Below, one piece after another: positions 1-64,000 of a stretch of 64,000 nucleotides of DNA. Position 1 is the first letter of the stretch; each line of letters starts with the position of its first letter. This DNA is from an uncultured Candidatus Saccharibacteria bacterium (GTDB lineage Bacteria > Patescibacteriota > Minisyncoccia > Phycocordibacterales > DSPV01). The notes below the pieces were generated by a model. It made no database searches and had not been told where the DNA came from. It was given only the letters and a program-made list of their open reading frames with translations. The position numbers and the translations under genes were made by a program. The DNA lies in assembly GCA_964617735.1 (NCBI GenBank), contig CAZTXT010000001.1, positions 138,338 through 202,337 of the forward strand, written 5' to 3'.

Positions 1-1477
1 ATTTGGTCGCCCGCCATTCTTGGGGAATGGTGAATATGATATCAACGGTGTTATCCGGTATCGTAAATGACACCGGGTTTGGGTCATTGATATCGCGCAT
101 CAGCACGAGGGTTTTCGTCGCGATATCGGGGAGATTTCGGTTGGGATAGATATGGATTCTAACCTCGTCAATCATCTGGGGGCTCCCAAGGACAACCTGC
201 CACCACCACAGCGGAGCGCAATCATTTTTCGTATAGGAAAAGCTGTCTTGGGAGCCGTCTATCGCTTTACTGGCTTCATATGACTTGCCGGTAGTGCTGT
301 CCGCTTGCGCCGTGCTGCACTGGCTGGTAAATGCATTTTGATAGCTTACTTTAGGATCGGGCGGCTGGGAATTGAGGAGAGAGAGCTGGGCGAGATCGTA
401 TTGCTCGTTCCAGGCATCTTCGTAGTCTCCCTGTGCTTCGTTCTGGTCGGCCGCGGTTGCCGAGCGCGCCTGGTCGCGCACCGTCGCGCGCACCGCGGCT
501 GTCTGTATGGACTGCCAGCTACTGGAGCGCAACTTGCTGGTATAGCTATCCCCTCCCGAGGAGAGCTGCGAGAGGCCTTGGGTGAGGACTTGATTGGCGA
601 GCGCGCCGACGACGGCATCAACCATTTCTCCGATCTCGTCGGCTGCTGCAAGCGCCTCGTCGGAAGTTCCGAGCGCGTGGATGAGCTGCTTATTGATGAC
701 ATCGCCGGGGGTATAGATGAGTCCGTTAATGCCATTGGTCAGTGACTTGAAGCCCCCGCCCCAGTCGGCGACCAGTTGGTTGGTCGCTTTTCCGCCCGCG
801 ACCCGGACCTTGAGTTCCGCATCCGCTTTCATGTAGGCTCCGTAGATATTGTTTTCGGGTATGAGAGTCGTCGCGCGCCAGCGATTCCAGTAATTCTTCT
901 TTCCCGCCACATCAATGCCGCCGTTGATGTAGAACTGCATGTTCTCGAGGTTGGAGGCGATCTTGGTGAGGGTGCAGGAGCGGTTACTGCGGGTGCTGTT
1001 TGTGCTCGCGCCGACATAGTTGAGATAGAGCGCAAGGCGTATGTCGAGGCCCAAGGGTGCGAGGGGTTTACAGAGGAATGCAAAGGGAGAGTTGAAAATG
1101 AACTGTCCCGCCAGCGAGTCGCCGATATTTAAAAAGAAGCTCTGCGGGTCGCTGATGAATGCGGGAGCGCCGTTAAAGCCGTTGCCGATCCAGCTGACCA
1201 ATTGGCCGGTCAACTGGCGGAGAATTGTTTTGGCGACCATCCATCCGACGCTGTCGAGCGCGAAATCCTTGAGCTTTTCGAACATCGTCGAGATGCCAGT
1301 TAGCCATTGGTTGGGGGTGTTCGGGATATCGTTAACGGGCACAACTCCCTGGGCTTCTGCGGTTCTCGGTGGCAACAGAAAGAAGGCAGGCGCTACAAAG
1401 CTCAAAAGAAGCGCCGCAACAATGAAAATTCGTGCTTTTTTTGGGATAGAGAAGTTCACTCTTTTCCTCCTCCCCAT
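1..1477 (-). CDS. secreted hypothetical protein, 5' part only (ORF runs off the window start; about 490 aa visible). N-terminal signal peptide MGRRKRVNFSIPKKARIFIVAALLLSFVAPAFFLLPPRTAEAQG. Not in the supplied ORF track because no stop codon lies inside the window.
   Basis: Manual translation of the minus strand stays open from 1477 down to position 1. GGAGG sits 6 nt before an alternative GTG start at 1459. ATG at 1477. Hydrophobic h-region followed by an AEA-like cleavage site. Protein-like composition throughout, whereas the competing plus-strand ORFs (305..745, 776..1132, 1041..1595) are low-complexity. Confidence 0.5.
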   Translation of the reverse strand, partial: MGRRKRVNFSIPKKARIFIVAALLLSFVAPAFFLLPPRTAEAQGVVPVNDIPNTPNQWLTGISTMFEKLKDFALDSVGWMVAKTILRQLTGQLVSWIGNGFNGAPAFISDPQSFFLNIGDSLAGQFIFNSPFAFLCKPLAPLGLDIRLALYLNYVGASTNSTRSNRSCTLTKIASNLENMQFYINGGIDVAGKKNYWNRWRATTLIPENNIYGAYMKADAELKVRVAGGKATNQLVADWGGGFKSLTNGINGLIYTPGDVINKQLIHALGTSDEALAAADEIGEMVDAVVGALANQVLTQGLSQLSSGGDSYTSKLRSSSWQSIQTAAVRATVRDQARSATAADQNEAQGDYEDAWNEQYDLAQLSLLNSQPPDPKVSYQNAFTSQCSTAQADSTTGKSYEASKAIDGSQDSFSYTKNDCAPLWWWQVVLGSPQMIDEVRIHIYPNRNLPDIATKTLVLMRDINDPNPVSFTIPDNTVDIIFTIPQEWRATK

Positions 1478-1579
1478 TATAGTCGCTCTTGAAGCCAAGC
1501 GTCTGTGGATTACTTTGCGCTGGCTTCATCTGAAAGACCGTTTCCCGCTGCTTATGCACTTTTGCTCTCCAGACGCTCT

Positions 1580-2512
1580 TTATTGTGTGAATTGAACGGA
1601 ATGCTGCTTAAAGTAGTTGTTGAGACTGGTGAACTGCTGATCGAAGAGAAGTCCCGTGCTCTGATAGGTGGTGAGCGCGGAGAGCGCGGTTACCGAATCG
1701 GATTGCACCATACTCATCGCATTGACGGTTTCGGCGAGCAGGCTCACCGTATTGACGAAATCGGTATGGAGCATAAGGGCGCTTTGGGGGACTTTCGCCG
1801 TCAAAAGGCTTTTGACGATGGCGCGGTAGTTGTCGGCTCGAGTGCTCAATTGTTTTATGAGGTTGGGGTCATCTTTTTGCAGGGCTGTTTGGAGGATTTC
1901 GATCTCGCTTTGCTGGTTGGGATTGAGGTAGGTGCGCAGAACCCCTACTACATAATTGGCATACGCGTTGATGGACTGTGGACTGTCGTAGACGACGCTG
2001 AACTGGTCTGGTGTGTATTCCGTCGCTGTTATTTTCACTTCGTTTTGCTTGAGGACGTCTTCCAAGGATGGCGGATTGCCGGAGCCGTTGGCCTGTTGTT
2101 GTTTGAGCTGGAGGTACGTCGTCAAGACATCCCTCGACAATTTTTCAGTCGGGGTGAGCTGATGCTCCGTTTGCGCCGGGACCTCCACGGCAGTTTCGAT
2201 TTTGTCGTTGGGGCCTTTGACCAGCGGATCGCGGCCTGCCCGCACCTCGGCGCCATCTGGCGTGCCGTCGCCGTCAGTGTCCGCTTTATGCGGGTCGGTT
2301 TTCCAGAGCGCTTCTTCCCAGTCGGAAAGTCCATCGCCGTCGCTATCCGCTGACAACACTGCATTGGTGGTCGAACTCTCTACTGCGACCAAGGGTTGGA
2401 GCGGTGCTTGATAGGTGACTGCTTTATGGGAGATGGCAGAGACGATGTAGCCTGCCGCCATGATGCAGACGGCGACGAGGAGTGCTAAAAAAACATTTTT
2501 TCGCGGATTCAT
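1580..2512 (-). CDS. membrane-anchored or secreted protein with thrombospondin type 3-like calcium-binding repeats (DSDGDGLSDWEE, DTDGDGTPDGAE)
   Basis: 310-aa ORF. N-terminal TM or signal anchor (VFLALLVAVCIMAAGYIV). Two DxDxDG aspartate-rich loops typical of TSP3 or calcium-binding repeats. Confidence 0.55.
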   Translation of the reverse strand: MNPRKNVFLALLVAVCIMAAGYIVSAISHKAVTYQAPLQPLVAVESSTTNAVLSADSDGDGLSDWEEALWKTDPHKADTDGDGTPDGAEVRAGRDPLVKGPNDKIETAVEVPAQTEHQLTPTEKLSRDVLTTYLQLKQQQANGSGNPPSLEDVLKQNEVKITATEYTPDQFSVVYDSPQSINAYANYVVGVLRTYLNPNQQSEIEILQTALQKDDPNLIKQLSTRADNYRAIVKSLLTAKVPQSALMLHTDFVNTVSLLAETVNAMSMVQSDSVTALSALTTYQSTGLLFDQQFTSLNNYFKQHSVQFTQ

Positions 2513-2543
2513 CCCTGTAGTATAGCAAACCTATCACCCTTGT

Positions 2544-3848
2544 GTGGATTCAAAGTTTGTGCGTGGTACAATTGAGACGATGAAGCCGCTATCTTCACAG
2601 GTGCTTGCCTTACTGACGTTCTCGACGGGTCTTTTGGGTATTTTTATGTTCGCCGCTTCTGCTCGAGCCGATACAGCGCTTTTGACGCAGAACCTTAGAA
2701 TCGGAGACAAAAATCCCCAAGTGCTTATCCTCCAGCGGCTTTTGAATGCCGATTCCTCGACGGCGATCGCAGCCGTCGGGCCCGGATCGCCCGGATCAGA
2801 AACCGATTATTTCGGGGCGCTGACGAGAGCGGCAGTCATGCGATTCCAGTATAAATACCGTACCGAGATTCTCTATCCGGCGAGCATCTACTCTCCGACG
2901 GGTTTTGTTGGTGTCCTCACCCGAGCGAAATTCAATACTTTGCAGGCCGTGCGTTCGGTGCCGGTCGCTACGTCCGCTCCCGTTACCCAAAAGCCGAAGG
3001 TGCTCTCGGTTTCTCCCGCGCGGGTGCGCCGCGGCGATAGTGTAGTCGTCTCGGGCGAGAATTTCACACCAACCGGAAATACGATAACGCTCGGCGATGG
3101 GCCCGTTTCAGAGCAATTTGCAGATCTTCCCTCCCCCGATGGCAAGACGATCACGTTCGTGTATAAGCCGCCGGACATAAAGAATATGACCGAGCCGCAG
3201 GTCCGCTCCCTGCCGCCGAACTCGGTGTCGCAGATAGAGAATCCGGTCAAAGCGGCCGGATGGGATCTCGCGGATGCGCTCGTTCCCTACAAAGATGTTC
3301 ACAGCGAAGCGGAACTGAAGGCGGGGCTCGAGCGCAACGGGCACTCGTTCGATGAGATGTACCATTATTTCTGGGTCATTGTCGAGAATGCGCAAGGCAG
3401 AGGCAGTTCCCACACCGCGCTCCTCCACGGTTTGCGCAGTTTCCCGTTTGAGACGGTCGCCAAGGCAGAGAATAATAATAAGAAGAGCGAAGAGACTCGC
3501 GATACTTCGCTCTTCTCGAATATCCGCAACGGAATTACGAATGCCGCTAGATCCCTCTTTCCCGTCGCCTCCGCGCAGGGCACGGGCGGTGGCATCACCT
3601 CTGGCATCGTCATGGTCTGCACCTGCAGCGAAAGCATCATGACATTCCAATTGGATTTCGCCGGAGGCGGCTCGGGGCTGTATGTCTTTGAGCCTGGTTT
3701 CATCCCCAGCGCTGGTAGCGGCATCGTTGCCGGCTTCTGGCTCGGCGGGTATGAGACCATGGGTGGCGAATGCTCGATCTATTACGGATACGGATGTATC
3801 GATATCCAGGCGAACATACCGCAAAACCCCGTCGGCTACTCGTTTTAG
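2544..3848 (+). CDS. secreted protein with peptidoglycan-binding (PG_binding_1-like) domain plus IPT/TIG-like domain and a Gly/Cys-rich C-terminus. Likely true start at MKPLSSQVLALL (about 2580).
   Basis: Signal peptide after the internal Met. Motif LRIGDKNPQVLILQRLL...YFGALTRAAVMRFQ resembles the PG-binding helical repeat. PKVLSVSPARVRRGDSVVVSGENF resembles IPT/TIG. Confidence 0.6.
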   Translation: MDSKFVRGTIETMKPLSSQVLALLTFSTGLLGIFMFAASARADTALLTQNLRIGDKNPQVLILQRLLNADSSTAIAAVGPGSPGSETDYFGALTRAAVMRFQYKYRTEILYPASIYSPTGFVGVLTRAKFNTLQAVRSVPVATSAPVTQKPKVLSVSPARVRRGDSVVVSGENFTPTGNTITLGDGPVSEQFADLPSPDGKTITFVYKPPDIKNMTEPQVRSLPPNSVSQIENPVKAAGWDLADALVPYKDVHSEAELKAGLERNGHSFDEMYHYFWVIVENAQGRGSSHTALLHGLRSFPFETVAKAENNNKKSEETRDTSLFSNIRNGITNAARSLFPVASAQGTGGGITSGIVMVCTCSESIMTFQLDFAGGGSGLYVFEPGFIPSAGSGIVAGFWLGGYETMGGECSIYYGYGCIDIQANIPQNPVGYSF

Positions 3849-3857
3849 GACGTATGG

Positions 3858-4658
3858 TTAGTTTTTGGGTAGCGGAGGAAGTGCCTGCGCGAGCATCTTC
3901 CACTTTGCGATGGAGACGTCCTCCGCGCGTGCATTCTCGGATAGCTCGAGCCGCTTGAACAGAGAGTGCAGGATTTCCGATGCGGCAAAAACCGAGAGGT
4001 TGCCCATGAGCCGCTTCCTTTTTTGGCTGAATCCGCGCTTGACCACCTCGAAGAAGTGCCCCTCGTCGAGGCGCTTGAAGGCATCTTTGGAGATGTTGCT
4101 GATGGAGAGGATAGCCGAGTCTACTTTTGGTTTTGGAGAGAACGATGCTGCCTCGACGGTCTGTATATATTTCGGCGTTCCGTATGCTTTGACCGAGATC
4201 GAGAGAATGCTCTCTTTTCCACCGCGGCCGCAAATACGCTCGGCAACTTCTTTTTGCAGCAGAAGGACCATGCGCGAGGGCGGGACCGGTCCCGAGAGGA
4301 AGTGCCGGAGGAATTGTCCGGTTATGTAGTAGGGAATGTTGGCGATCACTTTGTAGCCGCCCGACTGCAAGAGCGCTCTCGCCGGATCGAACTGGAGCAC
4401 GTCGTCCGCGATCAATTTCAATTTTTCGGATTCAACCTGCGGTTTGAATTTGAAGGCGAGGAAAAAAACGAGGCGCGGATCTTTTTCGATCGCGATGACT
4501 TCCCGCGCGCAGTTAAGCAAGCTCTCTGTCAATATGCCTTTGCCGGGTCCGGCTTCAAGCACGATGTCGTGCGAGTCTACTACCCCCGCCTCAAGCATGG
4601 CGTCGATAGCCTGCGCTGACTTGAGGAAATGCTGGCCGAGACTTTTCTTTGCGTACAT
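3858..4658 (-). CDS. rsmA: 16S rRNA (adenine1518/1519-N6)-dimethyltransferase RsmA/KsgA
   Basis: N-terminus KKSLGQHFLKS and SAM-binding VLEAGPGKGILT. Length 266 aa, typical of KsgA. Confidence 0.9.
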   Translation of the reverse strand: MYAKKSLGQHFLKSAQAIDAMLEAGVVDSHDIVLEAGPGKGILTESLLNCAREVIAIEKDPRLVFFLAFKFKPQVESEKLKLIADDVLQFDPARALLQSGGYKVIANIPYYITGQFLRHFLSGPVPPSRMVLLLQKEVAERICGRGGKESILSISVKAYGTPKYIQTVEAASFSPKPKVDSAILSISNISKDAFKRLDEGHFFEVVKRGFSQKRKRLMGNLSVFAASEILHSLFKRLELSENARAEDVSIAKWKMLAQALPPLPKN

Positions 4659-4701
4659 ACCGACCAGTCTACTTATTTTGCCTTCTTAGGGAAGGCCTTG
4701 T

Positions 4702-6651
4702 TCAATCGAATTTGATTATTTTCAGGAAGCGATGCGGGTGGCGTTCTTCCGCATGTGTCGTATCTTCGATATCGGAGAGGAATTCGGACGGCACCGAGAC
4801 CTGCCGCGCTCCGAAGATGGTCCGCACGGATGCATGCGATAGGTATACTTTTCTGCGCGCGCGGGTGAGCGCGACGTAGAAAAGCCGCCGCTCCTCTTCG
4901 GCTTCCTCGAGATCTTCCCCGCCCTCCTTCTTTTCGTGCGGAAAAAGGTCTTGCTCGAGTCCGGTAATGAAGACGAAATCGAATTCCAACCCTTTTGACG
5001 CGTGCACCGTCATCAATCGCACCGATTTTTTATCCGCGTCGATCTCATCCTGCTCCGACGAGAGCGAGATGTCGGAGAGCAGTTTCTCGATGCCTTCTTC
5101 GGGAGGCAGGGGATCGTAGGAGAGCGCGACGGTCGCGAGCTCTTTGACGTTCTCAAGCCGCTCGCGGTCGTCTTCGCTGCCGTGAGCGAGGTGCGATTGA
5201 ATCCCGCTTTCTTTGAGAACAAATTTTATGGTCTCCGAAGGTTTTGCAGCGAGGGCTTTCGTTTTGATTCGCGCGAGGAGTGAGTGGAATGCCGCGACTT
5301 TTTCGCGCGCAGAACCGCGCAGCTCGTGCTCTTTTCCGGCGAGCATTTTGAGCAGCGTCAATTTGCCGATGCCGCGCGGCGGGAAGCCCGCCGCGCGCTT
5401 GATATCGCCGCCACTTTCGGGATTGAGCGCCGCTTTGATATAGGAGAGCGTATCTTTGACCTCTCTGCGCTCGAAGAATCGCGTCCCGAGCACCTGGTAG
5501 GGCAGCTGCGCTTCGAGCATCGCCTGTTCCAGCGCCCGAGATTGAAAGTTCGCCCGATAGAGCACGGCGATCGAGCCGGGTTTCGCGCCCGCTCGTATCA
5601 ATTGTGCGATGGTGTCGGCTACGAATGCGGCTTCGTCGTTCTCGTCGTATGCGGCAAAGACCGTTATCGCGTCGCCCGTGGGATTTTGCGTGAACAGATT
5701 TTTCTCGAATCGCACGGTATTCTTTTTTATGACCGCATTCGCCGCCTTTAGGATCATTTTGGTCGAGCGGTAGTTCTCTTCGAGACGAATGATGGTAGTT
5801 TTGGGATAATCCCGCTCGAAGTGAAGGAGATTTTTGATGCGCGCACCGCGCCAGGTGTATATGGTTTGATCCACATCGCCGACGGCAAAGACGTTTTTAT
5901 GCGTTGCAGAGAGTATCTGCACCAGCTCGTACTGCGCGCGGTTGGTATCCTGATATTCGTCCACATGTATGTGGCTCCAACGCCGCTGGTAGCGCTCGAG
6001 CACCTCGGGATGTTTTTTGAAGAGCCGTATCGCCTCGACGAGGAGATCGTCGAAATCGAGCGCATGCTCTTTGCGTAATTTTGCGTCATACCGCTCCCAG
6101 AGCGAAGCGACCAACTCGTGGTAATAATTCCCCCCTTCGGATACCAGCTCATCGGGACTCTGAAGATTCCCCTTATGCCGTGAAATAGTGGAGAGGATGC
6201 GGCCCGGCTCGACGCTTTTCGGATCGATGCCCACTTCCTCCATGACATCTTTGAGCGCCGCTTTCGAATCCGCTCGATCGTAGATGGAAAAATGGCGCGA
6301 CAGGTGCATCAGGGCGCTGTTCTCGCGGATAATGGAGGTCGCGAGCGCGTGGAAGGTGCTGACGAACGGGAATTTCTCTTCCGCTGACGCAGCACTCTGT
6401 CCGGTCAACTCTCCTACCGCCCTCATGACCCGCTCTTTCATTTCGGATGCGGCCTTATTGGTGAAGGTGATAGCAAGAATGGACTCCGGCTCGATTCCGT
6501 TGCGTATTAAGTGAACGATCCGAGCGGTTATGGTGCGCGTTTTTCCCGCCCCGGCACCGGCTAACACCAAAACCGGCTCTTGGGCTTTTACCGCCTCCTG
6601 TTGAGCCGCATTAAGGCCCAAAAGATGCTTTTCGCTGTTTTCAGGAGTCAT
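4702..6651 (-). CDS. uvrD: ATP-dependent DNA helicase, UvrD/PcrA family
   Basis: Walker A AGAGAGKTRTI. Motifs DEYQDTN, VGDVDQTIY, YRS and TVHASKGLEFDFVF. 649 aa. Confidence 0.9.
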   Translation of the reverse strand: MTPENSEKHLLGLNAAQQEAVKAQEPVLVLAGAGAGKTRTITARIVHLIRNGIEPESILAITFTNKAASEMKERVMRAVGELTGQSAASAEEKFPFVSTFHALATSIIRENSALMHLSRHFSIYDRADSKAALKDVMEEVGIDPKSVEPGRILSTISRHKGNLQSPDELVSEGGNYYHELVASLWERYDAKLRKEHALDFDDLLVEAIRLFKKHPEVLERYQRRWSHIHVDEYQDTNRAQYELVQILSATHKNVFAVGDVDQTIYTWRGARIKNLLHFERDYPKTTIIRLEENYRSTKMILKAANAVIKKNTVRFEKNLFTQNPTGDAITVFAAYDENDEAAFVADTIAQLIRAGAKPGSIAVLYRANFQSRALEQAMLEAQLPYQVLGTRFFERREVKDTLSYIKAALNPESGGDIKRAAGFPPRGIGKLTLLKMLAGKEHELRGSAREKVAAFHSLLARIKTKALAAKPSETIKFVLKESGIQSHLAHGSEDDRERLENVKELATVALSYDPLPPEEGIEKLLSDISLSSEQDEIDADKKSVRLMTVHASKGLEFDFVFITGLEQDLFPHEKKEGGEDLEEAEEERRLFYVALTRARRKVYLSHASVRTIFGARQVSVPSEFLSDIEDTTHAEERHPHRFLKIIKFD

Positions 6652-6728
6652 TAGTTCGGCACACTATACCATAGAGCCCTCTCTTTTTTGGTCGGCCAAC
6701 GCTGTCCACAGCTCAACGAGACTTGATT

Positions 6729-6757
6729 GACTTGCACCTTTGCGCAGGAGTATATTG
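6729..6757 (+). promoter_or_regulatory. sigma70-like promoter candidate (TTGACT - 17 nt - GTATAT) in the divergent uvrD/LysM-M23 intergenic region
   Basis: Hexamers and spacing read directly from the sequence. A GGCTCTGTAGAGCC palindrome lies just downstream (6793..6806). Confidence 0.3.
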
Positions 6758-6945
6758 GAAGGGTTCAGGTACGTTCCCGAAATCGTTTAATGGCTCTGTA
6801 GAGCCATATTTACAGAAAATCCGTTTTATCCATTAATCTAGGGCTTATTTTACTATTTCGACGTGACCCAACAGTCCATACAAAACTAAAGTCGGGACTG
6901 AAGGCGAAAAATTCGTTCTCCAAGGCCGTTTTTGTTCCGCGGCTC

Positions 6946-7938
6946 TTGTTTGCGTTCACGCTCGTGACCGTACCGTTTTTTGCGTACGCGGGGATCTTTT
7001 CCATCCTCTCCGGATTCTTCAGCGGCGGCGGTGAGGGAACCAGTGAGATGCAGGAGAACTCACAGACGCTTGCACTCTTGCAGGCGGCAGCCAATACCGA
7101 TCCTGTTTCGTCAGCTCGCGGCGGCGGTGATATCTCTATCGTCGACAACTCCGCGCTCCTCCCCGAGACGGGCCCGAGCGGCAGTCTTGCCGACGTAGAG
7201 AGCGGCACTACCCATAACGGGAAGATCAGCGTTTATATTGTCCGCAAGGGAGACACACTCTCGCAGATCGCGAAAATGTTTGGCGTTACCACTAATACGA
7301 TCATTTGGGGGAACGACATCAAAGGGGGTCTGATCCACGAGGGTCAGACCCTTACTATTTTGCCGGTCTCGGGCGTGCAACATACGGTCAAAAAGGGAGA
7401 TACCGTTAAAAGCATCGCGAAACTCTACAAAGCTGATGCCGACGAGATCGTCCAATATAATGATCTGGATGAAAATACAGCGCTTACCGTCGGTTCAGTG
7501 ATCGTTGTTCCCGATGGAGAGCTTGAGATCATACCGTCGGTTCGTTCGACCGGAAGAACTTCCCCACTGCGCGGTGCCGGAGGCCCTGATTACGGCGACT
7601 ATTATTTGCGGCCGATTGTCGGCGGGGTGCGCACCCAAGGTTTGCATGGATATAACGGCGTCGATCTCGCAGCGTACCGCGGGGCGCCGATACTCGCGTC
7701 GGCAACGGGGGATGTTATCGTCGCCAAAAGTGGCGGGTGGAACGGCGGCTATGGCAATTATGTCGTCCTCAATCACGACAACGGAACTCAAACTTTGTAT
7801 GCACACTTAAGCAGTCTCATTGTAAGCGTAGGACAGTCAGTTGTTCGCGGGCAGGTCATTGGTTTTGAAGGCTCGACGGGCAAGGCGACCGGACCACATT
7901 TGCATTTCGAGATCCGCGGCGCAAAAAATCCGTTCTAA
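6946..7938 (+). CDS. LysM-domain M23 family metallopeptidase (peptidoglycan endopeptidase)
   Basis: Two LysM repeats (YIVRKGDTLSQIAKMFGV..., HTVKKGDTVKSIAKLYK...). M23 motifs HGYNGVDLAA and GSTGKATGPHLHFEIR. N-terminal hydrophobic anchor. The start codon (TTG at 6946) is uncertain. Confidence 0.85.
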   Translation: MFAFTLVTVPFFAYAGIFSILSGFFSGGGEGTSEMQENSQTLALLQAAANTDPVSSARGGGDISIVDNSALLPETGPSGSLADVESGTTHNGKISVYIVRKGDTLSQIAKMFGVTTNTIIWGNDIKGGLIHEGQTLTILPVSGVQHTVKKGDTVKSIAKLYKADADEIVQYNDLDENTALTVGSVIVVPDGELEIIPSVRSTGRTSPLRGAGGPDYGDYYLRPIVGGVRTQGLHGYNGVDLAAYRGAPILASATGDVIVAKSGGWNGGYGNYVVLNHDNGTQTLYAHLSSLIVSVGQSVVRGQVIGFEGSTGKATGPHLHFEIRGAKNPF

Positions 7939-9482
7939 AGATTTTGGGCAAGTTGTTTGGGCCGATAGGACAGCGCTTCCATCACATGTTTGCGGGTAAC
8001 CGCTTGGTCGCCTGCAAGATCCGCAATCGTTCGCGCGAGTTTGAGGACGCGATGATACGCGCGTCCGGAGAGATCGAGTTTTGCCGCCGATGCATTGAAT
8101 TCTCTCCGATCGTCTGGGCTTAACGTAACGAGCCGGTCGAGGTCTTTTGCCGTAAGCTCGCTGTTCGTTCGATATGGAAGTCCGGCGTTTTTGAACCGCT
8201 CATGCTGCCGCTCTCGGGCGCGTACGATGCGCTGCATCACCGCAGCGCTCGCTTCCCCGCGCTTCGACTCGTCGGAGAGCGTCGAATATTCTACAGGACC
8301 TACCTCGACCCACAGATCGATGCGGTCCATAATGGGCCCGGAGATTTTGCGGCGATAGCGGATGAGTTGGGTTTGCGTGCAGATGCAGGGCTTACGCGAT
8401 CCCCAGTTGCCGCAGGGACACGGGTTCATCGCGGCGATGAGTATGAATTGGGCGGGATAGGATGCGAAACCTTTCACCCTCGTGATCGAAATGGTCCTAT
8501 CCTCGAGCGGCTGCCGAAGGCCTTCGATGACCCGATGCTCGAATTCGGGGAATTCATCCAAAAAGAGCACGCCGTGATGCGCGAGCGTTATCTCGCCGGG
8601 CTTCGGCGTCGTCCCTCCCCCGACGATGGAGACGTGTGAAGCGGTATGATGCGGCGAGCGGAAGGGCGCGGTGGTAATGAGTTCTCCCTTAAGGGTCCCC
8701 GCGATCGAATGGATCGCGGTCGCATCGAGTATCTGTTCAAAGGTAAGCGATGGCAAGAGAGCCGTGAAGGCGCGCGCAAGCATGGTTTTTCCGGTACCGG
8801 GCGGCCCGTACATCGCGATGTTGTGCGCACCAGCAGCGGCGATTTCGAGACCGCGTTTGGCGCTCTCCTGGCCTCTGATATCGGAGAGGTCGATGGATGA
8901 ACTGGCGCTCTGACTTTGGATTTTCGTTTTGCTCTGCAGCGGGATTTTTATTTTTTGCGGGGCTTTATCATTCAGATGGGCGATGACCTCGGAGAGGGAT
9001 GTTACGGGAAAGACATCGATGCCTTCAATGAGCGCCGCTTCGCGTGCATTGGCTGCAGGTACGTAGAGTTCCCTAAATCCACTCCGTTTGGCGGCTTTCG
9101 TCAGCGGCAGGGTTCCGGTGATCGGACGCACCGCACCATCGAGCGCGAGCTCTCCGAGAAAGAGCCGGCGTGCAGGATCGAAAACGATCTCTTCTGCGGC
9201 GAGCAGGTAGCCCAACGCCATCGCGAGATCGAAATTGGCGCCCTCTTTTTTAAGATCCGCGGGCGCGAGCGACACCACGACTTTTTGGTTCTTGCTCTTG
9301 GGAGAATCGAATCCGGAATTTTTTATGGCGGATGCGATACGATCTCGCGCCTCCTCGACGGCTTTATCGGGAAGTCCGACGATAGAGAATGCATGCAGTC
9401 CTCTCGAGAGATCGACTTCAACGTCGATGATCGCGCCGTCGAGGAGGGTTGTCTGGGCGCTGTACGTTTTTGCGAAAGACAT
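7935..9482 (-). CDS. comM: Mg-chelatase-like AAA+ ATPase YifB/ComM (competence-associated)
   Basis: Lon-like N-terminal domain. Walker A GPPGTGKT. C-terminal Mg_chelatase motifs. 515 aa. Confidence 0.9.
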   Translation of the reverse strand: MSFAKTYSAQTTLLDGAIIDVEVDLSRGLHAFSIVGLPDKAVEEARDRIASAIKNSGFDSPKSKNQKVVVSLAPADLKKEGANFDLAMALGYLLAAEEIVFDPARRLFLGELALDGAVRPITGTLPLTKAAKRSGFRELYVPAANAREAALIEGIDVFPVTSLSEVIAHLNDKAPQKIKIPLQSKTKIQSQSASSSIDLSDIRGQESAKRGLEIAAAGAHNIAMYGPPGTGKTMLARAFTALLPSLTFEQILDATAIHSIAGTLKGELITTAPFRSPHHTASHVSIVGGGTTPKPGEITLAHHGVLFLDEFPEFEHRVIEGLRQPLEDRTISITRVKGFASYPAQFILIAAMNPCPCGNWGSRKPCICTQTQLIRYRRKISGPIMDRIDLWVEVGPVEYSTLSDESKRGEASAAVMQRIVRARERQHERFKNAGLPYRTNSELTAKDLDRLVTLSPDDRREFNASAAKLDLSGRAYHRVLKLARTIADLAGDQAVTRKHVMEALSYRPKQLAQNL

Positions 9483-9527
9483 AGCGATGCGGATTAGTAT
9501 TGTGCGCTCGGTGTTTGACCGAGTCTG

Positions 9528-9890
9528 TTACTGCATATGCTTCAGACACGTCGTTGCAGCCGGATTTGCTTCCAGTCGTCGCAGGTCAATCGGGTCGCCA
9601 CAGACGCTGCAGAGCCCGTACACCCCTTTCTCGATGCGCTCGAGAGCGGCTTTGATCTCATTGACACGTATCTCGAGTTGTTTGAGGATAGCGGTGTTTT
9701 CTTCGTAGGATTCGATGCCATCCGCGACCTCGTTGGGGTCGGCAGCCATGATATCGAGTTTATCTGGAACCGCTTCCCAGTCTTTCGGATTGCTCGGATT
9801 GATCCGGCCGATGGATGCAAGTTCTGATTCCACTTGCGCACGCTCTTCTTCGAGGCGTGCTTTAAATTTTTCTTGAGACCCTTTTTCCAT
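9528..9890 (-). CDS. dksA: DksA/TraR family C4-type zinc-finger protein
   Basis: Coiled-coil N-terminus plus C-terminal CSVCGDPI...TCLKH four-cysteine motif. 120 aa. Confidence 0.75.
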   Translation of the reverse strand: MEKGSQEKFKARLEEERAQVESELASIGRINPSNPKDWEAVPDKLDIMAADPNEVADGIESYEENTAILKQLEIRVNEIKAALERIEKGVYGLCSVCGDPIDLRRLEANPAATTCLKHMQ

Positions 9891-9932
9891 AATGGTATGG
9901 TAGCGAGTCGAGCTTCAAAATGCAACTGGAAT

Positions 9933-10877
9933 TTATTGTCCCCGTTTCAATTTCTCGAGGATCTCGCCGTAGGTCTTCGCATTGGTCGTGATGACTAACG
10001 TCGAGGGATCGACGAACGAATAGAGGAGTACGATATCTCCCAGTTCATTCTTGACCACGCGCGCGTCATGATTCTTTACCACCGCGTCTTGAAAGAGTTG
10101 CGCGCCAGGATCCGTGCCGAAATACGCGTCAGTGGTGGTGGGAAGTTTAGGCGGGTGTGCAGCATCGGTGAAGAAAGCTTCCCCCGCGTTGCGATAGAAA
10201 TCAACTTCACTCTTGAGCATTCCCGCGTACGCGCTCTGGTATGAGTCGGTCCGGACGATGAGGAAGGGTTGGTTTCCGTCAAAACCTAAAATGCCAAAGG
10301 CGAAGCTTTCATTGAGGGAGCGCAGGAAGGCGGATGAGACGTCGGGCGCGATCTTTGAGAGAAAGCCTTGCGTGTCGAGTGTAGTAGTATTACCCGCCGC
10401 ATCCGCTTCGGTGAAGACGAGCCCCTCGGTCGAATTGAGCCGCAGCGTTGACTGGTCGCGCTCTTGAATCAGGGCATCGAGGATTTTGTGGTGTGAGAGG
10501 CCGGTAAGGCTCAGGGTTTTTATGGTATCGATGGGGATGATGGATTGTCCTGCAACCGTCGCTGTGTTGCCGTTCTCCGGCGCGGGCCTAAGGTAGAGGT
10601 ATACGAGAAACACGGCGATGCCGGCGATCACGATGATGCCCGAGAGCGTCATCAACATCCGTCCGTCCCATCGCGATGGGACCGCTTCTTCGGGAACGAT
10701 GGGTTCAACCGGTTTCTGTTTCAGTTTTTCCTGCCCCTCGACGACCATCGTGGCGACGCTCGTGCGTTCATGCTTGAGCACGTCCGCGACGTCCGACTCG
10801 AAGGTCCGGAGTGCTTTGACGGGTGCTCCATTGGGAGTTTCTTTTTTTTGAGAATCTTCGGCCATGGCCTCTATCAT
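9933..10877 (-). CDS. hypothetical single-pass membrane protein
   Basis: 314-aa ORF with one TM helix (MLMTLSGIIVIAGIAVFLVYLYL) and a large extracytoplasmic domain. No recognisable family. Confidence 0.5.
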   Translation of the reverse strand: MIEAMAEDSQKKETPNGAPVKALRTFESDVADVLKHERTSVATMVVEGQEKLKQKPVEPIVPEEAVPSRWDGRMLMTLSGIIVIAGIAVFLVYLYLRPAPENGNTATVAGQSIIPIDTIKTLSLTGLSHHKILDALIQERDQSTLRLNSTEGLVFTEADAAGNTTTLDTQGFLSKIAPDVSSAFLRSLNESFAFGILGFDGNQPFLIVRTDSYQSAYAGMLKSEVDFYRNAGEAFFTDAAHPPKLPTTTDAYFGTDPGAQLFQDAVVKNHDARVVKNELGDIVLLYSFVDPSTLVITTNAKTYGEILEKLKRGQ

Positions 10878-10944
10878 AACGCAGAACCTGTCTTTGATAG
10901 AAGCCGGGCGTCATCAGGTACCTGATGACGCCCGGGCGTAAGGA

Positions 10945-13137
10945 TTATCGATGTCTGAAACCGCCGCTACGGCCGTCCCGTCGATGCGGCGGACGGTGCG
11001 CTCTCTCGTGAGGCGCCCCGTCGCCTGCCCCCGCAGGCCGTTTGAAGAATTCAGAATTCGCGCTTTTTATCGAAAGATTGATGCGCCCTTTCTCATCTAT
11101 TTCACGCACCATCACGGGCACTCGGTCGCCTTCTTTCACAAGATCGGTGACTCGTTCCACTCTCCAGGGCGCCATTTCTGAAATATGCACGAGTCCTTCC
11201 GCGCTGTAGCCTATTTTGACGAAGGCGCCGAAGTCCATGAGCCGGGTAACTTCTCCCTCAAACCGCTCGCCGGGGAGATATTCGCGGGTCATATCGTGGA
11301 CGATATCGCGCGCCGCCTTTGCCGCCCCGTTCTTTCCCGTGATGAATACCGAGCCATCGTCTTCGATGTCGATCTGCGCGCCGGTCTTCTCCATGATGCC
11401 GTTGATGGTCTTACCACCGGTGCCGATGACCATGCCGATCTGATCCGGCTTGATCTTAAGCGAAAGTATTTCGGGGGCCGAAGGGTTCAATTGCGGACGG
11501 TGCGTCGGAATCTCTTTTTCGATGACGTCTAAGATCCGCAGACGCGCGCTTTTTGCTTTCTCGAATGCTTCGGCAAGAATTTTCAGTGTGATGCCCGCGA
11601 CTTTAACATCCATTTGTACCGCCGTGACACCCTCGCGCGTACCTGCGACTTTGAAGTCCATGTCGCCATGATGATCTTCGGGTCCCTGAATGTCCGTGAG
11701 CACTTTATATTTCTCCGGCGACTGCATCATTAATCCTGATGCGATGCCCGCGACTGCTCGCGTGATGGGAACGCCGGCATCAAGAAGTGCGAGCGTCGAG
11801 CCGCAGACCGAGCCCATTGAGGTCGAGCCGTTCGATGCGAACGCTTCCGAGACGATGCGGATCGTGTAGGGAAATTTTTCTTTGGTGGGGAGCACGGGCA
11901 CGAGCGCTTTTTCCGCAAGCGCGCCGTGGCCGATCATACGGCGGTTCATTCCGCCCATGCGACCGGTCTCGCCGGTCGAGAATGGCGGGAAGTTGTAGTG
12001 ATGCATGAATCCTTTTTTGCCCTGCACCTCCATGCCGTCCACGATCATCGAATCGCCCGGTCCACCCAGGGTGAGCACCGAAAGGATGTGCGTGCCGCCG
12101 CGGTAAAAGATTCCGGAGCCGTGCAGTACGGGCGAGACGCCGCCGGCTTGGACGAAGAGCGGCCTGATATCATCCATTCCACGTCCGTCGGGACGGCGGT
12201 TGTTCTCTATCGCTTCCGCGTGCACGAGGTCGTTCAATGCATCTTCGAAATAGGTCGCCGCGAATGACGGATCGATGTCCGGGTGCATTTCTCTGAACGT
12301 CTCCATCCACTCATGATGGATGGGGGTTATCGAGAATTTTCCGGGTTGTCCTGAAAAGACCGACTCCGCGAATTTTGGCGCGATCAGTTTTTTGAAGAGC
12401 GCGGGTACTTCGGGAGGAATCTCGGGAAAGGCCACTTCCTTTTTCGGCTTCCCCACTTCAGCGATGATGGTCTCCTGAAACTTCTGAAGTTTATCAATAA
12501 TAGAGAGTCCTTCCTCAAGCCCCGAGACCAACACATCCTCGCCGACTTCCTTGCTGCCGACCTCGATCATGTTGACGAGGCCGTCTTTGCCGCAAACCAA
12601 GAGGTCTAAATCGGCATCCTCGGCATTGCGATCGCTGTACGAGGGGTTGATGATGAAATTGTTGTCGTCTTTTTTCTTTCCAATGCGCACGGCTCCGACT
12701 GGCCCGTTCCAGGGAATCTCGGAGGTCGCTAACGCAAGCGATGCGGCTATTACCGCGAGCACGTCAGGGTCATCTTCGGCGATCGAGAGCACGGTGATGA
12801 CCACCTGCACCTCGTTGCGCATCCGGCCGTCGAAAAGTGGACGGATTGTGCGGTCTACGATACGGCCCGAGAGAATCGCTTCTTCGGTCGGTCGCCCCTC
12901 GCGCCGGATGAACCGAGAGCCTAAAATCTGCCCGGCAGCGTAAAAGCGCTCTTCATAGTCAACGGTGAGCGGAAACCAATCGCCATCGCGCGTCTGTTTC
13001 GACATTACGGCAGTCGCAAGAACGGTCGTGTTGCCATAGCGGACGATGCATGAACCGGTCGCCTGTTCGGCGAGGTCAGTAAATTGTGCGATCAGAGGTT
13101 TACCTCCAATCTCAATCGAAAACTCTTTTTTAGTCAT
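10945..13137 (-). CDS. pnp: polyribonucleotide nucleotidyltransferase (PNPase)
   Basis: Two RNase PH domains, KH (GKVIGTGGKTI-like) and S1 domains. 730 aa with an RG-rich tail. Confidence 0.95.
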   Translation of the reverse strand: MTKKEFSIEIGGKPLIAQFTDLAEQATGSCIVRYGNTTVLATAVMSKQTRDGDWFPLTVDYEERFYAAGQILGSRFIRREGRPTEEAILSGRIVDRTIRPLFDGRMRNEVQVVITVLSIAEDDPDVLAVIAASLALATSEIPWNGPVGAVRIGKKKDDNNFIINPSYSDRNAEDADLDLLVCGKDGLVNMIEVGSKEVGEDVLVSGLEEGLSIIDKLQKFQETIIAEVGKPKKEVAFPEIPPEVPALFKKLIAPKFAESVFSGQPGKFSITPIHHEWMETFREMHPDIDPSFAATYFEDALNDLVHAEAIENNRRPDGRGMDDIRPLFVQAGGVSPVLHGSGIFYRGGTHILSVLTLGGPGDSMIVDGMEVQGKKGFMHHYNFPPFSTGETGRMGGMNRRMIGHGALAEKALVPVLPTKEKFPYTIRIVSEAFASNGSTSMGSVCGSTLALLDAGVPITRAVAGIASGLMMQSPEKYKVLTDIQGPEDHHGDMDFKVAGTREGVTAVQMDVKVAGITLKILAEAFEKAKSARLRILDVIEKEIPTHRPQLNPSAPEILSLKIKPDQIGMVIGTGGKTINGIMEKTGAQIDIEDDGSVFITGKNGAAKAARDIVHDMTREYLPGERFEGEVTRLMDFGAFVKIGYSAEGLVHISEMAPWRVERVTDLVKEGDRVPVMVREIDEKGRINLSIKSANSEFFKRPAGAGDGAPHERAHRPPHRRDGRSGGFRHR

Positions 13138-13165
13138 AGGATCTTGTGGATCCGTAGATTTTAGG

Positions 13166-13185
13166 TTTCAAAGTCGCCTTTGAAA
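13166..13185 (-). promoter_or_regulatory. stem-loop in the pnp 5' leader (TTTCAAAG-tcgc-CTTTGAAA), possible RNase III or autoregulatory hairpin
   Basis: Perfect 8-bp inverted repeat about 30 nt upstream of the pnp start. pnp leaders are known RNase III targets in other bacteria. Confidence 0.3.
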
Positions 13186-13306
13186 ACTACCTATCTAAGG
13201 ACCCGCTAATTGATATGCAAAGATGTTAGCATGAAACCCGAAAGTTGACAAATCCTGATATTGATGCAATATACTGTTCAGTTGAACTTCAAAAGAAAGG
13301 AAACTT

Positions 13307-13669
13307 ATGAGTTTTGCTGTTGTGAAAGTCTACGGTACACCTGAGTTCCACAAGAAAAATGTCCGCGTTTTCCTGCAGACACCCATAGATCAATGCATAA
13401 GAAATGTTATGTCGGGATATGTGGAGTCCATGGACGATGCCCAGGGTATCGTTGTGTTATTCATTCCGTCAGTTCAGGTAAATGGAGAGACACGCGAGGT
13501 GCTAATTGAAGCTCATCTTTCTTCCGTAAGACTCTACGAAGATTATGAACATCCGATACGGATGGAACTTTCTAAGTCTATAGCTTCATTGCTCAAGCCA
13601 CACGGGAATTTTGTGGTAACAACTCTAACCTCCCGGATAACAGGCTCTTCCTGTTCTTCAACTCAGTAG
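13307..13669 (+). CDS. hypothetical protein (120 aa) in an AT-rich islet. Good RBS (AAGGA 7 nt upstream of ATG) and an upstream TTGACA box.
   Basis: ORF ends at a bidirectional terminator. Local AT-rich composition contrasts with the flanks. No recognisable domain. Confidence 0.45.
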   Translation: MSFAVVKVYGTPEFHKKNVRVFLQTPIDQCIRNVMSGYVESMDDAQGIVVLFIPSVQVNGETREVLIEAHLSSVRLYEDYEHPIRMELSKSIASLLKPHGNFVVTTLTSRITGSSCSSTQ

Positions 13670-13677
13670 CAATTTCT

Positions 13678-13713
13678 AAAACGGCACCGATTACTCGGTG
13701 CCGTTTTCTTTTT
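13678..13713. terminator. bidirectional rho-independent terminator (ACGGCACCG-attact-CGGTGCCGT, with an A-run on one side and a T-run on the other)
   Basis: Perfect 9-bp stem with T-tracts on both strands, between convergent genes 13307..13669 (+) and 13712..14230 (-). Confidence 0.65.
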
Positions 13714-14230
13714 ACCTGCGTCCGACTCCCAAGAGATATTTACGCGGATTCTCGTCGAGGTCTTGGAAATGATCGGCGGCTTCGATGAGTTTCGCCGAGG
13801 TTGATTTGCCGAATGATACAACTTCCACCTGACAGCCCTGATTCTCCTGAAGGTATTTAACCAAAGGCACGAAATCTCCGTCGCCCGAAATGACGACGAC
13901 GGCGTCGAGTTTAGGTGCGAGCTTTATCGCATCCACCGCGAGCCCGACGTCCCAGTCGGCTTTTTTAGCGCCGCCCGCAAAGACTTGCAGGTCTTTCGTT
14001 TTAGTCTCGATCCCCACTTTCTCCAGTGCCTCGAAAAACCCTTTTTCTTCTCCGCTTTCTGTCGAAATGACATAGGCGACGGCGCGTATGAGATTGCGTC
14101 CCTCAAGCGCGTCTTTGACGACTTGACCAAAGTTAACGCGCGCATGATAGAGGTTTTTTGCGCTGTGGTAGAGATTTTGCGTGTCGATAAAAATGCCCAC
14201 CCGCTGTTCTTTATGTTTGATTACGCTCAT
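13712..14230 (-). CDS. NYN/LabA-like (PIN-related) domain protein
   Basis: N-terminal VGIFIDTQNLYHSAKN and later VVVISGDGDFVPLV are typical of the NYN (DUF88/LabA) fold. 172 aa. Confidence 0.7.
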   Translation of the reverse strand: MSVIKHKEQRVGIFIDTQNLYHSAKNLYHARVNFGQVVKDALEGRNLIRAVAYVISTESGEEKGFFEALEKVGIETKTKDLQVFAGGAKKADWDVGLAVDAIKLAPKLDAVVVISGDGDFVPLVKYLQENQGCQVEVVSFGKSTSAKLIEAADHFQDLDENPRKYLLGVGRR

Positions 14231-14329
14231 GAAAATAAATTTACTTGCTTAATAATACCGTGTTTCTTTAGCAAAACAAAGCTCGCTTTTTAGGAAGCTC
14301 AATCGAGGATCAAATAAGGAGAATGTCTA

Positions 14330-14599
14330 TTACTTCTTCTTCAGTTCAAGTTTGCGGACGATCGTGCCATAGCGGCGCGGATTTTTCTTTTGCAGATACT
14401 GCAAGTGCTTCTGGCGGTTTGCCACCATCGCGAGCAATCCCCTACGAGAGTGCTTGTCCTTGTTGTGTTTCTTAAGGTGAGCCGCGAGCTCTTCGATGCG
14501 TTTTGTCAAAAGAGAAACCTGCACCTCGGGAGAGCCCGTATCCTTATCATGAATGCCGGATTCTTTGATGATTCGCTGTTTCTTGGTCTTTGAAATCAT
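14330..14599 (-). CDS. rpsO: 30S ribosomal protein S15
   Basis: 89 aa. GSPEVQVSLLTKRIEELAAHLKKHNKDKHSRRGLL matches the S15 signature. Confidence 0.9.
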   Translation of the reverse strand: MISKTKKQRIIKESGIHDKDTGSPEVQVSLLTKRIEELAAHLKKHNKDKHSRRGLLAMVANRQKHLQYLQKKNPRRYGTIVRKLELKKK

Positions 14600-14665
14600 G
14601 GTGCATACAGAATAGCACGAAAGCCTGTATTATGCAAGACCTTTTTCAGCATTTTTAGGCAACCC

Positions 14666-15685
14666 ATGTACAGTGGGTGCAGGATACTTTTTGCGATTTG
14701 CTGGTTGCGGTGTCCCTATGCCTGTCGTGTCGCACAATGTTACCATAGCGCTATGGCAAGCGATATCGAGAAGCTCAAACGCCAATTTCTCGAGTATATC
14801 GAGATAGAAAAAGGCCGCGCGTTAAAGACTGTCGAGAATTACGACCGGTATCTCTCTCGTTTCATCGAGTATTCAAAGATAAAAAAGCCTAGCGGTATCA
14901 CTGAAGCTTCAGTGCGCGATTTTCGTCTCTGGCTTAATCGCCAACCCACTCACAACAAGTGGGTCAAGGGCGAAACCTTGAAGAAAAAGACCCAGAATTA
15001 TTATCTGATCGCGCTGCGCGCGTTTCTGAAATTCCTTTCCAAGCGCGGCATCAGCGCGATATCTCCAGAACATATCGAACTTGCGAAAGCTGGTGAGCGC
15101 TCACTTGACTTGATAACAGCCGAAGAACTTGCACGGCTCCTGAACGCTCCGAAGGATGCCGATCTCAAATCACTTCGGGACAAGGCCATTCTCGAGCTTC
15201 TCTTCTCGACCGGCCTGCGCGTATCGGAGCTTTGTTCCCTCACCCGTGACCTCGACCTTTCTGCCGATGAATTCTCGGTACGAGGCAAGGGAGAGAAAGT
15301 GCGAGTGGTATTCCTTTCGTCTCAGGCGAAAGCTGCGCTCAAGCGCTACCTCGCGGCGCGGACCGACGTCGATGATGCACTGTTCGTGAAAGTGAGTTGG
15401 GAGAGGAAGGGTAGAACCAAGGATTTTGCTCTGACCCCTCGCTCTGTAGAGCGTATTGTAAAATATCATGCTAATAAGGCGGGCATCTCGAAAAAAGTCA
15501 CCCCGCATGTCATACGCCATTGTTTCGCGACCGATCTTCTCTCCAACGGCGCGGACCTGCGGTCGGTCCAGGCACTTTTAGGCCATGCCAATATCGGTAC
15601 CACGCAGATCTATACCCACGTAACGGATAAGCATTTACACGAGGTCCACAAAGCCTTTCACGGTCGTGTCAGGAAAAAGGCTTGA
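14666..15685 (+). CDS. xerC: tyrosine site-specific recombinase XerC/XerD family. Probable true start at the ATG at 14753 (MASDIEKLK...).
   Basis: C-terminal catalytic motifs HVIRHCFATDLL and LLGHANIGTTQIYTHV (R-H-R-Y family). N-terminal SAM-like core-binding domain. Confidence 0.85.
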   Translation: MYSGCRILFAICWLRCPYACRVAQCYHSAMASDIEKLKRQFLEYIEIEKGRALKTVENYDRYLSRFIEYSKIKKPSGITEASVRDFRLWLNRQPTHNKWVKGETLKKKTQNYYLIALRAFLKFLSKRGISAISPEHIELAKAGERSLDLITAEELARLLNAPKDADLKSLRDKAILELLFSTGLRVSELCSLTRDLDLSADEFSVRGKGEKVRVVFLSSQAKAALKRYLAARTDVDDALFVKVSWERKGRTKDFALTPRSVERIVKYHANKAGISKKVTPHVIRHCFATDLLSNGADLRSVQALLGHANIGTTQIYTHVTDKHLHEVHKAFHGRVRKKA

Positions 15686-15766
15686 CATATTCCGTATCTG
15701 TACTATAATACTTGTAGGTTTCTCTTAAGACCCGGAACCATCCGGGCGCAACCGTTAGTGTGATCT

Positions 15767-16102
15767 ATGAAAACTAAAACCAGTTCATTGCCGACAATCC
15801 GTATGATGTGGATTGTTCCGAACCCGAACTCACAACTCCCACGGACTGTTACTGAAGCTTCTCTCGAGGAGCTTCATCGTTCATTAGGAGTATTCAAGGC
15901 TTCTCTCTGGATAAGTGGGAAGGCTTCGGGAGGAAAATTCTCCTCCCGGAAATTCCTACCGTATCCTGGCTGCGGTGTTGAAGCCTACAGGGTTTGCTTC
16001 GCTGCAGCGGTGCATGAGAGGGATATCCTCAACATCGTCGAGAAGCACGGTTTTACAAAGTATGTAGAACCTTCCGTTCCTCCACTCCCGGTCGCCGCCT
16101 GA
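15767..16102 (+). CDS. hypothetical protein (111 aa) immediately downstream of the recombinase, followed by a strong terminator
   Basis: ORF with terminator 16118..16155. No recognisable domain. Confidence 0.35.
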   Translation: MKTKTSSLPTIRMMWIVPNPNSQLPRTVTEASLEELHRSLGVFKASLWISGKASGGKFSSRKFLPYPGCGVEAYRVCFAAAVHERDILNIVEKHGFTKYVEPSVPPLPVAA

Positions 16103-16117
16103 AATACGCGCGAAAAA

Positions 16118-16155
16118 GCCCAGTCCGTCAAAGACGGACTGGGCTGATTTTTTTT
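16118..16155 (+). terminator. rho-independent terminator (GCCCAGTCCGTC-aaa-GACGGACTGGGC followed by a T-run)
   Basis: Perfect 12-bp stem followed by 8 T residues. Confidence 0.75.
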
Positions 16156-16181
16156 ATTAAAATCTTTCCGCGTAGTTTGCT

Positions 16182-16967
16182 ATGATAGTGAGCATGAAAC
16201 TTGTCTCATGGAATGTGAATGGAATACGCGCATGCCATCGGAAGGGCTGTTTTAATTGGTTTTTTGAATATCAACCGGATATTTTCTGTCTTCAGGAGAT
16301 CAAATCAGGTATCGATCAGGTGCCAGAAGAGTTGAAAGCTCCTCAAGGATATTTTTCCTACTTTGATAGTCCTAAGGAGAAAAAAGGATATAGCGGTGTC
16401 GCAGTATATTCAAAGACTGAACCTGAAAAGGTTCAATACGGCATCGGTATAAAGGAATTTGACCAAGAAGGTCGTTGCATAGCTTTGAAATTCAAAGATT
16501 TCTGGCTCTACAACGTTTACTTCCCTAACGGCGGCCAGGGACCTCACCGTCTCAAATTCAAGCTAGGATTTTACGACGCATTTCTCAAGCACATCGAGCG
16601 TTTACGCAAAAAAGGTGAAGCAGTGATCTTTTGCGGTGACATCAACACTGCGCATCAAGAAATTGATCTAGCACGGCCGAAAGAAAACGAAAAGAACACC
16701 GGTTTTCTTCCGATCGAACGAGCATGGCTCGATAAAGTCGAGAAGCTTGACTACATTGACACTTTCCGATATTTCTTTCCTGACAAGAAAGGAGTGTATA
16801 CCTATTGGGACCAGAAGACCTTCGCGAGAGAGAGAAATGTAGGATGGCGCCTCGATTATTTCTTTATCACTCCTGATTTACAGGCGCAGCTTAAATCAGC
16901 TCACATTTTTGAAGTGGTTCTCGGTTCAGACCATTGTCCGATAGGGATTGAACTTAGGGATCTATAA
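16182..16967 (+). CDS. xth: exodeoxyribonuclease III (AP endonuclease, EEP family)
   Basis: MKLVSWNVNGIRA, CLQEIK, and the DHCPIGIEL C-terminus. 261 aa. The likely start is the internal MKLVSW at 16194. Confidence 0.9.
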   Translation: MIVSMKLVSWNVNGIRACHRKGCFNWFFEYQPDIFCLQEIKSGIDQVPEELKAPQGYFSYFDSPKEKKGYSGVAVYSKTEPEKVQYGIGIKEFDQEGRCIALKFKDFWLYNVYFPNGGQGPHRLKFKLGFYDAFLKHIERLRKKGEAVIFCGDINTAHQEIDLARPKENEKNTGFLPIERAWLDKVEKLDYIDTFRYFFPDKKGVYTYWDQKTFARERNVGWRLDYFFITPDLQAQLKSAHIFEVVLGSDHCPIGIELRDL

Positions 16968-17212
16968 AGGACATTTATCCACAGAATGTCCTTTACATGT
17001 CCTTTATGAGTCTTATAATGCTAGTCAGGAGTTGACGCAATTCGCTCTCGAAATGCATAAATACTCAAACTGTTCTTTTACAAGAGAGAAGTCACTATCT
17101 CTTTTGCGAAAGATTTGTTCAGAAAGGTGAATACTTTGGGTGTACATATCTCACCCATTCATTTCGGGTATGTGCCCGAGTTTCACATGAAATTTCTGAA
17201 CGGTTCTTTCAT

Positions 17213-17257
17213 ACCGCTCAGAAAGATTTTCCCACTCCTCTTCTGAGCGGTTTTTTT
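17213..17257 (+). terminator. rho-independent terminator (CCGCTCAGAA ... TTCTGAGCGG followed by TTTTTTT) ending a roughly 290-nt AT-rich region downstream of xth
   Basis: 10-bp stem plus a 7-T run on the plus strand. It overlaps the stop codon of the convergent cca gene. Confidence 0.55.
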
Positions 17258-18770
17258 ATTTCACCCAGTATCGATCTCGTATTTTCTTTAGGTTTTTCTC
17301 TTCGGCAGCTTCTTTTTTTGCTTTACCGATGTTGCCGAGATTTTCTAATTTTTTATCGCTCAAAGATGCTAATTCTTTAACCCGGCTTTCAAGCTTCTCG
17401 GCTGTATTGAGCGCCGGATTTTCCATTACATCTTCCAACAAGACGTGCAAAATATGGCCCACCTTAGGTCCCGGTTCGATTTTTGCGATTTCCATTACCT
17501 TCGCCCCGTTGATTTTAAGCATACTTACCGTTATCGGATCATGCATCACCTCTTCCACCATAGACTTGTATTTTCGTAGTCTATACGGATGCTCTTTAGG
17601 CCTTCCTGTTCCAATTCTGTCACAGACGCGCACGTTCATAAGGTCCCATATATTTTCCTTTCCAACGTTCCTCAAAAGTCTGCGGACCGAAGAGAGGGTT
17701 ATCTGATCGGTGTCCGAGAAAAACATATGCCATCGAACCAATGTAACGACTTTTTCAATGGTTTTCACGGGAAACATAAGCTTCGAGAGGATTTTGGCCG
17801 TCATTTTGCTTCCCATGACGTCATGGCCGTGGAAAGTCCAATCTTTTTTTTCCTCTGACCATTTTCGAGCTGGTACTTTCCCTATATCGTGGAAAAGGGC
17901 AGCTAGCCTTACTTCGAGTGACCAGCCATTTTTCGCGGCATGTTGAAGGGTACGAAGTAAATGTTCCCAAACGTCATATGCGTGAGCTTTATTCTGTTTT
18001 ATACCGATAGTTTCAGTAAGTTCAGGGAGAAATATTGTAAGTAAGCCATATTCTTTCAGAAGGATGATTCCATTCATTGGTTGATCGGACATAAGAATCC
18101 GGGCGAATTCGTCCCGTACTCTTTCACGTGAAACTCCTGAAAGATGTTTTGCATTCCTCTTTATTGCTTCTGATGTCTCTTTTTCTATTGAGAAATCAAG
18201 TTCTGTGGAAAGTCTTATTGCTCTCATTATCCTCAAAGCGTCTTCCTTAAATCGCTCATCTGGGTCGCCAACAGCTCGGATAATGCGCATCCGGATGTCG
18301 TCCTGTCCTTTATAAAGGTCAACTATGTGTCCTTTATACCTAGAATGTCCTTTATGCTCGGCGAGCTTTACTGCTATGGCATTTATGGTGAAATCCCTTC
18401 GCTTAAGATCGTCTTCAATGTTGTTGCTGAACGATACCGAGTCGGGGTGTCGCTGATTTGAATATTTTGATTCAAGCCGATATGGGGTTACCTCAACTGT
18501 TTTAGTTGTCTCATCTTCGCTCTCTTCATTGACTACGCCGACTGTTCCATACTCATTTTCATAGAAGGTTTTTGGGAAAATAGATAGTATCTTCTCTGGC
18601 GTTGCGCTTGTCGTTATGTCCCAATCCTTCGGTTTTTTACCGATAAGCATATCCCGGGTGCACCCGCCGATGAGATAGGCCTCAAAACCCTGTTCTTCAA
18701 GGGTTTTAGCGATCTTCGCGACCGCCTCGGGTATGGTGAATAGCTTCTCTTTCATAGTCCCAGTTGGCAA
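17256..18770 (-). CDS. cca: CCA-adding enzyme / tRNA nucleotidyltransferase with a C-terminal HD domain. Probable ATG start at 18755 (MKEKLF...), because the track start is a TTG.
   Basis: FEAYLIGGCTRDMLIG...DWDITT PolyA_pol head domain. HD motif LAALFHDIGK in the C-terminal half. Confidence 0.85.
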   Translation of the reverse strand: MPTGTMKEKLFTIPEAVAKIAKTLEEQGFEAYLIGGCTRDMLIGKKPKDWDITTSATPEKILSIFPKTFYENEYGTVGVVNEESEDETTKTVEVTPYRLESKYSNQRHPDSVSFSNNIEDDLKRRDFTINAIAVKLAEHKGHSRYKGHIVDLYKGQDDIRMRIIRAVGDPDERFKEDALRIMRAIRLSTELDFSIEKETSEAIKRNAKHLSGVSRERVRDEFARILMSDQPMNGIILLKEYGLLTIFLPELTETIGIKQNKAHAYDVWEHLLRTLQHAAKNGWSLEVRLAALFHDIGKVPARKWSEEKKDWTFHGHDVMGSKMTAKILSKLMFPVKTIEKVVTLVRWHMFFSDTDQITLSSVRRLLRNVGKENIWDLMNVRVCDRIGTGRPKEHPYRLRKYKSMVEEVMHDPITVSMLKINGAKVMEIAKIEPGPKVGHILHVLLEDVMENPALNTAEKLESRVKELASLSDKKLENLGNIGKAKKEAAEEKNLKKIRDRYWVK

Positions 18771-18784
18771 AATTTTAGTATATC

Positions 18785-18813
18785 TTTGGCAATTTAGCTA
18801 ATTTTAGCTATGA
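18785..18813 (+). promoter_or_regulatory. promoter candidate for tRNA-Arg (TTGGCA - 17 nt - TATGAT)
   Basis: Hexamers read directly. The -10 ends about 8 nt before the tRNA 5' end. Confidence 0.35.
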
Positions 18814-18821
18814 TTTTTTGA

Positions 18822-18896
18822 TGCTCCCGTGGTGAAATGGATATCACAACAGTCTTCGGAACTGTTGTTCCAGGTTCGAGTCCTGGCGGGAGCACC
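18822..18896 (+). tRNA. tRNA-Arg (anticodon TCG), CCA encoded
   Basis: Manual cloverleaf: acceptor GCTCCCG/CGGGAGC, D-stem GTGA/TCAC, anticodon stem ACAGT/ACTGT with loop CTTCGGA, T-arm CCAGG-TTCGAGT-CCTGG, 3' ACCA. Confidence 0.8.
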
Positions 18897-18947
18897 AGAT
18901 TGGACTTTGCGATGCTCAAAGTAAAGAGAGGATTTCTTTCCTTTGTT

Positions 18948-18975
18948 TTGCAAAGTTATGTTTTGTCCCTATAAT
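18948..18975 (+). promoter_or_regulatory. near-consensus sigma70 promoter for tRNA-Gly (TTGCAA - 16 nt - TATAAT)
   Basis: Hexamers read directly. The -10 ends 19 nt upstream of the tRNA 5' end. Confidence 0.5.
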
Positions 18976-18994
18976 TACAGGGCGATTCGTGAGA

Positions 18995-19065
18995 GCGGGT
19001 ATCGTTTAGTGGTAGGACGGTTCCTTGCCAAGGAACAGGTGGGAGTTCGATTCTCCCTACCCGCA
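18995..19065 (+). tRNA. tRNA-Gly (anticodon GCC)
   Basis: Acceptor GCGGGTA/TACCCGC, anticodon stem GTTCC/GGAAC with loop TTGCCAA, T-arm GGGAG-TTCGATT-CTCCC. No encoded CCA. Confidence 0.8.
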
Positions 19066-19181
19066 TAGGTGTCCTTTAGCTTCAAGAGATCGTTTTGTGC
19101 TTATTTTTAGGGATACATTGAGATCATGTGGATAAGTTTGTGGATATGTGTATAAAGGACAAGAACGATGTCTTTTAGCTT

Positions 19182-19625
19182 GTGGAAATGGATCGGAATA
19201 GTCCGAGACGGGGAGTGTTTCTAAGTAACCTGATTCACGTGGAAAATATCAACCACATCGACGTTGGTAAAAAAGGAGAAGAGATCGCCTGCCGATATCT
19301 CAAGAGCAAAGGGCATCACATTGTCGAACGAAACTTTCGTAAAAAATTCGGAGAGATAGATATCGTCAGTCGAAAAGGAAATAAGGTTTATATTTGTGAA
19401 GTCAAAACATTCGCGTATGATGGTCGAAATGGCGCGGGATCGCATCGGCCGGAAGACAATGTGACGCCATGGAAGTTGAAAAAACTTTCGCGGGTCGTTC
19501 AGATTTATCTGGTAAAAAAGTTCGGTACAGAATTTCCTGAATGGGAATTTTTAGTCGCTTCGGTGGTGTTGGATATGGAAAGGAGGATCGCGAGAATAAA
19601 GATCATCGCTGACGTGCTGGCATAA
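19182..19625 (+). CDS. yraN: YraN/UPF0102 family putative endonuclease. The track start is GTG; the true start is probably further downstream.
   Basis: GEEIACRYLKSKGHHIVERNFR...GEIDIVSRKGNKVYICEVKT matches the YraN (Holliday-junction-resolvase-like) signature. Confidence 0.7.
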   Translation: MEMDRNSPRRGVFLSNLIHVENINHIDVGKKGEEIACRYLKSKGHHIVERNFRKKFGEIDIVSRKGNKVYICEVKTFAYDGRNGAGSHRPEDNVTPWKLKKLSRVVQIYLVKKFGTEFPEWEFLVASVVLDMERRIARIKIIADVLA

Positions 19626-19668
19626 GCTGCACGCAGCGAGGACTATCGATGAGGAGGATTTGTTGCAA

Positions 19669-19739
19669 CGGGCTGTAGTATAGCGGTAGTATATGTGCTT
19701 TGGGAGCATAAGGTCCGGGTTCGACTCCCGGCAGCCCGA
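19669..19739 (+). tRNA. tRNA-Pro (anticodon TGG)
   Basis: Acceptor CGGGCTG/CAGCCCG, D-stem GTAT/GTAT with G-U pairs, anticodon stem TGTGC/GCATA with loop TTTGGGA (G37 typical of Pro), T-arm CCGGG-TTCGACT-CCCGG. Confidence 0.75.
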
Positions 19740-19842
19740 GCGTTAGAGAGGGATGAGCGAGCAATGGGAGTTGCTCGCAACGGGAGGCGAAGCCCGATTG
19801 AGTTCCGCCGAAGGTGGACCAATCAGGGTACTGAACCGGTAC

Positions 19843-19865
19843 GGTTCGACTCCCGGTAGCCCAAG
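19843..19865 (+). repeat. direct repeat of the tRNA-Pro 3' end (21/23 nt identical to 19718..19740), att-core-like
   Basis: GGTTCGACTCCCGG[C/T]AGCCC[G/A]AG occurs twice, 125 nt apart. The second copy has no complete cloverleaf around it. Confidence 0.45.
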
Positions 19866-20309
19866 AGGCGCAGTGAGCGATTTTTAGCGAAAGAGATCGT
19901 CACCAAAATTCTAAGATTTCTGCAACGTAGTGTTGCTGCCACGGTGAGCGCTAGGCACGAATGGAGAGAAAAATATTTTGTGTTGTTTACGCGGCATGGA
20001 ACGTGGGAGGATGTCAGTGTTGCAACCACTCGTGCACTAGAAAAGTTTAGGGGAGAATCGGGCAAATACTGACTGCGCGTATCGGAGCACTCGCCCCTAT
20101 ACGCTGGTTTCGTTTCTGGAGGGCAGGTCAAAGGGTGTTGGGTAATACTGAAGAGATAATCGTGGGGATTTAGAGAAGAAACCATAGCTCATGCAAGTAC
20201 CGTGCCTATAGAGAACGATTCTTATTTGAGTGAACACCTTCTGTCGACCTTAGAACCTTCCGTAGACCTTAAAAAAGAGTAGTATGGTAGCAATCAAATC
20301 AAAAAACGT

Positions 20310-20918
20310 ATGAGACCGGAACGGGCACTTCGTCAGCTTAATGAGTTGAGAACATTGGGAAATACTATGCGTCTCGCCGCGGATGGCTGGAAAGAGCCAT
20401 GGCAGACGCTTATCGCCATTATCATGTCTGCGCGAACGCGCGACGAAGTGACTATTGCAGTGAGCGAGAGGCTTTTTAAGCGATATCCGACCGTGGAGCG
20501 GCTTGCGCGCGCGAGTCGGGGAGTGATCGAGAAGATCATCCGGCCGGTGAACTTCTACCGCAACAAAGCGAAATCGGTCCTCAACTGTGCGCGATCGCTT
20601 GTCACAAATCATCACGGGCGACCACCTGAGACCGTCGAAGAGCTTGTTTTGCTTCCCGGTGTGGGCCGTAAAACAGCGAATGTTTTTTTGACGGCGAGAG
20701 GGTATGATGCAATCGGAGTCGACACGCACGTTGCATACATTTCCCGAGAGCTTGGTTGGACGAAAAATCGCGATCCACACAAGATCGAAAAAGATCTTGA
20801 AGCGCTGTTTCCTCAACATATCTGGAAAGATGTGAACACGACTTGTGTGCAGTTCGGCAAAACGCATTTGAGTAGGAAAAAGAAAAAAGCGTTGTTGATG
20901 CGTATCCGTTCCCTTTAA
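20310..20918 (+). CDS. nth: endonuclease III-like HhH-GPD DNA glycosylase
   Basis: LIAIIMSARTRDEV (helix before the HhH), LPGVGRKTANVFL, and catalytic Asp in GVDTHV. 202 aa. Confidence 0.85.
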   Translation: MRPERALRQLNELRTLGNTMRLAADGWKEPWQTLIAIIMSARTRDEVTIAVSERLFKRYPTVERLARASRGVIEKIIRPVNFYRNKAKSVLNCARSLVTNHHGRPPETVEELVLLPGVGRKTANVFLTARGYDAIGVDTHVAYISRELGWTKNRDPHKIEKDLEALFPQHIWKDVNTTCVQFGKTHLSRKKKKALLMRIRSL

Positions 20919-20926
20919 ATCATCGC

Positions 20927-21754
20927 ATGCAGTTATCTACTGATACAGTTCAAAAGTTTCAGGATACGATCGCGGCGCACTATCGATTGCGCGGGCGGGT
21001 TTTTCCGTGGAGGAACACGCGCGACCCATATCACATTTTGGTTTCCGAAATCATGTTACAGCAAACTCAAGCGGATCGCGTCGTTCCGTTCTTTGAGCGA
21101 TTCATAAAACTTTTTCCTACGGTGGCCTCGCTGGCCAAAGCGAAACCGCGCACACTCCTGCGCGCGTGGCAAGGACTTGGTTATAATCGCCGCGCGCTCT
21201 ATCTCAAGCGCGCGGCTGAAGCGATACGCACAGAATTCTCTTCCATAGTTCCCCGCACAGTGCACGAATTAGAATCTCTGCCGGGGGTGGGGAAGTACAC
21301 CGCCGCTGCAGTCATGGCATTCGCGTACAGTGCGCCGGTCGCATTTATCGAAACGAATATCCGCAGCGTCTATCTCCATTTCTTTTTTAAAAATAAAAGA
21401 TCGGTCAGTGATCGTGCTATTCTCTCGCTCGTCGAGCAAACGCTTGACCGGAAGAATCCCGGCGTCTGGTATCAAGCGCTCATGGATTATGGCGCTCTTC
21501 TTAAAAAAGAGAGCGGCAATCCGAACCAAAGAAGCAAGCACTACGTCAAACAGGGCGTATTCAAGGGTTCTCGACGTCATGTACGCGGGCGCATCATCTC
21601 GTCTGCGCTCGCCGGTCCCTTGACGGCGCTTGAGATGCGGAAGTTACGAGCAGAGCATGCATTTTCTTCGACTCAAGTGGAGCAGGCGATCGCAGACCTT
21701 GTCGCCGAAGGATTTCTGCGGCGCAAAGGCGCTTCATTCGTCCTCTCCGAATGA
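20927..21754 (+). CDS. A/G-specific adenine glycosylase-like (MutY-like) HhH-GPD protein
   Basis: ILVSEIMLQQTQADRV and LPGVGKYTAAAVMAFAY HhH-GPD motifs. 275 aa. The 4Fe-4S cysteine cluster is not obvious. Confidence 0.75.
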   Translation: MQLSTDTVQKFQDTIAAHYRLRGRVFPWRNTRDPYHILVSEIMLQQTQADRVVPFFERFIKLFPTVASLAKAKPRTLLRAWQGLGYNRRALYLKRAAEAIRTEFSSIVPRTVHELESLPGVGKYTAAAVMAFAYSAPVAFIETNIRSVYLHFFFKNKRSVSDRAILSLVEQTLDRKNPGVWYQALMDYGALLKKESGNPNQRSKHYVKQGVFKGSRRHVRGRIISSALAGPLTALEMRKLRAEHAFSSTQVEQAIADLVAEGFLRRKGASFVLSE

Positions 21755-22035
21755 GCCGTCGATTCAAAAAAACTGTCGAACAATTCTCTTGCGAGCATTG
21801 CGGCGCGTTGGTGGAAGGGAATGGATTCACCAATCACTGCCCAATGTGCCTCTACAGCAAGCACAGCGATATCTTCCCCGGTGATCGGGCAAATCCGTGC
21901 GGGGGATTGATGGAGCCGATCAGCCTTGCGCTTAAACGCGACGCATATATCATTACCCATCGCTGTATGAAATGCGGGCAGGAGAAGAGGAATCGTGCAA
22001 GCGAGACCGACCATATTGAGATTTTGCTTCGCTGA
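21751..22035 (+). CDS. RNHCP domain zinc-ribbon protein
   Basis: CEHCGA...FTNHCPMC...CMKCGQ. Start overlaps the upstream stop (ATGA). Confidence 0.6.
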   Translation: MSRRFKKTVEQFSCEHCGALVEGNGFTNHCPMCLYSKHSDIFPGDRANPCGGLMEPISLALKRDAYIITHRCMKCGQEKRNRASETDHIEILLR

Positions 22036-22061
22036 TTTTCTTCAGGTATAGTAGCGGGGTT

Positions 22062-22132
22062 GCGGGTGTGGTTTAGTGGTAGGACGACTGCCTTCCAAGC
22101 AGTAGGCGCGAGTTCGATTCTCGCCACCCGCA
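22062..22132 (+). tRNA. tRNA-Gly (anticodon TCC)
   Basis: Acceptor GCGGGTG/CACCCGC, anticodon stem ACTGC/GCAGT with loop CTTCCAA, T-arm GCGAG-TTCGATT-CTCGC. Confidence 0.8.
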
Positions 22133-22133
22133 T

Positions 22134-22712
22134 CTAAAATCTCTGGAGTTTTTTGCGTAGGTATTTGCCGACCAGATGTTCGGCGAATCCCGCGATGAGG
22201 ATTATGACGACGAGCCCGACCTCGGCGATCCTGATGTAGTGTCGCAGGAGGACGAACGAAGCAGAGAAGCCGATGCCCAATGCCGCGATGATAATGAACC
22301 AGAATCCGCCAGCAATAGCATCCATCCGGATGAATTGCCGGGGCGTGATGCGCAGCTGATGCATGCGGATGAGTATGAATCGGTGGAGAAAGTAAGCGAA
22401 CTTCGATATCGAGAGGGTTGCGAAGGGCCTTTGAACAATCGCCCGATCGATGAACGGCACCATCTGAGTAATTTTGCGGTGAGGGAGAAATGGCTCGATA
22501 TATCCGCCCAGGTAGTACCAGCCGATATCTCCGATCCACATGCCGGCAAGGGCGGTGACAATAACTAGTCGAAGATCGAGGTAGCCCAGTTCGGCAGAAA
22601 AAATTCCCGCGAGGAGCGCTACTTCGCCTTCCACAGCCATACCTACGAAGAGCACAGAGTAGGCCAGCAGCGGCACCTCGATGAGTTTGTTAAGAATTAT
22701 TGATTCCCACAT
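22134..22712 (-). CDS. dedA: DedA/SNARE-associated family membrane protein
   Basis: Multi-TM. VTALAGMWIGDIGWYYLG matches the DedA signature. 192 aa. Confidence 0.8.
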   Translation of the reverse strand: MWESIILNKLIEVPLLAYSVLFVGMAVEGEVALLAGIFSAELGYLDLRLVIVTALAGMWIGDIGWYYLGGYIEPFLPHRKITQMVPFIDRAIVQRPFATLSISKFAYFLHRFILIRMHQLRITPRQFIRMDAIAGGFWFIIIAALGIGFSASFVLLRHYIRIAEVGLVVIILIAGFAEHLVGKYLRKKLQRF

Positions 22713-22766
22713 CTCTGTTCACGATATCAGACCATTATAGAACGTAATCAGGTGAAGCAAAACACA

Positions 22767-22791
22767 AAACCCCTGCGAAAGCAGGGGTTTT
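22767..22791. terminator. bidirectional rho-independent terminator (AAACCCCTGC-gaaa-GCAGGGGTTT) downstream of hup
   Basis: 10-bp stem, GAAA tetraloop, A-tract before and T-rich tract after. Confidence 0.65.
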
Positions 22792-22812
22792 GTGTAAATG
22801 GGAATCAAGAGT

Positions 22813-23085
22813 TTATTTAACCGCGTCTTTGAGGGCCTTAGCCGCGCGGAACTTCGGCACTTTCATCGCCGGTACCGAGATGGTCTCGCCGGTTCGCGGA
22901 TTGCGCGCCTGTCGGGCCGCGCGTGCCTTGACCGAAAAGATACCCAAGCCCGCGATCGATACCTCGTCACCCTTCTTTAGGGTGCTGACAACAGAATCGA
23001 TCACTGCATCAACCGCCTGTTCAGCCTGCACTTTTGTGCCGCCGATCTTCGCATGGACTGCCTCTGCAATTCCTTGCTTGTTCAT
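22813..23085 (-). CDS. hup: HU family DNA-binding protein (true start at MNKQGIAEAV; the track ORF is 5'-extended)
   Basis: MNKQGIAEAV...GDEVSIAGLGIFSVKARAARQARNPRTGETI is the canonical HU/IHF fold signature. 90 aa. Confidence 0.85.
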   Translation of the reverse strand: MNKQGIAEAVHAKIGGTKVQAEQAVDAVIDSVVSTLKKGDEVSIAGLGIFSVKARAARQARNPRTGETISVPAMKVPKFRAAKALKDAVK

Positions 23086-23363
23086 GGTTGTCTTGTTGAT
23101 ATTAAGCTCGTCGACCCTCAAATGCGTGGATTTCGCGTGAAAACCATCGCCTTGTTTCGGAAACAATTATATAACAGGCCATTTTTTAGGCAACACGATC
23201 AACCGAAGCCTCAAATACAGAAACAATCCCGCTCTTCTGTCAATTTTTTCGACCTTCAGGCGATCGTCGCGCGGTTTTTGTGTGGATTATGTCGCAGAAA
23301 TTAGCGTTCGGTCATGGTATAGTGGTTTTAAGAATCATTTTCATAGAAGATTTCATTCGTTTC

Positions 23364-26300
23364 ATGCATCAGATTCCCCGTGTGGTTCGCCTCGTGCTTC
23401 TAACGCTTTTCCTTGCAAGCGGGATTTTAGGTCTTTTCTCTGTAGCACATGCGGATTGTACCCCTACCTATGACAACTATCTATCCTATGCCCCTCCGCC
23501 GTTTCTACCTCGGCCAATGGCAGCTGGCGTATTCAATGAAACCCTTCGCAATTACAATATGGGCGTTGATGGGTATAGCCGCTACCCCGCTTCCTCATTT
23601 CCCTTGGGGCTATTCGACAGCGCCTTAATAGTAGATTCAAGCGGAAGTTTGGGGTACACCTACGTAGATGGTTTTGGAGTGAGCAATGCCAAATACCGAA
23701 GCACCTGCGGCAGCACCAGCATCAGCATTTCTATTCCTGGCTTCCCCAATACCGTCATTGCAGGCGGGCCGACTATCGTTAACGGCTATTCGACGATTTC
23801 GCAATACATAGACAACAATTTCCGTGATACAGGATCTGACATACAATCACACGCGGGTCTAAATTCCCTCTATGCGATTCCGCAGAACTTCCATTTTTCT
23901 GATGATCCGGTGGTCCAGAATCGCTATGTAGACGGCATCATAGACTATATCCAAGCTAACCATTCTTTTCCGGTAGATATTTCATTTACCCCGGATCCTG
24001 ATTCGACGCCGCCGGAAAGCTATCGCTATACCCGCCATGTCGACGTTCCCGCAACGCTTTGCCCGCATACAGCCCTCATCGCGGTCGGAGGTATTTTCTC
24101 GAAAACAACAGACCCTTTTTTCTCGTTCATGCGTAGTATTTGTCCTGACTCAACCATAAGCATCGCGGGTAATGAGAGCGTTCCGAAGATAACCAAGCGT
24201 ATCAAGGAAGCGATAAACGCTCAGCTTCAGGCAGGAAAAGGCGTCTTGGTGGTTGCACACTCAAAAGGTGCCGTCATCGCCTACAATATTCAGAGCTATG
24301 TCTCGGGAAGAGATGTGAGCTTCATATATATCGATCCGCCCTATGCGAATTTTTGGAGCGGTTTGCCGTTTGCATCAAAGTTCAGTAGTACTGGCGCGGC
24401 AATTAAACTTGCAGCTGAAAGTGGTATTGCCACGGACCTACGCACGATAAATTGGACAAATGGCGCGGGTAGCGGTAAGTCCCATGATCCGTGGTCGTAT
24501 CCCGGGTATGGAAATAACGCGCTGCATCTTAAGGATTTGCGTCGAAAGATAATCCTTACGATCGCAGCAGGGGGCTGTACTGATGCAATCTGTTCTCTTA
24601 CCCCTGGAGCCGCAGTGCCTCCGCTCGATGCGCCTCCTACCATCAATTCGATATCGGCGACGCCGGTTATGCCGGGAGATACCATTACCATCGGGGGATC
24701 GGGTTTCAGCACGACTACGAACGGTTTCTTTATTGAAAATGTCGCTGATCCAAGTATTCACTATGACATTCTCTCCTATCAAATGCCGAGTCCCGGGGTA
24801 GTCACTTTTCAAGTTCCTTTTGCCCCTGAATTTCCTTCCGACACCGTTTTCGGAATGTATCGGGTGAAAGTCAACGCGGCGAACAGTGAATTTTCCAATG
24901 AACTGCAGTTCCCCATAGGATCGCTCACCTCGGCTTCGCCGTCCTTGACCTCGGCTTCGCCGAACTGGGCAGCCCCTGGCTCCTCCTTCTCGCTTTTAGG
25001 GTCGGGTTTTGTGTTGCTCAATAACTCCGTAAAGCTCACCAATGCCGCGCTTGGCGATGATTTTGTTGTCTCCAACATTCCAAGCGACAGCACTCAAACG
25101 CGAATAACCGTTACACTTCCGCCCACCATCCCGCGGGGAACCTACAGTCTTCAGGCCCGCTATCCCTATGCAGACTGGTCTACCGCCCTCTCCTTCACTA
25201 TCGCGAGCACCGCACCGCCCTTGATCAATGCGCTCACTCCGCCGACCGCCGCTCCCGGCGGTAGCGTGGAGCTTGAGGGCCGCAACCTCAAGGCAGGAAC
25301 TGTGGTCACTCTTTCTCATACCGGTTCCTCATCGGTGTTGCTTACCGGAAGCTCGTATAGCGGCGGTAAATACTATGAGATCACTTTGCCGACCACGCTC
25401 ACTCCCGGAGTCTATCAAGTCACTGCGAGCACCAGTGGGGGAGGCACGAGCAATACGCTCAATCTAACCGTCGTTGGCCTTCCGACCCTATCAGTCTCCG
25501 CCGTACCGCTCTTCGTCGCGGGCGGAGACATTTCCACCATTTCGTGGAGCTCCTTCAACGCCGACTCATGCCAAGTGTCCATCAATGGCAACGTCGGAGC
25601 GGTACCCCTCTCCGGCACCGCCACGATCAATCCCTACAGCACGGTCACCCTAACCTTCGCCTGCACCGGTATCGGCGGAACGACAACCCGAAGCGTCACC
25701 ATCACGGTTGTACCTCCGCCGACTATTACGCTCACCGCAAATCCGCTCTCGGTCGCACCGGGCGGGAGCTCCAAGCTCACCTGGAATGCTACTGACGCTA
25801 CTAGCTGCACTATGGCTGCAACCGGAGGCGTCACGGGAGGCTATCCGACCGGCTCTGTCTCTTCGTCCGGCTCGGATACCACCGGCGCCCTCTCGAGCAA
25901 TGCAACCTTCACTCTCTCCTGCTCTGGTATCGGAGGCAAAACCAGTGGCTCTCTCACCATCCTCGTCAGCAATAACCCCTCTCCCGTACCCACGGCACCC
26001 ACCGTTCTCTCACCCAACGGCGGCGAGATATGGGTCAAGGGAGCCACCCAGACCATTCGCTGGAGCACGTCCGGCACAGTAACCGACCTCTATCTTCTGC
26101 AGGGCACGACGACCTACCCTATCGCGACTACGCTAGCCGGCAGTGCCTACTCATGGCTTGTGGGCACCGCGCAGAGCGCCTCCGTTGACAAGGGGTATTA
26201 CAGCATCAAGGCCTGTCAGAGTGGCACGACCCTCTGTGATGTCAGTGACGCACCCTTCGCGATGCGCTCGCCGTCGCCGTTTTCAATCGGGAATCGGGTG

Positions 26301-26615
26301 CAGACGATCGATGACGTATCCATTCTCGCCGATCCCGGAGGTGCAGTGCTGGGCGCCCAACCACTCGGCTCCGCTGGCACCGTCATCGACGGCCCCGTCG
26401 CCATCTATGGACAGCCCAACTACCTCAAGATTGATTTCGATACCGGCATTGATGGCTGGATACCAGAAACGTTTCTGGCAAAGTCCTTGAGCACGGGATT
26501 TCATATCCAGAAAACCCGGGCGATCACCACCCGACGATCAGTATCCGGATGGTATCTGGCCGCAGTCGCACAAGCAGTGCGGTTTCTGGCGCAGCGCTTG
26601 CCTCTCGGGCAGTAG
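23364..26615 (+). CDS. large secreted surface protein (1084 aa). N-terminal alpha/beta-hydrolase (lipase-like) domain with nucleophile elbow VVAHSKGAV, then about 5 Ig-like/IPT repeats and a C-terminal SH3b-like module.
   Basis: Signal peptide MHQIPRVVRLVLLTLFLASGILGLFSVAHA. AHSKG matches the A-H-S-x-G variant of GxSxG seen in Bacillus LipA-type lipases. Repeated PPT/PT-linked beta-rich segments (PTLSVSAVPL..., PTITLTANPL..., PTVLSPNGGEIW...). 5'-extended track start at 23280. Confidence 0.7.
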   Translation: MHQIPRVVRLVLLTLFLASGILGLFSVAHADCTPTYDNYLSYAPPPFLPRPMAAGVFNETLRNYNMGVDGYSRYPASSFPLGLFDSALIVDSSGSLGYTYVDGFGVSNAKYRSTCGSTSISISIPGFPNTVIAGGPTIVNGYSTISQYIDNNFRDTGSDIQSHAGLNSLYAIPQNFHFSDDPVVQNRYVDGIIDYIQANHSFPVDISFTPDPDSTPPESYRYTRHVDVPATLCPHTALIAVGGIFSKTTDPFFSFMRSICPDSTISIAGNESVPKITKRIKEAINAQLQAGKGVLVVAHSKGAVIAYNIQSYVSGRDVSFIYIDPPYANFWSGLPFASKFSSTGAAIKLAAESGIATDLRTINWTNGAGSGKSHDPWSYPGYGNNALHLKDLRRKIILTIAAGGCTDAICSLTPGAAVPPLDAPPTINSISATPVMPGDTITIGGSGFSTTTNGFFIENVADPSIHYDILSYQMPSPGVVTFQVPFAPEFPSDTVFGMYRVKVNAANSEFSNELQFPIGSLTSASPSLTSASPNWAAPGSSFSLLGSGFVLLNNSVKLTNAALGDDFVVSNIPSDSTQTRITVTLPPTIPRGTYSLQARYPYADWSTALSFTIASTAPPLINALTPPTAAPGGSVELEGRNLKAGTVVTLSHTGSSSVLLTGSSYSGGKYYEITLPTTLTPGVYQVTASTSGGGTSNTLNLTVVGLPTLSVSAVPLFVAGGDISTISWSSFNADSCQVSINGNVGAVPLSGTATINPYSTVTLTFACTGIGGTTTRSVTITVVPPPTITLTANPLSVAPGGSSKLTWNATDATSCTMAATGGVTGGYPTGSVSSSGSDTTGALSSNATFTLSCSGIGGKTSGSLTILVSNNPSPVPTAPTVLSPNGGEIWVKGATQTIRWSTSGTVTDLYLLQGTTTYPIATTLAGSAYSWLVGTAQSASVDKGYYSIKACQSGTTLCDVSDAPFAMRSPSPFSIGNRVQTIDDVSILADPGGAVLGAQPLGSAGTVIDGPVAIYGQPNYLKIDFDTGIDGWIPETFLAKSLSTGFHIQKTRAITTRRSVSGWYLAAVAQAVRFLAQRLPLGQ

Positions 26616-26681
26616 GGTCGATTTTTCCAATTTAAAACTCCTGCTTACAAGCAGGAGTTTTAAATTTAGATGGTGAGAATG

Positions 26682-28211
26682 TTAGCGGGCGAATTCAATC
26701 GAGCGCGTTTCGCGTATAACGGTCACTTTGATCTCTCCCGGGTAGTGCAGTTCGTTTTCGATGCGCAGTGCGACATCGCGCGCAAGCTTGCTGGCTTCGA
26801 GGTCGCCTACTTCGGTGGGCGTTACGAATATCCTGATCTCGCGTCCCGCCTGCAGTGCATACGCTTTTTCAACGCCGGTGAACGATTTCGCGATGGCTTC
26901 AAGTTCCTCAAGGCGCTTGAGATAATTCTCGACGCTGTCGCGCCGCGCGCCGGGCCGCGCGCCAGAGATCGCGTCCGCGGTCTGCACGATCATGGATTCG
27001 AGCGTTTCATAAGGATACTCTTCATGATGCGCCTGCATGGCTTTCACGACCTCTTCGGATACTCCGAATTTCTGAAGGATGCGCCGCCCAATCTCGACAT
27101 GCGTTCCTTGAACCTCGTGGTCGACCGCCTTTCCGATATCATGCAAGAGTGCTCCCGCCCGCGCGACGGAGATGTTCGCGCCCAGCTCTTCCGCGATCAT
27201 GCCGGCGATGTGCGCCATTTCGACGGAGTGTTGTAGTACGTTCTGGCCGTAACTGGTGCGGAAATGCAAGCGACCCAAGATAGATATCAATCTGGGGTCG
27301 AGATTGATGACCCCCGCCTCGTATGCGGCCTGCTGGCCTTTTTCCTTGATGATCTTATTGATCTCCGTTTCGGCTTTTTCAACCGCCTTTTCTATCTTCG
27401 CGGGCTGGATGCGACCGTCCATGATGAGCTCCTCGAGCGCCACCCGCGCGACTTGGCGACGGATCGGATTGAACGACGAGATCGTGATGGCGCCCGGCGT
27501 ATCATCGACGATGAGCTCTACGCCGGTGATCCGCTCGAACGCTTTGATATTGCGACCTTCTTTGCCGATGATCTTTCCTTTGAGCTCGTCGGATGGGATA
27601 GCGACTGTTGTCGTGAGCACATCAGCGGAGACGGCGTTGCCGAGGCGCTGGATGGCGCTCGTCAGTATTTCTTTCGCGCGTCCCTCGAGCTTTTCTTCGC
27701 CGTACCGTTCCAGTTTTTGCATGCGCATCACGAGATCTTCCTCGCCTTGCTTCTCCATGGTTTTGATGAGCTCCTGCTTCGCGTCATTTTGGCTCAATCC
27801 CGCGACGCGCTCCATCTCAGCGATCTTCTGCGCTTCCATAGAATCGACGCGCTCTTTTATCTTCTTGATCTCCGCGACTTTCCCTTTGACTTCCTCGACT
27901 TCCTTGTCGATATCGAGCTGGCGTTTATCGAGCAATTCCTCTTTCTTTATCAAACGATCCTCCGTTTTCTTGAGTTTATCCTCCTTCTCTTTCATTTCCG
28001 ACCGCGACTCCTTCAGCGTTTCTTCCGCTCGTTTTTGCGCGTCTTCGACGACCCGCTTGGATTCTTCTTTCGCTTCCAGCATCATCTGCTTGATCTCGAG
28101 CTCCATAGAGCCTTTCTTTCCCAAAGAGATGATGAGCCGCAGGTAATAACCCAGCGCGACACCTGCAAGGGTGCCGAGCCCCGTAAGGAGCAGTACTAAT
28201 TTTAATGACAT
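26682..28211 (-). CDS. rny: ribonuclease Y
   Basis: N-terminal TM, long coiled coil, KH domain (GKIIGKEGRNIKAFE), HD domain (LLHDIGKAVDHE). 509 aa. Confidence 0.9.
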   Translation of the reverse strand: MSLKLVLLLTGLGTLAGVALGYYLRLIISLGKKGSMELEIKQMMLEAKEESKRVVEDAQKRAEETLKESRSEMKEKEDKLKKTEDRLIKKEELLDKRQLDIDKEVEEVKGKVAEIKKIKERVDSMEAQKIAEMERVAGLSQNDAKQELIKTMEKQGEEDLVMRMQKLERYGEEKLEGRAKEILTSAIQRLGNAVSADVLTTTVAIPSDELKGKIIGKEGRNIKAFERITGVELIVDDTPGAITISSFNPIRRQVARVALEELIMDGRIQPAKIEKAVEKAETEINKIIKEKGQQAAYEAGVINLDPRLISILGRLHFRTSYGQNVLQHSVEMAHIAGMIAEELGANISVARAGALLHDIGKAVDHEVQGTHVEIGRRILQKFGVSEEVVKAMQAHHEEYPYETLESMIVQTADAISGARPGARRDSVENYLKRLEELEAIAKSFTGVEKAYALQAGREIRIFVTPTEVGDLEASKLARDVALRIENELHYPGEIKVTVIRETRSIEFAR

Positions 28212-28400
28212 GTATACAGCGACGTCGCGTTAGGTCGCCAGTACGGGTCGTGGAAACGATGCGTGTATGTTAAGTTCCAGGCGGGACATGGTCATGTGTT
28301 CCGGACCGTTGAGCTAAAACGAGTCTTCAAAGTTAAATTCCTTTAATGGCGCCATCGTACCGCATTCTTCAGAATTTGTCCAACCTCCACCGCGCCACGG

Positions 28401-28440
28401 GAATTAAAAAGAAAGTCGGGAATCTTATTTTCCCGACTTT
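28401..28440 (-). terminator. rho-independent terminator of clpP (AAAGTCGGGAA ... TTCCCGACTTT) overlapping the stop codon, with a T-run on the minus strand
   Basis: 11-bp inverted repeat spanning the clpP stop. The A-tract at 28405..28411 on the plus strand is a T-tract for the minus transcript. Confidence 0.5.
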
Positions 28441-29024
28441 GACTTATGTATTTCGTCGATAATACCGTATTTTTTCGCCTCCTCGGCCCCCATGAAAAAG
28501 TCCCGGTCGACATCTTTCTCTATCTGCGAGAGGGGCTGTCCGGTGTTCTGCGAGAGGATCTGGTTGAGCTTTTCCCGCATCTTGAGTATCTGCTTGGCGG
28601 TGATCTCGATGTCTGTGGCCTGACCTTGTGCGCCGCCCGAAGGCTGATGGATCATAATCTCGGCATTCGGAAGCGCATAGCGCTTACCTTTCTTGCCAGC
28701 CGAGAGAAGCAGGGCTCCCGCTGATGCCGCCATACCGACGCAGACGGTCGAGACGTCAGGCTTTATATGGTTCATGGTGTCGAGGATCGCGAGCGCGTCG
28801 GAGACCGAGCCGCCAGGGGAATTGATGTAGAGCGAAATATCCTTTTTTGAATCTTCCGAGGCGAGGAAAAGCAGCTGGGCGATGATGATGTTGGCGACGT
28901 GGTCGTCTATGGGGCCGCCGAGAAAGACGATGCGCTCACGCAAAAGCCGCGAATAGATGTCATAGGCTCGCTCGCCAAACTGGGACTTTTCGATGACCGT
29001 GGGGATGAGGATTTGATTGTGCAT
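28425..29024 (-). CDS. clpP: ATP-dependent Clp protease proteolytic subunit
   Basis: [15 protein letters not shown] (Ser), MIHQP (His) and GQATD motifs. 199 aa. Confidence 0.95.
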
Positions 29025-29131
29025 AGGTGTAGAGGTTTATGATTGTAAGTAGGGGAAGTATAGCAGACAGGTTGTTGTTTGACAACAATTAAATCTCATG
29101 ATAATCTAATCATAGAAAGGAGGTGTGTCCT

Positions 29132-29632
29132 ATGCTCACCAAGGCAGAAATTACTCGTCTTATAGCGGAATTGCGACAGAAGGATTGGGAAACACAACTG
29201 TCCGTTTGCGATGGTGATGTCGAGATGGCTAAGTACTACCAAGAAGGAGCGCGCGAAATATTGCATACAAATGGGAAACTCATTGCTTCCGATTTGTATT
29301 CACGTGATCACATTGATGTGGTAGCCACAAGCTTTGGCATCGACTTCGATACGTTGAGCGCCATGGAGATTAATGACGCTGAACTCATCTTTCATGAATG
29401 GTTTCTCAAGAGGGCGACAGACTCAGAAATAAATGAGTTCTATCCTTTGTCGTTCGAACAGGAATGTGAATTCGGGGCCTACGCTGTGAAGTTTGAAAAC
29501 CTTGCTGCGAGAGTAGGGTTCGCAAAGGCTTTTGAGATCATGGGAGAAGAAAATAGGAAAAGGAGAAGGGAAAAAGGCTCCGAAACAGGGTTACCCCCTG
29601 TAGTTCCTAAAACACCCAATAGTCGCGGTTGA
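29132..29632 (+). CDS. hypothetical acidic protein (166 aa) in an AT-rich islet. Start ATG at 29132 preceded by AGGAGG (8-nt spacing). The track ORF starts at an upstream GTG.
   Basis: Strong RBS. No recognisable domain. Composition differs from the flanking clpP and rsmE. Confidence 0.5.
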   Translation: MLTKAEITRLIAELRQKDWETQLSVCDGDVEMAKYYQEGAREILHTNGKLIASDLYSRDHIDVVATSFGIDFDTLSAMEINDAELIFHEWFLKRATDSEINEFYPLSFEQECEFGAYAVKFENLAARVGFAKAFEIMGEENRKRRREKGSETGLPPVVPKTPNSRG

Positions 29633-29683
29633 TCGAGTCCATTTAGAGCCGACGTTAGTCGGCTCTTTTGTTATACTAGAGCG

Positions 29684-30379
29684 ATGCGGCTCCACAATTT
29701 CTTCATCGAACAAAAGCTCAAAGATAAAAAAGAGGTTTTAGTCGCTGACCCTGAAAAGATCCATCAGTGGCTCCGGGTATTTCGGTTCGGGGCAGGAGAT
29801 ACGATTCAGCTCTTAGACGATTCAGGTTTTGAATTTACGGCAGAATTTAAGGCGTTGAGCCCGGGCGGCGCGACGCTTTCGATACTAGAAGCGAAGCACA
29901 ACACTAAAGCTCCATCCCAAGAGATTTTCTTGTTTCAATCCCTCATCAAAAGCGATAAGTTCGAATGGGTTTTGCAGAAGGGAACAGAACTCGGCGTATC
30001 GAGATTTATGCCGATTCTCGCCGACCGGAGCGAGAAAAAGAGTCTCAATTTCGAGCGGGCGAAAAAGATCATCGTTGAAGCGGCGGAGCAGTGCGGTAGA
30101 GGAGAGCTGCCGAAGTTCTATGAGGTGATGAAGCTCGAGGAAGCATTCGGGCAATACGATGCACGAGCAGTCGTGTTTCACCCCGATGCTCCGGCGTTCG
30201 ACAAAAAAGAATTTGTGAACGAAAAGCACCTCGCAGTCTTCATCGGCCCCGAGGGCGGCTGGAGCGACCGCGAGATGCAGCTTTTTGAGCAGAAAAAAGT
30301 CCCGGTGTACTCCTTTAGTCCGCTTATCCTGCGCAGCGAGACGGCCGCTATCGCGATCGCATCGCTGATTCTCCTTTAA
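29684..30379 (+). CDS. rsmE: 16S rRNA (uracil1498-N3)-methyltransferase RsmE family
   Basis: MRLHNFFIE start, PUA-like N-terminus, SPOUT C-terminus (AVFIGPEGGWSDRE...). 231 aa. Confidence 0.85.
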   Translation: MRLHNFFIEQKLKDKKEVLVADPEKIHQWLRVFRFGAGDTIQLLDDSGFEFTAEFKALSPGGATLSILEAKHNTKAPSQEIFLFQSLIKSDKFEWVLQKGTELGVSRFMPILADRSEKKSLNFERAKKIIVEAAEQCGRGELPKFYEVMKLEEAFGQYDARAVVFHPDAPAFDKKEFVNEKHLAVFIGPEGGWSDREMQLFEQKKVPVYSFSPLILRSETAAIAIASLILL

Positions 30380-30463
30380 AGACCTCTTCTTCAGAGAGGT
30401 TTGCCGGTGTATCTGCCTTGTGCTAGGGTGGCGGGAGTTTGAACTTCTACAGAAAGGATATGT

Positions 30464-31149
30464 ATGTCACCAAAGCCGATCAGGGACTACTCCCTCGGAG
30501 AATTCCAGAAACTCAACGACGCCATTTACGGCACCGTCAACAGCATCAACTATGGCAGAGCCGCGATGGTTTCGCGCATGCACCGCTATATCACGCAAGC
30601 CTTGAAGTGCGTCCGTAAAGGCAAAACCGATCAGATGGGGTATTACCTCGCCATGGCATTTTCGTGGTCGCTCGCGTTCGCGAATCGAATGCGCATTGAT
30701 CTTGAGAAAGAGACGTGGAAACGCTTCCCGGGCCTATGCCCCTATTGCGGCACGGTACCATGCTCATGCACCGTACGCGCGATGAGCCGGGCATCCGTAG
30801 ATGTAGGAGAGACAAAACAGCCCGAGACGCTTCGGGAATATCAAGAGATGTTCCGGCGTATCTACCCTGAAAACAAACTGCAGGGCGCTGTCACGCATCT
30901 TGCCGAAGAGGTCGGTGAACTCGATGAAGTGCTCGAGCATTTTAAAGGCACTCATGAGCACAATCACAGTACATCGAAATCGTCACGGAACTGGTCGATC
31001 TCGACACGAACCTGTGCGCCGCGGCATCCTGTCTTGGCTTAGACCTTGCAATCGAGATGGAGATTGTATTCAGAGACGGCTGTCCTAAGTGCCATACAGC
31101 ACCCTGCGGCTGTTGGTATGTGACCGCTGAACTGGCCAGTGTTCGGTAG
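30464..31149 (+). CDS. tandem-domain MazG-like nucleotide pyrophosphohydrolase with two CPxCxTxPCxC cysteine motifs. The reading frame is disrupted near 30955-30975, so either a frameshift or pseudogene, or a sequencing error.
   Basis: Frame 1 (30464..31042) carries HLAEEVGELDEV (MazG EExxE). A -1 frame continues with the expected second helix IEIVTELVDLDTNLCAAASCLGLDLAIEMEIVFRDGCPKCHTAPCGCW up to TAG at 31147. The motifs CPYCGTVPCSC and CPKCHTAPCGC are equivalent in the two halves. Confidence 0.6.
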
Positions 31150-31160
31150 CCTGTTTATCA

Positions 31161-31192
31161 AAACCGCCTCGACGTCGTCGGGCGGTTTTTTT
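31161..31192. terminator. bidirectional rho-independent terminator (CCGCC ... GGCGG followed by a T-run, with an A-tract upstream) between the MazG-like gene and tig
   Basis: GC stem with a 7-T run. Overlaps the tig stop. Confidence 0.6.
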
Positions 31193-32285
31193 ATTTCTGT
31201 TTCTCGAGGAATTCGAGGACTTTCTGTCGAAGCAAGACCCGTTCGACGTAAAGCTTCGCGGCTTCTTTATCGGCGTCTTTGTAATGTTCAAGCAGATGTT
31301 TGCTTTCGCGCTCGATGTCTTCTGCGGGCACGTTCAAGTTCTCTGCACGGGCTATTCTCGGAAGGATGAGCTCGAATTTAGCGCGTTTTTCCGCATTACT
31401 GTGCCACTCTTTGCGCAATTCTTCGCGTGTTTTTCGTATAGTCTTTAGGTACTCGTCCGGTTTTTGACCCATGCGCTCTATATCCTGATTGAACTCTGCT
31501 TCGATCCGATCGAGCTCGTGTTCTATGAGCGGCTCGGGGAGCTCTAAGTCGGTTGCCGCCACGATCTTCTCTATGATCCCCAGTACATGCTTCTCTCGCT
31601 CGCGGGCTTGTTTGTCCGTCTGCAGATCGTTTTTGAGTTTTTCTGTGAAATCGGCGACGGACGCAAAGTTCCCGAGCTTCTTTACCAATGCATCGGTAAG
31701 CGGCGCCGGCTCGGAGTTCGAAGCTTCTTTCTCCGGTCGCGCGGCCCCATCTTGATGCGCGAGTATCTTTCTGATATGCATGAGCGATTCGTCGAGCTCT
31801 TTGTCGCTGACCGAGATTTCCGGTCTCTGTTTGCTATTCTCTCTGGCGGCGAGGGATTTATAGTCTGGCAACGAGATTGTCGGTAGGATCGCGACCTGCA
31901 TTTTGAAGCGCAAGGGGTTGTTGCGCGCGAGCATCGTGATCGAGATCGAGGGTTGTCCGACGAACGTCAATTGTTTCTCTTTGAGCACGGAAACGAGCGC
32001 TTCGTGCACTAGCTCGTCGGCTGCTTGTTCAAGCACTCGCATCTCGCCTACTTTCGAGAGGACAATCGCCTCGGGGACTTTCCCTTTTCGAAATCCTGGT
32101 ACTTGTGCTTCCGCCGAGAGCTTCTTGAGGTGCAATGCATGCGAACGTTCGAGAGTTTCGGCCGGTATCTCTACCTCGAATTCCTTCTCGGATCTCCTGA
32201 CGTCGCGCTCGCTGATGATCGTGTAATCGGGGTAGTGCATATAAGTTTTGACAGTGTATCGGGAGAAGCGTCTTTCGGCAAGCAA
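31191..32285 (-). CDS. tig: trigger factor (short form, 364 aa)
   Basis: N-domain FEVEIPAE...GFRKGKVP ribosome-binding signature. Central PPIase-like region and a short C-terminal arm. Confidence 0.85.
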   Translation of the reverse strand: MLAERRFSRYTVKTYMHYPDYTIISERDVRRSEKEFEVEIPAETLERSHALHLKKLSAEAQVPGFRKGKVPEAIVLSKVGEMRVLEQAADELVHEALVSVLKEKQLTFVGQPSISITMLARNNPLRFKMQVAILPTISLPDYKSLAARENSKQRPEISVSDKELDESLMHIRKILAHQDGAARPEKEASNSEPAPLTDALVKKLGNFASVADFTEKLKNDLQTDKQAREREKHVLGIIEKIVAATDLELPEPLIEHELDRIEAEFNQDIERMGQKPDEYLKTIRKTREELRKEWHSNAEKRAKFELILPRIARAENLNVPAEDIERESKHLLEHYKDADKEAAKLYVERVLLRQKVLEFLEKQK

Positions 32286-32342
32286 CGAAAAACTGCCTGT
32301 CGGCAGTTTTTCGTTGCGTTCGAATCAAGACTCGAAGGATCA

Positions 32343-32639
32343 CTACGGCCCCATTTCCTGCTGCACCGCGTTCATATCGGTATCAACTCCATCGACGGTC
32401 GTTGCATTGAGGTCTGCGGATATATCCTGGACGCTGTCGGTGGATGCTACGGTGGGATTACTTTCCGTGGTCGGTGTGCTGGTTTGAGGATAGGGTTCTT
32501 CACTCTTGTTGAGCGAGCTTCCCCAGAAATACAGGGCTCCGATGATGAGGACGAGGACGATGATGACGATACCCACAGCCGGCCCCGCAGATCGTTTGGG
32601 CATCTGCGATTGCGACGGCATCTGGTTCATTTGATCCAT
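32343..32639 (-). CDS. hypothetical small membrane protein (98 aa, one TM VGIVIIVLVLIIGALYFW)
   Basis: TM helix plus a Thr/Ser-rich tail. No family assignable. Confidence 0.4.
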   Translation of the reverse strand: MDQMNQMPSQSQMPKRSAGPAVGIVIIVLVLIIGALYFWGSSLNKSEEPYPQTSTPTTESNPTVASTDSVQDISADLNATTVDGVDTDMNAVQQEMGP

Positions 32640-32663
32640 TTGTTTTGTTGATAGTTAAGGCTA

Positions 32664-33203
32664 TTACGGGGTCGAGGGAGTAGTGGTCGCGCGAATCGTT
32701 CCCGGCTTGATGGAGTTTATGGTATCAACCAGGGCGGCGTGTGCAGCTTTTATTGTATCCCGTGCGGCGACGATGACGGCGCGCGCTTTCTTGAACTCGC
32801 CTTTTGGATTGTCTGACGTGATGACGGCTTCGACCGCAGCAGTGATGCCGGCAACGGCAGTTTTCGCGTCAGCGATCTTGGCCCGTGCCGTTTGTAATTT
32901 CGCTCGTGCAGCAGAAACGGATGCGCCTTCCGCTGCGAGTTTATTGAGTCGCGTGTCGATGCGGTTCGCGATGTTCTCAAGACGCGTGATAACGGCATTG
33001 AAGCGATTCACGGTCCGGCTCGCAAATTCCCGGATCAGTTTCGTGCGACGCTCGTCAAGTTTTGCCATGACGGCCGCCTTCCTTTCCTGGCGGGTCGTTG
33101 TCGCATGCGTGCTTGATGCTGCATTCGTAGAGAACGCGGCCGCGCTGCTCGCGGTGGAGAGCGTTACGAGCACGATAGCGACGAGGTGATTTATTTTGCT
33201 CAT
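32664..33203 (-). CDS. hypothetical secreted alpha-helical protein (179 aa)
   Basis: Signal peptide MSKINHLVAIVLVTLSTASSAAA. Ala/Arg-rich coiled-coil-like body. Confidence 0.45.
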   Translation of the reverse strand: MSKINHLVAIVLVTLSTASSAAAFSTNAASSTHATTTRQERKAAVMAKLDERRTKLIREFASRTVNRFNAVITRLENIANRIDTRLNKLAAEGASVSAARAKLQTARAKIADAKTAVAGITAAVEAVITSDNPKGEFKKARAVIVAARDTIKAAHAALVDTINSIKPGTIRATTTPSTP

Positions 33204-33376
33204 AGATATTTAATGATTAATAAAGGTGAAAGAATTATATACCTGCTTTCAGAGAATTCAAGCGGTCCGTGAAGAAAATCTGACATTGGATGAATTTTCG
33301 ATGAAGGTCGCTTGCGAAGCAGAGCAAACCGCGCGAATGCGGGGTTTTGCGATAGTGTATAAAGTATCCGTGGTTG

Positions 33377-35416
33377 TTATTTAGCGAGCAAGCCGACGAG
33401 TAGCAGCGCAACGATATTGAGGATTTTGATCATCGGATTGATCGCGGGTCCCGCCGTATCTTTGTACGGATCTCCGACGGTATCTCCCGTAACCGCCGCT
33501 TTATGCGCATCTGAACCTTTGCCTCCGTAGTTTCCCGCTTCGATGTATTTCTTAGCGTTGTCCCATGCCCCGCCGCCTGAAGTCATCGAGATGGCGACGA
33601 AAAGCCCTGTGATGATAGCACCGACGAGAAGTCCTCCGAGCGCAACCGGGCCGAGGATGAATCCGACGATGATCGGCGCGAGAACGGGGATGAGTGCTGG
33701 CAGGACCATTTGTCTGATAGCCGCACTGGTGACGATGTCCACGGCGCGAGCGTAATCAGGCTTCGTTTTACCCTCCATGATGCCTTTGATCTCTTTGAAT
33801 TGTCGGCGCACTTCCGTGACGACTTCTCCGGCTGTTTTTCCGACTGCTTCCATTGCAAGCGCAGCGAAGTAATAGGGGAGTAGCCCGCCGACGAAAAGAC
33901 CGACGAGAACCTTCGGGTCGCCGAGCACGAAACTCAATTGCTTGCCCAGCGCGCTGAATTCCTGTGTGTAGGACGAGAAGAGTACGAGCGCCGCAAGCCC
34001 CGCCGAGCCGATCGCGTAGCCTTTGGTTACCGCTTTGGTTGTATTGCCCACGGCATCAAGCGGATCGGTCACATCTCGAACTTCTTTCGGAAGATTAGCC
34101 ATTTCGGCAATGCCGCCGGCGTTGTCGGTAATAGGACCGTACGCGTCGATCGCGACGATGATGCCCGCCATCGAGAGCATCGACATCGCAGCGATCGCGA
34201 TGCCGTAGAGTCCGGCGAAGTGATACGCGAAGAGAATACCCGCGACGATGGTCAAAAGCGGCAATGCAGTCGCTTTCATCGAGACGGCGAGTCCCTGGAT
34301 AATGTTCGTGCCGTGCCCCGAGACTGACGCTTTCGCGATGGACTGCACGGGTTTAAATTGCGTTCCGGTATAGTACTCGGTGATCCAGACGAGGAGTGCG
34401 GTGACAGCGAGTCCTACAAGCGTGCAGTAAAAGAGGTCGAGAGTTTGATAGATGCCGTTTCCGGTCATGAGGCGCTCGGTTAGGGGGTAGAATGCAATTG
34501 CCGAGAGCACTCCTGCAACAGCCAATCCTTTATACATCGCTGCCATGATATGTTGTGATTTTCCGAGGCGCACGAACCAGGTTCCCATGATCGAAGAGAA
34601 GATCGATATGCCTCCCACCGCAAGCGGGAAGAGGAGCGCATGCTCGGAGTTGAAAGAAGAACCTGCTTGGGCAGCAACTGTCGATGATTCTTTAGCGAAG
34701 GTGAGCGACCCGAGAATGATAGCCGCAATGGAGGTGACCGCATAGGTCTCAAAAAGGTCCGCTGCCATGCCGGCACAGTCGCCGACGTTGTCGCCGACGT
34801 TGTCCGCAATAACTCCCGGATTTCGCGGATCATCTTCGGGTATGCCGGCTTCTACTTTCCCCACAAGGTCAGCACCGACGTCCGCCGCTTTGGTGAAGAT
34901 GCCGCCGCCGAGGCGCGCAAAGACGGAAATAAGCGATGCACCGAATCCAAGGCCGATGAGTGATTTAATATCATGGGTGAGCGCGTAGAATCCAGAGACT
35001 CCCAAGAGCGCAAGACCGACGACAAGAAGTCCCGTGACCGAGCCGCCGCGGAAGGCAAGCGAGAGTGCGGGAGCAAGACCTTCGCGCGCCGCTTGTGCGG
35101 TGCGGACATTGGCGCGCACCGAGACATTCATGCCGATGTAGCCGGCAAGTCCGCTAAAAACGGCACCCACCAGAAATCCCAGCGCGGTTGTGATCCCCAG
35201 CAATGCCCACAGGATAATGAAGAGCACCGCAGCGATTGGGGCGATCGTCCGGTATTGCCGATTGAGGTATGCCTTCGCGCCCTCTCGGATCGCGCCGGAA
35301 ATCTCCTGCATGCGCGCACTCCCCGCGTCCTTGCGGATGACCTGGCGCGCGAGAAAGAGGCCGTAGAGAATAGCGACGACGGAGCTTATAAGGGCGAACA
35401 AAACATACGTGCTCAT
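33377..35416 (-). CDS. hppA: membrane-bound proton-translocating pyrophosphatase (V-type H+-PPase). True start MSTYVLF at 35416; the track ORF is 5'-extended into nusA.
   Basis: [19 protein letters not shown] and [21 protein letters not shown] signature motifs. 16 TM. 679 aa from the chosen start. Confidence 0.9.
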
Positions 35417-35444
35417 AAATGCAATGAAAGAATTTAGTAATGTT

Positions 35445-36635
35445 TTATTGAGTCGGCGCCGCTTTTTCCATTTCCTCTCCCGACGGCGTTTCTTCATCGG
35501 ACGCCGGTTCTCCTTCTGGAGCGTCGGTTGACTGTATATCGATCCGCCATCCGGTCAATTTCGCGGCGAGCCGGACATTCTGACCTCCTTTGCCGATAGC
35601 CAGCGATTGTTGGTCCGGAGTGACTTTGACTTTAGCTTGTTTTTCCTGTTCGTCAATGATCTGGACCGACAGCACACGCGCCGGCGAGAGCGCATCTTCG
35701 ATGAACTGTTTCGGATCAGCGGACCACTCGATGATGTCTATTTTCTCTCCGCCGAGCTCTGACATGACGGTGGAGACCCGCACGCCGCGCTGGCCGACGA
35801 GGGATCCGACCGGGTCCACGTGGCTGTCATGCGAGAGAACCGAGACTTTAGAGCGAGAGCCTGCCTCGCGCGCGATGACCTTGATCTCAACGACTCCCGT
35901 CGCTACCTCCGGCGTCTCCATAGAAAAGAGCTTCTCGAGGAATTTCGGATGAGAACGTGAAAGCTTGAGAAAGACGCCTTTCGGAGTCTCTTCCACTTTG
36001 TAGAGATAGGCGCGGATGCGCTCGCCTTGCTTGTAGCGCTCTCCCGGGATCTGCTCTTCATAGGGGAGTATGGCGCTCGTGCGTCCCATGTCGATGAAGA
36101 GGTTCCCTCGTTCGATGCGCTGGACTGTACCCGAGACGATGTCTCCCTCGCGTTTCCCGAACTCTTCGAGCACGGAGATCTTTTCTGCTTCGCGGATCTT
36201 TTGGATGATCACCTGTTTCGCCGTTTGCGCCGCGATGCGGCCGTAATCTGATTTAGCTTCGAGAGGAAATACGATCTCATCATCGATCTGTGCGTCGGCT
36301 TTTATTTTCTTGGCATCCGGCAGAAGGATATGATGTTCGGAATTGAATCGAATCTTTTCTTCCTCCGCCGCTTCTTTCGGCTCATCCGCTTCCGTCTCGT
36401 CGCCTTCTTCCATGATGACTTTTTCCGGGTCTACGACGACTTTCACTTGAAAGAAGTCTGTTTTCCCGGTATCGGGATCGAACGTTGCCCTAATGATCTG
36501 GCCCTTTTTGCCGTACTCTTTTTTATACGCAGTCGCCAAAGCCATCGAGATTGCCTCGAGGACTTTTTCTTTGGGGATTCCGCGCTCTTCTTGGAGTTGG
36601 TCGAGGACCGATTTGATGACTTTAAGATCGAACAT
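35445..36635 (-). CDS. nusA: transcription termination/antitermination factor NusA
   Basis: N-terminal domain, S1 domain, two KH domains. 396 aa with an acidic tail. Confidence 0.9.
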
Positions 36636-36755
36636 GATTTATTTTTTAAAAAAATAAGCCCGCCGGCAGGCGAACTTCATGGCTCCATAGTACGCGCCAT
36701 TTATTTTTTTGTCAACCCGTTGGCATCAACCCCGTTTCAGCGCCTGCAATAAGAA

Positions 36756-36783
36756 AGAGCCCAAGGATAGATCCTTGGGCTCT
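36756..36783 (-). terminator. rho-independent terminator (13-bp palindrome AGAGCCCAAGGAT-ag-ATCCTTGGGCTCT) after gene 36790..37743
   Basis: Perfect 13-bp stem. A-tract on the plus side equals a T-tract for the minus transcript. Confidence 0.65.
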
Positions 36784-36789
36784 CATTGT

Positions 36790-37743
36790 TTAGGGCGGGG
36801 ATAGCAGTCGCCCTCTAAAGAACAGCGGCCGAGTGAGAATGGTGTTGGTGAACACACTGCTGCCATTCTGGCCGATGGTGATGGGAGAGCCCACGCTCGT
36901 CCAGTTGAACAGATTGCTCGAAGTCTCGATGGCAACTTGTTTGCCCGACATTCCCGTGAATTTTACGTAGTTGACATTGTTTGTCCTCATTTGCGTCAGG
37001 CAAATGAGGGTGGAGCGTAGTTTCGCTCCGGTTATGCCGTCAAATACTTCGTAAATCCCTTTGGGAAAGCTGTACCAGAGGGTAATCTCCCGCGAGTAGC
37101 CGGGGACCGCACAGTCCGGGTCGACCAGACCAATCTGGAAATACAGCACTCCGTCGCTTGAGATCCGAGAACAGCCGACGCCATTGGGTGTCGATACAAT
37201 ACTCCGTTGTCCGGTACTGTTGTTGATGGTGACATAGTCAACACTCGTGACGTCGGTACCTGCGCCGGTTATCGGCATGCACTCCGAGAGTGCCCATGAT
37301 TTCCACGAACACCCGTCGCTGCTCGGATAGAGCAATGATGAAAACGGGATGATGGGTTTCCCCGCTCCGTCGAGTTGTACCGTGAATCCCACCGGGATCC
37401 AATTCTCCACTACGGGAGAAAGGGAGCCTTGGATAGGGAAGTAGAGGAAGTACGCATGGCGACCAGCGTCACTCGTGCGTAGGGCTGTGTTAAAGAGCCA
37501 GATCATGTTGGTCCGTATCACGCTCTCAAGCGATCCCATGCTCGAGTCATAGAGCGCATTGGTGCCCATGCTTGGTCCGGAGAGATTCGACAATTGAATG
37601 TAGAATCCCGTTATTTCCCTTTGGATCTGCCCCGCGATCGCAGAGCGCGAGTTGATGGGAAGCGAGGTGAGCTCGCCGGGTTGCATGGCATCCGTCGTCC
37701 ATACAACCAGGAGCATACTGACGTATGCAATGAATCGTTTCAT
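36790..37743 (-). CDS. hypothetical secreted protein (317 aa)
   Basis: Signal peptide MKRFIAYVSMLLVVWTTDA. Beta-rich. No assignable family. Confidence 0.5.
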   Translation of the reverse strand: MKRFIAYVSMLLVVWTTDAMQPGELTSLPINSRSAIAGQIQREITGFYIQLSNLSGPSMGTNALYDSSMGSLESVIRTNMIWLFNTALRTSDAGRHAYFLYFPIQGSLSPVVENWIPVGFTVQLDGAGKPIIPFSSLLYPSSDGCSWKSWALSECMPITGAGTDVTSVDYVTINNSTGQRSIVSTPNGVGCSRISSDGVLYFQIGLVDPDCAVPGYSREITLWYSFPKGIYEVFDGITGAKLRSTLICLTQMRTNNVNYVKFTGMSGKQVAIETSSNLFNWTSVGSPITIGQNGSSVFTNTILTRPLFFRGRLLSPP

Positions 37744-37923
37744 TTGCGTTCCTTTGGTTGCAGGCCGTCGGCCTTTTGTTTATGGAGAACTTATTCCAGT
37801 TCGACTATACCACATCTTTCATGAATTTTGAATGTGCCCTAACATTGAAATAGTCAGAAAACGCCCATATATGCCCATTTATCAACAGTTTTTCCACCAT
37901 TTTTAGCACGTTCAGTGCTATAA

Positions 37924-38274
37924 TTGCGCGATATGCACATACTGGAAGACCTCCCGCAGTCAAAGGCTTTTTGGATTGCCGTTTGTGCGGCAGTAGGGTT
38001 TTCTCTCGCGGTCTTGGTGGTAGGGATTTTTTCGGGGCCGAGCGCCCTGGTGCCCAAGAGTGGGCGCCCAACGACGGAGACTCCGGTAGACACGTTCGCG
38101 CGGCAGTTTTTAGAGAACTATACGACGAAGCTTTCCAAAGATGAAAGTCAGCGGTTCGCACAGAGTTTTCTGGATACCTCGAAAAAGAAACCTCCGCTCT
38201 CCAAAGCGGAACAAGAAGCGTTCGCTGAAAGTTTTCTCAAGGCTTCGGCGACGAAAACAACGACTACGCATTGA
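37924..38274 (+). CDS. hypothetical membrane-anchored protein (116 aa)
   Basis: One TM (FWIAVCAAVGFSLAVLVVGIF). Lys/Ser-rich tail. Confidence 0.4.
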   Translation: MRDMHILEDLPQSKAFWIAVCAAVGFSLAVLVVGIFSGPSALVPKSGRPTTETPVDTFARQFLENYTTKLSKDESQRFAQSFLDTSKKKPPLSKAEQEAFAESFLKASATKTTTTH

Positions 38275-38302
38275 GCATTACTCATTTATATAATAATTTC
38301 GT

Positions 38303-39277
38303 ATGAAGAAACTCCAGCAAAATCTTTTTGACGCGATAAAAGTCGCGGCACTCGCGGCGGCTCTTACCCTCGGAGCCAATTACCTCTTCGCATGGACCAA
38401 TCCTCCATCGAGTCCTCCTTCAGGTAATGTGGCGGCTCCCCTTAATGTCAGTTCAACCGAGCAAACCAAAGCGGGACCGCTGACTCTTGGTTCGGTTAAC
38501 GGCGGTAATGCTGATGGCGGGAGTACCGTGGGCACCGGCGAGGCGATTTTACGGCTCGGCTCTCCGACCGCATCCGGCGGTCAATGGAACATAAAACGCA
38601 AGAGCTATTATGGCCCGGTCTATGCAGGAGGTATCTATGCGCCTTTCGATTATGAATTTGTCATGTATTACGGTGCTACGCCGGCTTTTTCTGTTACGAA
38701 GGACGGGGCGCTTGGTGTGAGCACTGATGAGCCGAGTGCCGGGTACAAATTTGATGTTAGAAATGGTCCCGCTTTGTTCGAAGGAGGAGCGGCTGTTTCC
38801 AATAGCTTCGCCTATGCCGACGGCAATCAAGCAACGGGCAAGGTTCTCGTTTCTGACTCAAATGGAAACGCAACCTGGGGAGGGTTTAATACCTCTTTCA
38901 TCAAATGGACTACGGTCACGTCGAATATCGGTGCGAGCAGCTACCAAGATACCGGTTTACAGCTGACGGTTACCCCGAAATTCCCTACGGATAAATTCGT
39001 CATCATCGCGAATATCAATGCGAACAACGGAAGCGCGGGCGGAGACTGCACCGTCGGATTATTCAAAGACAGCACGGCTTTAGCTGCGCCATTCGCATCG
39101 TACGACAACGGTGGCGGGGACAATGATGCCTCGACTGTGGGCGTTACCTACGTAGACACGGCAGGCAGTATGGCGGCACGCACCTATATCGTCAGGGGAT
39201 ATAACTGCTATTTCAACGCTTCTAGAAATGGAAATTATACCGGCGCTTCTACCATGACAGTTCTTGAACTCCCGTAA
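38303..39277 (+). CDS. hypothetical secreted protein (324 aa), Gly/Ser/Thr-rich, beta-rich
   Basis: N-terminal hydrophobic segment AIKVAALAAALTLGANYLFA followed by WTNPPSSPP. No known domain. Confidence 0.5.
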   Translation: MKKLQQNLFDAIKVAALAAALTLGANYLFAWTNPPSSPPSGNVAAPLNVSSTEQTKAGPLTLGSVNGGNADGGSTVGTGEAILRLGSPTASGGQWNIKRKSYYGPVYAGGIYAPFDYEFVMYYGATPAFSVTKDGALGVSTDEPSAGYKFDVRNGPALFEGGAAVSNSFAYADGNQATGKVLVSDSNGNATWGGFNTSFIKWTTVTSNIGASSYQDTGLQLTVTPKFPTDKFVIIANINANNGSAGGDCTVGLFKDSTALAAPFASYDNGGGDNDASTVGVTYVDTAGSMAARTYIVRGYNCYFNASRNGNYTGASTMTVLELP

Positions 39278-39289
39278 GCCCTACGGATC

Positions 39290-40546
39290 ATGAAGGTATC
39301 TTCCATCAGCAGGAAGGGTTTAGCTACAACCGCGATAGCCTCTATGTCTGCGCTCGCGGCGTTTTTCCTGCCCTATACTGCTTCTGCGAACATCGATGTG
39401 ACCGGTTGGTCGTGGTCGGAGAACGTCGGCTGGATCATGTTCGGCGCTCCGCAAGGGGGGACGCTCACGCTCTCTGATGCGGGTGCCGGAGAATATTTTC
39501 TCAATGGTTGGGGATGGTCGGAGAACGTCGGCTGGATAGAATTCGGCGCGTTAGCTAACTATCCCAGTGGCAATGGAACGTATTATGGGAATGCGAAGCT
39601 TGATGCAAGCGGCAATTTAAAAGGATGGGCGCGTGCGTGCGCCGGAACGGCGAATGGAGATTGTAACAGCGCAAGCCGTACCGACGGCTGGGACGGCTGG
39701 ATCAGCCTGGGCGGCACGGGCTACGGCACTCCGCAGAACATCGGATACAATCGCCAGAGCTGGTATTCATGGGGTTCAGATGTCATCGGTTGGCTTCACG
39801 TCGGATTCGATCCGTTCACCGCCGACGCAACTGTCGTTCCTCGATGCGGAGGAGGTACCGACAATACCGTTGCCATTTCGTGGAAGCCCCCGCCTCCGCC
39901 CTATGCGAGCAGTGTTTCAAGCTATACCGTCAATGTGAAAGACCAGAGCGGCAACTACCAGACCCAGACATTTGGCAACGGTTCGTCATCATACCTCGCC
40001 CAATTTTCAGGTCTAACGTCGGGGAACAGCTATACCGCCGAGGTCATCACGACCTTCAGCGGAACCTTTGGCACATCAAAATTCTCGCAGGGTTTTTCAA
40101 TTAACTCATGTCCCCAGCCCGTCAATTCCCTTGGCTGTGATTTCCAGTCGGGCGACACCTTGCAGAGCATGCAGCCGGGCAATTATCCCGAGAGCTCCTC
40201 GAACCCGCCAGTCCGGCCTTTGGTCGGCAAACCAGTCCTCTTGACCGTACATATCAGAGGAGGGAATCCGCCCTATCGTGTCGTTTGGACTGATGAAGAA
40301 TTACCCAGTTCGGGGACGACCCAGACGAGCGTGCCGGGAGGAACCTATGATGAAAATACGCAAATTTGGTCCACCGATGACTCTTTTACCCGCATTTATT
40401 CTACGGTCGGCCCCAAAACCATCGGGGCGTATGTCTACAATTACGGCAATAACTCCACCAACCTCGCCAACGCGGATATCACCTGTAGCATCAGCGGCGT
40501 GAGCCGACCGATACTCAAAGCCAAGCCGAGGTTCCAAGATTTTTGA
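39290..40546 (+). CDS. hypothetical secreted protein with tandem Trp-rich repeats (GWSWSENVGWIMFG, GWGWSENVGWIEFG) and an FN3-like domain
   Basis: Signal peptide. Two near-identical 14-aa W-rich repeats plus degenerate copies (GWDGWISLGG, GWLHVGF). ISWKPPPPPY...YTVNV resembles an FN3 strand pattern. Confidence 0.55.
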   Translation: MKVSSISRKGLATTAIASMSALAAFFLPYTASANIDVTGWSWSENVGWIMFGAPQGGTLTLSDAGAGEYFLNGWGWSENVGWIEFGALANYPSGNGTYYGNAKLDASGNLKGWARACAGTANGDCNSASRTDGWDGWISLGGTGYGTPQNIGYNRQSWYSWGSDVIGWLHVGFDPFTADATVVPRCGGGTDNTVAISWKPPPPPYASSVSSYTVNVKDQSGNYQTQTFGNGSSSYLAQFSGLTSGNSYTAEVITTFSGTFGTSKFSQGFSINSCPQPVNSLGCDFQSGDTLQSMQPGNYPESSSNPPVRPLVGKPVLLTVHIRGGNPPYRVVWTDEELPSSGTTQTSVPGGTYDENTQIWSTDDSFTRIYSTVGPKTIGAYVYNYGNNSTNLANADITCSISGVSRPILKAKPRFQDF

Positions 40547-40651
40547 GCGTTTCGGTGAGCGCCGCCTTTGTTTGCCCACAGCCGATGGAAGCGGTTTCCT
40601 GCTATACTGAAACTGCACGCGGAGTTTAGATTTTCTAACGTTGGGGGGCAT

Positions 40652-42400
40652 ATGTTTATCGAAAAAAAACAGCTCAAGGATTTCGTTCTCGATTCCGGCT
40701 TGGTTTCCTCTTCCGATTTTACGAAGGCGGAAAAAGCGTCGGAAACGGAGGGTATTTCGCTCGGCGAAGAGCTGGTGAAAGAAGGCAAGATCTCCGAAGA
40801 CGACCTGCGGCGTATGCAGGCCTACATCCTTGGCATTCCTTTCGTTGATCTACGCAATCAAAAGATAGATTTTGAAATACTCTCGCTCATCCCCGAGCCA
40901 ATCGCGCGCACCAACAACATCGTCGCGTTCCGCAAGAGCGAGGCCGGTCTTGAAGTGGCGATGCTCGATATCTCGGATCTCGCGGCGATCGATTTCGCGA
41001 AGAAGAAAGTCGGTCTCAAGATCTTGCCGAGGCTCACCAACACCGAATCGATCAAGCATGTGCTCTTGCAGTACCAAAAGAGCCTTAAAGCGGAATTCGG
41101 TGACATCATAAAAAAAGAATCCACCTCCATAAAGGCCATCAAAGAGAGTGCCGAAGATGTTTCCGAGAAGGACCTCAAGAAGATGGCGGAAGATTTGCCG
41201 GTGGTCCGGATCGTCGACACGCTCCTCAAGCACGCGATCCTCCAGAATGCTTCCGACATCCACATCGAGCAGATGGAGCATGAAGTCATCGTTCGCTATC
41301 GGATAGATGGCATCTTGCATGACACGATGGTTCTACCCCACCACGTTGGCGCGTCGCTCGTCGCGCGCATTAAAGTTCTCTCGAGTTTGCGTCTCGACGA
41401 GAAGCGTCTTCCGCAGGACGGGCGTTTCAAGGTAGAGACCGAAAGTGAGAAGGTGGCGTTCCGCGTCTCCATCCTGCCCACCTACTACGGGGAGAAGATT
41501 GTGATGCGTCTTCTCAAAGAGAATTCCACCGGCTTTACGCTCGAGGGCTTAGGCTTCCACGGCATGGCGCTCGAGGCTATTCATCAGTGTCTTAAACGAA
41601 CGACGGGGATGATCCTTTCCTCGGGTCCCACCGGTTCGGGCAAGACGACGACGCTCTATACGATGCTCGACATCCTCAACACGCCCGACGTCAATATCTC
41701 CACGATCGAGGACCCGGTGGAATATCAGATGAAGCGCATCAATCAGTCGCAGGTCAAACCCGAGATTGGATTCACGTTCGCCGCCGGCCTGCGCTCGCTG
41801 GTGCGCCAGGATCCCGACATCATCATGGTCGGTGAGATCAGAGACAATGAGACCGCCTCGCTCGCCATCAATGCCTCGCTCACCGGCCACTTGGTGCTCT
41901 CGACCCTGCATACCAACACCGCAGCCGGAGCGATTCCCCGCCTTATGGACATGAAAGTCGAGCCGTTTTTGTTGGTATCGACGCTTGCGGTAGTGATCGG
42001 ACAGCGCCTGGTGCGGCGCCTTGCCAAGGGTAAAGAGAAATATGTCATGTCTAAGTCGGAATTGGAGACGCTTCGGAAATCCGTCGACCTCGATCGCGTG
42101 CTCGAGGTGCTCAAAAAGGAGCAGATCGTCGCCAAAGGCGCCAGTTGGGGAGACATTCCCTTCTATCGGCCTTCGTCAGGGGGAGGAGAGGATGCAGGCT
42201 TCAGCGGACGTCTGGTGATCCATGAAGTTCTGCAGGTCACACCGACCATTAAAAATCTCATTATCAAAGGCGCGACATCCGACGAGCTCGAGGCGCAAGC
42301 TAAGAAAGAAGGGATGATGACCATGCTTGAAGACGGCGTGTTCAAGGCGGCGCAGGGATTGACGACGCTCGAAGAGGTTCTGCGCGTGATCAGCGAATAA
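40652..42400 (+). CDS. pilB: type IV pilus assembly ATPase PilB (GspE family) with N-terminal T2SSE_N domains. Start at ATG 40652; the track ORF is 5'-extended.
   Basis: Walker A SGPTGSGKTTT, Asp box, His box and tetracysteine-region equivalents. 582 aa. Confidence 0.9.
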   Translation: MFIEKKQLKDFVLDSGLVSSSDFTKAEKASETEGISLGEELVKEGKISEDDLRRMQAYILGIPFVDLRNQKIDFEILSLIPEPIARTNNIVAFRKSEAGLEVAMLDISDLAAIDFAKKKVGLKILPRLTNTESIKHVLLQYQKSLKAEFGDIIKKESTSIKAIKESAEDVSEKDLKKMAEDLPVVRIVDTLLKHAILQNASDIHIEQMEHEVIVRYRIDGILHDTMVLPHHVGASLVARIKVLSSLRLDEKRLPQDGRFKVETESEKVAFRVSILPTYYGEKIVMRLLKENSTGFTLEGLGFHGMALEAIHQCLKRTTGMILSSGPTGSGKTTTLYTMLDILNTPDVNISTIEDPVEYQMKRINQSQVKPEIGFTFAAGLRSLVRQDPDIIMVGEIRDNETASLAINASLTGHLVLSTLHTNTAAGAIPRLMDMKVEPFLLVSTLAVVIGQRLVRRLAKGKEKYVMSKSELETLRKSVDLDRVLEVLKKEQIVAKGASWGDIPFYRPSSGGGEDAGFSGRLVIHEVLQVTPTIKNLIIKGATSDELEAQAKKEGMMTMLEDGVFKAAQGLTTLEEVLRVISE

Positions 42401-42421
42401 TAGTGCGGAGAGTTTCTTACA

Positions 42422-43636
42422 ATGCCACAGTTCAAATTCAAGGCGGAAAAACCCAACGGAGAAGTATACGAGGGAAAGCGTTCTGCCCCCGATAAATTCG
42501 CGCTCTATCGTGAAATCAAAGCGGAAGGCGATACAGTCATCTCCACCAAAGAGGAAACAGAGAAGAAATCGATCAAGGTTCCGCTGCTGAATTTTTTCTC
42601 CCGCGTGTCCATGCACGACCGTATCCTCTTCGCTCGTAACATCGGGCTTATGCTCGAAGCAGGCCTCCCGCTCTCCCGCGCCCTCTCGGTCATCGAACGG
42701 CAGACCCCCAAAAAGAATTATAAAAAGATCATCGGAAAGATCGGCTCCGAGATAAGCCAAGGGCGCTCGCTTTCTGACGCGCTTACACTCTATCCCGCGG
42801 TATTTTCAAAGCTATTCGTCTCGATGGTCCGCGCCGGCGAGGAGAGCGGGAGCCTTCCGAAAACGCTGAAATCCATATCGAACCAGATGATGAGCACGTA
42901 CCTCCTACAGAAAAAAGTGCGCGGCGCGATGATCTATCCCGCGATCATCGTCGGCGTTATCATCATCATCAGTTTTCTGATGCTCACGTATGTCGTGCCG
43001 ACGCTCACCGCGGTTTTCGCAGATCTTAAACTTGATCTTCCGTGGAACACCAAGCTCATTATCTTTGCAAGCAATGCGATGAAAGAGCATACCATCCTAT
43101 TTGTCGGCACTTTCCTGATTCTGGCCATCGGTTTTCTTTGGATTCGCAGAGTCCCGGCAGTAAAGCGCATCCTTGACGGAATCGTCCTCAAGATCCCGGT
43201 CATCAAAGGCATCGTGCAGGAATCGAACTCCGCGCGCGCGTCCCGCACGCTCTCATCTCTTCTTTCAAGCGGGGTCGAAGTGGTGCAGGCCATAGAGATC
43301 ACTGCAGACGTACTCCCGAACACACGATTTAGGGGAGTGCTCGACCTTGCGAAAGAGCGCATCAAGAAAGGAGAGCAGCTCTCGGTGGTCTTCGCCGATC
43401 ATACCGATCTCTATCCGGTGTTCGTCGGCGAGATGATCAACATCGGAGAAGAAACGGGCAAACTGGCCGAGATGCTCGGCAACGTGGCCGACTATTATGA
43501 AGAAGAGGTATCGCAGAAGACTAAAGACCTCTCCACAATCATCGAGCCGGCGCTCATGATCGTCATCGGAACGGCCGTCGGATTTTTTGCCGTGTCGATA
43601 TTGCAACCGATGTACTCCATCGTCAACTCGATATGA
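42422..43636 (+). CDS. pilC: type IV pilus inner-membrane platform protein PilC (GspF family)
   Basis: Two T2SSF repeats, three TM segments. 404 aa. Confidence 0.9.
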   Translation: MPQFKFKAEKPNGEVYEGKRSAPDKFALYREIKAEGDTVISTKEETEKKSIKVPLLNFFSRVSMHDRILFARNIGLMLEAGLPLSRALSVIERQTPKKNYKKIIGKIGSEISQGRSLSDALTLYPAVFSKLFVSMVRAGEESGSLPKTLKSISNQMMSTYLLQKKVRGAMIYPAIIVGVIIIISFLMLTYVVPTLTAVFADLKLDLPWNTKLIIFASNAMKEHTILFVGTFLILAIGFLWIRRVPAVKRILDGIVLKIPVIKGIVQESNSARASRTLSSLLSSGVEVVQAIEITADVLPNTRFRGVLDLAKERIKKGEQLSVVFADHTDLYPVFVGEMINIGEETGKLAEMLGNVADYYEEEVSQKTKDLSTIIEPALMIVIGTAVGFFAVSILQPMYSIVNSI

Positions 43637-44103
43637 TCGGCGGTATCCAGAAGAATAATCGCGCCTTCACGATGATAGAAATGCTTATCGTAGTCGCGAT
43701 CATCTCTATTCTCGCGGGTATAACCTTAGAGACATTCTTCACTGCCAACAAGACGCAGGCGCTTGAAAAGGATACCGCGAGCATCAAGGCGATTTTGGAG
43801 CGGGCGCGGTCTCTGACTCTCTCCGCGTATGTCGACCAACCTTATGGTGTCCATCTCCAGTCCGATCGTGTCGTGCTCTTTCGTGGAAGCAGCTATGATG
43901 CGAGCACGTCGACGAATAATGTCGAGATGCTCAATGCAGCGGTCGCCATTTCGGCGCATACCCTCGCCGGGGGCGGCGATGACGTGCTCTTCCAGCGTCT
44001 CACCGGAAAAACGGACAACTCCGGAACGATCACGGTTTCGCTTTTGTCCGATTCCTCAAAATTTTTTACCATTACTATCAACAGTACGGGACTGGTGGAA
44101 TAA
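43633..44103 (+). CDS. prepilin-type N-terminal cleavage/methylation domain protein (GspH/FimT-like pseudopilin)
   Basis: RAFTMIEMLIVVAIISILAGI class III signal sequence. 156 aa. Confidence 0.7.
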   Translation: MIGGIQKNNRAFTMIEMLIVVAIISILAGITLETFFTANKTQALEKDTASIKAILERARSLTLSAYVDQPYGVHLQSDRVVLFRGSSYDASTSTNNVEMLNAAVAISAHTLAGGGDDVLFQRLTGKTDNSGTITVSLLSDSSKFFTITINSTGLVE

Positions 44104-44104
44104 T

Positions 44105-44587
44105 ATGCGCAACGAACGGCAAAAAGGAACGGGGCTCGTGGAGGTAGTCATCGCGGCGGCTATCATCACGTTAGTCGTTTTAGGACTGATGTCGGCATTC
44201 ACCCTGCATTTCAGGATCGGGCTCGATACGTCGGGGCGCATCCAGGGAGCGCTTCTTGCGGAAGAGGGCGTCGAAGCCTTCAAATTCTTGCGCGATGAGA
44301 GTTGGACGAACCGGATCGCGCCGCTTTCGACGGCGACGACGTATTATCTCGCGACTACTTCGACCGGATGGGAGGCGACGACGACGAAAAAGACCGATCT
44401 TGGAAAATTCGTCCGCACTGCGGTTCTCAATTCCGTGAACCGCGACGCAAGCGGGTTTATCGTCTCGTCGGGGGGCACAACGGACAGCGGAACCCGCCAG
44501 ATCGTCATTACCGTTTCGTGGCCGACCGCTTCGGGGACTACGACGAGGTCCATAACAACCTACCTCACCAATCTATACTCAAATTGA
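44105..44587 (+). CDS. prepilin-type pseudopilin (PilV-like). Not listed as a separate ORF; found within 43829..44587 starting at MRNERQKGTGLVEVVIAAAII.
   Basis: GTGLVEVVIAAAIITLVVLGL prepilin N-terminal motif right after the upstream stop (TAA 44101..44103). Confidence 0.6.
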   Translation: MRNERQKGTGLVEVVIAAAIITLVVLGLMSAFTLHFRIGLDTSGRIQGALLAEEGVEAFKFLRDESWTNRIAPLSTATTYYLATTSTGWEATTTKKTDLGKFVRTAVLNSVNRDASGFIVSSGGTTDSGTRQIVITVSWPTASGTTTRSITTYLTNLYSN

Positions 44588-44590
44588 TCC

Positions 44591-45106
44591 ATGCCTGCAT
44601 TAAAACACAAAGGGTTCAGCGTTGTTGAAATGATCATTTATGTGGCGTTGCTCATTCTCTTTGTGATCCTTGTCGTTGACACGATCATCCTTATGTCCGG
44701 TTCGTACCGGAAGCTCACGCTTGCCCGAACTATCGCTACCTCCGCGGCAGTCTCCATGGAGCGCATGACGCGCGAGATACGGCAGAGCACCGACGTCGAT
44801 AACGCCGCAAGTTCGCTGGATACGTCTGCCGGACGGCTAGGACTCTTGACCACGGATGATAGCGGCGCGGCGGAGACCATTTCCTTCGCGCTTGAGAATG
44901 GACGAATCAATGTCTATGAGAATGGCGTCCTCTCCGGCCCGCTGACCTCTGCTTCTGCTAGCACGACTGTGCTGCGGTTCCATCTCTATCAGAGTGGCGC
45001 ATCCAAAGCTATTCAGATACTCATGACGCTGCAAGCGCAGAATGCTTCGGAGACGCGCACCGAGACTTTTCAAACGAGCGTTGAATTGAGGAATTCTTCT
45101 TTCTAA
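44591..45106 (+). CDS. prepilin-type pseudopilin (PilW-like)
   Basis: KGFSVVEMIIYVALLILFVIL prepilin N-terminal motif. 171 aa. Confidence 0.65.
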   Translation: MPALKHKGFSVVEMIIYVALLILFVILVVDTIILMSGSYRKLTLARTIATSAAVSMERMTREIRQSTDVDNAASSLDTSAGRLGLLTTDDSGAAETISFALENGRINVYENGVLSGPLTSASASTTVLRFHLYQSGASKAIQILMTLQAQNASETRTETFQTSVELRNSSF

Positions 45107-45108
45107 CC

Positions 45109-46443
45109 ATGGTTACTACGATCTCGCTTAAAAAGAATAAACGTAAGCAGGGCCAGGTATTGTTGGGGCTGATTCTCCTGTTTTTGTTCATTTCATCAAC
45201 CATCGTGTTCGGCATTACGCGAGCGGTCTATTATCAACTCCGCTCGGTACTCGACTTCGGCGCTTCGCGCTCAAGCTACTATCTCGCCGAGGCGCTCGCG
45301 GAAGATGTGGTGTATCGCCTGAAAGCAGGGTATTCGATCCCTTCGAATACGACACTTGCGATCAGCGGCAACACGGCGACTGCGAACCTCACTGCAACAG
45401 CCAGCGGGCAGGAGCTCATCGCTACGGCGAATTGGGGAGGCTTGTACCGTTCTGTCCGTCTTGAGTTGAGCAATTCATCCGGTGTCTCTTTCTTTTATGG
45501 CGTGCAGGCGGGAAATGGCGGCGTAGTGCTCAACAACAGCTCTCTCATCAACGGAAATCTTTATTCCAATGGGTCGGTCGTCGGTTCCAATAACATCATC
45601 CGCGGAGACGTCATCTCCGCCGGTCCCACTGGTCTCATCAACGGCATCCATGCGACCAGTTCCGCCTATGCCCATACGATAACCAACAGCACGGTAGATA
45701 AGGATGCTTACTATCAGAGTTTTGCGGGAGCGACCTCGTCGGTACAAGTGAGCGGCGCGACGTGTAGCGGTGCCAACACGCACTGTTATCCCGGTAGCGC
45801 CGACCAGGCTACAAGCTCGATGCCCATTCCCGACAGCAAGATCGCCAGTTGGGAGAGCGACGCGGCTGCGGGAGGGAGTGTGACTTGCGTCTCGGGGGTC
45901 TACGAAGTCTCCTCGGACCGGACACTGGGGCCGAAAAAGATTCCCTGTGATCTGCAGATCGATCACAATACGACGCTGACCTTAGGCGGACCCCTGTGGG
46001 TAGACGGAAACGTGGTCATAAAAGGAGCGACCGTTAAAGTTTCAAGTTCGATCGTGGGCAAGACGCTTCCGATCATCGCCGATAAGGTCAGCGATCCGAA
46101 CAACGGAGGGACCATTACGATACAAACGACGAGCTCATTCGCCGGGTCGGGCTCGAACTCGTTTGTCATGTTGGTATCACAGAATCACGCTACCGAGAAT
46201 GGCTATGGGACCCTCGCTATCAACCTCACCCAATCGGGCGACGGTGATCTGCTCCTCTACGCACCCCACGGTGCTATCACGATGAACCAGTCCTCCAACA
46301 ACCTCGGCGAGGTCACCGCCTATTTGCTCACCTTCAACAATAATACCGAAGTGCACTACAGCACGGGTCTGGCACATTTGCTGTTCACGTCAGGGCCGAG
46401 CGGGGGGTATGTGCTATCCGATTGGAGAGAGGTGGTGAACTAG
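45109..46443 (+). CDS. PilX-like or large minor-pilin-associated protein (444 aa), N-terminal TM anchor
   Basis: QVLLGLILLFLFISSTIVFGI hydrophobic N-terminus, Gly/Ser/Thr/Asn-rich beta-rich body, last gene of the pilus cluster. Confidence 0.5.
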   Translation: MVTTISLKKNKRKQGQVLLGLILLFLFISSTIVFGITRAVYYQLRSVLDFGASRSSYYLAEALAEDVVYRLKAGYSIPSNTTLAISGNTATANLTATASGQELIATANWGGLYRSVRLELSNSSGVSFFYGVQAGNGGVVLNNSSLINGNLYSNGSVVGSNNIIRGDVISAGPTGLINGIHATSSAYAHTITNSTVDKDAYYQSFAGATSSVQVSGATCSGANTHCYPGSADQATSSMPIPDSKIASWESDAAAGGSVTCVSGVYEVSSDRTLGPKKIPCDLQIDHNTTLTLGGPLWVDGNVVIKGATVKVSSSIVGKTLPIIADKVSDPNNGGTITIQTTSSFAGSGSNSFVMLVSQNHATENGYGTLAINLTQSGDGDLLLYAPHGAITMNQSSNNLGEVTAYLLTFNNNTEVHYSTGLAHLLFTSGPSGGYVLSDWREVVN

Positions 46444-46463
46444 CAAGTGCTATACTGTAGTAC

Positions 46464-47246
46464 ATGCCTCGGCGAAAAAAAGTAGTGATCGGCAATTGGA
46501 AGATGGGTCCGGCAACCTTAGAAGAGGCCCGTTCCATTTTTTTATCCATCCGGCGAGCCGCTTCCTCGTTCCGTAAGACAGACGTGGTGATCTGTCCCTC
46601 GTTCGTCCAGATGCAGCCGCTTTCGCGGTTGTCGAATCCGAAGCTCCAGGTGGGGGTCCAGGATGTATTTTTCGAGGCAGAAGGTTTTTTCACCGGTGAA
46701 GTCTCGGCGGCGCAGGCAAGGAACGCTGGCGCGCGCTACGCGCTCTGCGGGCATTCGGAGAGAAGGGTATTGGGCGAGAGCGCCGAACAAGTCGCTAAAA
46801 AATTCTCGCTGATTCTTAAGGCGGGAATGACTGCGGTACTGTGCATTGGCGAGCACGAGCGCGACCGCGATGGGAATTTCTTCTCCTACCTCAAAGATCA
46901 GATACTCTCTGGATTCTCGAAGATAGCCCGGCAATCCATTTCCCGGTCCGTGATCCTTGCGTACGAACCGATCTGGGCTATCGGTCGTTCGTCGCTTGAA
47001 GCGATGAAACCCGCTGATGTCCTGCAGACAACCATTTACATCCGCAAAGTCGTCAACGATGCGTTCGGTTCTCGTATCGCGCAGGCCCTCCCGATCCTCT
47101 ACGGGGGATCGGTCACTGCGGAAAATGCCGGTATGATCGTCTCCGAAGGTGGCGTCGATGGGCTTCTCGTTGGAAGACAAAGCCTTGAACCGAAAGGTTT
47201 TATAACGATGCTCAGAAATATCGACAGCGGAAATGTTCTACGATGA
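46464..47246 (+). CDS. tpiA: triosephosphate isomerase
   Basis: VVIGNWKM start motif, catalytic CGHSERR and AYEPIWAIG motifs. 260 aa. Confidence 0.9.
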   Translation: MPRRKKVVIGNWKMGPATLEEARSIFLSIRRAASSFRKTDVVICPSFVQMQPLSRLSNPKLQVGVQDVFFEAEGFFTGEVSAAQARNAGARYALCGHSERRVLGESAEQVAKKFSLILKAGMTAVLCIGEHERDRDGNFFSYLKDQILSGFSKIARQSISRSVILAYEPIWAIGRSSLEAMKPADVLQTTIYIRKVVNDAFGSRIAQALPILYGGSVTAENAGMIVSEGGVDGLLVGRQSLEPKGFITMLRNIDSGNVLR

Positions 47247-48363
47247 TCTCGCTCAGATAGTGGATGCGCCGCTTTGGGAAGGCACGAATGTCCTCTTGCG
47301 GCTCGATCTCAACGTCCCCTGCCAGGGAGGTCGGGTTGTCAACGATTATCGTATCAAGCGGGCGCTCCCAACCCTTCAATTCCTGATCGAGCGGAAATGC
47401 AAGACGGTCATCGTCAGTCATATCGAATCGGAGGGGAATGATACGCTGCTTCCGATATTCGATTATCTCAAAGAGCGCTGCGCGATTTCCTTCGCGCGAA
47501 CGCTCGATGAAGCGCAGCGTGTCAAAGACGGCCTTGCCGCGGGGGGAGTACTCTTACTTGAGAACATCCGGCAAGAGTCCGGAGAGAAAAAGAACGATCC
47601 GCTCCTCGCGCGTCGCCTCGCCGCGCTTGCCGATGTCTATATCAGCGACGCGTTCGCGGCGCTCCATCGAGCGCATGCTTCTATCGTTGGAGTTCCACGA
47701 TTGCTTCCCTCATTCGCCGGTTTCCTGGTCCTCGACGAGGTGCGCCATCTGTCGATAGCGCTTACCCCGCCTCGGCCGGCGGCGTTCATCATCGGAGGCG
47801 GAAAGATCGAAACGAAGCTTCCCTTGGTCTCGAAATTTCTTGATTCCTATGACCAGGTTTTCGTGGGCGGGGCGCTTGCCAATGACATATTCCGCGCGCA
47901 AGGGCTTTCCATAGGCGGGTCTTTAGTCAGTTCGATGCCGATCGACAACGCTATCGTGCACAAACCCAATCTCTCAATTCCTTCAGACGTTACTATATCC
48001 GATGGGACAAAGAGCGCTCTCGTCGATCTATCTCCCCTTGCACCATCGGCGCGCATTACCGATGCTGGCCCCCAAACGAATAATTTTCTGGCAACACTAG
48101 TCAATAAATCCGCGTTCGTGCTGTGGAATGGGCCGCTGGGAGAATATGAGAAAGGCTTTTCCGAGAGCACGGATTTTCTGGCTCGCGCGATCGCCACGAG
48201 CGGCGCTACGTCCGTACTCGGCGGAGGTGATACGATAGCTGCAGTTGAGAAACTCGGACTTTTAGATCGGTTCGGATTCGTCTCCACCGGTGGCGGCGCG
48301 ATGCTCGAGTTTTTGGACAAAGAAACCTTGCCTGGCTTGGAGGTGTTGAGAAAAAAGAGCTAG
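47233..48363 (+). CDS. pgk: phosphoglycerate kinase
   Basis: N-terminal RLDLNVP...NDYRIKRALPT and C-terminal GGGDT-type nucleotide-binding region. 376 aa. Overlaps the tpiA stop. Confidence 0.9.
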   Translation: MFYDDLAQIVDAPLWEGTNVLLRLDLNVPCQGGRVVNDYRIKRALPTLQFLIERKCKTVIVSHIESEGNDTLLPIFDYLKERCAISFARTLDEAQRVKDGLAAGGVLLLENIRQESGEKKNDPLLARRLAALADVYISDAFAALHRAHASIVGVPRLLPSFAGFLVLDEVRHLSIALTPPRPAAFIIGGGKIETKLPLVSKFLDSYDQVFVGGALANDIFRAQGLSIGGSLVSSMPIDNAIVHKPNLSIPSDVTISDGTKSALVDLSPLAPSARITDAGPQTNNFLATLVNKSAFVLWNGPLGEYEKGFSESTDFLARAIATSGATSVLGGGDTIAAVEKLGLLDRFGFVSTGGGAMLEFLDKETLPGLEVLRKKS

Positions 48364-48728
48364 CCTATCGCTTTGCGTATCCTCTCCGCATTCGCGGCAA
48401 GATCGCCCTTATCGCCCTTCACGCTATCGTTGGGGAATACCCAGATGTGGGCGTGCGGCACTTCGTCGCCGATTATTTTTGAAAGTATAAAGTCGGTTTC
48501 AAATGCTTTCTGCTGTGCCTTTGCGATTTTTCGAGCTATCTCGAAATACGCTCCGGCATTGGGTACATCCCAAACCCAGCGGTAGTGTTTTTTCGGGATG
48601 ACTTGCGTGTGCCCAGATGATTGCGGATGAATATCTAAAAACGCGAAGAAATTTTCGTCCTCGTATACTTTGTGGGAGGGTATCTCTCCACGGACGATTT
48701 TGCAAAAAATGCAATTTTTCTCTTCCAT
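48360..48728 (-). CDS. HIT family (histidine triad) protein
   Basis: CIFCKI...HPQSSGHTQVIP histidine-triad motif. 122 aa. Confidence 0.85.
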   Translation of the reverse strand: MEEKNCIFCKIVRGEIPSHKVYEDENFFAFLDIHPQSSGHTQVIPKKHYRWVWDVPNAGAYFEIARKIAKAQQKAFETDFILSKIIGDEVPHAHIWVFPNDSVKGDKGDLAANAERIRKAIG

Positions 48729-48785
48729 AAAGCATAGTATAGCAAAAGAAAAGGCCGACGACTCAAGAGTCGTCGGCCTGTAGCT

Positions 48786-49385
48786 CTATGCCAGAGCTCG
48801 AGCGATGATTCGGATCGCATTGAGCGTGATCCCGATGGCGGAGAGCATATTGAGCATCCCCTGCGACGGGGATTCGTTTTTTACGAAGATCATGCCGTAG
48901 GGTTGCTCATGGATCTCAATGACGGGGAGCACCGAGATATGCTCCGAAAAATTCTTTCGAAGTTCCTGACCCAATGGGCTTATCGGGTCGTTGGCTCCAA
49001 GTAAAAGCCTTATAGTCAGACTGTCATCTTCTATTGACTCCACTTCTTGTAGGGCGATTGCTTCTTTGTGGCAGGTGGTGAGCACGATACCGTAGCATAT
49101 CGAAAACGGATTCTCTTTGATTTGTATCTTGTTGCGCCACATTGCCTGGATGATTGCTTCCTGGATCTTTTGGCTTTGTGAGAGCAGTTCCCTGACGGTC
49201 GCAGTGGCTTGTGTCACTGCATTGTCGAGCCTTCTTGATGTCGCCTCCCGGTGGGCTTTATTTTGCCGTTCTCGTTCCTCCTCGACCCGTATGCGATGGG
49301 CGATGCTCTTGCGAGCTAACTGCAACTGAGAATCGAAGAGTTCATCCACACTAATAACTCGCCTTGTTGTAGGTTTTGTTTTCAT
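48786..49385 (-). CDS. hypothetical protein (199 aa), N-terminal coiled coil plus a C-terminal globular (possibly GAF-like) region
   Basis: No confident family. Confidence 0.45.
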   Translation of the reverse strand: MKTKPTTRRVISVDELFDSQLQLARKSIAHRIRVEEERERQNKAHREATSRRLDNAVTQATATVRELLSQSQKIQEAIIQAMWRNKIQIKENPFSICYGIVLTTCHKEAIALQEVESIEDDSLTIRLLLGANDPISPLGQELRKNFSEHISVLPVIEIHEQPYGMIFVKNESPSQGMLNMLSAIGITLNAIRIIARALA

Positions 49386-49467
49386 AAAAGTCCTTTCTGA
49401 AGCAGTTCTATCTTAATTGTGCTGCCGGGTCAAGCCTGTTTTCACAGCGCAGTGTTATAATTTTCCC

Positions 49468-51165
49468 ATGACCTATCATGTGCGTGAGCCTATTTCCGAT
49501 TCAGCTGGGAGAGAACTAGGTGAGTATCCGGAACTTGTGAGGCATCTTCTCTATTATCGCGGTATTGCTGATGCAGGGCCAGCCAGAAATTTCCTAAACC
49601 CCGACTACAAGAAACATGTGCACGACCCGTTTTTGATGAAAGGAATGGAGACCGCGGTCGCGCGGGTACTTAAGGCGATAGCTGCGAACGAAAAGATGGT
49701 CGTCTACAGCGATTATGACGCCGACGGTGTCCCCGGAGGAGTTTTGATGTACGACTTTTTCAAGAGGATCGGCCATAAGAATTTCACAAGCTACATTCCG
49801 CACCGGCATGACGAAGGGTTCGGACTCAATCACGATGCGATAGAGAGTTTTGCGCACGATGGCGTGAAACTCATGATAACGGTTGACTGCGGGATCGCGG
49901 ACGTTGCCGAAGTCGCGCGTGCAAGAGTGCTTGGCATAGAGACCATTATCACTGACCACCACCTTCCGGGGCCGGATGGGATTCCCGACGCAGTTGCGGT
50001 GCTCGATCCCAAGCAGGAGAGCTGTCCGTATCCGTTCAAAGAACTCTGCGGAACCGGCGTTGCCTTCAAGCTTGTGCAAGGGCTCATTGCGCGTGGCGGT
50101 TTCTCCCTCGCAGAGGGATGGGAGAAGTGGCTTTTGGATCTTGTGGCGCTTGCGACGCTCTCTGACATGGTGCCGCTTATCGGTGAGAATCGCGCACTCG
50201 CGCATTTCGGGCTTCTGGTTCTTAGAAAATCCCCCCGTCCGGGCTTACAGCGATTGCTCCGCAAGGCGCAAGTCGATCAAAAATCCCTCACCGAAGATGA
50301 TGTGGTATTTTCTGTGACACCCAAACTCAATGCGGCTTCCCGAATGGGGTCTGCTGATGCGGCGTTCAAGCTGCTCTCAACGACCGACGAGCTCGATGCA
50401 GACTTTGCGGTAGAGGAGCTATGGCGGTTGAATGACGAGCGCAAAGGAATCGTCGGAAGTCTGGTACGGGAGATAAAAAAGATGTTGCAGGCTCGAACTC
50501 CTTCTGCCGTCATCGTTGCGGGCAATCCTGCGTGGCGGCCGTCTCTCTTAGGTCTTGCCGCGAATTCTTTATTGAAAGAACACGCACGGCCGGTATTTCT
50601 TTGGGGAAGAGACGGTGATGATCAGCTCAAAGGTTCGTGCCGCTCGGATGGTAGTGTCAGCGTTATGGATATCATGACGGAGGCGCGCACTGCGTTCGTA
50701 GAATACGGCGGCCACGCATTCTCCGGTGGATTCACGATTGTACCCGAACAGGTACATACGCTGGAAGAGAGGCTTAGTGCCGCGTGCATGAAAGTTGGTG
50801 CGAATGGAAGCGGAACGCAAGCACTGCTCGCGGATTCTCGATTCGCTCCTGACGAGGTAACCGGAGAGAATTACGAAGTGATACAAAAACTCGCGCCGTT
50901 CGGGCAAGGCAATCCGAAACCCATATTCCTCTTTGAGAATGTGACGGTGAAAAGCGCGCGAATGTTCGGCAAGGAGCGCAATCATTTGGAGATTCAGCTC
51001 CCGAAAAAAGACGGCAAAAACGTGAAAGCGATAAAATTCTTTGCAGAGGGCGAGGGCGCGCGAGTGCCGAAGTCCGGTGCGCGCCTCTCGCTCCTCGCCT
51101 CGCTTGAAAAATCCTCCTTCGGCGGCCGCACCGAGCTTCGCCTGCGCATCGTTGACTTTGTGTAA
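49468..51165 (+). CDS. recJ: single-stranded-DNA-specific exonuclease RecJ (DHH/DHHA1)
   Basis: DHH motifs DYDADGV, ITDHH and DHHA1 GGH. 565 aa from the ATG at 49468; the track ORF is 5'-extended. Confidence 0.9.
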   Translation: MTYHVREPISDSAGRELGEYPELVRHLLYYRGIADAGPARNFLNPDYKKHVHDPFLMKGMETAVARVLKAIAANEKMVVYSDYDADGVPGGVLMYDFFKRIGHKNFTSYIPHRHDEGFGLNHDAIESFAHDGVKLMITVDCGIADVAEVARARVLGIETIITDHHLPGPDGIPDAVAVLDPKQESCPYPFKELCGTGVAFKLVQGLIARGGFSLAEGWEKWLLDLVALATLSDMVPLIGENRALAHFGLLVLRKSPRPGLQRLLRKAQVDQKSLTEDDVVFSVTPKLNAASRMGSADAAFKLLSTTDELDADFAVEELWRLNDERKGIVGSLVREIKKMLQARTPSAVIVAGNPAWRPSLLGLAANSLLKEHARPVFLWGRDGDDQLKGSCRSDGSVSVMDIMTEARTAFVEYGGHAFSGGFTIVPEQVHTLEERLSAACMKVGANGSGTQALLADSRFAPDEVTGENYEVIQKLAPFGQGNPKPIFLFENVTVKSARMFGKERNHLEIQLPKKDGKNVKAIKFFAEGEGARVPKSGARLSLLASLEKSSFGGRTELRLRIVDFV

Positions 51166-51197
51166 TTTCCCCGTAAGATTCTTTACAGGAGTTTTTT

Positions 51198-51446
51198 ATG
51201 ACTGTGAAAGTTTTTGTAGTTCCCCGTTCTAGGCTGAGGCATCCTGAAAGCGAGTTTATTTTGACGACACTGCAGCAGCTAGGTTTTTCCTCTTTCTTAA
51301 AACTCTCCATCGGAAGGCACTATGAGTTCCAAGTATCCGATAACGGTGAAGAAACCGAAGAAAGTTTTCGGAGAAAGATGGAGAAGTTTGTCCGCGATCG
51401 TCTTACCAATCACAACACCGAGGATTTCTCGATAGAAATTGAGTAG
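51198..51446 (+). CDS. PurS-like small protein (82 aa)
   Basis: Size and pattern (MTVKVFV..., ...LTNHNTEDFSIEIE C-terminus) resemble PurS. No other pur genes are in the window. Confidence 0.5.
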   Translation: MTVKVFVVPRSRLRHPESEFILTTLQQLGFSSFLKLSIGRHYEFQVSDNGEETEESFRRKMEKFVRDRLTNHNTEDFSIEIE

Positions 51447-51477
51447 CAGCCCCCGAGGTTTAACTTGGGGGTTTTTA
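51447..51477 (+). terminator. rho-independent terminator (CCCCC-gaggtttaactt-GGGGG followed by TTTTT)
   Basis: G/C stem with a T-run directly after the purS-like stop. Confidence 0.6.
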
Positions 51478-51735
51478 CATCGACGCTCTTTCGTGATAGC
51501 GTCTGTAGAGATGTGAGAAATCCTTCAAAAGGCAAGAAATCAGAGAGAAAAGTAAAATCCGCATACCCGACCTTACCAGAATGCAAATGGCTCACTTGTG
51601 TTCTCTGTGAGCGTAATCCAAGATTCTTTGAGATCGCAACAACTCCGTCACTACGCGCGGAGGTAGCGCTGGCCATTATCACGACATGGATAGGAATGAA
51701 AGGAGGCCGGTTGATCGTTGATCGATAGACGTAAA

Positions 51736-51766
51736 GAACCCCGAGCGCTCGGGGTTCTTCTTTTTT
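51736..51766 (+). terminator. rho-independent terminator (GAACCCCGAGC/GCTCGGGGTTC palindrome followed by a T-run)
   Basis: Perfect 11-bp stem followed by TTCTTTTTT. Ends the non-coding segment 51478..51735. Confidence 0.65.
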
Positions 51767-51786
51767 CACGCTATAATCGTCTCATT

Positions 51787-52476
51787 GTGAATCAGGAAGA
51801 AAGGACAATCATTTTCACCGACGGTGCGTCAAAGGGGAACCCTGGTCCGGGTGGATGGGGAGCTATTATCCTCCAGGGAAGCGGTGTGGAAGAGTTTGGC
51901 GGGAGAGAGGAATATACGACGAACAACCGTATGGAGCTTAGGGCGGCCATCAGCGCGCTGGAACAAGTTCAGAATGCAAAATCAAAAGTAACGATCTTTT
52001 GCGATTCAGCTTACGTGGTCAAAGGCATCACCGAATGGATCGGCGGGTGGAAGAAGAAGGGCTGGATGACATCGCAGAAAAAAGAAGTTGAAAATCAGGA
52101 ACTGTGGCAGCAGCTTGATGAGCTTGCGCAAGGTTTGGATATACAGTGGCAACAGATCGCCGGGCATGCCGATACACCGGGCAATGCCCGGGTAGACGAG
52201 ATAGCCTCGGATTTTGCCGAAGGGAATATTCCCGATCTTTTTTCAGGTCCGCGTTTGCGCTACGGTATCGATCTTAACCTCATTGGAGGTGGAAAAAATC
52301 CGCGCAAGCGCGGGAGCGCCTATTCATATGTCTCGCTGGTCAATGGAGTAGTGCAGGTCCACCAAACATGGGAAGCATGCAAACGCCGCGTCGCCGGTGT
52401 CGCCAAGGCTCGTTTCAAGAAAGCGCTCTCGAGCGAAGACGAGCAGGCGATCATCGAGGAATTTAAGAAGACATAA
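51787..52476 (+). CDS. rnhA: ribonuclease HI (probable GTG start at 51787; the track ORF 51718 reads through the upstream terminator)
   Basis: IIFTDGASKGNPGPGGWGAIIL, ...TNNRMEL..., C-terminal extension. A TATAAT box lies just upstream. Confidence 0.85.
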   Translation: MNQEERTIIFTDGASKGNPGPGGWGAIILQGSGVEEFGGREEYTTNNRMELRAAISALEQVQNAKSKVTIFCDSAYVVKGITEWIGGWKKKGWMTSQKKEVENQELWQQLDELAQGLDIQWQQIAGHADTPGNARVDEIASDFAEGNIPDLFSGPRLRYGIDLNLIGGGKNPRKRGSAYSYVSLVNGVVQVHQTWEACKRRVAGVAKARFKKALSSEDEQAIIEEFKKT

Positions 52477-52509
52477 AAGGACAGGCCCTGTCGGACCTGT
52501 CCTTGAGTA

Positions 52510-52866
52510 TCACTCTTTATCATAGAGTGCCTTTTCGAGTTGGTATTCCTCGTAACTGTTTTCTGTCTCGCATCCCGTGGCGATGTTGAATAGTATCTCT
52601 GCCCCTATCTCCGTAAGCCATAACCCCTTGTACCGTTCATCATCGTGCGGGTTGGACAGATAGGAATGTTCCTTGAGCCATTCCCTGCGCTCGCGCGTCG
52701 CTTTCACCAGCTTCTCCATCAATTCTCTGTGCTGTTCGCACAGTCGAGCATCGTTTCGCTTCCGTATCGTGGCGACGCCGTACGTGACGATAAAGATGGT
52801 CAGAATCTGCAGTAATAAGACATAATAAAAGAACATAAACACCTCCGTGAAAATGCTACCATACAA
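52510..52866 (-). CDS. hypothetical small membrane protein
   Basis: N-terminal TM (FFYYVLLLQILTIFIVTYGV) plus a charged helical tail. Confidence 0.4.
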   Translation of the reverse strand: MYGSIFTEVFMFFYYVLLLQILTIFIVTYGVATIRKRNDARLCEQHRELMEKLVKATRERREWLKEHSYLSNPHDDERYKGLWLTEIGAEILFNIATGCETENSYEEYQLEKALYDKE

Positions 52867-52871
52867 GAGCC

Positions 52872-54533
52872 ATGCGCGAGAAGTGGTTTGAATGCATCGT
52901 CATCGGATTTGTCGCTGGAGTTTTCGCGCGCTCGTTTTTACCCGTCGGTTTTTCAGTGATCATTTTCCTACTCGTCATCTCTGGCACGAGTCTCATATAT
53001 GGATCGCTCTTTTCGCTCACTTCGAAACGCGATTTGTTCGCCCTCATCATCCCGCTGGTACTCTGCGCGTTTGCTGCCGGAGCGATCCGCTACGAGCTGT
53101 CGGAGCCGCGGACGCACCTGTTAACGCCCTATGTCAACACCACGATAGAAACCGAAGGTTTGATCGTTGCCGAACCCGATGAGCGTGAGAATTCGGTCCT
53201 CCTTACCGTTGAATTGCCCAAGCACGAGCGGGTACTTCTCATTGTCGATCGTTTTCCTCCGTATCGATACGGCGACCGGATAGCGATCTCTGGTGTCGTC
53301 AAAGAGCCCGAGAATTTCGATACGAATACGGGCGAGGAATTCGATTATCGTTCGTACCTTGCTAAAGACGGCATTTATTTTGAATTTATCCGCCCGGTGA
53401 TAACGCTTTTAAGTCGCGACGAGGGCTCTCCCCTCGTCGCGGCGCTCCTTAAATTCAAAGCGGCATTCTTGCGTCGCGCTGCCTTAGTCATCCCTGAACC
53501 GGAGAACAGCCTCCTCTCGGGCTTGGTGCTTGGGGAGAAGCATGGGTTGGGGAGCGACCTCACTGATGCGTTTCGAAAAGCGGGCCTGGTGCATGTGATC
53601 GTACTCTCCGGTTACAACCTTACCGTCGTCGCGAAAGCCATGCAGAGTTTCTTTCTCTATTTCTCTTTCATTCCACGCGGCTTAGCTACGAGCGCAGGAG
53701 CGGTCGGTATCATCCTTTTCACTATCATGTCCGGTAGTTCCGCTACGGCGGTGCGCGCCGCCATTATGGCGCTCATCGCGCTTCTGGCGAAGGTCATCGG
53801 GCGCGATTACGACATCCTCCGCGCCCTCTTGCTCGCAGGGTTTGTCATGGTTCTGCATAATCCGAAAGTGCTCACTTTCGATCCGTCCTTCCAGCTTAGT
53901 TTTCTCGCAACCCTAGGACTTATTTTTCTCTCTCCATTCTTCGAACGATGGCTTCGGTGGATCCCGAAGCGGTTTGGCTTGCGCGAGATCATCTCCGCGA
54001 CTCTTGCGACACAGCTTTTTGTTTTGCCGCGGATCATCAACCTCTCCGGTGCGGTTTCGGTGGTAGGTATCCTTGCGAACATCCTCGTCCTCCCCTTTAT
54101 TCCGGCGACGATGGGATTGGGCGCTCTTGCAGGGTTCTTAGGCTTTCTATCCCCCGCGCTCTCGATGCTCTCCGCGTATCTTGCCTATTTCCTTTTGCAT
54201 TACGAGATCGGCGTCGCGAAGTTTTTCGGCGGCCTTCCATTTGCGTCGATAGCGCTCCCGCATCTGCCCATCTGGGTCGTCGCGATAAGCTACGGGGCGC
54301 TCTCACTGTGGATCTTTCGTCTTTTCGGATCGCTTGCAAAAAGGAAAGCTCCTGCGTATGCTCTCCGCCAGAGCAAAGTTCGATTCAACGGAAACCACAA
54401 CGAAAGGAACATCGATGATGCATCAAGTATCCGACCCGGCTCCTCTAAAGACGCGGGGCAAGACGAAAGTGCTCACGCGAGAAGCGTTGTACACGATCGC
54501 AACGGCCCATCCTCCTCCCGAGATTCATCTTGA
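52872..54533 (+). CDS. comEC: ComEC/Rec2 DNA-internalisation channel (competence domain only)
   Basis: Multi-TM. ComEC competence-domain motifs (LSGLVLGEK, IVLSGYNLTVV). 553 aa. The MBL domain is absent here (see 55390..56256). Confidence 0.8.
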   Translation: MREKWFECIVIGFVAGVFARSFLPVGFSVIIFLLVISGTSLIYGSLFSLTSKRDLFALIIPLVLCAFAAGAIRYELSEPRTHLLTPYVNTTIETEGLIVAEPDERENSVLLTVELPKHERVLLIVDRFPPYRYGDRIAISGVVKEPENFDTNTGEEFDYRSYLAKDGIYFEFIRPVITLLSRDEGSPLVAALLKFKAAFLRRAALVIPEPENSLLSGLVLGEKHGLGSDLTDAFRKAGLVHVIVLSGYNLTVVAKAMQSFFLYFSFIPRGLATSAGAVGIILFTIMSGSSATAVRAAIMALIALLAKVIGRDYDILRALLLAGFVMVLHNPKVLTFDPSFQLSFLATLGLIFLSPFFERWLRWIPKRFGLREIISATLATQLFVLPRIINLSGAVSVVGILANILVLPFIPATMGLGALAGFLGFLSPALSMLSAYLAYFLLHYEIGVAKFFGGLPFASIALPHLPIWVVAISYGALSLWIFRLFGSLAKRKAPAYALRQSKVRFNGNHNERNIDDASSIRPGSSKDAGQDESAHARSVVHDRNGPSSSRDSS

Positions 54534-54709
54534 GGGCGAGAGAACGTTTCGGGTCAATCAGATGGTGAATGATCCGGCCATACAGGCGTTTTTGATAGAA
54601 CACCGCCCCGGCGGTGTCATCAATATCAAGGGCTGTCTGCCGGCGTTCCACGGTTAAGCCATATGGGGTAGATCGAAAAGCGGCCTCGCAGGATGCGAGG
54701 CCGCCCTTT

Positions 54710-55309
54710 TTATTCTCTCGCGTGCTCGAAATTTCTCTCGATAACGCCCCAATTCACGTTTTCAAAAAAGTCTTCCACGTATTGTTTTTTCCCGCTCGGT
54801 TGATAGTCCGCGATGTACGCATGCTCCCACATATCGAGCGCGAGCACGGTACGGGTGTCAGGCAGTTGACCGAGGTGTTGCTCGTCATGCCAGAAGGTAA
54901 TGAGTTGTTCTGATACGGGATCATAAACGAGCTTTGCCCAACCGATACCGCGCGTCAACGCCGTCGCTTTGAATCGCGCGAGCCAAGCATCAAATGACCC
55001 CCATTCTTGCCCGATCATTTCAAAAAGCGGTGAGTTTTTTGAAATTGATTTAGGGCCTTCTTCGAGAATTTTGAAATAGAATTCGTGGTTGCGTATGCCG
55101 CCGAATTCGAAGCTGAAACGACGCGTGATCTCTGAAAGCGAATATTTGCCGCCTTCATCAGCGGTCTTTCCGTACTGATCTATCATCGTCAAGATAAGAT
55201 TCGCGTTCTTCACATAGCCGGCGTAGAGCTTTAGATGTTCCTCGATATTTTTCTCCGAAATGCCTTTGAGCTTCGGAATGTTGAACTTCTGTTCCTCGAA
55301 TTTTTTCAT
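54710..55309 (-). CDS. sodA: Fe/Mn superoxide dismutase
   Basis: H-x3-H N-terminal ligands and the DMWEHAYIADYQ C-terminal signature. 199 aa. Confidence 0.9.
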   Translation of the reverse strand: MKKFEEQKFNIPKLKGISEKNIEEHLKLYAGYVKNANLILTMIDQYGKTADEGGKYSLSEITRRFSFEFGGIRNHEFYFKILEEGPKSISKNSPLFEMIGQEWGSFDAWLARFKATALTRGIGWAKLVYDPVSEQLITFWHDEQHLGQLPDTRTVLALDMWEHAYIADYQPSGKKQYVEDFFENVNWGVIERNFEHARE

Positions 55310-55389
55310 CGTTGTCTTTATTTAAATTTTCACTCTGATAATGCCCCGCTAAAGTATAGCAAATCGACTTGTAGGGTATACTTTCTTCA

Positions 55390-56256
55390 ATGAAGAATCT
55401 TAAGCAGCGCGCACAGTGGTGGCTTCTCGGTTTGCTTGCCGTTGCCGCCCTTTTCGCTTTCTACGTCTCGCATGCACAGGATAGTCGGGGGCTTCTGAAA
55501 GTCTCTTTTCTCGACATCGGCCAAGGGGACGCTATTTTTATCGAAGCGCCCAACGGTAGGCAGATCCTCCTCGATGGCGGGCCGGGGAGTTCTGTTCTGC
55601 GACGGCTTTCCCAGGTTATGCCGTTCTATGATCGCTCGATCGATGCGCTTATTGTCTCAAATCCGGACAAAGATCACTTCGCGGGATTTCTGGACGTACT
55701 CGATCGCTATACGGTGAGATATATCATTGAACCGGGGACTATCAGTACCACCGCGGTCTACCATGCATTCCGCGCGCTAGTGCAAAAAGAAAATCTGCCG
55801 ACGTTTCTGCTTAGGACGGGGGATCGCATCGTCTTAGATCGGAAACGAGGTGTGGTGCTCGATGTGCTCTTCCCGGATCGCGACGTATCCGAACTTTCCA
55901 TAAACGACGGGTCACTGGTCGCGAAGCTCTCTTACGGAAACACATGCGTGATGCTCATGGGGGATTCAACACAAGGTGTTGAAGAATATCTCGTGCACCT
56001 CTTTGGGCCACAGCTTCAGTGCCAAGTCCTCAAAGCCGGACATCACGGCTCGCGTACATCCACGTCGCCGGTCTTCGTCGCCGACGTCAAGCCCACTTTT
56101 GCCGTCATCTCCGACGGATTGAACAATAAATACGGACACCCGCATCAAGAAACTTTGGATACGCTCAAGAAGTTTAACGTGCAGATTTTGCGCACCGACG
56201 AACTCGGTACCATTACGCTCGCAAGCGACGGTCAGGATTTCTGGGTCAAAAAATAG
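55390..56256 (+). CDS. MBL-fold metallo-hydrolase (ComEC C-terminal beta-lactamase-like domain encoded as a separate secreted or membrane-anchored protein)
   Basis: Signal or TM N-terminus. DIGQGDAIFIE, NPDKDHFAG, KAGHHGSRTS motifs of the ComEC-type MBL domain. 288 aa. Confidence 0.8.
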   Translation: MKNLKQRAQWWLLGLLAVAALFAFYVSHAQDSRGLLKVSFLDIGQGDAIFIEAPNGRQILLDGGPGSSVLRRLSQVMPFYDRSIDALIVSNPDKDHFAGFLDVLDRYTVRYIIEPGTISTTAVYHAFRALVQKENLPTFLLRTGDRIVLDRKRGVVLDVLFPDRDVSELSINDGSLVAKLSYGNTCVMLMGDSTQGVEEYLVHLFGPQLQCQVLKAGHHGSRTSTSPVFVADVKPTFAVISDGLNNKYGHPHQETLDTLKKFNVQILRTDELGTITLASDGQDFWVKK

Positions 56257-56295
56257 GAGCTCCGAAGGAGCTCCTAGTGTTTTCGTTCGCAGATT

Positions 56296-56814
56296 TCAAA
56301 TGGAAGTGGGTTGTATCGAGCAGTCGAGGATCTGTGTGCGATCTTTATCGAACGTAAGGCTGCACATGATCTTTTCTCCCACAAGCACGTGGGGAAGATA
56401 TCGCTGTTCTTCGTTCGCCATGTTCTCATAGGGGACATTTTGGAATGAGAACCACATCGGATTCCCCATAGCCAACGTCCTTTTGGGCCTTCCCATCCAG
56501 TGGCGGCAGGTAAGCACGTGTAGTTTGAGAAATGGCCTCCCATCCTCTTCCCGATGCTCGACCACCGCCTGTCGCCGCATATGTTTGATTTCTGCGGCGA
56601 TGCCGCCTTTTTCTGCAAGCGCTCGCAGCGCGCCGTGCTCCGGTTTCTCATTTGGTGATATCGGCAGGCGATACCCGACCCATAGTCCCTCGTGCTGACC
56701 CTGCAGATTGTAGGCGAGGGCAACCTCTTGTCTTTGTTTCTTGATGCGTATGAGGAAAACCAGTACTTCGTGAGTTATTTGTTTATTCATAAGGTGCAAG
56801 TTTCTGTGCGGCAC
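56296..56814 (-). CDS. NUDIX-fold protein with a degenerate Nudix box (likely start at MNKQITHEV)
   Basis: VLVFLIR...EVALA...GLWVGYRLPISPNEKPEHGALRALAEKGGIAAE follows Gx5Ex7REUxEExGU but with REL-EE replaced by RAL-EK. Confidence 0.5.
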   Translation of the reverse strand: MPHRNLHLMNKQITHEVLVFLIRIKKQRQEVALAYNLQGQHEGLWVGYRLPISPNEKPEHGALRALAEKGGIAAEIKHMRRQAVVEHREEDGRPFLKLHVLTCRHWMGRPKRTLAMGNPMWFSFQNVPYENMANEEQRYLPHVLVGEKIMCSLTFDKDRTQILDCSIQPTSI

Positions 56815-56847
56815 TCTACACCTTTTCCCTGTATGCGCAAGTATTAC

Positions 56848-56883
56848 AAAAGCCGCCTTAAAATTTTAAGGCGGCTTTTGCTT
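56848..56883. terminator. bidirectional terminator (palindrome AAGCCGCCTTAAAA/TTTTAAGGCGGCTT) downstream of rpmB
   Basis: 14-bp perfect palindrome flanked by an A-tract and a T-tract. Confidence 0.7.
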
Positions 56884-56895
56884 TGTTTTTTATTT

Positions 56896-57138
56896 TTATA
56901 TAACGCCGGCTTTCTTGAGGGTCGCGTAGGCGCCGTTCTTCTGTATCGTTTTGAGTGCCTTGGTGGAAATAGTGAGTGTTAGGAATTTCTTGAGCTCCGG
57001 CACGTAGATACGCTTTTTCTGCAAATTCGAATACTTCCGGACCATGCCAGTCGGATTGAACTGGGTCGCGCGCGTCCGGTTGCTGTAGCCACCGCCGCGT
57101 ACCGAGCCTTTTTTGAGGATTGGGCAGACTTTTGACAT
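56896..57138 (-). CDS. rpmB: 50S ribosomal protein L28 (start MSKVCPI at 57138)
   Basis: MSKVCPILKKGSVRGG...RTRATQFNPT...KRIYVPEL matches L28. 80 aa. Confidence 0.85.
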   Translation of the reverse strand: MSKVCPILKKGSVRGGGYSNRTRATQFNPTGMVRKYSNLQKKRIYVPELKKFLTLTISTKALKTIQKNGAYATLKKAGVI

Positions 57139-57224
57139 GTGTTTGTTGTGAAAAGTTGTCGGGTAGTGCACCAAAACCAACACAAAGCACTACCCGACGG
57201 TGCATGGACCCAAGGAGGTTTGGG

Positions 57225-57887
57225 ATGCAGGCGCTATGCTATCATAAGAACTCACCTATGCCAAGTACCAGTGCACTCGATGTCATCTTTTCGGTTGCGG
57301 TTTTGATCATGTCCGTTGTGGTGCATGAGGTCTCCCACGGTTATGCTGCATACCTTCAGGGCGATCCCACGGCGCGCCTGCAGGGCAGGCTGACCCTCAA
57401 TCCTCTCAAACACCTCGATCCGATGGGCTCGATCGTTATCCCCCTGGTTTCTTATGCCCTTGGAGGTTTTATCATCGGGTGGGCGAAGCCCGTTCCCTTT
57501 AACCCTTACAACCTGCGCAATCAACGCTGGGGCGAACTTCTCGTCGCGATTGCCGGGCCGATCTCGAATTTCTCCATCGCTCTCGTTTTTGCGCTTCTCA
57601 TCCGACTTTCCGTCGGATACGCGATTTTGCCGCTATCTTTTACCACTATCGCTGCTACGGTCGTTTTGGTGAATTTGATGCTTGCTGTTTTCAATCTGAT
57701 ACCAATCCCACCGCTCGACGGCTCAAAGATCCTCTTTAGCGTGCTCCCACTGCATCTGCGCGGGGTACGCGTATTTCTGGAGCGCTACGCACTCCTCCTC
57801 GCGCTGCTCTTTATTTTGGTCTTCTGGCGTTTTCTGTTCCCGATCGTCCTGTGGCTCTTCGTCCTTTTGACCGGTCTGAATCTCTAG
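57225..57887 (+). CDS. site-2 protease / peptidase M50 family membrane metalloprotease (start at 57225 with AGGAGG 8 nt upstream)
   Basis: HEVSHG HExxH motif inside a TM helix, second ligand region NLIPIPPLDGSK. Multi-TM. 220 aa. Confidence 0.75.
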   Translation: MQALCYHKNSPMPSTSALDVIFSVAVLIMSVVVHEVSHGYAAYLQGDPTARLQGRLTLNPLKHLDPMGSIVIPLVSYALGGFIIGWAKPVPFNPYNLRNQRWGELLVAIAGPISNFSIALVFALLIRLSVGYAILPLSFTTIAATVVLVNLMLAVFNLIPIPPLDGSKILFSVLPLHLRGVRVFLERYALLLALLFILVFWRFLFPIVLWLFVLLTGLNL

Positions 57888-57954
57888 CTTATTTGCCTAT
57901 TCTCCGTATCCCTGCTAATATCTTTTTCTGCTTGTAACTACTGCAAGCGAACGA

Positions 57955-58395
57955 ATGCCGACGATCAATCAACTCATAAAACGAAAACGCCGGAGCCTTG
58001 CGCGCAAACCGAAATCTATCGCATTGCGTCGCAGTTTCAACGTGATCAAAAACCGGCCGAAATTCTTTCCGGCACCTTTCAAGCGCGGCGTTTGCACTAA
58101 AGTGACCACAAAGACGCCCAAAAAACCGAACTCGGCTATCCGCAAGATCGCGCGCGTCCGCTTGACCAATGGCATGGAAGTCACCGCCTACATTCCCGGT
58201 ATCGGCCACAACCTCCAGGAGCACTCGGTAGTTCTTTTGCGCGGCGGTCGCGTTAAGGATGTTGGTCTTCGCTATCAGATCGTCCGTGGCAAGCTCGATG
58301 CGGGAGGCGTTGACGGGCGCAAGAAGGGTCGTAGTCAGTACGGAGCGAAAGCAGGAAAGCGTGCTGCTCAAGCGGCAACCCCGGCATCATCATAG
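57955..58395 (+). CDS. rpsL: 30S ribosomal protein S12 (with an N-terminal roughly 15-aa insertion and a C-terminal extension relative to E. coli)
   Basis: MPTINQL..., [36 protein letters not shown]. 146 aa. Confidence 0.9.
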
Positions 58396-58405
58396 TTAGC
58401 TAGAC

Positions 58406-58873
58406 ATGCGACGCAAACTCAAAAAGAAACCGATCATTGAGCCCGATCTTCTGTACAACTCCGAGCGAGTCTCGAAGTTCGTGAACTATTGTATGGGTAA
58501 GGGAAAGAAGAACACCGCTCGTGAGGTGGTATATGACGCACTCAAGGTGATTAAAGAAAAGACCAAGACCGAGCCGCTCGAAGTTTTTGACGCGGCTCTA
58601 CGCAACACGGCCCCGAATATGGAAGTCCGTTCGCGCCGCGTCGGCGGTGCCAACTACCAAGTTCCCATTGAGGTTCGCCCCGAGCGGCGCTCGGCGCTTT
58701 CAATGAAATGGATCATCGACGCGGCGCGCTCGAAGAAAGGCAAGCCGATGCATATCAAACTCGCCGATGAACTCATCGCCGCCTCAAAGAACGAAGGCGA
58801 GGCGGTCAAGAAACGCGAGAACGTGCACAAGATGGCCGAGGCCAACAAGGCCTTTGCCCACTTTGCTTGGTAG
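58406..58873 (+). CDS. rpsG: 30S ribosomal protein S7
   Basis: 155 aa. ...VRSRRVGGANYQVPIEVRPERR... S7 signature. Confidence 0.9.
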   Translation: MRRKLKKKPIIEPDLLYNSERVSKFVNYCMGKGKKNTAREVVYDALKVIKEKTKTEPLEVFDAALRNTAPNMEVRSRRVGGANYQVPIEVRPERRSALSMKWIIDAARSKKGKPMHIKLADELIAASKNEGEAVKKRENVHKMAEANKAFAHFAW

Positions 58874-58906
58874 CCTGGTGTATATTAGGATTGCAATAAC
58901 CGCCAA

Positions 58907-59419
58907 TTGGCGGTTATTTTATTGTATGTATACTTAAAAGTTATGAAGCACGTTTGGAAAATGTGGCGTCTGATGATTTTTATATCAACACTCCAACCTC
59001 TTTATGCCAGAGCAGGCACAAGGTTCACTGACGAACCGTCTTTAAGGGAGGAAGAAATAATTAGTAGAGCTTTGTTGAGGAGCGGCCAATCAATTGAAGT
59101 CGCGAGACATCACGTAGCCTTGCAGTATTCGAAGAACCGAGATCCCAACAGTATTAATGAAACTCAGGATCTAATTGATGATTGCATTGCCTCAGGGTTT
59201 CTCAATGTCCATGAACTTGAGGGTGTTCGTGATGGAGTTTTTTTATCCATATCGCCTGAAGGCAGGAAATTTTTGAGCTTCTCCTATTTTTTAAGATTTC
59301 TGTTTTCTGAACTGGAAGTCGTCTTTCGTTGGTGGTATACGGTTTTTACTTTCATTCTTGGACTCTTATTTAAGGATCTGTATCAGATAATGATCGCACT
59401 TTTTTCTAAATTATTTTGA
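58907..59419 (+). CDS. hypothetical protein in an AT-rich insertion between rpsG and fusA: putative winged-helix-like region plus C-terminal hydrophobic segments (probable start MKHVWKMW at 58943)
   Basis: AT-rich. Middle region ...[22 protein letters not shown]...[16 protein letters not shown]...[13 protein letters not shown] is wHTH-like. C-terminal FSYFLRFLF...[11 protein letters not shown]-like. Confidence 0.45.
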
Positions 59420-59501
59420 AACAAATCCCTGTCGACTTTGCTTTTCCCGACAAGTTCATGTATTCTACAGAAACGCTTTCAGGCGGATTTTTTATTCTCA
59501 A

Positions 59502-61643
59502 ATGAATCGCGACTATCCATTAGAAAAAGTCAGGAATTTCGGAATTATCGCACATATCGATGCGGGGAAGACCACCACATCTGAGCGTATTCTTTTTTAC
59601 ACAGGTATGACGCACAAGATCGGCGAGGTGCACGAAGGCGACACCGTGACCGACTGGATGGAGCAGGAGCGCGAGCGTGGCATTACCATCACGGCGGCCG
59701 CCATCACCTGCTTCTGGAACCCCACCTACATGGGCTCGGATACTTCGAAAAAGTGCCGATTCAATATCATTGATACTCCGGGACATATCGATTTTACCGT
59801 TGAAGTAAAGCGCTCTTTGCGTGTTCTCGACGGAGCGGTCGTCGTATTCGACGGCGTTGCGGGCGTTGAGCCGCAATCGGAGACGAACTGGCGCTATGCC
59901 GACGAAGGGCAGGTGCCGCGTCTTTGTTTCATCAATAAAATGGACCGCATGGGCGCGTCGTTCGAGAATTCCTACAAGTCCATTTTGGAGCGCCTCAACA
60001 AAAACGCCGTCCGCTTCCAGATGCCGATCGGCCTTGAAGAGCATCACGAAGGCGTTATCGACCTTCTGCGTATGAAGGCCTACCAATTCGAAGGTTCGAT
60101 GGGAGAGCGGGTACTAGAGATTGATATCCCGGCTGATCAGATGGAGGAAGCGAAGAAGTATCATCACGAACTGGTAGAAAAGATCGTCGAGCACGACGAT
60201 GCGCAAATGCACGCGTATCTTGAAGGCAAGGAGATTCCCCTCGAAGAGCTTAAAAAGACCGTGCGCAAAGCAGTGGTCGCGAACAAGATGTTCCCGGTAT
60301 TCACGGGCTCCGCGCTCAAGAACAAGGGCGTCCAGCTGGTGCTTGATGCCGTCGTTGATTATCTTCCCTCGCCGCTTGATATTCCCTCGATAAAAGGTAT
60401 CGATCCGCGGACGGGAGAGCCGCTCGAACGGCATTCTTCGGACAGCGAGCCGTTCTCGGCGCTGGTCTTCAAATTGCAAACCGATCCCTTCGTCGGCCAG
60501 CTCAACTTCTTCCGCGTCTATTCAGGGGCTGTCGAGGCGGGTTCATATGTATACAATGCGACGACGGGGAAGAAAGAGCGGCTCTCCCGCATCGTCCGTT
60601 TGCAGGCCAATCAGCGCGAAGAGGTCAAGAAAGTATTTGCAGGAGAGATCGCGGCGGCTGTTGGCCTCAAAGAAGCGAAAACATCGCATACCCTCTGCGA
60701 CGAGGACAAACCGATCATCCTCGACCCCATCAAGTTTATGGAGCCGGTCATTAGCTTGCGCATCGAGCCGAAAACGAAAGCGGACCAGGAGAAAATGGGC
60801 ATGGCGCTCAAACGCCTCTCTGACGAAGACCCGACATTCCGCATTTCTTCGAACCAGGAAACCGGCGAGACCATCATTTCCGGCATGGGAGAGCTCCATC
60901 TCGAGATCATGGTGGATCGCATGAAGCGCGAATTTTCCGTAGAAGCCAATGTCGGCAAACCGCAGGTAGCCTATAAAGAGACTATCCTCGGTGAAGCGGA
61001 GGCGGAACATAAATACATCAAGCAGACAGGAGGCCGGGGCCAATACGGCCACGTCAAGCTCACCCTGCGCCCCATGAAACCGGTTGAGGAAGGCGCAAAA
61101 ATCCCCAAGAACGTCAAGCGCTATGAGCATTTCGAGTTCATTGATTCGATCAAGGGAGGGGTTATCCCGCAGGAGTTTATTCCGGCTGTCGAAAAAGGCG
61201 TCAAAGAAGCCACCGAGCGCGGTATTTTGGCCGGATTCCCGGTCGTTGATGTCTCCTGTGAACTCACCTTTGGTTCGTACCATGACGTCGACTCATCCGA
61301 GATCGCCTACAAGATCGCGGGCTCACAGGCATTCCAGGACGCAGCCAAGCGCGCGAAGCCGGTGCTTCTCGAACCTATCATGAAAATAGAAGTCGTGGTG
61401 CCCGATAAATTCGTCGGCGATGTAACCGGACACCTGTCTTCCAAGCGTGCGTCCATCGAAGATGTTGGCGAGCGCGGAATGAACAAAGTCGTCTCGGCAA
61501 AAGTGCCGCTGGCGGAGATGTTCGGATACACGACGGCCCTGCGCTCGATGACCGAAGGCCGCGGTTCTTCGACGATGGAGTTCGATCACTACGAAGTGGT
61601 ACCGAAGAATGTGGCGGATGAGATCATTGCCGCGAAGAAATAG
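59502..61643 (+). CDS. fusA: elongation factor G
   Basis: G1 [10 protein letters not shown]3 DTPGHIDF, G4 NKMD, full five-domain length (713 aa). Confidence 0.95.
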
Positions 61644-61781
61644 ACGCTGCCAGCTTCCATAAGGGTAGGGAGGGCGGCGCTCGTCGCCTGTGGATAACTT
61701 TCTTGCATTGAGGTCAAGTCGATTGTACACTTCTTCTTGCAGGTTTCCGACCTGCAAGAAATAAAAGACTTCTCAAAAATG

Positions 61782-61820
61782 GCCGAATGGCACACAAGTG
61801 CCAGTCGGTTTTTTATTTTT
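61782..61820 (+). terminator. rho-independent terminator after fusA (nested hairpin GCCGA-[TGGCAC-acaa-GTGCCA]-TCGG followed by TTTTTT)
   Basis: GC-rich stem-loop followed by a 6-T run. Preceded by a second 9-bp hairpin at 61736..61758. Confidence 0.6.
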
Positions 61821-61858
61821 GAGATGTTTTTTGTTATTAATCGTTAACTATTAATCAC

Positions 61859-62848
61859 ATGGATTTTCTTTTCAAGGATCTTGAGGAAGTTGCAGGAGAC
61901 CTTTCAGCGTCGTTCGACCAAGCGGTCAATGAAGCGGAAACACTCTGCCGGCTCGAGATCAAAGACCGACATCTCGAGGAGTTCGCCGGATCGATGGCGG
62001 TGATGCTTTTAGGATTGTTCTCGGTCGCGGCGTATGGGTTCCCGCCTTCGTACACCTCCTCGTCGGCTGCAGCAGCAGTGATTGAGACACAACTCTCACC
62101 CTCAAGCACTCAAACCGTAGAGGCCTTGGAAGCGAGGATCCACGAGCTTCAAACAAAGATCGCCCAGATCAAGCTCAATGCGAATTCTCTGGAGGCGGCT
62201 CAACATCCTCCCCAAATGGAGAATTCGCTTAAAAAACCCGGATTTGTCTGCCGCACCTTTCATGACGACCTATCGCTTGGCGCTCATGGCGAAGACATCG
62301 CGGCGCTCAATCTGATGCTCGGAAACGGCGGCATCAAGACGGGGACCAGCAGCGACTCCACCTTTAGTGAGGATACTGCTGCCCGCGTCGTCCAATTCCA
62401 GAGAGAGCACGGCATCCGCCAGACGGGTGTCGTAGGCCCGGCCACGCGCGCCAAACTCAATGAATTCGCCGCCTGTGTAACGGAGAGGAGCCATGCTACC
62501 TCGACTCCACCAGGGGCATTCCCCGATTCTGTGAAGAAACCAGAACACCCTGACGGTTACCTCCAGCCCACTTCCTCATCAGCGGTGATGGTGAAGCTCT
62601 ATGCGAAGCCTACCGTTGTGGTCTCTGAAGGAAGTTCGGGCACGGTTACTCTCTATTGGGGGTCTCGGAATGCTACCGTCTGTCACTTCGAAAAGGCCGA
62701 GTTGCCGACATCGGGGAGCATAAAAGTATCGATCACTAAGACTGCTACGTTCACGATATCGTGCACCGGCTCGTCGGGAAGCGCCGTGTCGAACGCGGTA
62801 ACCGTTGGCTTCAAACATGTTGACTCGACGCAATCGGCACCCCAATAA
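61859..62848 (+). CDS. peptidoglycan-binding (PG_binding_1-like) domain protein inserted between fusA and tuf (alternative start at 61994 gives the signal peptide MAVMLLGLFSVAAYG)
   Basis: LGAHGEDIAALNLMLGN...FSEDTAARVVQFQREHGIRQTGVVGPATRAKL matches the PG-binding helical-pair signature. C-terminal Ig-like beta-rich segment. Confidence 0.6.
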   Translation: MDFLFKDLEEVAGDLSASFDQAVNEAETLCRLEIKDRHLEEFAGSMAVMLLGLFSVAAYGFPPSYTSSSAAAAVIETQLSPSSTQTVEALEARIHELQTKIAQIKLNANSLEAAQHPPQMENSLKKPGFVCRTFHDDLSLGAHGEDIAALNLMLGNGGIKTGTSSDSTFSEDTAARVVQFQREHGIRQTGVVGPATRAKLNEFAACVTERSHATSTPPGAFPDSVKKPEHPDGYLQPTSSSAVMVKLYAKPTVVVSEGSSGTVTLYWGSRNATVCHFEKAELPTSGSIKVSITKTATFTISCTGSSGSAVSNAVTVGFKHVDSTQSAPQ

Positions 62849-62927
62849 CCATCAAAAACAAATGAAATGAACGAAACAAAACTTCTCTGTCCACCACAAG
62901 CCTACCTTATGCTTGCGGCTCCGACAG

Positions 62928-62958
62928 CGCAAAAATCCCCCTACTGGGGGATTTTTGC
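62928..62958. terminator. rho-independent terminator (AAAAATCCCCC-tact-GGGGGATTTTT)
   Basis: Perfect 11-bp stem including A/T tracts. Bidirectional geometry. Confidence 0.7.
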
Positions 62959-62975
62959 TTCTCCGCACTTCTATA

Positions 62976-63004
62976 TTGCGTGAAAGCTGACCTTCTGGTA
63001 TCAT
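62976..63004 (+). promoter_or_regulatory. promoter candidate for tuf (TTGCGT - 17 nt - TATCAT), followed by a leader stem-loop GAATTGAGG ... CCTCAATTC (63080..63115)
   Basis: Hexamers and spacing read directly. Confidence 0.4.
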
Positions 63005-63145
63005 CGTTTCTACCGTTTACGCTTTTCCCCGCTTAGGGCGGAGGGTTAAATGTGTTCGCGGAGTTTAGCAGTTGCGTATCCGTGCGAATTGAGGAAAAGT
63101 TTTCGCGCCCTCAATTCACGCTGATACCTAATATTTTTAGAAACC

Positions 63146-64000
<855 letters not shown>

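Follow-up and report, generated by a model that had tools for sequence, protein, structure and literature searches.

A LabA-like NYN-domain gene in a probable housekeeping cluster with rpsO and pnp of Parcubacteria-type bacteria

We analysed a 64,000-nucleotide stretch of DNA (the window) and consider it likely that its rpsO and pnp genes belong to a vertically inherited housekeeping cluster of Parcubacteria/Paceibacteria (CPR) bacteria, in which an NYN-domain protein, S15 and PNPase are encoded together with an accessory open reading frame (ORF), a terminator, and a pnp gene that has a promoter-like site and a structured leader of its own. The cluster is a variant of the known rpsO-pnp operon, and the NYN gene that it contains beside those for S15 and PNPase encodes a housekeeping LabA-like protein predicted to be an endoribonuclease. 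The genomes of CPR bacteria are very small, and little is understood of their RNA metabolism. As we reconstruct it, the cluster would run from xerC, which points the other way, through rpsO, NYN, a variable slot, the pnp leader and pnp to a membrane-protein gene and a dksA-like gene. All the genes and signals that a sequence-only reading of this DNA had listed were recovered at the same positions (Table 1).

Table 1. Genes and signals of the rpsO-pnp region, with positions in the window
Feature	Position	Strand	Evidence
pnp, polynucleotide phosphorylase (730 aa)	10945..13137	-	NF008805, E = 1.7e-240; domains RNase_PH (twice), KH and S1
Structured pnp 5' leader RNA	13146..13206	-	Covariance model R1, covariation, fold
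Leader apex hairpin, perfect 8 bp	13166..13185	-	Sequence reading and fold
pnp promoter-like site	13223..13251	-	Consensus scan
Small-ORF promoter-like site	13245..13275	+	Sequence reading
Small-ORF ribosome-binding site, AAAGGAAA	13296..13303	+	Sequence reading
Small accessory gene (120 aa)	13307..13669	+	Homologue P0122, profile comparison, AF2 model
Bidirectional intrinsic-terminator-like hairpin	13678..13707	both	Between convergent small ORF and NYN
LabA-like NYN-domain protein (172 aa), predicted metal-dependent endoribonuclease	13712..14230	-	PF01936, E = 6.5e-37
rpsO-NYN intergenic region (99 nt)	14231..14329	-	Weak hairpin and U-run at ~14279..14300
rpsO, ribosomal protein S15 (89 aa)	14330..14599	-	TIGR00952, E = 9.5e-32

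Conservation and position of the NYN gene

The NYN protein matched Pfam family PF01936 with a score of 127.7 bits against a gathering cut-off of 24.2, residues 10-159 covering positions 1-145 of the 145 in the model, and it matched the structural prototype of the LabA-like group, VPA0982 of Vibrio parahaemolyticus (PDB 2QIP), with E = 4.6e-28 (residues 6-160 aligned to 8-161). Like VPA0982 it has a single domain in a chain of ~165-172 residues, with the same catalytic aspartates and motifs, and it would be a single-domain LabA-like protein (PF01936/COG1432, 2QIP type) with an intact three-aspartate active site. Residues D16, D94 and D117 align with D14, D92 and D115 of VPA0982, which are equivalent to D358, D426 and D452 of MARF1 and also to the catalytic aspartates of a B. 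fragilis NYN protein. Across 81 sequences, 67 of the 172 residues were at least 98% invariant, these three aspartates among them, and the surrounding motifs IDxQN, DWDVG and SGDGDF were invariant. Catalytic aspartate is essential in the B. fragilis protein, a Mn2+-dependent nuclease of single-stranded RNA, and the NYN nucleases characterised so far favour single-stranded RNA and show no sequence specificity (bioRxiv 10.1101/2024.04.08.588522); the NYN domain of MARF1 is likewise an active RNase dependent on these aspartates (PMC6217404). By analogy with the CRISPR-associated B. fragilis and MARF1 domains, which have the same fold and the same three essential aspartates, the protein may be expected to act as a Mg2+/Mn2+-dependent endoribonuclease on single-stranded RNA. 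The similarity is at the level of the domain, and unlike those proteins this one lies in a housekeeping rather than a CRISPR or germline context and carries no accessory domains.

More than 8000 homologues of the NYN protein were found, the best 120 being 80-91% identical to it. For comparison of gene order we used 80 species-representative genome loci, picked as best NYN matches. Median pairwise identity among these loci was 74.9% for NYN, 65.9% for S15, 63.6% for XerC and 63.5% for PNPase, and NYN identity was above that of S15 in 1575 of 1711 pairs. Choosing loci by best NYN match exaggerates the identity of NYN against that of its neighbours, a bias that the pairwise comparison removes only in part. 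rpsO lay immediately upstream of NYN, on the same strand, at each of the 78 loci that were informative, and the same arrangement was seen in all 15 NYN-bearing contigs of a metagenome set that was fetched independently, by RNA pattern alone. Where relatives carried pnp (38 genome loci and 11 metagenome contigs), NYN was always between rpsO and pnp and on the same strand.

The sequence-only reading had taken the gene order in the window for a split operon. Instead, what is conserved is rpsO-NYN, with or without a following pnp, and some lineages have it as a tight operon whose genes are -4 to 20 nt apart. Gaps between rpsO and NYN went down to -4, 8, 10 and 18 nt in compact lineages (-4 to 18 nt in L032, L045, L056 and L059), and those between NYN and pnp to 9, 10 and 20 nt; in compact lineages NYN would be co-transcribed with the genes for both S15 and PNPase. 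Co-transcription is not general, since a lax scan detected a terminator-like hairpin between rpsO and NYN in 53 of 77 relatives. In the window itself the fold of this intergenic region was no better than that of shuffled sequences (z = 0.52). No pnp was present downstream of NYN in 29 of 68 informative loci (~43%), so NYN must be able to function without pnp as its neighbour. Between NYN and the next conserved gene lay 24 to 4348 bp, depending on the locus, and this variable slot was occupied by unrelated ORFs.

The synteny comparison that the sequence-only reading had proposed came out against a selfish, defence-type or toxin-antitoxin-like insertion: NYN is universal at this position in the lineage, and the partner ORF is not. 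On these sequence comparisons, NYN is no selfish insertion; it belongs to the core genes of Parcubacteria-type (CPR) bacteria and is very highly conserved among them. Within the LabA-like NYN group, the present clade differs in being fixed beside rpsO and in its unusual conservation (~75% median identity among the sampled Paceibacteria).

Bacterial LabA-like NYN proteins are listed as of unknown function, with tRNA- and rRNA-processing neighbourhoods noted (PMC5499597), and our search of the literature found no report linking NYN to Patescibacteria/CPR biology or to rpsO. Encoded beside S15 and PNPase, the protein probably helps to mature rRNA or ribosomes, or takes part in RNA turnover in general. 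One suggestion of the sequence-only reading, a lineage-specific RNA-processing factor, fits the conservation, the synteny and the intact active site, and the function itself is a prediction. A bolder proposal, which we put forward tentatively and regard as doubtful on balance, is that NYN is a core and probably essential Paceibacteria endoribonuclease that acts in physical or functional association with S15 and PNPase, maturing 16S rRNA or the 30S subunit, for example, or initiating RNA decay in these reduced genomes, and that the pnp leader represents a new class of autoregulatory RNA whose invariant loop is recognised by NYN or PNPase. Being conserved above S15 and locked beside rpsO, often together with pnp, NYN makes a strong candidate for a core RNA-processing enzyme still missing from what is known of CPR bacteria and, if this is true, would provide the first physiological role for the widespread bacterial LabA-like NYN group.

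The accessory gene and the terminator

In the window, the variable slot after NYN holds a small ORF that is AT-rich, as was noted previously (GC 0.441; GC3 0.438, the median GC3 of genes in the window being 0.631). The good ribosome-binding site and TTGACA box attributed to it are also present, the former 3-5 nt before the ATG and the latter at 13245..13250. We conclude that this is a real, fast-evolving accessory gene that is unrelated to NYN. Described as an orphan in the sequence-only reading, it is indeed a gene but not a strict orphan, being one member of a very small family that includes a full-length homologue, P0122 (36% identity over the full length, E = 6e-6), which is also divergent from pnp. 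The family comprises six protein clusters of types A and B, the window's ORF being of type A. Profile comparison of the ORF with type B using hhalign gave a probability of 79.8% (E = 1.4e-5), and the type B HMM matched P0122 (E = 6e-4). Direct comparison with the ORF of locus L003 was weak (BLASTP E = 3.9), and a two-sequence HMM missed the L003 ORF; the kinship of these two ORFs rests on the two profile results together with positional orthology. The sequence GAAAGGA upstream of the ATG and the position of the start were kept in L003, L084 and L085.

The family was not found at the other 79 genome loci, and two of its members, P0126 and P0127, adjoin smpB without NYN. Profile and structure searches gave no significant match of the ORF in Pfam, NCBIfam or the PDB, a word-index search of 5.8 billion proteins matched it only to itself, and tblastn against phage and plasmid collections returned no match. 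An AF2 model from the single sequence was uninformative (pLDDT 45); that built from six sequences was compact, with a beta-alpha-beta-beta-alpha-beta topology (pLDDT 73, pTM 0.67), and its best structural matches were generic ferredoxin-like proteins. With the moderate confidence of this model, the ORF may be described as a lineage-restricted accessory gene for a small ferredoxin-like protein. A tautomerase fold, guessed from the Pro-1 of type B and the beta-alpha-beta repeats, was rejected, as structure searches gave generic ferredoxin-like folds only and the sole hit with a 4-OT fold was a profile match at E = 0.79. P0123, a 922-residue repeat protein, matched over only ~50 residues (E = 8.5e-5) and was treated as spurious.

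The hairpin between the convergent genes begins 9 nt past the stop codon of the small ORF and 4 nt past that of NYN. A bidirectional terminator with a 9-bp stem had been reported here; the hairpin is present, and the 9 bp are the G+C core of a perfect 13-bp stem that includes four A-U pairs, has a 4-nt loop, and is flanked by an A-run and, on the opposite side, by a T-run. Its free energy was -21.9 kcal/mol on the + strand and -25.3 kcal/mol on the - strand (z = -5.7 and -7.1, respectively), and none of 200 shuffled sequences folded as well. The hairpin is partly conserved, in the same place, in L003. It would act as a strong bidirectional terminator, ending the transcripts of both NYN and the small ORF.

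The pnp leader and its promoter-like site

The pnp leader is a well-supported, previously uncatalogued structured RNA without an Rfam match. pnp had been described as having its own leader with a perfect 8-bp hairpin, and both are present, the hairpin being only the tip of a longer structure that consists of an outer stem closing on GAUA-NN-YAG, a variable inner hairpin, and CUR-AA-AUC leading back into the outer stem. The leader of the window (~60 nt) scored 67.5 bits with covariance model R1 (E ~ 1e-15), folded alone at -24.8 kcal/mol (z = -3.8), and ends 8 nt before the pnp ATG; the pnp 5' UTR would thus be almost wholly a conserved, irregular hairpin of ~60 nt. Over 23 sequences, 93% of cells were paired and 16 of the 22 base pairs showed compensatory changes, a result that none of 500 shuffles reached. 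Among relatives the inner stem differs in length and shows covariation, and the internal loop GAUA..AG / CU.AAAU is invariant.

The leader was present in 43 loci (24 genome loci and 19 metagenome contigs), and pnp starts 7-37 nt after it wherever the contig continues, five contigs ending too soon; no further hits at E < 1e-5 were obtained in 905 kb. A gathering-threshold search of the window against Rfam found four tRNAs only, and in E-value mode all Rfam 15 hits in 13050..14700 had E >= 1 and scored far below gathering, with no match for the terminator or the pnp leader. Two functions considered for the leader found no support. A mimic of an S15-binding site (G-U/G-C motif) would place a G-U at the candidate pair, which was found in only 8 of 23 sequences, and the 3' arm, which could hide the Shine-Dalgarno sequence, lies at a variable distance from the ATG, often without an SD-like sequence.

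In its context the TTGACA box reads as a palindrome, TTTGACAAA, and it is common to the small-ORF promoter-like site and the -35 element of pnp. Read on the other strand, for pnp, it gives TTGTCA-17-TGcTAACAT, with an extended -10, and the predicted pnp start is ~10 nt upstream of the leader motif. In the window and in L003, L083, L084 and L085, the -35 box of this promoter-like site was invariant and TGnTAnnnT was conserved. The -10 candidate for the small ORF, TG-CAATAT or TATACT at 16-19 nt downstream of TTGACA, was weaker, and the consensus promoter scan made no call on the + strand at this site. In this genome pnp may be expressed from its own promoter-like site, and the small ORF would be transcribed divergently from it, off the shared palindromic -35 box. 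Compact operons have little room for a pnp-proximal promoter.

The E. coli rpsO-pnp operon comprises P1, the T1 terminator, the P2 promoter, a leader stem-loop cleaved by RNase III, and the antisense RNA SraG (PMC5029454). As in E. coli, rpsO here is upstream of pnp on the same strand, a long irregular hairpin (22 base pairs) occupies the leader, and a gene of opposite orientation lies between rpsO and pnp; the promoter-like sequence that precedes pnp may correspond to P2. Unlike in E. coli, rpsO and pnp are not adjacent, with NYN after rpsO and before the pnp leader in each pnp-bearing relative examined; the element on the opposite strand is protein-coding and divergent from pnp, and is not an sRNA antisense to the leader; and the leader differs in sequence and shape, with its invariant internal loop. 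By analogy with E. coli pnp, the hairpin could be a cis-element for post-transcriptional control of PNPase, and this control could be autoregulatory and set off by endonuclease cleavage of the hairpin; cleavage and autoregulation are features of E. coli that are extended to this leader by analogy only. The leader suggests that, compared with the enterobacterial model, post-transcriptional control of PNPase through a leader hairpin may be much more ancient or more widely distributed.

Alternative readings of the locus

It is unlikely, in our estimate, that NYN has no nuclease activity and serves, like LabA, in RNA binding or regulation. To our knowledge, LabA is known only as a circadian-output regulator that is genetically defined and biochemically uncharacterised. 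The lack of a demonstrated substrate for any bacterial COG1432 protein of this type (PMC5499597) would suit such a role, but the invariance of the three aspartates and their motifs in 81 sequences speaks against it, as does the dependence of the homologous MARF1 and B. fragilis RNases on these residues. Alternatively, NYN could be a dedicated processor of its own operon, cleaving the pnp leader or the rpsO-NYN-pnp transcript as RNase III does in E. coli. Its gene is exactly between rpsO and the leader, the leader lies within ~100 nt of the NYN stop in the compact operons L087, L093 and L160, and the invariant internal loop resembles a protein recognition site. We nevertheless find this quite unlikely, because many loci have NYN without a downstream pnp, others (e.g. 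L146 and L152) carry the leader and pnp without NYN and rpsO nearby, NYN conservation is far above that expected of a single-target regulator, and the single-strand preference and lack of sequence specificity of characterised NYN nucleases do not favour it.

The sequence-only reading had also proposed a selfish, defence-type or toxin-antitoxin-like insertion, that is, a module of NYN and the convergent small ORF placed in an ancestral rpsO-pnp operon. NYN shares a PIN-like nuclease fold with VapC toxins and has a small neighbour gene as in VapBC, it gave a domain-level hit (E = 1e-12) to the PADLOC model PDLC01154, "LabA-like NYN nuclease", and the ORF is AT-rich, lineage-restricted and atypical in codon usage. 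However, NYN is conserved above S15 and its chromosomal position is universal and fixed, not patchy or mobile as expected of such modules; the surrounding genes are housekeeping genes; and NYN and the ORF do not co-occur across genomes, the ORF being missing from the other 79 loci and its family occurring beside smpB without NYN. The two genes are also convergent, with the terminator hairpin between their stop codons, and do not form the tight co-directional operon of VapBC, and the moderately confident ORF model is ferredoxin-like with no DNA-binding fold (RHH, HTH or AbrB). The PDLC01154 hit was partial (NYN residues 53-160 against positions 191-297 of 310) with no partner protein matching, PADLOC-DB 2.0 gave no hit for the ORF and no full-length system protein at the locus, and the ORF had no match in the phage and plasmid collections searched. 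We therefore regard such a module as very improbable, and finding a small ORF without detectable homologues beside a PIN-like gene is insufficient grounds for calling a toxin-antitoxin pair. The remaining possibility, that the small ORF arose by chance or is decaying and that the NYN-pnp gap is only regulatory DNA, appears decidedly unlikely. Its codon log-odds (-0.116) fall short of the 5th percentile for genes in the window (0.134), and the word-index search and single-sequence model described above would fit a spurious frame. Against this, the full-length homologue P0122 has the same position relative to pnp, the ribosome-binding site, start codon and terminator are conserved, the annotated frame is the best-scoring of six, the six-sequence alignment yields a compact model, and an orthologue pair of type B has a dN/dS of ~0.09 (dN 0.135, dS ~1.5).

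Gene order around NYN

Genes on the minus strand of the window run in the order rpsO, NYN (encoding a LabA-like NYN-domain protein) and pnp, and all of the genes and signals listed in the sequence-only reading (rpsO, NYN, pnp, the small ORF, the hairpins, the TTGACA box and the ribosome-binding site) were confirmed. The terminator-like hairpin has a perfect 13-bp stem with an A-run on one flank and a T-run on the other, and its folding energies on the two strands were -21.9 and -25.3 kcal/mol (z=-5.7 and -7.1).

Coordinates of features in the window and, where a locus is named, in related loci
Feature	Coordinates	Strand	Remarks
pnp	10945..13137	-	PNPase, NF008805, E=1.7e-240
pnp leader RNA	13146..13206	-	
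8-bp hairpin	13166..13185		
Palindromic box TTTGACAAA	13243..13252		
TTGACA box	13245..13250		putative promoter box of small ORF
Small ORF, 120 aa	13307..13669	+	convergent with NYN
Terminator-like hairpin	13678..13707		between NYN and small-ORF stop codons
NYN, 172 aa	13712..14230	-	PF01936, 127.7 bits (cut-off 24.2)
rpsO	14330..14599	-	S15, TIGR00952, E=9.5e-32
XerC/D-like recombinase gene	14666..15685	+	true start probably near 14753
CCA-adding enzyme/poly(A) polymerase gene	17256..18770	-	
Four tRNA genes	18823..22132		
YraN/UPF0102 nuclease-like gene	19182..19625		
Small gene in relatives	L003:4037-4408, L084:567-938, L083:532-882		
Leader RNA in relatives	L003:4511-4571, L035:7807-7884, L124:2011-2070		about 40 more loci

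Synteny was compared in the best 80 of at least 548 confirmed NYN matches in one-genome-per-species contigs. In 78 of these 80 loci the gene immediately upstream of NYN is rpsO, on the same strand; the remaining two stop at NYN. In a second sample, consisting of metagenome contigs picked by RNA pattern only and thus independently of NYN, rpsO was directly upstream in 15 of 15, with NYN identity down to 61%. NYN therefore follows rpsO in all informative loci. The backbone of the genome loci is xerC (divergent), rpsO and NYN, followed by pnp in 38 loci; in 29 others, genes for a 314-aa protein and a DksA/TraR-like protein come straight after NYN. The neighbourhood downstream of NYN was without pnp in 29 of 68 informative loci. 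The median rpsO-NYN gap was 107 nt, but four lineages had gaps of only -4, 8, 10 and 18 nt, and NYN-pnp gaps as short as 9, 10 and 20 nt were seen, so that rpsO-NYN-pnp forms a tight operon there.

More than 8000 NYN homologues were found. The top 120 share 80-91% identity, and those with a source name came from Parcubacteria, Paceibacterota or Taylorbacteria-type CPR bacteria. Median pairwise identity among the genome loci, the window left out, was 74.9% for NYN, 65.9% for S15, 63.6% for XerC and 63.5% for PNPase, and NYN identity exceeded that of S15 in 1575 of 1711 pairs of these loci, which had been picked by NYN similarity. Flanking genes are of the housekeeping kind (UvrD, M23 peptidase, ComM-like ATPase, ExoIII, CCA-adding enzyme/poly(A) polymerase, tRNAs). 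NYN is thus part of the fixed core at this site rather than inserted DNA.

A gene for an XerC/D-like tyrosine recombinase lies close to rpsO in 68 of the 80 relatives, is divergent from rpsO in almost all of these, and is therefore a housekeeping Xer rather than an island-marking integrase.

The pnp leader RNA and putative promoter

The 8-bp hairpin noted earlier in the pnp leader is the tip of a structure of about 60 nt (-24.8 kcal/mol, z=-3.8), whose architecture also occurs upstream of pnp in many relatives. An alignment of 17 leader sequences contained 22 pairs; compensatory changes occurred in 15 of these pairs, and 94% of cells were paired; none of 500 shuffles was as good, and sliding the partners caused the signal to collapse. 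Invariant nucleotides surround an asymmetric internal loop (GAUA-NN-YAG ... CUR-AA-AUC). A covariance model of this RNA (R1), scanned against 85 sources (905 kb), found 24 loci, each immediately 5' of pnp bar one at a contig end, and nothing else at E<1e-5; a recount on 23 R1 hits gave compensatory changes in 16 of the 22 pairs. Among 80 loci from a pattern scan of metagenomes, R1 confirmed 19, with the pnp start 7-37 nt downstream in 15 of the 15 where the contig continues, and none of the 61 unconfirmed matches had pnp or NYN. The leader had no match in Rfam 15. At L040:7920-7979 a leader-motif match (59.5 bits) is followed by 196 nt to the contig end that are repeat-like, palindrome-rich and not pnp.

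A promoter-like element, TTGTCA-17-TGnTAnnnT, is conserved and in this genome would place the transcription start some 10 nt upstream of the leader motif. The palindromic box TTTGACAAA, invariant in a DNA alignment of the window with loci L083, L003, L084 and L085, reads as a -35 hexamer on either strand (pnp, TTGTCA; small ORF, TTGACA), which suggests back-to-back promoters with one common box. The pnp gene of E. coli is served by a promoter of its own, P2, and RNase III cleaves a long leader stem-loop, leading to PNPase autoregulation (PMC5029454); by analogy, the leader described here may have a comparable role.

The small convergent gene

The small ORF is AT-rich, as had been noted (GC3 0.438 versus a median of 0.631), and had no match among the family profiles that identified S15, PNPase and NYN, or in the PADLOC, phage or plasmid collections. 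It is not an orphan in the strict sense. When 1.8 billion representatives were searched exhaustively with HMMER, the protein P0122 (116 aa) matched along its entire length at 36% identity (E=6e-6); the P0122 gene is divergent from pnp on its own contig. The closest relative genome, L003 (NYN 90% and PNPase 80% identical), has an ORF of 123 aa that takes the place of the small ORF and points the same way. The terminator, 5' UTR (GAAAGGA + ATG), TTTGACAAA box and pnp leader are all conserved between the two DNAs, whereas the coding bodies of the small ORFs fail to align. The L003 ORF defines type B (P0124-P0127; motif MPVLxxYGMP...GLGEELVCFV), the window ORF being type A. An hhalign comparison (79.8%, E=1.4e-5, 88 columns) supports homology of the two types, and an HMM built from type B only matches P0122 (E=6e-4). 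Type B orthologues of L003 and L084 gave dN=0.135, dS of about 1.5 and omega of about 0.09 (NYN of these two genomes, dN=0.062), and an AF2 model from six sequences had a beta-alpha-beta-beta-alpha-beta topology (pLDDT 73, pTM 0.67); the dN/dS and the model indicate that the small ORF is a real gene. Types A and B are about 15% identical in close relatives whose NYN is 90% identical, between conserved flanks; it looks as if one version had replaced another at a fixed slot, and less as if the two had diverged gradually.

The family was missing from the other 79 of the 80 genome loci examined. Two members lie beside smpB (tmRNA-binding protein) and not pnp, at L086:367-768 and on the P0127 contig; the P0126 and P0127 genes are divergent from smpB and away from NYN. 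The slot after NYN varied from 24 to 4348 bp in the genome loci, with unrelated ORFs inside. These results make the small ORF a rare accessory gene that is not specifically tied to NYN. In both contexts, in a tiny sample, the family adjoins RNA-metabolism genes.

Predicted role of NYN

NYN aligned over its full length with VPA0982 (PDB 2QIP; E=4.6e-28). Across 81 sequences, 67 of 172 residues were at least 98% invariant, among them D16, D94 and D117, which correspond through the 2QIP alignment to D14/D92/D115 of VPA0982 and to the catalytic triad D358/D426/D452 of MARF1. A B. fragilis NYN protein cleaves single-stranded RNA in a Mn2+-dependent, sequence-nonspecific manner and needs the first Asp of the triad (10.1101/2024.04.08.588522). 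A survey of the PIN superfamily lists the bacterial NYN.COG1432 (LabA-like) group as of unknown function and remarks on gene neighbourhoods suggestive of tRNA/rRNA processing (PMC5499597). Our literature search found no paper connecting NYN with CPR biology or with rpsO.

Two explanations had been put forward for the locus. A selfish or defence insertion of toxin-antitoxin type, with the small ORF as partner of NYN, is rejected, because the rpsO-NYN arrangement is fixed in both samples and the small-ORF family is separable from NYN. The other, a lineage-specific RNA-processing factor, is supported as far as sequence reaches; as to mechanism, we infer from fold, active site and synteny that NYN would be a housekeeping, metal-dependent endoribonuclease tied to S15 and PNPase, with candidate roles in the maturation of 30S subunits or rRNA or in initiating RNA decay. 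The cluster is a variant of the classical rpsO-pnp operon, from which it differs in that a conserved gene for an NYN nuclease lies within it; a pnp leader RNA absent from the catalogues and the rare accessory gene accompany it.

The wider neighbourhood (17256..22132) is rich in RNA-metabolism genes. GC content is mosaic: 300-nt windows over 9000..18000 range between 0.39 and 0.61, with values near 0.56 for pnp and the genes downstream and near 0.40 at 13050..13650 and 16200..17400. Many MAG records among the 80 genome loci, which carry this Paceibacteria-type cluster, are titled "uncultured Candidatus Saccharibacteria"; Nanoarchaeia and Gammaproteobacteria each appear as the title of one record, and these labels are probably generic or wrong.

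Follow-up and report, generated by a model that had tools for sequence, protein, structure and literature searches.

Directly behind the tRNA-Pro gene of the window, as we call the whole 64-kb stretch of DNA analysed here, positions 19740-19865 are one copy of a family of small structured elements that is absent from Rfam 15. The element both copies and complements the tail of the tRNA-Pro (its last ~22 nt, consisting of the T loop, the T-stem 3′ strand, the acceptor 3′ strand and A73). Members of the family measure 100-250 nt, of which the core takes up ~60-100 nt. On balance, we lean towards regarding them as a new kind of small structured tRNA-trailer element, probably of the insertion type, and we infer how it might work. 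No description of such tRNA-trailer elements was found in the literature searched. The parts of the element and its surroundings are listed in Table 1.

Table 1. Positions in the window of the tRNA-Pro gene, the element behind it and the features up to nth.
Feature	Position	Strand	Basis	Remarks
tRNA-Pro(UGG)	19669-19739	+	ARAGORN and Rfam tRNA (64.4 bits)	intact; CCA not encoded
Whole tRNA-trailer element, subgroup B1	19740-19865	+	base after tRNA to end of tail copy	~125 nt
5′ module	19745-19794	+	model R2	leader with GGG, P1, AA linker, P2 5′ strand, junction GCGAA
P0 5′ strand, GGG	19750-19752	+	within leader of 5′ module	
P1 hairpin, GCGAGCAAU / GUUGCUCGC	19757-19778	+	MFE fold	loop GGGA; the 8-bp hairpin of the sequence-only reading
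P2 5′ strand, CGGGAG	19781-19786	+	5′ module	antisense T-arm strand
Junction GCGAA	19787-19791	+	5′ module	
P3 hairpin, GCCCGAUUG...CAAUC(A)GGGU	19792-19829	+	MFE fold	variable in sequence; inner CCGCC/GGUGG stem
3′ module	19822-19859	+	model R3	P3 end, GUACUG, P4, P2 3′ strand
Junction GUACUG	19828-19833	+	3′ module	
P4 hairpin, GAACCG-GUA-CGGUUC	19833-19847	+	3′ module	GUA loop at 19839-19841
P2 3′ strand, CUCCCG	19850-19855	+	3′ module	
Tail copy	19843-19865	+	repeat search and MFE fold	3′ strand of P4 (partly), P2 and P0; no free-standing repeat
Lineage-specific spacer	19866-20309	.		~445 nt, variable slot, outside the element; unstructured, unconserved, no recognisable gene or pseudogene
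Tandem 19-nt direct repeat	20236-20273	+	repeat search	16/19 identical; 37 nt upstream of nth, outside the element
nth (endonuclease III)	20310-20918	+	gene calls	right boundary of the non-coding stretch

The tail block GGTTCGACTCCCGGCAGCCCGAG (19718-19740) occurs again as GGTTCGACTCCCGGTAGCCCAAG at 19843-19865 with two changes (21 of 23 positions identical), as the sequence-only reading had noticed, and the two repeats are 102 nt apart. No further match to the block with up to three mismatches was found in the 64 kb and none in 100 shuffles, which shows that the duplication is not random. The hairpin noticed in the same interval is also present (GCGAGCAA(U)/(G)UUGCUCGC at 19757-19778, 8-9 bp), and ARAGORN likewise found no second cloverleaf around the copy. 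The interval between the UPF0102 gene and nth has no gene call in L081, an independent assembly of the locus identical in sequence to the window. None of the five ORFs tested, including the 120-aa minus-strand ORF and short plus-strand ORFs, had a match in Pfam, and the 120-aa ORF, already considered not protein-like, had no homologue among 5.8 billion proteins. A Xer-like tyrosine recombinase is encoded 4 kb from tRNA-Pro (14753-15685), and the gene of the CCA-adding enzyme occupies 17256-18770.

The minimum free energy (MFE) of the element is -55.6 kcal/mol (z -4.48), and none of 200 shuffles was as stable. The MFE fold corresponds exactly to the architecture of the family, P0-P1-P2-P3-P4, and the order of the parts is GGG, P1, the antisense T-arm strand (CGGGAG-GCGAA), P3, GUACUG, P4 with its GUA loop and finally the tail copy, which pairs back onto the 5′ arm. 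The segment CGGGAGGCGAA is, with the exception of one base, the reverse complement of tRNA positions 54-64 (TTCGACTCCCG). Both P2 (CGGGAG/CUCCCG) and P0 (GGG/CCC) are formed in the MFE fold. The window copy may be slightly decayed, as P0 has only 3 bp and the tail copy carries two changes. A helix at the place of P3 is also present in L153, L187, L207, L152, L099 and L116. Of the two options given by the sequence-only reading, integration scar or structured RNA, the latter came closer: the hairpin and the copy belong to one conserved fold as two of its helix strands, but the spacer behind them is unstructured.

We searched the window with two covariance models built with the window left out. 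The model of the 5′ module (R2, 27 sequences), run on both strands of the 64 kb with filters off, had its top match at 19745-19794 (31.1 bits, E 3.1e-6), with the runner-up at 13.6 bits. The model of the 3′ module of subgroup B1 (R3, 6 sequences; GUACUG, a 5-bp P4 with GUA loop, AG/CG and the P2 3′ strand) had its top match at 19822-19859 (25.1 bits, E 2.9e-4), with the runner-up at 14.5 bits. Both matches are in the right order and on the right strand. The two models also provide a direct means of mapping the family.

In Paceibacteria metagenome contigs, the scaffold stands directly after at least ten tRNA species, and the host tRNAs include Pro(tgg), Pro(ggg), Gly(gcc), Gly(tcc), Arg(tcg), Arg(cct), Arg(ccg), Ser(cga), Phe(gaa) and Leu(cag). 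The elements share the strand of their tRNA and start 0-65 nt past its gene (1-6 nt in the window). The start of 29 out of 32 model matches falls between -12 and +130 nt from the end of a same-strand tRNA, against a chance fraction of 0.04 (p ~1e-37). A partial copy of the resident tRNA-Pro tail was found within 250 nt downstream of 16 out of 96 distinct tRNA-Pro loci and in 0 of 91 upstream controls. Elements also occur between closely spaced tRNA genes (L104, L129), and truncated copies are common. An intrinsic terminator lies between the tRNA and the element in L153, L207, L171, L223, L104-Gly and L137-Gly, which argues against simple co-transcription.

The layout of the family starts with a strand resembling the acceptor 5′ strand (P0), followed by the hairpin P1 at the place of the D and anticodon arms. 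Next come the T-stem 5′ strand and the complement of the T loop (P2, ending in CGAA), the conserved branched core, and at the 3′ end a 15-20 nt copy of the last bases of the own tRNA. This copy pairs with P2 and P0, so the element closes on a helix with the tRNA tail as its 3′ strand. P1 is 98.7% paired across 27 members and 9 out of 9 pairs changed on both sides, a score reached in none of 500 shuffles. The P4 stems covary and their GUA loop is invariant, while P5 shows a compensatory G-C to A-U change between genomes. In 18 out of 20 elements, the strand in tRNA sense gives a better fold than the opposite strand (p 1.4e-4). Paralogues situated at different tRNAs of one genome are near-identical in the P5 region and differ in P1 and P3. 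Related units, designated type A, contain a complete covarying T arm and an acceptor-like stem.

The elements are tailored to the tRNA they follow. In approximately 20 out of 29, the last 15-20 nt repeat the tail of the own tRNA; 21 matches passed the scoring and two of them were set aside as probable neighbouring tRNAs. In the 20 elements analysed, the copies are identical to their own tails at 353 of 360 nt (98%), and the length of the duplication varies between 14 and 23 nt across elements. The 5′ arm forms its best duplex with the cognate tail in 18 of 27 elements, the mean energy being -23.8 kcal/mol with the cognate tail and -16.4 with other tRNA species. For the window the respective values are -23.5 and -17.4, and the cognate tail was the best of 19 tested. 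The copy follows the tRNA better than it follows its pairing partner (98% identity to the tail versus 87% of positions paired). In L129, L104 and L207, an exact copy is combined with a 5′ arm suited to a different tRNA-Pro allele. The last base of the copy is the discriminator or lies just past it, and a CCA comes next in L153 and L122-Arg, as in a tRNA.

Regarding relatives, presence and absence of the element are exact to the repeat. In L190, the tRNA is followed by the element with an 18-nt copy and then by cagtgtcacgctgaagc; L180 shares the promoter and the tRNA, but here cagtgttatgacgaagc directly adjoins the tRNA, i.e. the site is empty. Global alignment of L180 and L190 showed that the outer flanks differ, and the shared part consists of ~45 nt upstream, the tRNA and ~30 nt downstream. 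The downstream stretch, which follows the tail in L180 and the copy in L190, is identical at 21 of 31 positions by hand count. L187 is also filled, and the element is absent in L211, L218 and L113. The tRNA is followed directly by an RNHCP gene in L218, L113 and L135. Overall, the element is present in ~17% of tRNA-Pro loci and close relatives differ in its presence. Substitutions amounted to 3/162 in the element and 6/150 in the flanks of the one usable orthologous pair, numbers too small to compare the rates. nth was unsuited as a synteny anchor, its nearest Nth matches being only 58-65% identical and in part archaeal-like, and synteny was recovered via P0122, P0149 and P0125 instead. When relatives were ranked by their CCA-adding enzyme, synteny in the contigs of the nearest ones (72% identity) broke off immediately behind tRNA-Arg.

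According to the reading we lean towards, the element would be gained or lost as a unit together with one tail copy, leaving the gene intact and the insert flanked by direct tail repeats. As the tail copy is nearly perfect to the resident tRNA, we assume that the target served as its template or as the standard for its correction. The 5′ arm borne by the element and antisense to the tail would represent a base-pairing specificity module choosing the tRNA 3′ end. In the transcript, or in single-stranded DNA, this arm would fold onto the duplicated tail and spare the tRNA, and the whole would act as an intron-like, protein-less, structure-dependent insertion element of tRNA trailers. The strand asymmetry of folding and the empty and filled alleles are indirect pointers to mobility or expression. 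We found no enzyme for insertion for the family and saw no autonomous, protein-coding version of the element. The empty sites could stem from deletion between direct repeats and not from insertion, and the pattern of paralogues (P5 alike, P1 and P3 differing) is explained by old, maintained copies undergoing gene conversion no less well than by recent transposition. To be retargeted to ten tRNA species, the element would need changes in both internal antisense segments, which counts against the insertion reading.

More tentatively, the family may constitute a protein-less class of guide-directed insertions (or a class of RNAs mimicking the cognate tRNA tail) in bacteria of the candidate phyla radiation. 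As a guide, the split antisense arm would recognise the final ~20 nt of one particular tRNA, in the gene or in the transcript. The element itself would settle right behind this tRNA and duplicate its tail, with differently 'programmed' copies for at least ten tRNA species.

Several known systems resemble the element in part. The folded single-stranded attP of CTX-type phages and the attC of integrons are DNA hairpins imitating the duplex target of a host recombinase. Similarly, two inverted segments of the element ~100 nt apart can pair to rebuild the duplex-target sequence, and its structure is conserved while the sequence is variable. However, its target is a tRNA tail and not dif or attI, it has a branched core with conserved junctions, and it carries neither a phage genome nor a cassette ORF. 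A casposon of Aciduliprofundum boonei reportedly inserts at the tRNA-Pro 3′ end with a 14-15 bp target duplication. It shares with the element the long (15-20 bp) duplication of a tRNA 3′ end and tRNA-Pro as a target, but the element lacks terminal inverted repeats and Cas1 or polymerase genes, measures 0.1-0.25 kb, uses many host tRNA species and has a duplication of 14-23 nt. The group I introns common in Patescibacteria tRNA genes (Nakagawa et al. 2026, PMC13011429) are also protein-less, structured and located at tRNA genes of the same phylum, and they are alike in patchy distribution and in a guide-like segment complementary to tRNA sequence. These introns split the anticodon loop at position 35/36 and match RF00028 (PMC13011429), whereas the element lies behind an uninterrupted tRNA, is unmatched in Rfam and is too small. 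The terms 'trailer', 'T-loop' and 'duplicat' are absent from this publication (PMC13011429).

We consider it possible, but rather unlikely, that the element is a functional and vertically kept accessory RNA, a 'shadow tRNA' accompanying each tRNA, with the closing helix mimicking the cognate acceptor/T stack. Such an RNA could serve as a processing signal, where an RNase P cut at the 5′ side of the mimic frees the 3′ trailer of the upstream tRNA. RNase P cuts in this way where several tRNA genes share one transcript. The discriminator of the copy could be the site of action of RNase Z and the CCA-adding enzyme. Another conceivable role is that of a tRNA-specific decoy or sponge. On this reading, gene conversion would preserve the identity with the adjacent tRNA, and compensatory selection would maintain the antisense arm. 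The strong covariation in P1 and P4, the compensatory change in P5 and the greater stability of the sense strand all speak for a functional RNA, and so do paralogues that vary in P1 and P3 yet keep the scaffold, and the retention of the element in very compact genomes. The position of the copy's end relative to the discriminator, with the CCA following in two cases, and the full T arm and acceptor-like stem retained by type A units point in the same direction. However, a functional RNA agrees less well with the occupation of a minor part of the tRNA-Pro loci, the differences between close relatives, the frequent truncated copies, and the terminators separating many of the elements from their tRNA. 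An extra signal would be needless between closely spaced tRNA genes, where elements are also found, and a generic processing signal needs no match to the cognate tRNA. RNase P, RNase Z and the CCA enzyme use the T loop as a ruler, and the B elements have a long helix and a junction in its place.

Established comparators for such a role are tRNA-like structures, minihelix substrates and external guide sequences for RNase P. The element is like them in that the 3′ strand of its helix is the acceptor and T-stem strand ending at the discriminator and in that a branch hairpin stands at the place of the D and anticodon arms. It differs in having an extended helix and a three-way junction in place of the T loop, and its helix is 16-19 bp long, not 12, and cognate-specific for many tRNAs.

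Either way, non-coding DNA is scarce in the streamlined Patescibacteria, but each genome has several tRNA genes trailed by a folded element of 100-250 nt that is matched to the 3′ end of the particular tRNA. If the element is mobile, tRNA genes would be targeted by nucleic-acid pairing and not by an integrase, and the scaffold for this would be simple and reprogrammable. A functional RNA would instead point to a hitherto unknown level of tRNA maturation, protection or decoying, specific to the individual tRNA, in hosts that have lost much of the usual RNA-processing machinery.

The sequence-only reading had favoured a scar or a degraded island of a tyrosine-integrase element, i.e. an attL/attR duplication left after the element entered tRNA-Pro and was later almost wholly deleted. 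We regard this as improbable and largely refuted. The direct repeat of the tRNA 3′ end does begin in the T loop, and att identity blocks usually extend from the T loop to the tRNA 3′ end. The exact alleles of presence and absence, the variable gene slot adjoining the tRNA and the nearby Xer-like recombinase would also suit an att scar. However, the DNA between the repeats is a conserved covarying scaffold and no random remnant, this one scaffold is seen after at least ten tRNA species, and no large or integrase-bearing insert was found between the repeats in 96 tRNA-Pro loci or 29 elements. A repeat more than 245 nt from the tRNA was found neither in 132 tRNA-Pro loci nor in 7 elements with weak or truncated copies. 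Moreover, a 5′ arm antisense to the own tRNA tail is not predicted by an att scar, and the recombinase keeps its synteny (in L089 near the CCA-adding-enzyme and phosphatase genes), like a housekeeping Xer. The attP-like pattern was unmatched in viral contigs, and no exact match of the tail identity block was found there. What remains of the proposed integration-linked duplication is its tie to gain or loss of DNA at tRNA 3′ ends (L190/L180, L187/L211, L218, L113), without the integrase scar.

Duplications at tRNA att sites, including those of integrase-less CIMEs (cis-mobilisable elements), are alike in the tRNA 3′-end repeat starting in the T loop, the intact gene and presence or absence exact to the repeat. 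In contrast to them, the element has no integrase or cargo between the repeats at any locus, and the insert is a conserved covarying structure of 100-250 nt found at no fewer than ten tRNA species, with an internal arm antisense to the tail. The tRNA-tail duplications in these genomes thus call for caution against reading them as scars of prophages or islands.

A decaying partial duplication of tRNA-Pro (pseudo-tRNA) with chance hairpins, being neither an element nor functional, is very improbable. The missing second cloverleaf, the two mismatches in the copy and the weak P0 of the window copy would fit, but the independent models R2 and R3 find both halves of the scaffold in the window, the fold z is -4.5 and covarying versions of the scaffold are found at further tRNAs and in further genomes. 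This reading is refuted unless the R2 and R3 models are artefacts.

It is hardly credible that a known RNA was overlooked (RNase P RNA, tmRNA including the permuted form, group I intron or self-cleaving ribozyme). Its starting points were GUACUGAACC...CAGUGAGCGAUU, presumably reminiscent of E. coli M1 RNA, and the frequency of group I introns in the tRNA genes of the phylum, but Rfam 15 is silent. Searches of the window at the gathering score, of 18700-22300 at E<=10 and of ten element loci at E<=1 gave only tRNAs and noise. The combined ARAGORN and Rfam scan proposed earlier found tRNA-Pro(tgg) and no known-RNA model covering the region, and the resemblance to P15-P17 of RNase P RNA was not borne out, with nothing in 19740-20310 even at E<=10. 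ARAGORN and Rfam found no tmRNA, standard or permuted. A group I intron was rejected, as the tRNA is uninterrupted, the core of ~60-100 nt is far too small and RF00028 has no match in the window or the ten element loci. On inspection, the junction strands CGAA / GUACUG / AG misfit the core of a hammerhead.

Other mobile or viral candidates were rejected as well. The ends of the element (ACGA.AGUGA... on the left, ...GGAGAG or ...CUCGUGAC on the right) are no inverted repeats and the duplication is variable (14-23 nt), which does not agree with a MITE. The antisense arm matches genomic trailer bases and not CCA, unlike a retroviral-type primer-binding site. For an IS200/IS605 guide or a TnpB omega-RNA, inspection showed neither terminal hairpin pairs of conserved sequence nor a nuclease gene. 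A phage, plasmid or viral origin was dismissed as well; the core motifs had six chance matches in viral contigs, with no tRNA or model match nearby.

The ~445 nt between the element and nth are filler unrelated to the element, in a slot with different genes in relatives, where its content varies and is filled by epimerase or HNH genes. The ~430 nt after the copy do not belong to the element; the fold z of 19866-20309 is +1.5 and there is no conservation. Neither blastn nor tblastx (E<=0.1) matched the spacer to any of 223 related loci, and the whole stretch 19741-20309 had no phage or plasmid match. Searching 19600-20400 with tblastn for a pseudogene of the epimerase (313 aa) or HNH gene gave nothing beyond noise. 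An open frame of 68 codons (19866-20069) has a single match, P0241, among 1.84 billion proteins; P0241 is a translated tandem repeat judged spurious, and the frame was rejected as coding. Closer to nth, the 19-nt tandem repeat is possibly a regulatory site of the nth operon.

Directly ahead of the region, ARAGORN and Rfam place a tRNA-Pro(UGG) gene without an encoded CCA. The last 23 nt of the tRNA recur downstream with two changes, and no further match to this tail at three or fewer mismatches exists elsewhere in the 64 kb or in 100 shuffles. The hairpin reported in the sequence-only reading is present as well. In L081, the same locus from an independent Logan assembly, no base differs across the whole stretch, and the gene caller left the interval from the UPF0102 gene to nth empty. 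The source names attached to the closest CCA-adding enzymes place the bacterium in Patescibacteria/Paceibacteria. The earlier observation is confirmed, and of its interpretation the tie of the duplication to insertion and the structured nature of the region stood, while the integrase scar and RNase P RNA did not. The hairpin and the copy both form part of a single structured element, of a kind that recurs and shows specificity for its cognate tRNA.

We scanned metagenome contigs (related loci carry L-numbers) with the conserved 5′ half of the tRNA-Pro of this clade and obtained 120 loci. A same-strand partial copy of the tail was found within 250 nt downstream of the resident tRNA-Pro at 16 of 96 distinct loci (score ≥14, annotated tRNAs masked), none of the 91 upstream controls scored above 10, and no tail copies were seen beyond 250 nt downstream in the scanned loci. 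Matches to covariance models of the element started between −12 and +130 nt from a same-strand tRNA 3′ end in 29 of 32 cases (chance fraction 0.04, p ~1e-37). The family is a tRNA-trailer family that extends beyond tRNA-Pro, with Pro(tgg), Pro(ggg), Gly(gcc), Gly(tcc), Arg(tcg), Arg(cct), Arg(ccg), Ser(cga), Phe(gaa) and Leu(cag) as hosts. One contig may carry several elements, such as L104 with three (after tRNA-Pro, tRNA-Arg and tRNA-Gly) and L187, also with three.

About 20 of the 29 elements end in a 15–20 nt copy of the tail of their own tRNA, a count that leaves out two more scoring copies as probable neighbouring tRNAs. The copy is identical to that tail at 353 of 360 nt in the 20 elements analysed; in the remaining elements copies are truncated or decayed, and a search revealed no distant copy. 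For 18 of 27 elements the cognate tail is the best duplex partner of the 5′ arm. The mean energy is −23.8 kcal/mol versus −16.4 for other tRNA species (−23.5 versus −17.4 for the window element). No Rfam families cover the elements and no description of them was found in the searched literature. The nearest paper deals with group I introns of Patescibacteria tRNAs (PMC13011429), which sit at position 35/36 within the tRNA and which we judged to be different from the trailer element. The tRNA-trailer elements are apparently an undescribed class in Patescibacteria.

At tRNA-Pro the cases with a tail copy take two forms, type A units and type B elements. The window element is of type B, in which only the last 14–23 nt of the tail are retained and a common scaffold precedes the copy. 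From 5′ to 3′, type B comprises a P0 strand resembling the acceptor 5′ strand, the hairpin P1, a GU-type linker, the P2 5′ strand (the T-stem 5′ strand joined to a T-loop complement, with CGAA at its end), a branched core and the tail copy, whose pairing runs uninterrupted from P2 into P0. Subgroup B1 includes the window element, L153, L187 and L207 at tRNA-Pro, and elsewhere L187 and L207 at tRNA-Arg, L152 at tRNA-Gly, L116 at tRNA-Pro(ggg) and L099. Its core runs from P3 through GUACUG (or ACCYG) and P4 with a GUA loop to AG; that of subgroup B2 is longer and contains a P5 hairpin almost invariant inside one genome. The unconstrained MFE fold of the window element has the family layout (z −4.48, 0 of 200 shuffles folding equally well), and the 'GGTTCG' that extends its copy to 23 nt is the P4 3′ strand.

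Features of the window, with positions along the whole stretch
Feature	Position	Remark
Xer-like recombinase gene	14753-15685	plus strand
CCA-adding enzyme gene	17256-18770	minus strand
tRNA-Arg(tcg)	18823-18897	CCA encoded
tRNA	18995-19065	no encoded CCA
tRNA-Pro(UGG)	19669-19739	no encoded CCA
tRNA	22061-22134	no encoded CCA
tRNA-Pro tail	19718-19740	last 23 nt
Tail copy	19843-19865	two changes
P0	19750-19752 with 19860-19862	MFE fold
P1	19757-19778	MFE fold; the hairpin noted earlier
P2	19781-19786 with 19850-19855	MFE fold
P3	19792-19829	MFE fold
P4	19832-19848	MFE fold
R2 match	19745-19794	5′ module
R3 match	19822-19859	3′ module
Tandem 19-nt direct repeat	20236-20273	37 nt upstream of the nth start codon

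Covariance model R1, of the 5′ module, found about 35 further sites, among them L129, a locus outside the R1 seed alignment. R2 was built anew from 27 R1-found sites with the window left out, and R3, of the 3′ module, from six other elements. R2 matched the window with 31.1 bits (E 3.1e-6; second-best window match 13.6 bits) and R3 with 25.1 bits (E 2.9e-4; second-best 14.5 bits). Both top-scoring matches lie on one strand, 28 nt apart and in the expected order, and we consider it very probable that the window copy belongs to the trailer-element family.

Several observations speak for selection on the structure. Across 27 sequences P1 pairs at 98.7 %, and each of its 9 pairs has changed on both sides; none of 500 shuffles reached its score, and slid controls were only 25–47 % paired. 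The P4 stems vary around the constant GUA loop (AACCG/CGGUU, CUCCU/AGGAG, GCUAC/GUAGC, UUCCU/AGGAA, AGUCU/AGACU), and B2 P5 shows a compensatory G-C to A-U change between genomes or contig groups. In 18 of 20 elements the tRNA-sense strand gives the more stable fold of the two strands (mean difference 6.6 kcal/mol, p 1.4e-4). Within one contig, B2 P5 hardly differs between copies that follow different tRNAs (L104, Arg and Gly elements; L137; L122; L175; L190), a sign of concerted evolution or recent within-genome spread.

L190 and L180 have an identical tRNA-Pro and a common promoter region, the shared sequence covering only ~45 nt upstream, the tRNA and ~30 nt downstream. L180, which has no element, reads from ...CCCGA into cagtgttatgacgaagc; L190 has a 152 nt element plus an 18-nt tail copy, followed by cagtgtcacgctgaagc. 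Similarly, L187 carries an element, and in L218, L113, L135 and L211 the RNHCP gene comes directly after the same tRNA. It seems likely that the unit is gained or lost as a whole together with the tail duplication. The copy is nearer to the resident tRNA (98 % identical) than to its pairing partner (87 % of positions paired), and in L129 and the tRNA-Pro elements of L104 and L207 it is exact, but the 5′ arm suits another tRNA-Pro allele (GGGGUG with CACCCC; CCGGG-type T stem). Decay is visible in L127, whose P1 loop holds a 72-nt insertion, and as truncated copies in L202, L217, L116 and the tRNA-Gly element of L152. At the L153 contig end, at least 38 nt of the terminator that follows the tRNA restart after the tail copy, and in L104 the first bases of an element restart after the tail copy of the tRNA-Arg element; these restarts suggest tandem arrays, circular junctions or an assembly-graph loop.

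Insertion guided by pairing is a possible mechanism, which we propose tentatively and with some doubt. The element would be gained or lost along with one tail copy, itself made from the target or corrected against it. The antisense arm borne by the element would give specificity through pairing and would fold onto the duplicated tail, so that the tRNA would stay undisturbed. A simple mobile element is disfavoured by the intrinsic terminators between tRNA and element at many loci, by the lack of any enzyme found in association, by same-genome paralogues that are alike only in P5, and by two internal segments that would have to be re-programmed whenever another tRNA is targeted. The chief competing explanation is an accessory RNA that is maintained, either as a processing signal resembling a tRNA or as a decoy; it accounts for the covariation and the retention but leaves the patchy distribution, the terminators and the need for a cognate match unexplained. 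The element may act as RNA or as single-stranded DNA, and it may be selfish or useful. The integrase scar proposed earlier does not fit a hairpin and copy that are parts of one recurrent, cognate-specific element; the region had no phage or plasmid matches, and an exact-match search of viral contigs for the att-like block found nothing. The loose likeness to RNase P RNA is unsupported because Rfam gives no match in 19740-20310 even at E≤10, and ARAGORN found no tmRNA.

A Xer-like tyrosine recombinase with Phage_int_SAM_1 and Phage_integrase domains is encoded 4 kb ahead of the tRNA cluster. It is probably a housekeeping XerC/D and not an island integrase, because in the relative L089 a similar one is found close to the gene for the CCA-adding enzyme.

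Gene order in relatives is CCA enzyme (minus), tRNA-Arg, tRNA-Gly, UPF0102 gene, tRNA-Pro, slot X, nth, mutY-like gene and RNHCP. Slot X holds a 313-aa NAD-dependent epimerase in L096-L103 and a 232-aa HNH-domain protein in L090-L095, and is empty in L206. The stretch 19866-20309 folds no better than shuffles (z +1.5), matches none of 223 related loci by blastn and tblastx, and has neither protein homologues nor matches to R2 or R3. It is spacer DNA specific to this lineage, in a slot whose content differs from relative to relative. A pseudogene of the epimerase or HNH gene was rejected, as residual similarity to either is absent. The spacer probably contains the nth promoter and the tandem repeat (ACCTTCTGTCGACCTTAGA / ACCTTCCGTAGACCTTAAA), which may be an operator/promoter element of the nth, mutY-like and RNHCP operon.

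Type A units consist of an acceptor-like strand (GGGUG), AAGGAGCAUGNGGU, a complete covarying T arm and the acceptor 3′ strand. They resemble mini tRNAs without D and anticodon arms and directly follow tRNA-Pro in L090 (4195-4241), L206, L195 (two units), L165, L152 (first unit), L199 and L133. Covariation is seen in their T stems (CCGAG/CUCGG, CUGGG/CCCAG, CCCAG/CUGGG), and the acceptor sequence of a unit may depart from that of the resident tRNA. HNH-endonuclease genes adjoin trailer elements in L099, where the gene (1046-1708, minus) lies beside an orphan B1 element (1877-2000) without an upstream tRNA, and in L090, where an HNH-domain gene (4261-4959) comes after the type A unit.

Among the window tRNAs, tRNA-Arg(tcg) is the one with an encoded CCA (...GGGAGCACCA), and it adjoins the CCA-adding enzyme gene. 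The close relative L082 (1490-4694) has two divergent CCA-adding-enzyme paralogues, head to head, possibly split CC-adding and A-adding enzymes.

Follow-up and report, generated by a model that had tools for sequence, protein, structure and literature searches.

The closest minimal lid-less alpha/beta hydrolases, XCC1541 (PDB ID: 2qjw), the YdeN/RBBP9-type Ser_hydrolase proteins (3bdv and 1uxo) and YqiA (9bi7), are cytoplasmic, single-domain proteins in which the catalytic acid follows strand beta7. LipA (Lipase_2) of Bacillus is small and secreted, and carries an A-H-S-x-G elbow and a Gly-rich turn after its first strand, while cutinases show a G-Y-S-Q-G motif and carry both Asp and His in a single loop behind the last strand. 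In the described 'group B' arrangement, the catalytic acid sits at the C-terminal end of beta6 and precedes Pro or Gly (PMC7034887). Enzymes targeted by SH3b domains, such as the lysostaphin-type cell-wall hydrolases, combine a catalytic domain of the M23, amidase or NlpC/P60 type with a C-terminal SH3b domain. The genomes of Parcubacteria, like those of other Candidate Phyla Radiation bacteria, are tiny, and a dependence on other cells is assumed for these organisms; to our knowledge, few of their surface enzymes have been characterised.

Here, we analysed a surface-protein gene in a 64,000-nt stretch of DNA (the window). We consider it likely that its product is an exported surface or secreted multidomain protein of the Parcubacteria/Paceibacterota type, whose stalk-borne module is a serine hydrolase. 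The mature protein would consist, in this order, of an orphan region of about 200 residues, a catalytic module of about 175 residues, a six-domain stalk (three IPT/TIG-like, two Ig-like and one Kre9/Big_7-like domain), an SH3b-like domain and a short tail. The reduced-genome organism assumed in the initial annotation agrees with the size of the source contig (674,686 bp) and with the assignment of all placeable relatives of the module to Parcubacteria/Paceibacterota.

The frame is open over 23280..26615 on the forward strand. The initial annotation gave the size as 1084 aa; the ORF is real, and this number counts codons, the protein having 1083 residues followed by the stop. The public gene call P0001 begins at the upstream ATG and predicts 1108 aa. 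A convincing Shine-Dalgarno sequence was found at none of the starts, and the start at 23364 yields a canonical Sec-type signal peptide. The divergent HU gene lies upstream (22813..23166, reverse strand) and the convergent RNase Y gene downstream (26682..28211, reverse strand), in the arrangement first given for hup and rny. No paralogue of the surface protein was found within the window. The features of the gene are listed in Table 1.

Table 1. Positions of the gene, the predicted parts of its product and the downstream hairpin, in window coordinates.
Feature	Residues (aa)	Position	Strand	Basis or remark
Whole ORF, surface-protein gene		23364..26615	+	1083 aa + stop
Alternative upstream starts		ATG 23289; GTG 23280	+	ATG 23289 is the public gene call
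Signal peptide	1-30	23364..23453	+	Sequence reading and hydropathy
Orphan N-terminal region	31-232	23454..24059	+	No homologue, Pfam or PDB match or confident structure
Compact alpha/beta-hydrolase-fold module, ~175 aa (predicted)	233-410	24060..24593	+	Homologues, alignment, model
Ser300 codon, predicted nucleophile (A-H-S-K-G-A)	300	24261..24263	+	Invariant (6/6 copies that include this residue)
Asp324 codon, candidate catalytic acid (D-P-P-Y, beta6 C-terminus)	324	24333..24335	+	Invariant in 7/7 copies
His374 codon, candidate catalytic base (H-D-P-W)	374	24483..24485	+	Invariant in 7/7 copies
Three IPT/TIG-like domains	424-518, 524-614, 617-705	24633..25478	+	Pfam TIG, pattern, homologous copies
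Two Ig-like repeats	706-783, 784-869	25479..25970	+	Very widespread type; Cys pair in each
Kre9_KNH / Big_7-like beta-sandwich	877-968	25992..26267	+	23.4 bits, cutoff 24.6
SH3b-like domain	969-1042	26268..26489	+	17 homologous copies in 8 proteins
C-terminal tail, 41 aa		26490..26612	+	Basic stretch and weakly amphipathic helix SGWYLAAVAQAVRFLAQRL
Perfect hairpin AAAACTCCTGCTT-ACA-AGCAGGAGTTTT		26633..26663	.	Read from sequence; between the convergent ORF and rny

The signal peptide comprises the n-region MHQIPRVVR, the h-region LVLLTLFLASGILGLFSV and the c-region AHA, with a hydrophobic core of 18 residues (mean Kyte-Doolittle value of 2.4). From this pattern, cleavage is predicted at AHA30|D31, so that the mature protein would begin with Asp31; the cleavage region is not a lipobox. 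The signal peptide that the initial annotation had placed before the N-terminal part and the secreted multidomain architecture were both corroborated. Further extracytoplasmic traits are the signal peptides of relatives, the presence of TIG, Ig-like and SH3b-like domains, and the 12 Cys residues of the protein, which are mostly paired inside single domains and may form disulfides. Cys233 and Cys405 are situated at opposite ends of the module.

Instead of the single N-terminal domain of 400 residues originally proposed, two parts were found, namely the orphan region and an unrelated module. Pfam, PDB and homologue searches with aa 31-232 gave no match, and AlphaFold2 (AF2) modelling of aa 31-420 gave pLDDT values around 25-45 across the orphan region. 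A resemblance of the stretch DCTPTYDNY in this region to the N-terminus of P0092 was rejected, as neither phmmer nor blastp gave support.

At least seven copies of the module were found in at least six proteins or protein fragments. In a library-wide HMMER search, P0092 and P0106 matched the module over aa 236-473, and a profile built from three sequences recovered P0152, a stand-alone secreted protein of 244 aa, and the fragment P0151. The genome scan contributed loci of Taylorbacteria and Nomurabacteria, among the matches listed, including a Nomurabacteria protein of 2562 aa with two module copies. A word-index homologue search with aa 31-412 gave no match, and a seven-sequence profile returned only P0152, already known from the three-sequence profile. 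Among the listed matches of the metagenome scan there were only two DNA methyltransferases sharing FIYIDPPY, which are false positives; with the DPPY pattern, the genome and metagenome scans probably both under-sample the family. The gene neighbourhoods of the family members share no feature pointing to a substrate.

The motif VVAHSKGAV, on which the initial annotation was built, is present at aa 296-304 and includes Ser300. In this Ser/Gly-rich protein, the pattern [AGS]xSxG was seen five times against about 3.9 expected, so that by itself the motif does not exceed chance. Its meaning comes from its invariance in every copy that covers the site and from its place on a predicted strand-turn-helix. 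The form [AG]-[HF]-S-x-G-[AS] is kept in each of the six copies covering the elbow, whose Ser and Gly do not vary. Identity between module copies is only 27-36%, and only 13 columns are invariant across all seven aligned copies, including those of DPPY, W-T-x-G and H-x-P. His374 belongs to the last of these motifs (H-x-P-[WF]) and precedes the last helix. The residue following putative beta7, in the I-N-W-T-x-G motif at aa 362-367, is N, D or K, and Asp324 is the only invariant acid. The module has no lid, cap or recognisable substrate-binding insertion.

The AF2 model of the module shows a beta-alpha-beta-alpha-beta-alpha-beta succession, with pLDDT values of 70-88 in the first 95 residues and a mean of 60, corresponding to moderate confidence. 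Ser300 is the first helix residue after model strand 63-69, in blocks with pLDDT of 80-88, and Asp324 directly follows model strand 88-93, the predicted beta6. Model residues 96-143 have pLDDT values below 50, and His374 (model residue 144) lies at the edge of this segment in a block averaging about 50 or lower; no canonical beta8 is predicted before it. In a second model covering aa 31-420, the module was no better than in the first. The modelled core agrees with the central parallel beta-sheet with alternating helices (strand order 4-3-5-6-7) that defines alpha/beta hydrolases, and A-H-S300-K-G-A supplies the small-x-Nuc-x-small elbow between the predicted beta5 and helix C. Thus, at the confidence of this model, the module adopts an alpha/beta-hydrolase fold with Ser on the elbow and Asp after beta6. 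Foldseek TM-scores were low (0.35-0.43), and some of the matches were non-hydrolase Rossmann-like structures. In the best PDB sequence match, the deformylase Nfo, Ser300 aligns with catalytic residue 94 and IDPP with beta6.

The initial annotation had named two findings that would speak against it, a lack of catalytic His and Asp partners in a predicted alpha/beta-hydrolase fold and N-domain homology to a non-enzymatic family, and neither was obtained. Both candidate partners are invariant in the module of this predicted fold and accompany a Ser on the nucleophile elbow, so the serine-hydrolase-type reading stands. The module could instead lack catalytic function and act in binding or scaffolding within what is chiefly an adhesin or structural surface protein, its Ser, Asp and His serving folding or ligand binding. 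We consider this improbable, given that the invariant residues occupy the sites where an active hydrolase would carry its catalytic residues, namely the C-terminal ends of beta5 and beta6 and the His loop, and that they persist despite the low identity between copies and in the stand-alone secreted form. In pseudo-enzymes, one or more residues of the triad are usually lost, which also counts against such a role.

At the family level, no hydrolase family of Pfam reaches its cutoff in the N-terminal part of the window protein, where the initial annotation had called for a Pfam check. Within the clan AB_hydrolase, the window protein scored 17 bits for PE-PPE (cutoff 21) and 15 bits for Abhydrolase_6 (cutoff 26.3). 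Abhydrolase_6 matched below threshold in five of the six elbow-spanning copies (best E of 5e-4), and the protein with two copies just attains the Pfam cutoff for this family. An NCBIfam search with the module gave no match. Kinship with Bacillus LipA-type lipases and with PGAP1-like hydrolases, both suggested at first from the elbow, was not supported. No copy matched PF01674 at E<=1, and the similarity to LipA is confined to 16 residues at the elbow (hhalign, 16 columns, 44% probability, using a manually entered LipA sequence). Neither the window protein nor any of the seven copies had PF07819 among its matches at E<=1, where HMMER filters may hide very weak matches. LipA shares its elbow type, small size, secretion and Gly-rich turn with the module but differs in acid position and in the C-terminal half. 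Membership of the module in either the LipA (Lipase_2) or the PGAP1-like family, already disfavoured by these results, is very improbable.

In comparison with XCC1541, YdeN, RBBP9 and YqiA, the identity of the module is only 11-16%, and Pfam Ser_hydrolase gave a weak match in only one of seven copies (E of 0.27). Unlike these enzymes, the module is predicted to be extracellular, occurs in giant surface proteins, has its only invariant acid after beta6 and lacks a predicted beta8. Every sequence match between the module and the cutinase-like and PE-PPE hydrolases, including mycobacteriophage LysB, is sub-threshold, and cutinases have neither DPPY nor INWTxG. The position of Asp324 after the predicted beta6 and before Pro corresponds to the position IV / IV+1 pattern of the 'group B' alpha/beta hydrolases (PMC7034887); that class rests on solved structures, whereas the placement in the module derives from a moderate-confidence model and conservation. 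Two other readings were rejected. Weak His_Phos_1 and cobC matches on VLVVAHS suggested a histidine phosphatase, but an RHG motif is missing, and P0152 carries Phe in place of His299. DPPY read as motif IV suggested an N6/N4 amino-methyltransferase, but the required combination of SAM-binding motif I with a Rossmann methyltransferase fold was not found. We regard the module as a variant, distinct at the family level, of an established enzyme type, the serine hydrolases with an alpha/beta-hydrolase fold. No description of it was found in the literature, and it is credible that it represents a new, previously unclassified family of putative enzymes.

In the proposed mechanism, Ser300 at the apex of the elbow would attack an ester carbonyl, an amide or thioester being less likely. 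His374 in the H-D-P-W loop would act as the base and Asp324 as the acid, in the 'group B' placement known from some alpha/beta hydrolases, and the G-G turn (I-A-V-G-G-I) that follows the first strand appears suitably placed to form the oxyanion hole. The same fold could also support other chemistry, making the module an acyltransferase, a peptidase, a thioesterase or a peptidoglycan or teichoic-acid O-acyl esterase rather than a lipase or general esterase, with the Ser-His-Asp machinery catalysing transacylation or cleaving amides on the cell surface. We give this alternative a modest chance. Nothing in the results separates these chemistries; the module is lid- and cap-less and does not significantly resemble any one family.

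Downstream of the putative serine hydrolase, the five or more beta-rich repeats with Pro/Thr linkers recognised earlier proved to be six beta-sandwich modules joined by short Pro/Ser/Thr linkers, and the IPT and Ig repeats among them correspond to the IPT/TIG-like and Ig-like domains of Table 1. With Pfam TIG (PF01833, cutoff 20.9 bits), repeat 1 scored 18.3 and repeat 2 21.8 bits, while the third gave no match and is assigned from its sequence pattern only. Homologous copies of the TIG-like domains occur in P0092, P0151, P0106 and P0046. The Ig-like repeats account for most of the 8316 matches of the library-wide search and match PDB entry 9ncf_S, an 'Immunoglobulin-like domain protein', with an E of 3.4e-7. 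Kre9_KNH was matched by all 11 homologous copies of the aa 877-968 domain.

The SH3b-like C-terminal module was also recovered, through homologous repeats that phmmer links to the window copy with E values down to 4e-17. SH3_3 (PF08239) matched eight of 15 of these repeats (best E of 2.4e-5) but not the window copy, which is divergent and lacks the consensus Arg and WW pair. The profile matched the SH3b NMR structures 2kyb, 2kt8 and 2kq8 weakly (E of 0.03-0.13). The domain probably binds cell wall, and together with the stalk it would hold the enzyme at a cell-wall or envelope polymer of the own or the host cell. As in the lysostaphin-type enzymes, a putative catalytic domain is combined with a C-terminal SH3b-like domain; the surface protein differs in using a predicted alpha/beta hydrolase and in placing six beta-sandwich domains before a divergent SH3b-like copy. 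No homologue of the 41-residue tail was found.

Parcubacteria are generally thought unable to synthesise their own lipids. It seems conceivable, though we assign this only a small chance, that the module forms a lineage-restricted, undescribed minimal alpha/beta-hydrolase family cutting envelope lipids or acyl groups on the host for lipid harvest. Its features would be the size of about 175 aa, the missing lid, the D-P-P-Y acid after beta6 and the His directly after beta7, and long surface stalks of Parcubacteria would carry it, either by itself or alongside other enzyme domains. An active envelope-directed esterase or lipase would be a concrete candidate for host attack or feeding; otherwise, an adhesin-like stalk would simply carry another divergent alpha/beta hydrolase. 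In both cases, the domain boundaries are corrected and the LipA/PGAP1 label is dropped. This compact module lacks a curated family, the residues worth mutating are named, and P0152, with 244 aa, should be easy to express.

Finally, the hairpin downstream of the gene was absent from the list of a consensus scan. The hairpin probably acts as an intrinsic terminator in both directions.

The open reading frame of the surface protein extends over 23280..26615 on the + strand. The initial annotation gave it 1084 aa from the ATG at 23364; the ORF lies at the place claimed, and the product comprises 1083 residues plus the stop codon. The identical protein in the public gene call (P0001, on a 674,686-bp NCBI contig) has 1108 aa and begins at ATG 23289, 25 codons upstream of 23364. 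No clear Shine-Dalgarno sequence was seen at any candidate start of the ORF. From 23364, the proposed signal peptide was recovered as a Sec type, with the basic n-region MHQIPRVVR, a hydrophobic core of 18 residues (mean Kyte-Doolittle 2.4) and A-H-A before Asp31. Since this start yields a textbook Sec signal, we infer that 23364 is more likely the true start than 23289.

The motif VVAHSKGAV, from which a lipase domain had been proposed, spans residues 296-304. In this Ser/Gly-rich protein the bare pattern [AGS]xSxG turns up 5 times against ~4 expected, so the motif alone is no evidence. HMMER, run against 1.84 billion representative proteins, yielded 8316 matches, almost all on residues ~675-890, which are the Ig-like repeats. 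Among the best 150 of these 8316, the motif region was matched by P0092 and P0106 only (the latter listed as hypothetical, from a Candidatus Paceibacterota bacterium), two proteins of 1.1-1.5 kaa which carry the homologous stretch mid-protein or close to the C-terminus. Because these matches are limited to residues 236-473, the conserved unit begins near residue 233. The supposed single N-terminal domain thus splits into two parts, aa 31-232 and a module from ~233. For residues 31-232, every search came back without a homologue, neither Pfam nor PDB gave a match, and the structure was not modelled with confidence (pLDDT ~25-45).

Stalk domains of the window protein, and further proteins and loci with the module
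Feature	Location	Remarks
Three IPT/TIG-like domains	residues 424-705	one over the Pfam cutoff, one just under, one by pattern and a homologue in surface protein P0046
Two Ig-like repeats	residues 706-869, window 25479-25970	very common type
Kre9_KNH-like domain	residues 877-968	just under cutoff; 11/11 homologous copies tested match Kre9_KNH or Big_7
P0152	L001 5588-6322, NCBI assembly GCA_031373235.1	stand-alone, 244 aa, own signal peptide
P0151		fragment with module
L002		Candidatus Taylorbacteria; encodes P0092
L003	100-7788	Candidatus Nomurabacteria; 2562-aa protein, two module copies

Further members came from profile searches and from scanning the representative genomes of GTDB, which brings the module to at least seven copies, spread over six proteins or fragments, with 27-58% identity to the window copy. 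Every copy that could be placed belongs to Parcubacteria/Paceibacterota. The family probably exceeds seven copies, as the DPPY scan filled with DNA methyltransferases and Ig repeats dominate the best 150 of the 8316 matches. Just 13 columns of the alignment show the same residue in every row; they lie within D-P-P-Y, [IV]-[ND]-W-T-x-G and H-x-P-[WF]. All six copies covering the elbow site share the pattern [AG]-[HF]-S-x-G-[AS] there. Asp324 is the sole invariant acidic residue; Glu352 and the residue after I-N-W-T vary. A non-catalytic role of the module is quite unlikely, as copies of 27-36% identity still keep the catalytic-type residues unchanged. Cysteines recur near both module ends in most copies, and the twelve of the whole window protein are mostly paired inside single domains, a pattern that would fit an oxidising, extracytoplasmic location.

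From an alignment of five sequences, AlphaFold2 modelled residues 231-420 with mean pLDDT 60 and pTM 0.63; pLDDT is 70-88 over the first 95 residues and <50 over model residues 96-143. The confident half alternates four strands with three helices, beginning with a strand. In this model, Ser300 (model residue 70) opens the helix after strand 63-69, as in a nucleophile elbow, and Asp324 (model residue 94) comes directly after strand 88-93. Conservation and the confidently modelled elbow together show Ser300 in the predicted nucleophile position. In the model, Asp324 sits at the C-terminal end of beta6. This placement agrees with the 'group B' alpha/beta hydrolases, which carry the catalytic acid at the beta6 C-terminal end, often followed by Pro or Gly (PMC7034887). 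From its invariance and its place before the last helix, we infer that His374 would complete a Ser300-His374-Asp324 triad; it lies in a low-confidence loop of the model, and the model has no predicted beta8. An oxyanion-hole residue would be expected at the G-G turn that follows the first strand.

Foldseek points to the same kind of fold, with lipases and Fph serine hydrolases ranked on top (weak matches, best E 4.8e-4, TM 0.35-0.43), and the list also contains some Rossmann-like non-hydrolases. Sequence evidence leans that way too: against Pfam, the window protein gave sub-threshold matches to PE-PPE and Abhydrolase_6. The latter was matched below threshold by five of the six copies spanning the elbow and barely attains the cutoff in the two-copy 2562-aa protein, and NCBIfam gave nothing. 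Membership in the LipA or PGAP1 family, the lead of the initial annotation, is disfavoured to the point of being highly improbable: Lipase_2 and PGAP1 were absent at E<=1 for every copy. With B. subtilis LipA, hhalign aligned only the 16-residue elbow, at 44% probability. Two other assignments were rejected. F-I-Y-I-D-P-P-Y is identical to motif IV of amino-methyltransferases, which was judged a local coincidence, and weak histidine phosphatase matches stem from the 'VLVVAH' string; there is no RHG motif and His299 is not conserved.

The module is placeable in no curated family. It very probably belongs to the alpha/beta-hydrolase superfamily, where it adds a new variant, at family level, to a familiar kind of enzyme. 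Among PDB sequences it matches the alpha/beta-fold deformylase Nfo best, with Ser300 on its catalytic position 94 and I-D-P-P on the next strand. That the same fold serves other chemistry, namely acyl transfer, amide cleavage or polymer deacylation, has an appreciable but minor chance. The function we consider most likely is that of an exported serine esterase or lipase on a stalk, with the SH3b-like domain positioning it; as a statement of fold plus mechanism, this is probable. The early observation stands, and its interpretation in part.

The Ig/IPT repeats described earlier are indeed present, as three IPT/TIG-like, two Ig-like and one Kre9/Big_7-like domain, joined by short Pro/Ser/Thr-rich linkers. 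The Ig-like repeat occurs in >1000 copies among the best 150 of 8316 proteins, and its profile matched PDB 9ncf_S ('Immunoglobulin-like domain protein') with E 3.4e-7; Pfam gave no above-threshold model, only weak PKD, Big_9 and Ig matches. Its consensus reads ...SSTLSWSSTNATSC...TYTLTCTG.GGT.... The SH3b-like module near the C-terminus was likewise recovered, at residues 969-1042. It comes from a repeat family in which 8/15 copies match SH3_3 (best E 2.4e-5). The profile of this family gives weak matches to NMR structures of SH3b domains, and the window protein carries a divergent copy. This architecture is that of a typical Candidate Phyla Radiation surface protein. The C-terminal 41 residues (aa 1043-1083, window 26490-26612) have no homologue. 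They end with a basic stretch and a weakly amphipathic helix (SGWYLAAVAQAVRFLAQRL, muH 0.38), and may be an anchoring or sorting element. Short amphipathic terminal helices (muH 0.44-0.53) also occur in P0046, P0155, P0092 and P0055, unrelated-looking Parcubacteria-type surface proteins with domains in common with the window protein.

P0152 offers the simplest construct for biochemistry, and either P0152 or aa 231-415 of the window protein would serve as a small candidate that can be tested as an enzyme of host interaction in Parcubacteria. The P0152 gene adjoins a large family-2 glycosyltransferase, a diacylglycerol kinase and a CAP-domain protein. A similar region of ~200 aa lies ahead of each module copy in the giant secreted protein of L003. 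This protein further includes a segment with an HExxH motif (VAMHETAHSFAGLEDEY), a region without Pfam match, and CARDB-like domains at the C-terminus, and has the look of a multi-enzyme surface protein. Nothing informative is common to the gene neighbourhoods of the four loci (that in the window, L001, L002 and L003).

In the window, the hup/rny context holds, with HU divergent upstream and RNase Y convergent downstream; a ClpP gene lies beyond RNase Y and the surrounding genes are housekeeping. The surface-protein gene and rny are separated by a perfect hairpin at 26633-26663 (13-bp stem, AAAACTCCTGCTT-ACA-AGCAGGAGTTTT) with runs of A and T beside it. It probably serves as a terminator in both directions; a consensus terminator scan did not report it. 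The listed HU ORF has a TTG start at 23166, yet its Pfam match opens only at residue 28, so the real start is probably an ATG near 23085, which leaves a ~280-bp intergenic region (23086-23363) shared with the surface-protein gene. A promoter-like site, TTGCCT-16-TATAAT, lies on the minus strand at 23193-23166. The locus is closely preceded by two HhH-GPD glycosylase genes that are neighbours (20310-20918 and 20927-21754) and by an RNHCP-domain gene, and four tRNA genes fall within 18823-22132 (at 18823, 18995, 19669 and 22062). The G+C content is 0.43-0.49 at 14001-20000 versus 0.51-0.57 over most of the window.
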